18,661 nucleotides of DNA from a bacterium (GTDB lineage Bacteria > SZUA-182 > DTGQ01 > JAFGSM01), in assembly GCA_049472355.1 (NCBI GenBank), contig JBLIRP010000071.1, positions 1-18,661 of the forward strand, in the 5' to 3' direction. Below the pieces are notes generated by a model that saw only the letters and a program-made list of their open reading frames with translations, was not told where the DNA came from and made no database searches. Both the position numbers and the translations under genes were made by a program. Shown piece by piece: positions 1 to 18,661 of this stretch. How positions within the stretch are numbered: the first letter of the stretch is position 1; every line of letters begins with the position of its first letter.

Positions 1-62
1 ACCTTGATGGCGCTCGCCCCGATATCCAACCCTACCAGATCCTTTTTCTCGAACGGATTCAC
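1..62 (-). CDS. pilM: Type IV pilus assembly protein PilM, N-terminal fragment (continues beyond window start)
   Basis: Not in the ORF track. Manual translation from GTG at 62 gives MNPFEKKDLVGLDIGASAIK(V), the actin-like phosphate-1 motif (GLDIGxxxIK) typical of the PilM N-terminus. It lies directly downstream of a minor pilin/pilY1 cluster. Confidence 0.85.
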   Translation of the reverse strand, partial: MNPFEKKDLVGLDIGASAIK

Positions 63-108
63 TCTACGCCACCTGCCTTCCTTCCGGCCTTATGCCTGCT
101 GTGATTGT

Positions 109-136
109 GCCCGGGTGTACTGCAGTGCACCCAGGC
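109..136. promoter_or_regulatory. 28-bp near-perfect palindrome in the pilM leader
   Basis: GCCCGGGTGTACTGCAGTGCACCCAGGC: 12 of 14 symmetric pairs are complementary. It lies between the predicted promoter and the pilM start. Confidence 0.45.
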
Positions 137-164
137 GATCATGGGAATAAAAGAATTCCATTGA

Positions 165-193
165 AAAATATATCAAATCCCCACTCCTGTCAA
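165..193 (-). promoter_or_regulatory. Putative sigma70 promoter upstream of pilM
   Basis: Minus strand TTGACA (193-188), 17-nt spacer, TATTTT (170-165), in an AT-rich intergenic patch. Confidence 0.55.
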
Positions 194-205
194 GTGCCCC
201 GGGCC

Positions 206-1321
206 TCAGCGCCGACTCACCTCGAACTGCAGGTTCAGGGTAAACCACTGCGATGTTTCCCCCCCTTCGCTGTCCTGGGCGAGGACCTCTATCCGGTTCA
301 ATCCCTGTTCCACATCCCGCGGGATTCTCCATACCAGGCGCCCGCTCTCCCTGTCAATGGTCACCCCCGAAGGAGTGCCCGGGGAAAGGGAGTAGACGAT
401 CGGGTCATCGTCCATATCTTCGGCGCGCACCTCGTACACAAACGTTCCCGGCTCCTCAAAATAAGTGGGCGGATGGGACACGATCCGGGGGGGCGAATTG
501 TTCACGATCGCCACCGCGGACAGGAGCGTGGTGCCATGATCGAACCCGTCAAAGGGGGTTGCCTTGACCTGTATGCGGTCCCCCTTTGCATAGTGCGCCG
601 GGTCGAGGCGGAATTCATTCTGGCCATGGATCTCAACACCGTTATTGACCCATTGGTAGAGGATTTCGATCTCGTCATTGTCCTGGTCCTCGGCCTTGGC
701 ATCCACGTATACCTCGGTATCGGTAAAGAGGACCTTCGGTTGGATCGAGGCGGACAGCATGACCGGCGGGGTGTTGGCGATCCGCACATCCCCGCTCCTC
801 ACCGGCTTACCCTCCACCGCCATCATGACCGGCACTGCCGTCACCGCAATGATGTCCCCCCGTTCGAACAGGGCGCTGTTCAATGTTCTTCCGGTCGCCC
901 CCTCGATCACGAAGTCGTTCCGCTCCCATTGATAACGAAAGAGGATCTTGTCCTGATTCCCCTTCATCTCCACATTGGCCAGCAGGGAGTCCCTGCCGGT
1001 GGGGTCCGACGGGGTTATGTACACCCGCGTGATTGCGGGGACGCTCCTGGTGATGGTCATGTCGGCGGAAAGCGTCTGCTGCGGTCTCTCCGAGACCCCC
1101 AGGAACAGGAAATATCCCGCCGCGATCACTGCCGCCAAGAGTATGATCCACACGATTTTGAACCTGAGCTTAAATCCCTGGGAGAGGCTCCACTGTAGCC
1201 CGTGCCCCGGGGGGGAGCCGGCGCCCCTTCCCCGGGGCCCGCCGGATCCCTTCTTTGCCTTCGTGCGTGCAATGAATCGCTTGTGATGCCCCGTTGCATC
1301 CAGGTTGAATGAATCGCTCAT
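206..1321 (-). CDS. Membrane-anchored protein with three Ig/cadherin-like domains (371 aa)
   Basis: RBS AAAGGA before the ATG at 1321; one hydrophobic helix (IVWIILLAAVIAAGYFLFLGV); two related repeats with YQW and (R/K)GDxI motifs; NTPP/NSPP linkers; C-terminal He_PIG/cadherin-like unit (AEDMDDDPIVYSL...PSGVTIDRESGRLVW). Confidence 0.85.
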   Translation of the reverse strand: MSDSFNLDATGHHKRFIARTKAKKGSGGPRGRGAGSPPGHGLQWSLSQGFKLRFKIVWIILLAAVIAAGYFLFLGVSERPQQTLSADMTITRSVPAITRVYITPSDPTGRDSLLANVEMKGNQDKILFRYQWERNDFVIEGATGRTLNSALFERGDIIAVTAVPVMMAVEGKPVRSGDVRIANTPPVMLSASIQPKVLFTDTEVYVDAKAEDQDNDEIEILYQWVNNGVEIHGQNEFRLDPAHYAKGDRIQVKATPFDGFDHGTTLLSAVAIVNNSPPRIVSHPPTYFEEPGTFVYEVRAEDMDDDPIVYSLSPGTPSGVTIDRESGRLVWRIPRDVEQGLNRIEVLAQDSEGGETSQWFTLNLQFEVSRR

Positions 1322-1333
1322 TTTTGTCCTTTC

Positions 1334-4300
1334 TTAGTAGTGGTTTATGTATTCCTTCCAGTAGAGTTCCTTCACGGTCCCCGATACAAAGCTGGGGGTG
1401 GAGGGCACGGCCTTCAGGCTGCTTTGCTCACCGCCCCCCAGGCCCGACACCCCGACCAGCACTGCGCTGGGGTCTCCCACGATGTCCACGCCGGTGACCT
1501 TCCCGTCACCCGCAAAGATGCTGAGAAACTGGGAACTGTTTGAAAACCCGCATTCCCCGAATGCGCCCAGCTTGTATACCACCAGGTAGCTCTTCCCGTG
1601 CTGGCACCCGACATCCACGGGCGGCACATACACCAGGAAGATGGTCTCGTACTGGGAGGTGTACTCGTTTTTGATGATCACGGGCGAGGCGTTTACCCTG
1701 GCCCGGGCCGGGAAGTACTCGCCCGTATTTGCATCCATGATGAGGTCGGTGAACAGGATCTTCTTCGATCCCACCACCTGGTCGCTGCTGTCCAGGTGAA
1801 GGAGGAACAGGCCGGACACGAAGGAGCACCCCTCGTAGTTGATGCTCGGGTCGTCATAGGTGCCGGATGCGATCACCATGGTGGTGCACTCGGCAGCCCC
1901 CTCTCCGATATGCAGCACCGCCGGGGAGTAGAAGAAGGGATGCCATACGCTGGCGTCGTAGATCTGGTCCATATGCCAATAGTACGGTCTATTCAACGTG
2001 TCCATGTGCCACACCCTCCCTGCGGTGTCCACCATGTAGGCGTCGGTGATAAATCCATACTGCTCGTAGCACACGGCGTCTGCCATTAAGCCGTGGTGCA
2101 CGATGGTGTAAGGTGCACCCAGGTTCTGGGAGAAGAGGAGTTTCCCGTTGTCATCGTCATCCTCGTCGAATCGTATGGCCATGAAGGTGATGCCTTCGGC
2201 GTCCGCGCTCGTTGGGTCGTCGTATCCGGAGCCCAAAAAGGCGGTGAATATGCTCTTCTTGTAGTCATAGATCTTGTAGGAGATCTGGCCGATGGCGGGG
2301 GTGGACCAGGATTCGCCGACGATCGGCTCATAGATGTTCCTCAGGTTCTTGTCCCGGGTATGCCAGAGCACCTTGAACGGCTTGCTCGCATTGTAGTCAT
2401 GGTCCCCCGGCGAGGGATGGGTGACATCCAGGGCGAAGTAGTTATAACCCCCGGGGCCCTCGCCGCAGACCAGAACGGTCCTCCACGTATCCTTGTCATC
2501 GTCTTCGAGCAGGACATCGTATGCCTTGGGTGATGCCGCCACCCCGAAGATATGTGCCAGGGGATCCACCGGCTGTCCGAGGTTGAGGTAAAGCTCCTTC
2601 ACCTTGGGGAGAAGGTCGGGCGGCACATAGGCGAATTCCTCCCTGCCGGTGAGAATGTCGAAGGCATGGAGCATGCCGTCGTTCGATCCGCAGTAGACGA
2701 GGGTCTTTCGACGCTCGTAGGTCTTCTCGAATACGTCGTGCCCGGGCATGGCCTCGGGATACAGGGGGGTGTAGGGAGGTCCCACCGAGACCGGGGTGCA
2801 GTTGGTCACGTCGAAAAGCCTCCAGGAGCGGGTCTTTCCGGCGATGAACTCGATGATCTCCAGGGTCTCAGCGGCGCTCAGTCCCAGGCCGAGCGCCAGG
2901 AGCTTAAGGGTGTTGGGCACCCCGGAGCTGTCGAAGAAGGGGACCAGGTTGTTGGAAGAGTCCGAGGTATAGATCTTCCGTTCGTTCCATTCCACGTGGT
3001 CTGCGTTCAGCATCTCTCCTGCGTCCCACAGTATCTGGTCCTTCGAGAGGTCATACGCCTTCAGGTGCCCTCTCCAGGAGGGGAACTCCGCTGAGCCCAG
3101 GAGCCCGATGTTCCCGATGAGGCGCCCCATCCCCCCTGAACCTGAGGTGGGTGACGATGTGGCGTAGTCACCTGCAGCAGCCTCGAAGATGATGTTCAGG
3201 AGTGCCTCCTCGAGCGCCTCCTGGGAGGTCGCATAGTAGGCATGCTCGGTGCCCCCCTTGATGGCGATCTCGTTGAGGGTGGTGCTCCCCGCGGTGTCGG
3301 CGCCGAACCCGACCATGTAGACCTTGACCCCGTAGTTTTTGTAAAGGTCCGCGGCAGCGTTCTTGGCGTATCCCGCCTCTTCCGAGGGGGAGGGCTCACC
3401 GTCCGTCACGAAGATGACGGCGTTTCTGCGGCACTCCAGGATGTCCTTCTTGTCGATCTCCGCAAGGAAGTATTCCTTGAAGTCGTTGTAATAGCCCGAC
3501 ACCACCGTGTCGTTGCGCAGGGTGGAACCGGTGGGGGTGGCTCCGATGGAAATGAGCCCCCCTTCATCCTGCGGCTGCATCCACTGGATGATCTCGTCGA
3601 CCTTCTGGCCCTGAACTTCCTTGTCCGCTGAAAGGGATATGGGCACCAGCACGATCCCGCCCCGGTACACCGCATAGGTGTCCCGGGCTCCCACCGGGTG
3701 CACGTCATCGTTCCACGAACCCGATACGCTCGAGTACTTGAAGTTTTTGCCGTCCATCCCATGGTAATAGAGGAATACATCGTTCGGGTCCACGTTGCCG
3801 CTGCACCCGTTGTTTAGGTCCTCGTCGCCGGTGGCGACGAATTCCTTGCCGTGGAACTTGGTGAAGTAGTAGATCGTATCATCGGTTTCCAACTGCTTCA
3901 GGTACTTGTAGTTGCTCCCCTTGTAATCCCATGTATACATCTTGCCGGTGTCGGGGTCTGCGAAGTCGCACTTTTTCCCGCAGAAGGTATGCCAGGCGTT
4001 GATCCGTTTCGCGCCCTCCTCTTTCTTGTCTTTCTTGCCCAACTTTCTCTCGTACTCCGAGCTGTCACCTCCCATCAGGAGGTACTCCACCCCGTTGAAC
4101 TCGAATACGTCAACCGGGCGGTGCTCGGGCTTGCCGCTGTTTGCGGGCTGATTGGGCTTGCCGTCCACGGTGTAGATTTTCTTGTCAAGCTCCTTCTTGC
4201 TGAAATACATTTTTTCATACAGCGGCGGGTCCGACCCCACCTTGTAGTAGGGGAAGTACCCCTTTATTTCGCTCGTCTTCCGGTAGTGGGTCTGCAGGAA

Positions 4301-4615
4301 GGACATGAGCCCGAAGTTCGCCAGGCCCCGGCAGTTGTTGAGCACGTCCTCGATGACCGTCTTGGCGATGAACAGGCGGCTGTCCTTGTGCGCCCCGTAC
4401 ACATGACCATCACTGTCGGGCCACGTCAACGCCTTCCCGTCGATGTCCCACTGCATACTCCCCGAGGTGTCCACGATGAACATGATGTTCGGCGGGACCA
4501 CCATGTCCTCGAGGGCCTTCAGGGGCTTCATCTTCGCATGAGAGGCGGATACGAAGAGGAGAACACCTGCAAGGCAGACGACGATCATCCATTGCCGGTT
4601 CTTTTTGTAAAACAT
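1334..4615 (-). CDS. pilY1: PilY1/PilC-family pilus tip adhesin B (vWA + beta-propeller), ~1093 aa
   Basis: Start moved to ATG 4615 (AGGAGGT RBS 5 nt upstream); signal peptide ending ASHA; MIDAS DTSGS...GATPT...VTDG; propeller motifs WRGHLKAY, VYCGSNDGMLHAF, EEFAYVP, YFALDVT, GESWSTP, GSGY; C-terminal YWKE. Confidence 0.92.
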   Translation of the reverse strand: MFYKKNRQWMIVVCLAGVLLFVSASHAKMKPLKALEDMVVPPNIMFIVDTSGSMQWDIDGKALTWPDSDGHVYGAHKDSRLFIAKTVIEDVLNNCRGLANFGLMSFLQTHYRKTSEIKGYFPYYKVGSDPPLYEKMYFSKKELDKKIYTVDGKPNQPANSGKPEHRPVDVFEFNGVEYLLMGGDSSEYERKLGKKDKKEEGAKRINAWHTFCGKKCDFADPDTGKMYTWDYKGSNYKYLKQLETDDTIYYFTKFHGKEFVATGDEDLNNGCSGNVDPNDVFLYYHGMDGKNFKYSSVSGSWNDDVHPVGARDTYAVYRGGIVLVPISLSADKEVQGQKVDEIIQWMQPQDEGGLISIGATPTGSTLRNDTVVSGYYNDFKEYFLAEIDKKDILECRRNAVIFVTDGEPSPSEEAGYAKNAAADLYKNYGVKVYMVGFGADTAGSTTLNEIAIKGGTEHAYYATSQEALEEALLNIIFEAAAGDYATSSPTSGSGGMGRLIGNIGLLGSAEFPSWRGHLKAYDLSKDQILWDAGEMLNADHVEWNERKIYTSDSSNNLVPFFDSSGVPNTLKLLALGLGLSAAETLEIIEFIAGKTRSWRLFDVTNCTPVSVGPPYTPLYPEAMPGHDVFEKTYERRKTLVYCGSNDGMLHAFDILTGREEFAYVPPDLLPKVKELYLNLGQPVDPLAHIFGVAASPKAYDVLLEDDDKDTWRTVLVCGEGPGGYNYFALDVTHPSPGDHDYNASKPFKVLWHTRDKNLRNIYEPIVGESWSTPAIGQISYKIYDYKKSIFTAFLGSGYDDPTSADAEGITFMAIRFDEDDDDNGKLLFSQNLGAPYTIVHHGLMADAVCYEQYGFITDAYMVDTAGRVWHMDTLNRPYYWHMDQIYDASVWHPFFYSPAVLHIGEGAAECTTMVIASGTYDDPSINYEGCSFVSGLFLLHLDSSDQVVGSKKILFTDLIMDANTGEYFPARARVNASPVIIKNEYTSQYETIFLVYVPPVDVGCQHGKSYLVVYKLGAFGECGFSNSSQFLSIFAGDGKVTGVDIVGDPSAVLVGVSGLGGGEQSSLKAVPSTPSFVSGTVKELYWKEYINHY

Positions 4616-4691
4616 GGCGCACCTCCTGTTATGTTCCGTTGACGTTGTTTTTCTTCCCGTACCTGTCATGCTGTATCCCGTGAGCCATCCA

Positions 4692-5267
4692 TCAGTTCCA
4701 GTCGATGTTGGCGACGGTCACGTTGATGTTGTCGGAGGTGATGTCCTTTCCCCCGTATGAGTGAACACTTCCGGGCTCCCATTCCACCGCTGCCTCAAGG
4801 ACCTTCGGCTCCCCGCTGCTTCCCATGCCCTCGGCAACGACCACCATGATGTTGTCAAGATTGGTGCTGTACCATTCGTTGACCGTATAGTTCGGGTCCC
4901 CGAATACAAAATCGTCGAAATTGTTCCTTACCTTTATGGTGTAGCGCATCCCCTGGAACTCCACGTCGGACATCCCGGGCAGCGTCACCTCCGGGTTCGA
5001 GGCGGTTGCGGTGCTGATATAGTCGTTCCAGTCCTCGATGGAGGTGCCGCGAAGGATGTTGATCCCCTGCTGGAGCGCGGCCTCGGCCGCATAGAATTTC
5101 TGTTTGATCACGCGGTAGTTGTGCGAGATCATGATGTCGGTGGTGGAAAGGTAGATGCCCGCCAGTCCCAGAACCGTCAGCATCACCATGACGACGAGCG
5201 CCGCAAGTATGGCGACACCTCGTTGGTTGCCAATGATCATGGCGTATTTCCGTGCCGGGCTTTGCAT
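4692..5267 (-). CDS. pilX: PilX-like minor pilin (cassette B)
   Basis: NQRG|VAILAAL class III signal lacking Glu5; STTDIMISHN...FYAAEAA PilX N-terminal motif; RBS GAGGT; immediately upstream of pilY1. Confidence 0.88.
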   Translation of the reverse strand: MQSPARKYAMIIGNQRGVAILAALVVMVMLTVLGLAGIYLSTTDIMISHNYRVIKQKFYAAEAALQQGINILRGTSIEDWNDYISTATASNPEVTLPGMSDVEFQGMRYTIKVRNNFDDFVFGDPNYTVNEWYSTNLDNIMVVVAEGMGSSGEPKVLEAAVEWEPGSVHSYGGKDITSDNINVTVANIDWN

Positions 5268-5276
5268 GGTGGCACC

Positions 5277-6257
5277 TCACTCTCTGTTTCTGACCTTGAC
5301 CATTGAGGTCATGGTCCTTCTCCGGAAGTGGTCCCCGTAATGGGGGTTGGTATACTCAGGCTCCTCTTTGGAGGTCCTGGCGACGATGCTTATCTGGACG
5401 TCGTTTCCCTGCGCCGTAACCTCGAGCGACTCGATGTCCTCGACTAAAGCCTCGAATTCCCAAATATTGCACTTCCTGGCGAGCACCGGGTGCCCCTTGT
5501 CATGATACGTGAACGTGGAATCGTTCTTGTCGTTGAATACCGCATAGGACACCACGTTGACGACCCCCACCTCCGTGCCTGCCCGGTATCCGCCCACGTT
5601 CACCAGCCCCTGACAACCGCCCCAGTAGGGATTGGTGTCGATGTACAGCCAACTGTTTGAAATGGAGACCACCTTGGCGTATTCCAGGTCGTCCACAGGG
5701 TAGCGCACCGTGCCGAACCCGATGTATATGATGTCCCCCTTATGGAAGCGGTCGGCGGTCTCTTCCACGGAGGTATTCAGCTTGATCCAAGTCTCACCGA
5801 ACGGTTCGCCATCTACAAGCTGTATGTCGGGATCAGAATCCGCGTACGTGAAGATGAGCATGTCGTCCCGCGGGTCGCACGCCCCCTGCCTGATGACCAT
5901 GTTGTCGGCCATGGCAGGGGTGTTGTAGGGTACTGTTGCCGCAAGATCGAATGGAAAGGATGATGTATAATTGGTCCACCACAAGGTGGACACAAAGGGG
6001 TGGAACACGGTGGTGCCCGAGCCCGTCTTGAATCCCGCCATCCTGATCTCGGATACCATCCGGTTCATGGCGAACCGGATGCCCTGGTTCATCTCGTTGA
6101 CCCTGGTCTGGATGTTATGGGACTTGTGGTGGCTGTTGCAGTAGGCATAAATCCCGCTCATCACCACAAGGGACATCACCAGGGCGATGATCAGCTCGAT
6201 GATGCTGAATCCCTTTGACCAGCGAAGGTCCGTTCTCCTGGTGCACTGGTGGTCCAT
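5277..6257 (-). CDS. pilW: PilW-like minor pilin (cassette B)
   Basis: KG|FSIIE prepilin site; QGIRFAMNRMVSEIRMAGF helix motif; C-terminal RRTMTSMVKVRN typical of PilW. Confidence 0.88.
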   Translation of the reverse strand: MDHQCTRRTDLRWSKGFSIIELIIALVMSLVVMSGIYAYCNSHHKSHNIQTRVNEMNQGIRFAMNRMVSEIRMAGFKTGSGTTVFHPFVSTLWWTNYTSSFPFDLAATVPYNTPAMADNMVIRQGACDPRDDMLIFTYADSDPDIQLVDGEPFGETWIKLNTSVEETADRFHKGDIIYIGFGTVRYPVDDLEYAKVVSISNSWLYIDTNPYWGGCQGLVNVGGYRAGTEVGVVNVVSYAVFNDKNDSTFTYHDKGHPVLARKCNIWEFEALVEDIESLEVTAQGNDVQISIVARTSKEEPEYTNPHYGDHFRRRTMTSMVKVRNRE

Positions 6258-6260
6258 GGC

Positions 6261-6701
6261 TTATGCCTCGTTTCGTATAATGGTTGTAAGGGCGATGTAG
6301 TGCCACCGGGTATCCTCCCATCCGACGATGACGGTCACCGTCTTCAGGCGGGCTGCAGGGGTGTCGTTCGCCACGTTCCACACCCGGATCAGCCTCGAGT
6401 CGGGTGAGTCATTGGCATGGTCCGGATTGGTGAACAAGGAGGGATTCTGCTTGATCTCGGTGCTTATGTCATTCTTGTTGTTATCCGTATCGGCAAGGTC
6501 CCCATCTTTATAGGTGAGTCGCTTCAGCTCCTCGAGCTTGTCCTCGGCAAGGTTTACCGCAAGGGTGGCATAGTTTGCCGCCTTGTTCCCCGCTATGGTG
6601 GCATAGTGGAGCCCGGCGATTCCCAGCAGGCCTACGGCCAGGAATACCATCGCCACCATCACCTCGATGATGGTAAACCCTGCGTGTCGTGTCATTGTCA
6701 T
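6261..6701 (-). CDS. pilV: PilV-like minor pilin (cassette B)
   Basis: AG|FTIIEVMVAMVFLAVGLLGIAGL; AVNLAEDKLEELK; KTVTVIVGW. Confidence 0.88.
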   Translation of the reverse strand: MTMTRHAGFTIIEVMVAMVFLAVGLLGIAGLHYATIAGNKAANYATLAVNLAEDKLEELKRLTYKDGDLADTDNNKNDISTEIKQNPSLFTNPDHANDSPDSRLIRVWNVANDTPAARLKTVTVIVGWEDTRWHYIALTTIIRNEA

Positions 6702-6711
6702 GTGCGTTCAC

Positions 6712-7212
6712 CTACCATGAGTTATGGACCCTTATAATGCCGGTGGTGTCGATTATCTCGATCCGCCGCTGGAGATCCTTTGAGTTTTTAAGATATATCT
6801 CTTCATCATCGGCAGTGCCGTCGGGATTGAAGCTGATCAGGAACGTGCCGTTGTCATTGGCTAAATTTCCAATGTAGGCGATATCCACCCCCTCCCTGAT
6901 CTGCCGGGAGGTCATCTCCGTATCCGTCACCCAATTTGCGGTGTCAAGGTCGTAGAATTCACCCTTATAGAAATCCGGATCGGGGTATTCTTCCAGGGTT
7001 AAGCTGACCCGGTACTGGGTGTTGAGGCTGATGGACTTGAAGCGCGCCCTCTGGAAGTCGTTGTGCAGGGCGGAGACCTGTGCATTGAGAAGGAAGCGGG
7101 GCATTACGCCCACTATGGAAGGAACCGCGAGGGTGGTGGCAACGGTGATAATCGACACCACGACCGCTACCTCGATGAGGGTCATGCCCCCAATCCAGCG
7201 TTTTCTCATCAT
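6712..7212 (-). CDS. fimU: FimU/FimT (GspH-like) minor pilin (cassette B)
   Basis: GG|MTLIE prepilin site; LHNDFQRARFKSISLN; ISFNPDG; GGAGG RBS 7 nt upstream; first gene of the cassette. Confidence 0.82.
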   Translation of the reverse strand: MMRKRWIGGMTLIEVAVVVSIITVATTLAVPSIVGVMPRFLLNAQVSALHNDFQRARFKSISLNTQYRVSLTLEEYPDPDFYKGEFYDLDTANWVTDTEMTSRQIREGVDIAYIGNLANDNGTFLISFNPDGTADDEEIYLKNSKDLQRRIEIIDTTGIIRVHNSW

Positions 7213-7280
7213 AAATATGCCTCCATGGAGTTATTTATTCTTTTATCGGCAAAATAAAAAAATTGATCGGAGGGATATGA

Positions 7281-7519
7281 GCAATTCTCATTGTGAACGT
7301 AGCAAAGGATGGGGGGCAGGCATGTTTGCTTCGCTAGACGGGAAGGCTTTTTTAATTTTCTAAGGCTCGCTTCGCTACATTGCGCAAACTCGCTTCGCTC
7401 GGACATGCGCAATGTTATACGCTGCGCTTCGCCAAGAAAATTTAGAAAAAGCCTCCCTATATCGCTCCGCAAACATACCTGCCCCCCTATTGAACATAGA
7501 GGGTCAAAATGAGAATTGC
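7281..7519. repeat. 239-bp non-coding MITE/REP-like element with nested inverted repeats
   Basis: Terminal IRs 7281-7296 and 7504-7519 (15/16 match, GCAATTCTCATTkTGA); internal imperfect arms 7311-7366 and 7431-7487; central perfect 10-bp stem ACATTGCGCA 7377-7386 / 7406-7415; CTCGCTTCGCT repeated at 7366-7376 and 7389-7399. Confidence 0.8.
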
Positions 7520-7616
7520 CGCGGGGGAGGAGGAAGGAAGGGAACGGAAGGAGCACTGTTTTGAATATCTGCGGATGACCAAAATAGTGCGGAGAAAAAC
7601 TGCTGGTCGAATGTGG

Positions 7617-10600
7617 TTATATGGTTTTGTCTTTCCAGGAGGTGAGGGTGGCCCTGTTTTGATCAGGGTTGACGTCCAGTGCGGCCACCTCCTCGTTGGT
7701 GGTGGTGACAAAGAGGGTGTCCTTGTGCAGGACCGGCTTCGACCCCTGGCCGCTTCCCACCTGCACCGCAGCGATGCTGTAAACCACGCCCTCCTCGTCC
7801 GTGACCTTGTCCCTCTCGTCGAAGACCCCGTCTTCGTTCAGGTCGAAGACCGGGGTGATGGGGGGGAGTCCGGTGTCGTATTCCAAGGCGTAGACCCAGG
7901 TGTCCCCGTTTCCCGCGCAGATGTCCTGATCGGGGATGAAGGTGGTGAAGTACACGATCCCCGCAACCACCAGGGGCTGTTCGAGCACCCGCTCGCTGCC
8001 CACAAGATCGGGTGATGAGGCGTCGAGGCTGAGCGCCCAGGATCTGCGTGATTCGTTTCCTCCTTCCACGATTTTGACGGGCCGGGTCTCGCCGGTTTCG
8101 CCGTCTCGGTATTCCGTGAGGGTGGAGCGCAGCCGCACCAGGTCACCCAGGGAATAGACAGGGGGAGCGGACAGGGTGTCCTTCAGGCCGAAGAGGTACT
8201 GCTGGCTCATGGATGTCTTGTCCGCCTGGGTCTCGTATCGTCCGGTGCCGAAGTATACCCAGATGCCTCCCTCATCCACGCCATAGGCGAAGGTGGCCTG
8301 CGCCCTGACGGGGTGTGCGCGGGTGAGGGTGTCAAAACCGAAAAGCCTCGTGACACGGGGGAGTTCCCCCTTGCCGATGGAGGTGATGCGGTACATGGTC
8401 CCATACAGGTTCCCGGCATAGAGGTGATCCCCCATGGTATCCGCATCAAGATCGGCCACCAGTGGCGAGGCAAGGGCGTCGTTCTTCAAGGTCGTTTCGG
8501 AGATCTTGATCCGGTTGATGTCCGTTGATCCGTTCTTCCACAAGGGGGCCTTGTTATGGGCCGCAATGCCGTAAAGATACGCCTCCTTTTCCCGCTGATC
8601 GGAGGAGGCGTATCCGGAACCGAAAAAGATCCCCCATGCGGCGCCGTTTCCGTCGGAAACCCGTTCGATGCTCGGGTCCGCCCAGGTCTGACCCAGCTCG
8701 GCATCGGAGAATTCCCACAGGTACCGCGCGCCGCTGGTCACCCCGAAGGGCCGGCCATGGGTGATGTCGAGGGCAAAGTAGGATTCCCCTCCTTCTCTCA
8801 GACCGCACACCAGCAGGGTCATCCAGGCGGTTCCGGTGTGGATGTCTCCGACGCGGGGCGAGCCGTCCACGAAGTACTGGTGGCAGTAGTGATTGTCGCA
8901 TAGGTCGTACACCGGATCGTCCGCCCGATTGAGCTTATCATGTGAGCTGTGGGGCACGAACGCCCACAGCTCCCTTCCGTCCGAGAAATGAAATGCGTGC
9001 AGGCTGCCGTCGTTTGCACCGACGTATACCACGGGATCGCGGATGATCCCCCGCTTCCATGCCGTGTATCCGTCGAAGGGGTAGTAGAATGGGGGATCCC
9101 CCACGATGATGGGGGTGGACCGGATGATATCCCCGATGTCCTTGCACAGCCAGTGATCATGGGGGAGCACCGAATCGGTGTAGGGTATGACCCTCTCCTC
9201 GTCCGACGGATCGATGGTGAACACAGTGCGGTAGGCGGGCATGGCCTCGCTGGCCCGCCAGACCACCCTATCCCATCCGCCGGTGGTCTGATCGAAGGTG
9301 GTTGCCACCAGGTCGCCGGACCAGTCGGTGGCATCGAATTCAGCCATGATGACGATGTCACCGTGATCCGAGGAGGTAGTGGGCACGGGGGCTGCCCCAT
9401 GGAATATCTGTCCCTTGATCCGTTCGGTGATGGCGGCCAGCGCCTCCTTGAGCGCCTGCTCGCTGTATGCCAGAAAGGGCTGCCCGACCCCGTTTACCTC
9501 GTCGTGCAGGGCATAGAGGTCGTCCGATGCATGCCCGCGCTGGTTGCTGATACCCGCCATGATCTGGATCTGGGTGGCGTCGTCGATGCCGAAACCCACG
9601 GCGATGGGGGTCACCCCTTCATCGCACAGGTCGTTGGTGCGCTGCCTGACCGTGTCATTGGTCGAATCGACGTTTCCCAGGCCATCGGTGATCTCGATCA
9701 AGAATTTCGGCTGACACCGGATGTCCACGTAGTACTCGCCGTCACCCTCCCGGTCCCTTTTCCGGCCGGTATAATATTTTTCCGCCGCCAGGATGGAGGG
9801 GGCAAAGGGGGTGGCCCCTCCGATCTCCGTCTTCGTACTTATGCTCTGCTGGAGCAGCAACTGATGATTCGGGTCATTGGGCCTGCACCCCACGTGGATC
9901 TTGGTGTAGTCGATACCTGCGGTATACCCGGCATGCTCGTTTGAGCGCCATGTGCCGAATCCCCACGCAATGCTTTTGTCCTCGACGAGCTCGCTGATCA
10001 CGGAGCGGGCGATCGCAATCCTGGTCTGCTGCGTGGGGACGCTCCATGCAGGGATGTCGGACCATGCCGCATATGCCTCGGTAGTGGTCCTGTTCGAGAT
10101 GTTTCTATTTGACTTGGAAAACCGGGGCGGATCGTCCATGGCCTCCCCCCGTATGGTCAGGGAGGTAGGTCCACTCTTTTTCTCATCCACGACAAACTCG
10201 ATGTATGCCCCCGCAATGTCGGCCTCCGGGGGTATGGTGACGTTCTGGAAGCGGATGCCCACGGTCTGGTCGGAGCCGTCACGCACGAGCTCGAGGTCGC
10301 TGCTTGAGCGTGAAACCTTCCCGTTTGCCGCCTCTTCGGCATCGTCATCGCCGTGAGAGACCCTGACGTCCAGGACGTGGGTGCCGTCATGGATATACTC
10401 AACGTGCAGGAGCGGGGCCGAACCCGATTCGCCGTCATAGGATTCGGCAGTCCTGCACCCGGTTCCCGTGATGATGAATGCCATTGCATTCCCAGAGCAC
10501 CATCCGGGCCTGTCCACAATCTCCCGGACAATATGCGAGAGGTCGGGGGTGCGGGGATTCTCACCGGGGGCGGCAATGGCCACCTTCGTTCCCATGCTCC

Positions 10601-12176
10601 CGGACAGGTCGAGCAGGATCATGATGGCGGGATTCACCAGGTTCTCCGTGTACACCGGTACGTGGCCGCAGGCCACAGATTCGGGGATCGGCTGGATGGT
10701 GACGCTCAGGTCGATTTCCAGGGGGCTGTTGGGCGCATCGGGGTCCGAGATGATGATGGTTGCCTCGTATGTTCCGGCATCGAGGGATTCGGTATGGTAG
10801 CTCACCACGACCGGGGAGGACCCCCCTGTCGTCAGGGTCCCGCTCGCCGGTGATACGGACACCCAGTCGGCATCGTCCGTGATGGTGAAGTCCATGGCTG
10901 CGGAGCCGCTGTTGGTGATCGTGAAGCCGTCGCCTGCCGCATCGTTTCCTTCATAACAAACGGCCCCGAGGCTGGCTTTGTCCGCAACGATGAAGGGAAA
11001 CGACGTATCGTCGTATTCGATGTGGAGCAGGGGCGCCTTCCCCTGGGCATTGTCACGGGATGCCGCAACCCTTTTTCCCGATCCGCTGATAATGAATACC
11101 ATGTCATTTCCCGCCTCCCATCCCGGTCGTCCCGTGATCTCCCGGACGATGGCGCTGAGATCGGGGGTGGAGTGACGCTCACCCACGCTGCTCCATGCAG
11201 GTACGTTATTCCAGGAGATCGAGGCCGAGGTGGTGGACCTGCGGGTGATATCGCCGCTCGTGTTCGAAAAGGTCCCTGCATCGTCTGTGGATTCGGCGGC
11301 GATGGTCAGATTGGTGGCCTCCGAGTTGGTCCCCGCCGCCTCGAAACTGATATAGGCGGTGGTGATCCATGCGCCGCGGGGCACGTTGATGCCCTGGAAG
11401 CGGATGCCCACGGTCTGGTCGGTCTGCTTACGGATGAGATCCAGATCGTCGTTGTGAAGCCTCATGTCCCCGTTCGTCTTTTCCTCCGCATCATCGCTGT
11501 TCTGCGCCACCCTGATATCCAGGGCAGCCGATTCGTATTCGAGGTGGAGGAGGGGGCCCGATTTATTGTTACCTTTATCATAGGACTTGGCAACCCTCTT
11601 GCCTGAGCCGGTGATGATGATCGCAAGGGCGTTTCCGGCGGTCCACCCATCCCGGTCGACGATCTCCTGGATGATGGGGCTGAGATCCGGGGTCTGGTGC
11701 TTCTTATTTTTCTGGTCCCAGGCAGGCACGCCCTGCCAGGACACGACTTCGGAGGTGCGGGCTCGGCCGGAGATAGTGTGATTCCCCGATTCGGAGAAGG
11801 CAGCAGCGTTATCGGATGCCTCCCCCTTGAAATACAGGGTGGTGTACACGCTGCTCGTCTCGTCCGTTTTGAATTCTATGTAGGCATTGGTGATGGCAGC
11901 GCCCCTGGGCACGGTAACGTCCCTGAAACGGATACCCACGATCTGGTCCGAACTTTCTTGAATCATTTCCAGGGCCGAGCTCCCGCAATCCACGACACCG
12001 TCGCTCACGCGCTCCTCGGCATCGTCCTCTGACGAACTCACCCTGATATCGAGGGATTCCGGCCATGCACGGGGACTCAGGACACACAGGAGGAAGGCGG
12101 CGGCAATGGCACACATGGCCGCCTTCCATGGAAGGTGCCTCCCGTATGCCGCCGAGGGGGCATGTCGCTCGATCAT
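7617..12176 (-). CDS. pilY1: PilY1/PilC-family pilus tip adhesin A (two ~170-aa repeats + BACON-like domain + vWA with insert + beta-propeller), ~1519 aa
   Basis: Probable start ATG 12176 (AAGGA 10 nt upstream, followed by a signal-peptide-like segment); MIDAS DLSGS...GATP...ITDG; propeller motifs WSGDL, IGDIIRSTP, VYVGANDGSLHAF, ELWAFVP, YFVDGSP, YFALDIT, LGQTWADP, VYFGTGRY; C-terminal SWKD. Confidence 0.93.
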   Translation of the reverse strand: MIERHAPSAAYGRHLPWKAAMCAIAAAFLLCVLSPRAWPESLDIRVSSSEDDAEERVSDGVVDCGSSALEMIQESSDQIVGIRFRDVTVPRGAAITNAYIEFKTDETSSVYTTLYFKGEASDNAAAFSESGNHTISGRARTSEVVSWQGVPAWDQKNKKHQTPDLSPIIQEIVDRDGWTAGNALAIIITGSGKRVAKSYDKGNNKSGPLLHLEYESAALDIRVAQNSDDAEEKTNGDMRLHNDDLDLIRKQTDQTVGIRFQGINVPRGAWITTAYISFEAAGTNSEATNLTIAAESTDDAGTFSNTSGDITRRSTTSASISWNNVPAWSSVGERHSTPDLSAIVREITGRPGWEAGNDMVFIISGSGKRVAASRDNAQGKAPLLHIEYDDTSFPFIVADKASLGAVCYEGNDAAGDGFTITNSGSAAMDFTITDDADWVSVSPASGTLTTGGSSPVVVSYHTESLDAGTYEATIIISDPDAPNSPLEIDLSVTIQPIPESVACGHVPVYTENLVNPAIMILLDLSGSMGTKVAIAAPGENPRTPDLSHIVREIVDRPGWCSGNAMAFIITGTGCRTAESYDGESGSAPLLHVEYIHDGTHVLDVRVSHGDDDAEEAANGKVSRSSSDLELVRDGSDQTVGIRFQNVTIPPEADIAGAYIEFVVDEKKSGPTSLTIRGEAMDDPPRFSKSNRNISNRTTTEAYAAWSDIPAWSVPTQQTRIAIARSVISELVEDKSIAWGFGTWRSNEHAGYTAGIDYTKIHVGCRPNDPNHQLLLQQSISTKTEIGGATPFAPSILAAEKYYTGRKRDREGDGEYYVDIRCQPKFLIEITDGLGNVDSTNDTVRQRTNDLCDEGVTPIAVGFGIDDATQIQIMAGISNQRGHASDDLYALHDEVNGVGQPFLAYSEQALKEALAAITERIKGQIFHGAAPVPTTSSDHGDIVIMAEFDATDWSGDLVATTFDQTTGGWDRVVWRASEAMPAYRTVFTIDPSDEERVIPYTDSVLPHDHWLCKDIGDIIRSTPIIVGDPPFYYPFDGYTAWKRGIIRDPVVYVGANDGSLHAFHFSDGRELWAFVPHSSHDKLNRADDPVYDLCDNHYCHQYFVDGSPRVGDIHTGTAWMTLLVCGLREGGESYFALDITHGRPFGVTSGARYLWEFSDAELGQTWADPSIERVSDGNGAAWGIFFGSGYASSDQREKEAYLYGIAAHNKAPLWKNGSTDINRIKISETTLKNDALASPLVADLDADTMGDHLYAGNLYGTMYRITSIGKGELPRVTRLFGFDTLTRAHPVRAQATFAYGVDEGGIWVYFGTGRYETQADKTSMSQQYLFGLKDTLSAPPVYSLGDLVRLRSTLTEYRDGETGETRPVKIVEGGNESRRSWALSLDASSPDLVGSERVLEQPLVVAGIVYFTTFIPDQDICAGNGDTWVYALEYDTGLPPITPVFDLNEDGVFDERDKVTDEEGVVYSIAAVQVGSGQGSKPVLHKDTLFVTTTNEEVAALDVNPDQNRATLTSWKDKTI
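10044..12053 (-). repeat. Intragenic ~170-aa domain repeat in pilY1-A: copy 1 12053-11535, copy 2 11522-11013, permuted copy 3 10550-10044
   Basis: All three copies share LD(I/V)RV..DDAEE, DQxVGIRF, AYIxF, PAW, TPDLS, GW..GN and PLLHxEY. Confidence 0.9.
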
Positions 12177-12249
12177 GATGTTCATTTCCTTGAAAATCCT
12201 CTTTGGGGTATTTTCATGCCTCTTTGTGAGCCGAAGTCTCATCTGCGTT

Positions 12250-12284
12250 TCACTTCTACATTCTGCATTCTGCATTCGATATTC
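12250..12284. repeat. Five tandem degenerate heptamers
   Basis: TCACTTC TACATTC TGCATTC TGCATTC GATATTC, upstream of the probable pilY1-A start. Confidence 0.7.
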
Positions 12285-12367
12285 GCAGTTTCATCCGGCT
12301 CATGTGCCTTTCACCACAAGATCAATACCCTAATTACTCAATATGTTACGGAAAAGGGGAGTGTCCG

Positions 12368-12862
12368 CTAATACCCCACCTTGTAAATCTTGTACAGGGT
12401 TACCTCGATCTCCTGCTCGCCCCCGGCATTGCTGGTCACCTGGTAGTTGAACCGCAGGTATTCCTTTCCGCTGCCGGGCGCCACGCTGTTCGAGAGGTAT
12501 TGGATCCTGTTCCAGTAGGGGGTCCCTGCAAGGGTCCCGTCCTGGGTGCCGGGGGGGAAGTCCTCGTTGGTGACCCCGTCCCCGCCGCCGCCGAAGTTCT
12601 TGACCACGTCATCATCCAGGGAGGTGTTCACCGGACGGGGCGGGGTCGCCCGGTTGTTGAGCCAGGGGGCGGCCTCCTTCCAGCCGCTGTCGGTTACGTA
12701 GAAGTCCCTCATGTACTCCTTTTCGTTCCCTGCGATCTGGATCTCGATATCGGTGGTCATGAGGCTGAAGGTGCCCATGAGGGTAAGGAGCATAAGGACC
12801 AGCATGGCGATGATAAAGGCGGCGCCCTCCTCGCGGCGGAGTATATCGAACAGTGCCTTCAT
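12368..12862 (-). CDS. pilX: PilX-like minor pilin (cassette A)
   Basis: Start moved to ATG 12862 (G-rich RBS, 1 nt after the pilV stop); EEG|AAFIIAM lacking Glu5; TTDIEIQIAGNEK...FYVTDSG motif. Confidence 0.88.
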   Translation of the reverse strand: MKALFDILRREEGAAFIIAMLVLMLLTLMGTFSLMTTDIEIQIAGNEKEYMRDFYVTDSGWKEAAPWLNNRATPPRPVNTSLDDDVVKNFGGGGDGVTNEDFPPGTQDGTLAGTPYWNRIQYLSNSVAPGSGKEYLRFNYQVTSNAGGEQEIEVTLYKIYKVGY

Positions 12863-12863
12863 A

Positions 12864-13322
12864 TCATTCCCCCCTCGTTCGCACCATGTCGAATGCAGTG
12901 CGTTTGTCCCGGGTGCCGCCATGCCAGGCGACGATGACCCGCACGGTCTTGGTCCCGGCTACCGGCCGGTCCTCCGCCACGTTCCAGTAGAGGTTGTAGC
13001 GCTCGCCCACCCCTCCCCCCCTAAGGTTCAAGCGCATGCCGTCAGCGGTGGAGACGGCTGCATCATCAAGCCCTGCGAGGCCGTCGCCGTCATGGTCCGT
13101 GAGGGAGGCATAGTCGATGAGCATGATCTCCTCCATCTGTTTGGAGGCAAGCTGCGTTGCGGTGCTCAGGCGTATGGACACGGCATTTCCCTTGATGGTA
13201 TTGATGAGCAGGACGCTCGCCCCGAGGATTCCGATGGCAAAGATGCCGATGGAAATGAGCACCTCGAGGAGGCTGAATCCCTTTTGGAACCTTGGTTCAA
13301 CGCTACGTACCGACATCATCAC
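12864..13322 (-). CDS. pilV: PilV-like minor pilin (cassette A)
   Basis: KG|FSLLEVLISIGIFAIGILG; ATQLASKQMEEI; KTVRVIVAW; ATGA overlap with the pilW stop. Confidence 0.88.
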   Translation of the reverse strand: MMMSVRSVEPRFQKGFSLLEVLISIGIFAIGILGASVLLINTIKGNAVSIRLSTATQLASKQMEEIMLIDYASLTDHDGDGLAGLDDAAVSTADGMRLNLRGGGVGERYNLYWNVAEDRPVAGTKTVRVIVAWHGGTRDKRTAFDMVRTRGE

Positions 13323-14161
13323 CCCTCCCTGAGCGCCATGTTTCTCAAGCGGACCACGGTCTCCACGATCCGCATGCGCCGGAAGTCGTTTTCGCTGTCG
13401 GCGTCGCCCGCAGGGCGGATCACCCTGCCTCCCACCACGTAGGTCTTGCGATTGGTATATCCCTCATCGGGTTTGCTCGATTCGACGAGGAGCCATACAC
13501 GCACCGCCCTGATGTCATCCAGGTCCACGGCGATCCCGGTATTCTCACCGGCAGGGATGGCGTCGTCATCGTCGATGTTGCCGTCGTCATTGGTGTCCAG
13601 GTCGTACCAGGTGCCGTCCTTGTCGATCGCCCAGATCACGTGGGGACCATCCCTGTCCAGGATGCCGTCCCCGTTGCTGTCAAAGGCATAGGCGAATCCC
13701 AGGGACTCCACGTGTTCTGCAACCGGTGCGAAGTGCTCGTTCTGGGTGGCCTTCCTGCCCAGCTTTTGTATGCCGTCAGCCGGGGTGTAAAGTCCGTAGG
13801 TGATATACTCGTTATAATCCGTGAGCCCCTCGTCTTCGTCGAGGTCCAGGGTGAAGGTGATGCGGCTGGATTCTGCTGCAACGATTCCCGCCCCCGCCTT
13901 GCCTGTTGGATCATACCCGGCCATCCTGATCTCCTTTACCATGAGATTGACGGCTGCGCGCATGTTCTGTTGCATCTCTGCAACCTGGTCCTGAACGGAG
14001 TACGACTTGTTCTGGGCAATGAAGAAGTCGAAGATGGCTGCGGCCATGACCGCGCTGATGAACAGGGCGAGGAGAAGCTCCACCAGCGTGAATCCGCCGG
14101 CCGTGAGGCGATCGCATTTCGCGGGGGCAATTCCCCTTGCGGCCCCCTGCATCGAATCCAT
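13319..14161 (-). CDS. pilW: PilW-like minor pilin (cassette A)
   Basis: Probable start at 14161 (TAATG overlap with the fimU stop); GG|FTLVE; MQQNMRAAVNLMVKEIRMAGYDP; IRAVRVWLL; VRLRN C-terminus. Confidence 0.88.
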   Translation of the reverse strand: MDSMQGAARGIAPAKCDRLTAGGFTLVELLLALFISAVMAAAIFDFFIAQNKSYSVQDQVAEMQQNMRAAVNLMVKEIRMAGYDPTGKAGAGIVAAESSRITFTLDLDEDEGLTDYNEYITYGLYTPADGIQKLGRKATQNEHFAPVAEHVESLGFAYAFDSNGDGILDRDGPHVIWAIDKDGTWYDLDTNDDGNIDDDDAIPAGENTGIAVDLDDIRAVRVWLLVESSKPDEGYTNRKTYVVGGRVIRPAGDADSENDFRRMRIVETVVRLRNMALREG

Positions 14162-14739
14162 TATTGAATCCGTATCCTTCCCGCCTTGTGCACACTGATC
14201 CATTTCTTTGTCTCGCGATTGTTGGTGAGGTACACGGAGCCCATGCCCATGCCCGCGACACCCGTCGGGCTCACCGTGAGCCCCCGGGAATTGAAGGCAA
14301 TGGAAGGCCTGCCTGCATCGTTTTCGGTAAAGGTCACCCCGTCTCCCCCTCCCTGTGAGGAATCAAGTTCGACACCGCTCTTATAATCGGCAAACCTCAC
14401 CGATGCGAGGATGGTTTCGCCTGCGTCATACTCGTAATCCCGGTCCTTATCCTCGTACACCACGTAATCGTAAGGGATGCCTCCCACGGACTGGTTGAAG
14501 GTGACGGTGCACAGCGTGTTGTTTTTCACCGCCGTCATCTTTGCCCGCTGAAGGTGTGACATCATATCCCTGGCCGCGGCCTTCAAACGGTAATTGGCCA
14601 TCATGGAACTGATATTCGGGAATGCAATGGCGGACATGATACTGATGATGGCAAGTACGATTCCCATCTCAACAAGGGTGAATCCTGAATAACGGATGCG
14701 CGGTTTCGCTGCACCTCGTGCCAAGATCACAGGGCGCAT
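14161..14739 (-). CDS. fimU: FimU/FimT (GspH-like) minor pilin (cassette A)
   Basis: ATG 14739 preceded by GGAAAGGAAGG; SG|FTLVE; YRLKAAARDMMSHLQRAKMTAVKNN; IAFNSRG; GRIRI C-terminus. Confidence 0.85.
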   Translation of the reverse strand: MRPVILARGAAKPRIRYSGFTLVEMGIVLAIISIMSAIAFPNISSMMANYRLKAAARDMMSHLQRAKMTAVKNNTLCTVTFNQSVGGIPYDYVVYEDKDRDYEYDAGETILASVRFADYKSGVELDSSQGGGDGVTFTENDAGRPSIAFNSRGLTVSPTGVAGMGMGSVYLTNNRETKKWISVHKAGRIRIQ

Positions 14740-14891
14740 ATCCTTCCTTTCCCTACAGACGATCAATGCTCAAGGGGTACAAACGAGGACGGGTCCACCT
14801 ATGCATCGGGCAAAAAGGTGCGGAATCAAACGATGGGGGCGCACAATGAACAGCGTCATGCACGCCGGATGCCGTGAACACTACTCTATAT

Positions 14892-14921
14892 AGTATAGCA
14901 GGCACAGCACATGCGTGTCAA
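14892..14921 (-). promoter_or_regulatory. Putative sigma70 promoter for the pilus cassettes
   Basis: TTGACA (14921-14916), 18-nt spacer, TATACT (14897-14892) with a TGn extension; AT-rich tract upstream. Confidence 0.65.
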
Positions 14922-14948
14922 AAAAAATATTATATATTCGATTATAAA

Positions 14949-14961
14949 TATCAAATACTTA
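14949..14961 (+). promoter_or_regulatory. IHF consensus site
   Basis: TATCAAATACTTA matches WATCAANNNNTTR exactly, with an AT-rich 5' flank. Confidence 0.5.
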
Positions 14962-15099
14962 AATTTTGTGGTTGCGGATTTTTGCTGTCCGCGTCGGGAT
15001 GCTGCATACTTTTCCACCGCATTTTCCTCCGCTTCCATGCGGTACCGGATAGAAGACGACGATACTGCACGCTGTCGGATGTGATGACCGGCCGCGAAT

Positions 15100-15573
15100 C
15101 TATCGGCGGGGTATCTCGTACATCATGGCGATTTCCTCGCAATCGGGGAACTTGGAGCACTTGAGGCAATCGGACCATATCTTGTGAGGAAGTTGGGATT
15201 TGTCGATCTCAATAAATCCCTGCGAGGAAAAGAAGTCCTTTGTGTAGGTGAGACAGAAGACCTTTTTCACCTCCAGGTCAACTGCCTCCTTGAGACAGGC
15301 CTGAACGAGCCGAGTGCCGATCCCCTGCTTCCAGCGGTCCTCGGTGACGGCAAGTGAACGGATCTCCGCCAGGTCCTCCCATACCAGATGCAGGGCGCAG
15401 ATGCCAAGGATGGTGAGGGGGCCTTCGCCTGCCTTTTCTTCGTATATGAAAAAATCCCTTATGCGGTCGTAGATCTCGGAGAGTGAAAGGGGGAGGAGAA
15501 GTCCCCGGTGGGCATACTCATTGATAAGGTTTCGTATGACATGCGCATCGCAGATACGGGCCTTTCTGATCAT
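15100..15573 (-). CDS. argA: Short GNAT-type amino-acid N-acetyltransferase (N-acetylglutamate synthase-like)
   Basis: MIRKA...ALHLVWEDLAEIRSLAV...QGIGTRLV...VFCLTY...LPHKIWSDCLKCSKFPDCEE, the pattern of the short ArgA family. Start at 15573 by ATGA overlap with the gamma subunit stop. Confidence 0.8.
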   Translation of the reverse strand: MIRKARICDAHVIRNLINEYAHRGLLLPLSLSEIYDRIRDFFIYEEKAGEGPLTILGICALHLVWEDLAEIRSLAVTEDRWKQGIGTRLVQACLKEAVDLEVKKVFCLTYTKDFFSSQGFIEIDKSQLPHKIWSDCLKCSKFPDCEEIAMMYEIPRR

Positions 15574-16118
15574 GAGAGACACAGGGCCATTTTACGGCCT
15601 GCCCGGATGGCCGTGCGGTTCATCTCCATGAGGGCGGAATCCCCCTTTCCGGCAAAGGATTCCTCCATCGCCCGCTCCAGGCTTTCCCGGGAGACGACTC
15701 CGCTCTTGGTGCAAAAGGCGGAAAGGGCGATGATGTTCGCCACCTTGATGGAGCCGAGCCGGTCTGCCTCATCCGTAATCGGGATGGCCAGCACATCGAT
15801 GTCCTCCCGAGGGGAATCGGGGTTGATCAGGGAGGAATTCACCAGGAGGAATCCGCCGGGTTTCACCCGGGGGCCGAAACGCTCCATGGATGGCTGGTTC
15901 ATGACGATGCATGCCCATGGATGGGCCACGATGGGCGAACCGATGGCCTGATCGGCGATGATCACCGTGCAGTTTGCGGTGCCGCCGCGCATTTCGGCGC
16001 CGTAGGAGGGAAACCAGGTCACCTCCCTGTTGTCGAGCATGCCGGCCATGGCGAGGAGCTTCCCCATAAGCATGATGCCCTGTCCGCCGAATCCCGCCAT
16101 GATCACCTCGCGATTCAT
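15570..16118 (-). CDS. 2-oxoacid:ferredoxin oxidoreductase gamma subunit
   Basis: AGFGGQG, WFPSYGAEMRGGTANCTV, VANII, NRTAIRAG motifs; ATGA overlap with the beta subunit stop. Confidence 0.93.
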   Translation of the reverse strand: MNREVIMAGFGGQGIMLMGKLLAMAGMLDNREVTWFPSYGAEMRGGTANCTVIIADQAIGSPIVAHPWACIVMNQPSMERFGPRVKPGGFLLVNSSLINPDSPREDIDVLAIPITDEADRLGSIKVANIIALSAFCTKSGVVSRESLERAMEESFAGKGDSALMEMNRTAIRAGRKMALCLS

Positions 16119-16882
16119 GAATCACCTCCCCCTTTTTCGGAAATGTCCTTGAACACCCCCAAGGGGAAGATCTCCTGCATGGACTCCCTGATCCAGCGGT
16201 TTGCCTCCAGAGGAGACATCCCCCAGTTGGTGGGGCATGTGGCGAGGACCTCCACGAGGCTGAATCCCCTGTTTTCGAGCTGGACCTGGAAGGCCTTCCT
16301 GATGGCCCGGGCAGCCTTTCGAATCCTGGCCGGGGTGTCCACGGCAACCCGCTCGATGTACGCGGTCCCCTCCAGGGTGGCGAGCATCTCGCAGACCCTG
16401 AGCGGATAGCCGTCCGTGGAGGCCTTCCTTCCGAAGGGGGTTGTCTTGGTCTTCTGACCGGGCAGGGTGGTAGGGGCCATCTGTCCTCCGGTCATGCCGT
16501 AAACGGCGTTATTGACAAAGATGAAGGTGACGTTTTCACCCCGGTTCGCTGCGTGCACGATCTCTGCGGTGCCGATGGAGGCGAGGTCCCCGTCCCCCTG
16601 GTAGCTGAATACAACGAGGTCGGGACGGGCACGCTTGATGCCGGTGCAGGCGGCGGGCGGACGTCCGTGGGCAACCTCCAGCACGTCGCAGGCAAAATAA
16701 TCGTAGGCAAAAACGGCGCATCCCACCGGGGCGATACCGATGGTCCGGTCCAGGATATTGTAATGGTCGATCGCCTCAGCCACCAGGCGGTGAATGATAC
16801 CGTGGTGACAGCCGGGACAAAACCGGAAGGGAACCGGCTTGAGCGCGGACGGCCTCACGAATATGGCACGGGATGTGTTCAC
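16115..16882 (-). CDS. 2-oxoacid:ferredoxin oxidoreductase beta (TPP-binding) subunit, Vor-type
   Basis: FCPGC, PVGC, HGR, TPP motif QGDGD...NNAVYGMTGGQMAPTT, CPTNW. Confidence 0.93.
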   Translation of the reverse strand: MNTSRAIFVRPSALKPVPFRFCPGCHHGIIHRLVAEAIDHYNILDRTIGIAPVGCAVFAYDYFACDVLEVAHGRPPAACTGIKRARPDLVVFSYQGDGDLASIGTAEIVHAANRGENVTFIFVNNAVYGMTGGQMAPTTLPGQKTKTTPFGRKASTDGYPLRVCEMLATLEGTAYIERVAVDTPARIRKAARAIRKAFQVQLENRGFSLVEVLATCPTNWGMSPLEANRWIRESMQEIFPLGVFKDISEKGGGDS

Positions 16883-16892
16883 TGCACTGTGA

Positions 16893-17975
16893 TTAGAAAT
16901 GACGCTTCACCACCTTCAGGACCTCCTCCGGGTCGAAGATGCCCCCCGCCGGCCTTCCATAGAAGGATACCTCGGCGAGCCCGTTGACCGCCAGACGGCA
17001 GTCCTCCACCATCTGCCCGAGATTCAGCTCCAGCGCAAGAAATCGGATATGGCCTTCGTTGCCTTGTACCAGCCGGAGGAGGGCCTTATTCGGAAAAGGA
17101 TAGAGCGTTATGGGTCTCAGGAGGCCCACGGGCAGCCCTTCATCCCGCGCCATGTACACCACGGAACGCGCAACGCGCGCTGCAGTGCCGAAGGCCACGA
17201 TGCACAGCTCCGCATCCTCGGTCATGAAGGATTCATACCGGGGCAATTCCTCCTCTATCTGCTGGTATTTCCGAAACAGCATCCAGTTGCGCTCCTCAAG
17301 CTCCCCCTCACCCATAAAGAGACTCTTGATCACCCTGGGGGGTCTTTCCTTCGCCCCGGTGAGTGCCCAGTCCTTCTCGGGCAGGGGAGGGGGCGACACA
17401 TCGGCCGGGTAGTCGATCGGCTCCATCATCTGCCCCAGGATACCGTCGCCGAGCACCAGGGTGGGGGTCCGGTACCGGTCGGCCAGATCGAACGCCTCGC
17501 AGGTAAGGTCCATCATCTCCTGCACGGAGCCGGGGGCGAGGCATATGGTGCGGTAATCACCATGGCCTCCGCCCCTGGTGGCCTGAAAGTAATCCCCCTG
17601 GGAGCCCGCAATGTTTCCGAGACCGGGCCCCCCCCGCATGATGTTCACGATCACCGCAGGCAACTCCGCCCCCGCCAGGTAGGAGATGCCCTCCTGCTTG
17701 AGGCTGATCCCGGGGCTCGAGGAGGAGGTCATGGCGCGCACTCCTACCGCGGATGCTCCGAATACCATGTTAATGGCGGCAAGCTCGCTTTCGGCCTGCA
17801 GGAAGACATTTCCGGTCTGGGGCATCCGCCATGACATGTACGCGGGGATTGCATGCTGGGGGGTGATGGGGTACCCGAAATAGCAGCGGCACCCGGCCTG
17901 AACAGCGCCCTCGCACACCGCCTCGTTCCCCTTCATCAGTATCCGTGTTGTCTTCGAACCCTTTTTTTCATCCAT
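16893..17975 (-). CDS. vorB: 2-oxoacid:ferredoxin oxidoreductase alpha subunit (3-methyl-2-oxobutanoate dehydrogenase VorB-like)
   Basis: LMKGNEA, GYPITPQ, QAESE, MTSSSSPGISLKQEGISY, RGGPGLGNI, GGGHGDY, LGDGILGQMMEP, RPITLYPFP. Confidence 0.9.
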   Translation of the reverse strand: MDEKKGSKTTRILMKGNEAVCEGAVQAGCRCYFGYPITPQHAIPAYMSWRMPQTGNVFLQAESELAAINMVFGASAVGVRAMTSSSSPGISLKQEGISYLAGAELPAVIVNIMRGGPGLGNIAGSQGDYFQATRGGGHGDYRTICLAPGSVQEMMDLTCEAFDLADRYRTPTLVLGDGILGQMMEPIDYPADVSPPPLPEKDWALTGAKERPPRVIKSLFMGEGELEERNWMLFRKYQQIEEELPRYESFMTEDAELCIVAFGTAARVARSVVYMARDEGLPVGLLRPITLYPFPNKALLRLVQGNEGHIRFLALELNLGQMVEDCRLAVNGLAEVSFYGRPAGGIFDPEEVLKVVKRHF

Positions 17976-18007
17976 TGTTCACATTCCCCGTCAAAAAAAA
18001 CGCCTCC

Positions 18008-18035
18008 ATTATAGCACATATCCTTCATTCGTAAA
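18008..18035 (-). promoter_or_regulatory. Putative internal extended -10 promoter upstream of vorB
   Basis: TGcTATAAT (18016-18008) with TTTACG (18035-18030) at 16-nt spacing. Confidence 0.6.
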
Positions 18036-18055
18036 GATGTAAAAAGTCATCGACA

Positions 18056-18260
18056 GCAATTGCATTTTGGTATCGTGCTATAGCCGGCAGACATGTTTAC
18101 GGAGCGATATACGGAGGGTTGTTGCTAACCTTCCTGTACTTGGCGAAAGCAACATAGTGCGTGGCTACACCCTGCCTGGCGAGCTTGGGTTGAGGTTGAA
18201 TCGCAAACCCAATTGGTTGATGCAAAGGGCAGCATAGTGCGTCGCTGCGCTCCGCCGGAC
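18056..18260. repeat. Degenerate, inverted relative of the 7281-7519 element
   Basis: GCAATTGCATTTTG (18056-18069) resembles the terminal IR; 18086-18117 matches the reverse complement of 7452-7483 at 28/32; CTTGGCGAA and CGCTGCGCTyCGCC motifs are shared. The right boundary is uncertain. Confidence 0.65.
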
Positions 18261-18282
18261 AAAGTCTGGATCGGGGCATGCG

Positions 18283-18507
18283 TCATTCCAGCACCCGAAT
18301 CTCTATGGCGAGGTCGGGACACATCAGCGCACACGAGGCGCACCCGGTGCACTCCTCCGGGTTTGTAAACACGGCATAGTGGAACCCGGACGCATTCAGG
18401 TCCTCGCTCAGGGTGAGGAGATTGTTTGGACATGCCTCGATGCACAACCCGCACCCCTTGCACCAGTCCTTTTCTATGGTAAGATGAATACCCTTCAATT
18501 GTTGCAT
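18283..18507 (-). CDS. 2x[4Fe-4S] ferredoxin (2-oxoacid oxidoreductase delta subunit), 74 aa
   Basis: CKGCGLCIEACP and CTGCASCALMCP motifs; start moved to ATG 18507 (GGAGG RBS). Confidence 0.9.
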   Translation of the reverse strand: MQQLKGIHLTIEKDWCKGCGLCIEACPNNLLTLSEDLNASGFHYAVFTNPEECTGCASCALMCPDLAIEIRVLE

Positions 18508-18523
18508 AATCAGGTTTCCTCCG

Positions 18524-18661
<138 letters not shown>

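What the first reader, a model, noticed from the sequence alone, without database searches (positions are those of the whole stretch)
10044..10610. Circularly permuted repeat domain inserted into the MIDAS loop of the PilY1-A vWA domain
Seen: repeat copies 1 and 2 run LDIRV...DDAEE...VGIRF...PAW-linker-TPDLS...PLLHxEY. The third copy has the halves swapped: TPDLS...PLLHVEY (10550-10395), a short IHDGTHV linker, then LDVRV...IPAW (10373-10044). It sits between the MIDAS motif DLSGS (10610-10596) and the TRIAIAR helix. Inference: the fragment was cut out of a tandem array across a repeat junction. This puts the new termini at one former surface loop, so the domain can fold as an insert next to the metal/ligand site. 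Established: the PilY1 vWA domain is implicated in adhesion and surface sensing. I do not know of a described permuted insert at this position, but cannot confirm novelty without a search.
Basis: partly seen in the sequence, partly recalled or inferred. Interest (0 to 1): 0.85.

Follow-up and report, generated by a model that had tools for sequence, protein, structure and literature searches.

The report
Flipped binding module in pilus adhesin
A pilus-tip adhesin of sediment bacteria carries a sugar-binding-like module twice in normal order and once circularly permuted inside its metal-binding vWA domain; a second adhesin family has the same module unpermuted in the same loop, which makes a natural experiment on what the rearrangement does.

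Summary
ORF 12275-7617 (-) is a PilY1. Two canonical ~175-aa modules are followed by a third, circularly permuted copy inserted between the vWA DxSxS motif and helix 1. It is no assembly error: contigs of two other runs bridge junctions with 0 differences. It is old and conserved: 97 of 120 top hits share it, and MIDAS is intact in 96 of 96. The module is a CBM96/DNRLRE-like beta-sandwich by fold (Z 15.1, 12.6) but not a CBM96 member. The native termini already pair, and a distant second PilY1 family inserts the same module unpermuted in the same loop (116 proteins). Coevolution places the new ends at the pole of the conserved acidic/Arg cluster, so the permutation probably turns that face toward the MIDAS (inferred). 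Seven relatives have lost the insert cleanly. Ten literature searches found no description. The scan noted the permuted copy once before on another genome (e1-950436); the canonical twin and the orientation argument are not in that note's listing. Verdict: new variant of known kinds; ligand untested.

The parts
7617..12176 (-). pilY1-A coding sequence (open frame extends to 12275; probable start Met34 at 12176)
   Evidence: PF05567 92.4 bits vs cut-off 28.1; starts of relatives
11535..12053 (-). Module copy 1, canonical N-C order (res 75-247), CBM96/DNRLRE-like beta-sandwich
   Evidence: model res 1-179 vs 8WAB: Z 15.1, rmsd 3.7, 163 aligned
11013..11522 (-). Module copy 2, canonical order (res 252-421), 47% identical to copy 1
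10686..10988 (-). BACON/Ig-like spacer domain (about res 430-530)
   Evidence: PF19190, E 1.4e-7
10590..10634 (-). vWA part 1: strand beta1 and MIDAS DxSxS (D556, S558, S560; motif at 10610-10596)
   Evidence: invariant in 96 of 96
10554..10589 (-). Outgoing stem strand and linker (res 563-574) from the host hairpin into the insert
   Evidence: strand at model res 25-27; insert-less relatives close this hairpin directly
10395..10553 (-). Permuted copy, first part = C-half of the module (res 575-627)
   Evidence: 65% to copy 1, 60% to copy 2
10374..10394 (-). 7-aa linker joining the native C-terminal strand to the native N-terminal strand as a beta-hairpin (res 628-634)
   Evidence: strand-turn-strand; R78-L242, D76-H244 couplings
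10044..10373 (-). Permuted copy, second part = N-half of the module (res 635-744)
   Evidence: 49% to copy 1, 46% to copy 2
10026..10043 (-). Return stem (res 745-750) into vWA helix 1
9405..10025 (-). vWA part 2 (res 751-957) with MIDAS T822 (9812-9810) and D864 (9686-9684)
   Evidence: (vWA folds, Z up to 21.1)
7620..9398 (-). PilY1 beta-propeller region (res 960-1552)
   Evidence: PF05567, res 1047-1299
12368..14766 (-). Upstream minor pilin genes: FimU/FimT-like 14164-14766, PilW-like 13319-14203, PilV-like 12864-13322, PilX-like 12368-12922
   Evidence: prepilin/PilV models; PilX assigned from position and N-terminal pattern, no family hit

Best explanation
This is a type IVa pilus tip adhesin (PilY1) of a family found mostly in Desulfobacterota. 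In the family's ancestor, a ~175-aa CBM96/DNRLRE-like beta-sandwich was cut from a tandem of copy-1-like repeats, starting at the strand-helix segment TPDL and ending at the PAW tryptophan. It was placed at the tip of the beta-hairpin that follows the MIDAS DxSxS motif. The old ends are joined by a 7-8 residue hairpin, so it refolds as the same domain (sequence shown; fold predicted). The cut moves the attachment point from the native-termini pole to the opposite pole, which carries the conserved E87/D101/E103/D138/E139/R227 cluster (copy-1 numbering) and corresponds by position to the CBM96 ligand groove. The permutation therefore turns the presumed binding face toward the MIDAS, forming an arm or lid that makes a composite metal-dependent binding site (inferred). 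The two N-terminal copies would add avidity. The face is acidic, so the ligand is more likely bound through divalent cations (Ca/Mg-bridged anionic polysaccharide, protein or mineral surface) than by CBM96-type lysines and arginines (inferred). Permutation is not required for insertion, and the insert is dispensable for the vWA fold.
For: Sequence order and identities. Conservation in 97 of 120 hits and 39 of 46 genome loci. MIDAS D/S/S/T/D invariant in 96 of 96. Model of vWA plus insert: pLDDT 94.3, pTM 0.79, versus pTM 0.67 for the tandem pair, which suggests a more fixed inter-domain pose. Fold match of the canonical copy to a chondroitin-sulfate CBM (8WAB, Z 15.1) and CBM96 (7VBO, Z 12.6). 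Coevolution on 515 canonical copies (Meff 391): first and last strands pair (78-242, 76-244), and the break loop couples to 236/239 and via 134-138 to the acidic cluster. Contact-graph path to that cluster is 10-23 units from the break against 37-48 from the native termini. The permuted copy is the best conserved of the three among orthologues (C-half 0.64 vs 0.56/0.55; N-half 0.51 vs 0.46/0.44) and keeps D85, E87, R116, R171 and R227 at 0.99-1.00. Arms flanking the MIDAS are known in the pilus adhesins PilB and RrgA (PMC8179133, passages).
Against: No ligand or metal binding was tested. Both fold searches of the vWA+insert model listed vWA domains and no CBM96-like match for the insert. Sequence similarity to CBM96 is negligible (1 of 46 relatives at E 0.095), and the same fold occurs in TGF-beta prodomains (Z 8.4-10.6), so carbohydrate binding is a fold-level inference. 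Only five positions are specifically conserved in the permuted copy; three (153, 157, 158) lie away from the presumed MIDAS-facing pole. Seven relatives lack the insert.
Confidence: 0.55

Rival explanations
1. Historical accident. A junction-spanning fragment happened to land in a tolerant, hypervariable vWA loop. It acts as an independent third binding module, and its orientation relative to the MIDAS has no special role.
For: This loop takes many unrelated inserts: none in 7 family members, other 100-170 aa Cys-rich segments in P0151, P0157 and P0181, and 14-133 aa segments in 21 of 30 family-2 loci. The canonical orientation works at the same site. Few residues are specific to the permuted copy.
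Against: The permuted copy is more conserved than its free siblings. It is kept when the N-terminal copies are replaced by another domain (L048, L050, P0138, P0165). pTM suggests a fixed pose.
Confidence: 0.25
2. Mechanical or regulatory role. The insert is a Ca2+-stabilised structural lid that shields the MIDAS or couples pulling force to the beta1-alpha1 loop (surface sensing), and it does not itself bind an external ligand.
For: The conserved face is acidic, about 8 acidic to 1 basic residue in res 82-108, unlike the basic CBM96 groove (PMC9971899, section 7). The fold is shared with TGF-beta prodomains. The PilY1 vWA has been linked to surface signalling in P. aeruginosa (PMC13190605, passage).
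Against: The same residues are equally or more conserved in free canonical copies of large multi-repeat proteins that have no vWA, which points to an intrinsic binding function.
Confidence: 0.17
3. The halves do not form one permuted domain but complement halves of other copies (domain swapping within or between PilY1 molecules).
For: The copies are 46-65% identical, so swapping is possible in principle; no model of the whole N-terminal region was made.
Against: The isolated vWA+insert folds with pLDDT of at least 84 in every 10-residue block of the insert, and the linker forms a hairpin. Permuted inserts persist in proteins with no canonical copy (L015, L048, L050).
Confidence: 0.02
4. Assembly chimera between repeats.
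For: Metagenome assembly with three related repeats.
Against: Repeats are only 56-63% identical in DNA. Contigs of other runs bridge the junctions. 96 other proteins share the order, and so does the closed chromosome of Desulfosediminicola flagellatus (L021).
Confidence: 0.01

Closest known systems
PilY1/PilC type IVa pilus tip adhesins with an N-terminal vWA (P. aeruginosa and Legionella PilY1; M. xanthus PilY1.3 and clades 1.4b-1.7)
   Same: C-terminal PF05567 propeller, vWA with MIDAS, gene downstream of minor pilins; variable N-terminal modules (PMC13190605, passages and section 9 part 1; PMC8179133, passages).
   Different: No CBM96/DNRLRE-like module, insertion or permutation is mentioned in PMC13190605 main text (0 hits for 'permut', 'CBM', 'DNRLRE', 'insert'). 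The InterPro architecture list in PMC8179133's supplements has no DNRLRE/CBM96 term, but it lists accessions only.
CBM96 (7VBO, alginate-binding) and the chondroitin-sulfate CBM 8WAB (family name CBM100 is recalled); DNRLRE domain NF033679
   Same: Same beta-sandwich in canonical order (Z 12.6 and 15.1); ESM Atlas neighbours at 0.95; weak NF033679 hits in 7 of 46 relatives.
   Different: No Pfam/NCBIfam family reaches E 0.1 for the window copies scanned alone. The groove-equivalent segment is acidic, not basic. The known examples sit on polysaccharide-degrading enzymes, not pili, and are not permuted.
MIDAS-flanking arms of pilus adhesins (S. sanguinis PilB, S. pneumoniae RrgA; PitA, SpaC and Mfa5 are top fold hits)
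   Same: Insertions on the MIDAS face of a tip-adhesin vWA (PMC8179133 passages; Z 19.1-20.9).
   Different: Here the arm is a whole mobile domain of traceable origin, present permuted in one family and canonical in another.
Inserted and circularly permuted domains (RNA polymerase insertional domains, PDZ permutants; duplication-truncation model)
   Same: Co-occurrence of insertion and permutation is documented (PMC13114784 section 3; PMC13552848 passages).
   Different: Neither main text names PilY1, vWA or CBM. Here the unpermuted parents sit in the same polypeptide and an independent canonical insertion at the same loop provides a control.

Membership tests
PilY1/PilC | C-terminal PilY1 beta-propeller (PF05567) above the curated cut-off | tested here: met
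   92.4 bits vs 28.1
PilY1/PilC | Encoded with type IV minor pilins | tested here: met
   Three adjacent upstream ORFs hit prepilin models (two above the TIGR02532 cut-off); the fourth is PilX-like by pattern only
PilY1/PilC | Located at the pilus tip and needed for adhesion or motility | not testable with these tools
   needs experiment
vWA domain with MIDAS | DxSxS ... T ... D | tested here: met
   D556, S558, S560, T822, D864 each invariant in 96 of 96 aligned proteins
vWA domain with MIDAS | vWA fold despite the interruption | tested here: met
   model matches vWA domains at Z up to 21.1, rmsd 2.2, 184 aligned; Pfam VWA alone stays just below cut-off, 22.8 vs 23.8 bits
vWA domain with MIDAS | Binds Mg/Mn/Ca | not testable with these tools
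   needs experiment
CBM96 (PF24517) | Profile match above cut-off | tested here: not met
   0 of 3 window copies at E<=0.1; 1 of 46 aligned canonical copies at E 0.095; no PDB sequence hit to 7VBO with the profile
CBM96 (PF24517) | Beta-sandwich of the 7VBO type | tested here: met
   canonical copy 1: Z 12.6, rmsd 3.4, 152 aligned; the permuted copy itself was not matched directly
CBM96 (PF24517) | Basic groove (K10, K22, K25, K27, K31, R36, Y159) that binds alginate | tested here: not met
   by positional proxy, not residue-level alignment: domain positions 10-36 hold on average 7.9 acidic and 0.8 basic residues in permuted copies (vs PMC9971899 section 7)
CBM96 (PF24517) | Binds alginate or another polyanion | not testable with these tools
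   needs experiment
DNRLRE domain (NF033679) | Profile match | tested here: inconclusive
   7 of 46 relatives at E<=0.1, best 1.4e-4; window copy 1 none
Circular permutant | Both halves complete and in swapped order in one chain | tested here: met
Circular permutant | Native termini adjacent and bridged by a short linker | tested here: met
   antiparallel couplings 78-242 and 76-244; hairpin in model; linker 7-8 aa in 75 of 88
Circular permutant | 3D superposition on the parent fold | tested here: inconclusive
   confident model with matching secondary structure; coordinates unavailable for CE-CP
Permutation by duplication-truncation | C-half derived from the upstream repeat and N-half from the downstream repeat of the present array | tested here: not met
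   N-half is closer to copy 1 in 61 and to copy 2 in 27 of 89; a weak tree groups it with copy 1. An ancestral copy1-copy1 tandem remains possible.

The most novel reading that the evidence does not exclude
Two distant PilY1 lineages independently recruited the same uncatalogued CBM96-like module into the MIDAS-proximal loop in opposite orientations. Circular permutation acts as a natural orientation switch that docks the module's acidic face over the MIDAS, building a composite metal-dependent lectin-like site, perhaps force-gated, at the pilus tip of sediment bacteria; the canonical form displays the face outward.
Probability: 0.3. Interest if true: 0.75.

Novelty: new variant of a known kind. 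Interest (0 to 1): 0.52.

Why it matters
What natural circular permutation is for is usually untestable, because the unpermuted control is missing. Here three natural states exist at one vWA loop of one protein class: permuted insert, canonical insert and no insert. The unpermuted parents sit in the same chain, and named isolates carry two of the states (Desulfosediminicola flagellatus permuted, Desulfospira joergensenii insert-less). It also points to a concrete candidate binding module for PilY1 N-termini, whose ligands are mostly unknown, in sediment bacteria. PilY1 is reported as a conserved, expressed adhesin in some syntrophic sulfate reducers (PMC10553843, passage); whether those belong to these families was not tested. 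The module itself has hundreds of members and no Pfam model in the copy searched.

Tried and rejected
BLASTP self-comparison returned only the diagonal; replaced by Smith-Waterman with shuffles. PDB sequence searches with copy 2, the insert and a 46-sequence profile gave only chance hits. Fold searches of the vWA+insert model were filled by vWA domains and showed no match for the insert; this is not evidence against its fold. An AU test of family 1 plus family 2 did not run, because 9 of 33 intended rows lacked the propeller anchor and only one outgroup row remained. Independence of the two insertions therefore rests on different order, different host sub-site, the long branch between families and insert-less family-2 members. 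The N-half tree of module copies is poorly resolved (113 columns, 18 of 87 branches starred). Run X1 had almost no contig cover over the insert; a hole proves nothing. Rejected: assembly chimera; recent duplication; nested folding of copies 1-2 (copy 1 aligns as one unit, model res 1-179); permutation as a requirement for insertion; CBM96 membership; a conserved disulfide in the insert (C593 is not conserved). No complex prediction was run. Literature: 10 searches. PilY1 plus 'circular permutation' gave 1 paper, PilY1 plus 'circularly permuted' gave 2, and DNRLRE plus pilus gave 2; all were seen as listings only and none concerns this by title or abstract start. The CIRPIN supplement could not be read, and the insertion-survey tables were cut and use ECOD ids, so either could hold this pair unnamed.

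Full report
Observation. The window holds two minor-pilin/pilY1 clusters on the minus strand. The finding lies in ORF 12275-7617 (1552 aa as listed), which has a PilY1 propeller (92.4 bits, cut-off 28.1), a BACON/Ig domain and a weak vWA hit. Copies 1 and 2 are 47% identical. The third copy starts with the C-half (res 575-627; 65% and 60% to copies 1 and 2) and continues after a 7-aa linker with the N-half (res 635-744; 49% and 46%). Scores are 179-258 against shuffle maxima of 41-51. DNA identity is 56-63% and GC3 is like the rest of the gene, so the event is old.

Artefact check. Of 4 runs laid, a contig of X5 bridges all three junctions (9952-11043) and one of X3 bridges two (9952-10450), both without differences. 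A shallow RNA-library contig of X15 crosses the hairpin linker; X1 has almost no cover there. Eight runs from five studies hold at least half of the sampled words; those with a readable label are marine sediment or mangrove metagenomes.

Family 1. Of the best 120 of 1400 hits to the vWA+insert region, 97 (including the window's own protein) are PilY1-type with C-half, N-half, vWA order; the MIDAS segment was detected before the insert in 96 of them. The other 23 are large multi-repeat proteins with only canonical copies. Of 46 genome loci, 39 have the permuted insert (two split by frame breaks inside or next to it), 6 have none and 1 is truncated. Named ones are almost all Desulfobacterota, including a closed chromosome. 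In the window's own small phylum, 6 of 20 genomes match, 5 of them in its family, and its proteins nest among Desulfobacterota sequences; transfer is likely but was not tested. The five MIDAS residues are invariant in 96 of 96 aligned proteins. Insert-less members close the loop with a short hairpin of about 10-14 residues. On a 50-row tree without the insert columns, the 7 insert-less rows sit inside insert-bearing clades and need 2 changes. With that root the insert is ancestral to the family and was later lost, or lost and regained. A search of 50% representatives with the vWA part alone gave 73 proteins; none had a canonical-order insert in this family, and three distant ones carry other inserts at the site.

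Fold. Both models are confident: vWA+insert pLDDT 94.3, pTM 0.79; copies 1-2 pLDDT 94.3, pTM 0.67. Secondary structure agrees at 47/53 and 92/110 aligned positions with copy 1 and at 54/62 and 89/111 with copy 2, and the linker is a strand-turn-strand. The canonical copy matches a chondroitin-sulfate CBM (8WAB, Z 15.1, rmsd 3.7, 163 aligned) and CBM96 (7VBO, Z 12.6), then TGF-beta-family prodomains. The host matches vWA domains including the pilus adhesins PitA, Mfa5, SpaC and PilB. By sequence the module is outside the CBM96 model and only marginally near DNRLRE (7 of 46); the ESM Atlas lists CBM96 clusters at 0.95. I could not superpose coordinates, and the insert was not matched directly by either fold search.

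Is permutation needed for insertion? No. Coevolution over 515 canonical copies shows the first and last strands as antiparallel neighbours (78-242, 76-244), so the native form already has the close termini that inserted domains typically have (median 14.3 A; PMC13114784, passage). A scan of 401 genomes of the phylum of G020 found 11 with the module. Six of them carry 7 pilY1 genes, in loci with minor pilin genes, in which the module lies in canonical order just after the DxSxS motif or its degenerate equivalent (5 of the 7 pass the PF05567 cut-off). Among the best 120 hits to one of these, 116 are such PilY1s: 115 have the canonical copy between DxSxS and helix 1, and one has it at the same place but lacks my motif anchor (the query selects for this). 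The family-2 scaffold mostly lacks the module: 6 of its 30 best loci have it, 21 do not, and 3 lacked the anchor. Families 1 and 2 form separate, fully supported groups on a 24-row propeller tree. In family 2 the module sits inside a small subdomain of the loop rather than on a bare hairpin, so the loop is the same but the sub-site differs. Two independent insertions are the simplest reading.

What the permutation changes. The break falls in the loop at res 187-193 (copy-1 numbering), which couples to 236/239, while its flanking strand pairs with 130-137. The conserved cluster E87, D101, E103, D138, E139, R227 is tied together by couplings 87-103, 103-138, 138-230, 139-228 and 87-229. In a contact graph, these residues are 10-23 units from the break ends and 37-48 from the native termini (rough path lengths, not distances). 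CBM96 binds alginate through residues 10-36 and 159 (PMC9971899, section 7), which by position are this same pole. So the permuted insert is tethered by its presumed binding pole next to the MIDAS, and the canonical insert by the opposite pole. This is inference. The pole is acidic here (about 8 acidic, 1 basic), so cation-mediated binding is more likely than CBM96-type polyanion binding. The permuted copy is the most conserved of the three and persists where the N-terminal copies have been replaced. Against a tight interface, only five positions are specific to it.

Origin. The order is that of a tandem junction, and the linker lengthened from 4 to 7-8 residues. Both halves lean to copy 1, with a small margin over unrelated copies (N-half 0.45 vs 0.43; C-half 0.56-0.57 vs 0.52). 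An ancestral tandem of copy-1-like repeats is favoured weakly; the present copy1/copy2 junction is not the demonstrable donor.

Known and new. Modular PilY1 N-termini and vWA domains are known (PMC13190605, passages and section 9 part 1), as are arms around the MIDAS of pilus adhesins (PMC8179133, passages and supplement search) and permuted inserted domains (PMC13114784 section 3; PMC13552848 passages). Ten searches of the open library found no account of this module in PilY1, permuted or not; subscription papers and two supplements were not visible. The scan noted the permuted insert once before in another genome (e1-950436), looked up after my own reading was formed; it agrees and is not independent evidence.

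Verdict. A real, conserved and apparently undescribed variant of known kinds. Confidence in the structural description is about 0.9, and in the MIDAS-facing binding-arm mechanism about 0.55. Interest 0.52, mainly because permuted, canonical and absent states at one loop make the purpose of a natural permutation testable.

Noticed in passing
window 12185-12316: A ~130-bp element with 68 BLAST hits in the own genome and very high contig depth overlaps the 5' extension of the pilY1-A frame; the real start is probably 12176.
   Followed up: partly
window 7311-7487 and 18086-18136: A palindromic non-coding element between the two pilin clusters and near the right end; 6 hits each in the genome.
   Followed up: partly
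window 1334-7212 (-): A second minor-pilin cluster with pilY1-B (1111 aa). Its vWA has only a short loop after DxSxS but appears to carry a long insertion further on; no copy of the module.
   Followed up: no
G000:C13:29565-31007: A third PilY1-like propeller in the own genome.
   Followed up: no
L043-L050, P0138, P0139, P0165, P0180: A family-1 subclade has replaced the N-terminal copies by a different ~200-aa domain (YIEAE motif; CBM6/35-like from recall); both insert-bearing and insert-less members occur in it.
   Followed up: partly
L028 and L096: Neighbouring pairs of pilY1 genes of the same family: family 1 in L028, family 2 in L096, the latter with a degenerate DxSxS in one copy.
   Followed up: no
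L023, L035, L038, L041: Family-1 genes broken into several frames in MAGs; sequencing error or decay not distinguished.
   Followed up: no
L071 857-11489: Three adjacent large proteins on a Sinorhizobium megaplasmid carry canonical copies with repeated cadherin-like and phosphoesterase-like parts (labels from recall); none is annotated in the record's table.
   Followed up: no
P0151, P0157, P0181; L103-L128: The post-DxSxS loop of PilY1 vWA domains is hypervariable, with unrelated, often Cys-containing segments of 14 to about 170 aa.
   Followed up: partly
family-2 inserts (P0304-P0419): Canonical inserts keep D85, E87, D101 and R227 but have lost E103, Q111, D138 and E139 (0.02-0.12 vs 0.72-0.81 in permuted copies), suggesting a different ligand or metal site.
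   Followed up: no
window 15100-18594 (-): An N-acetyltransferase (NF005840 above cut-off) and a ferredoxin plus 2-oxoacid oxidoreductase-like gene set (recalled label) flank the pilus locus.
   Followed up: no
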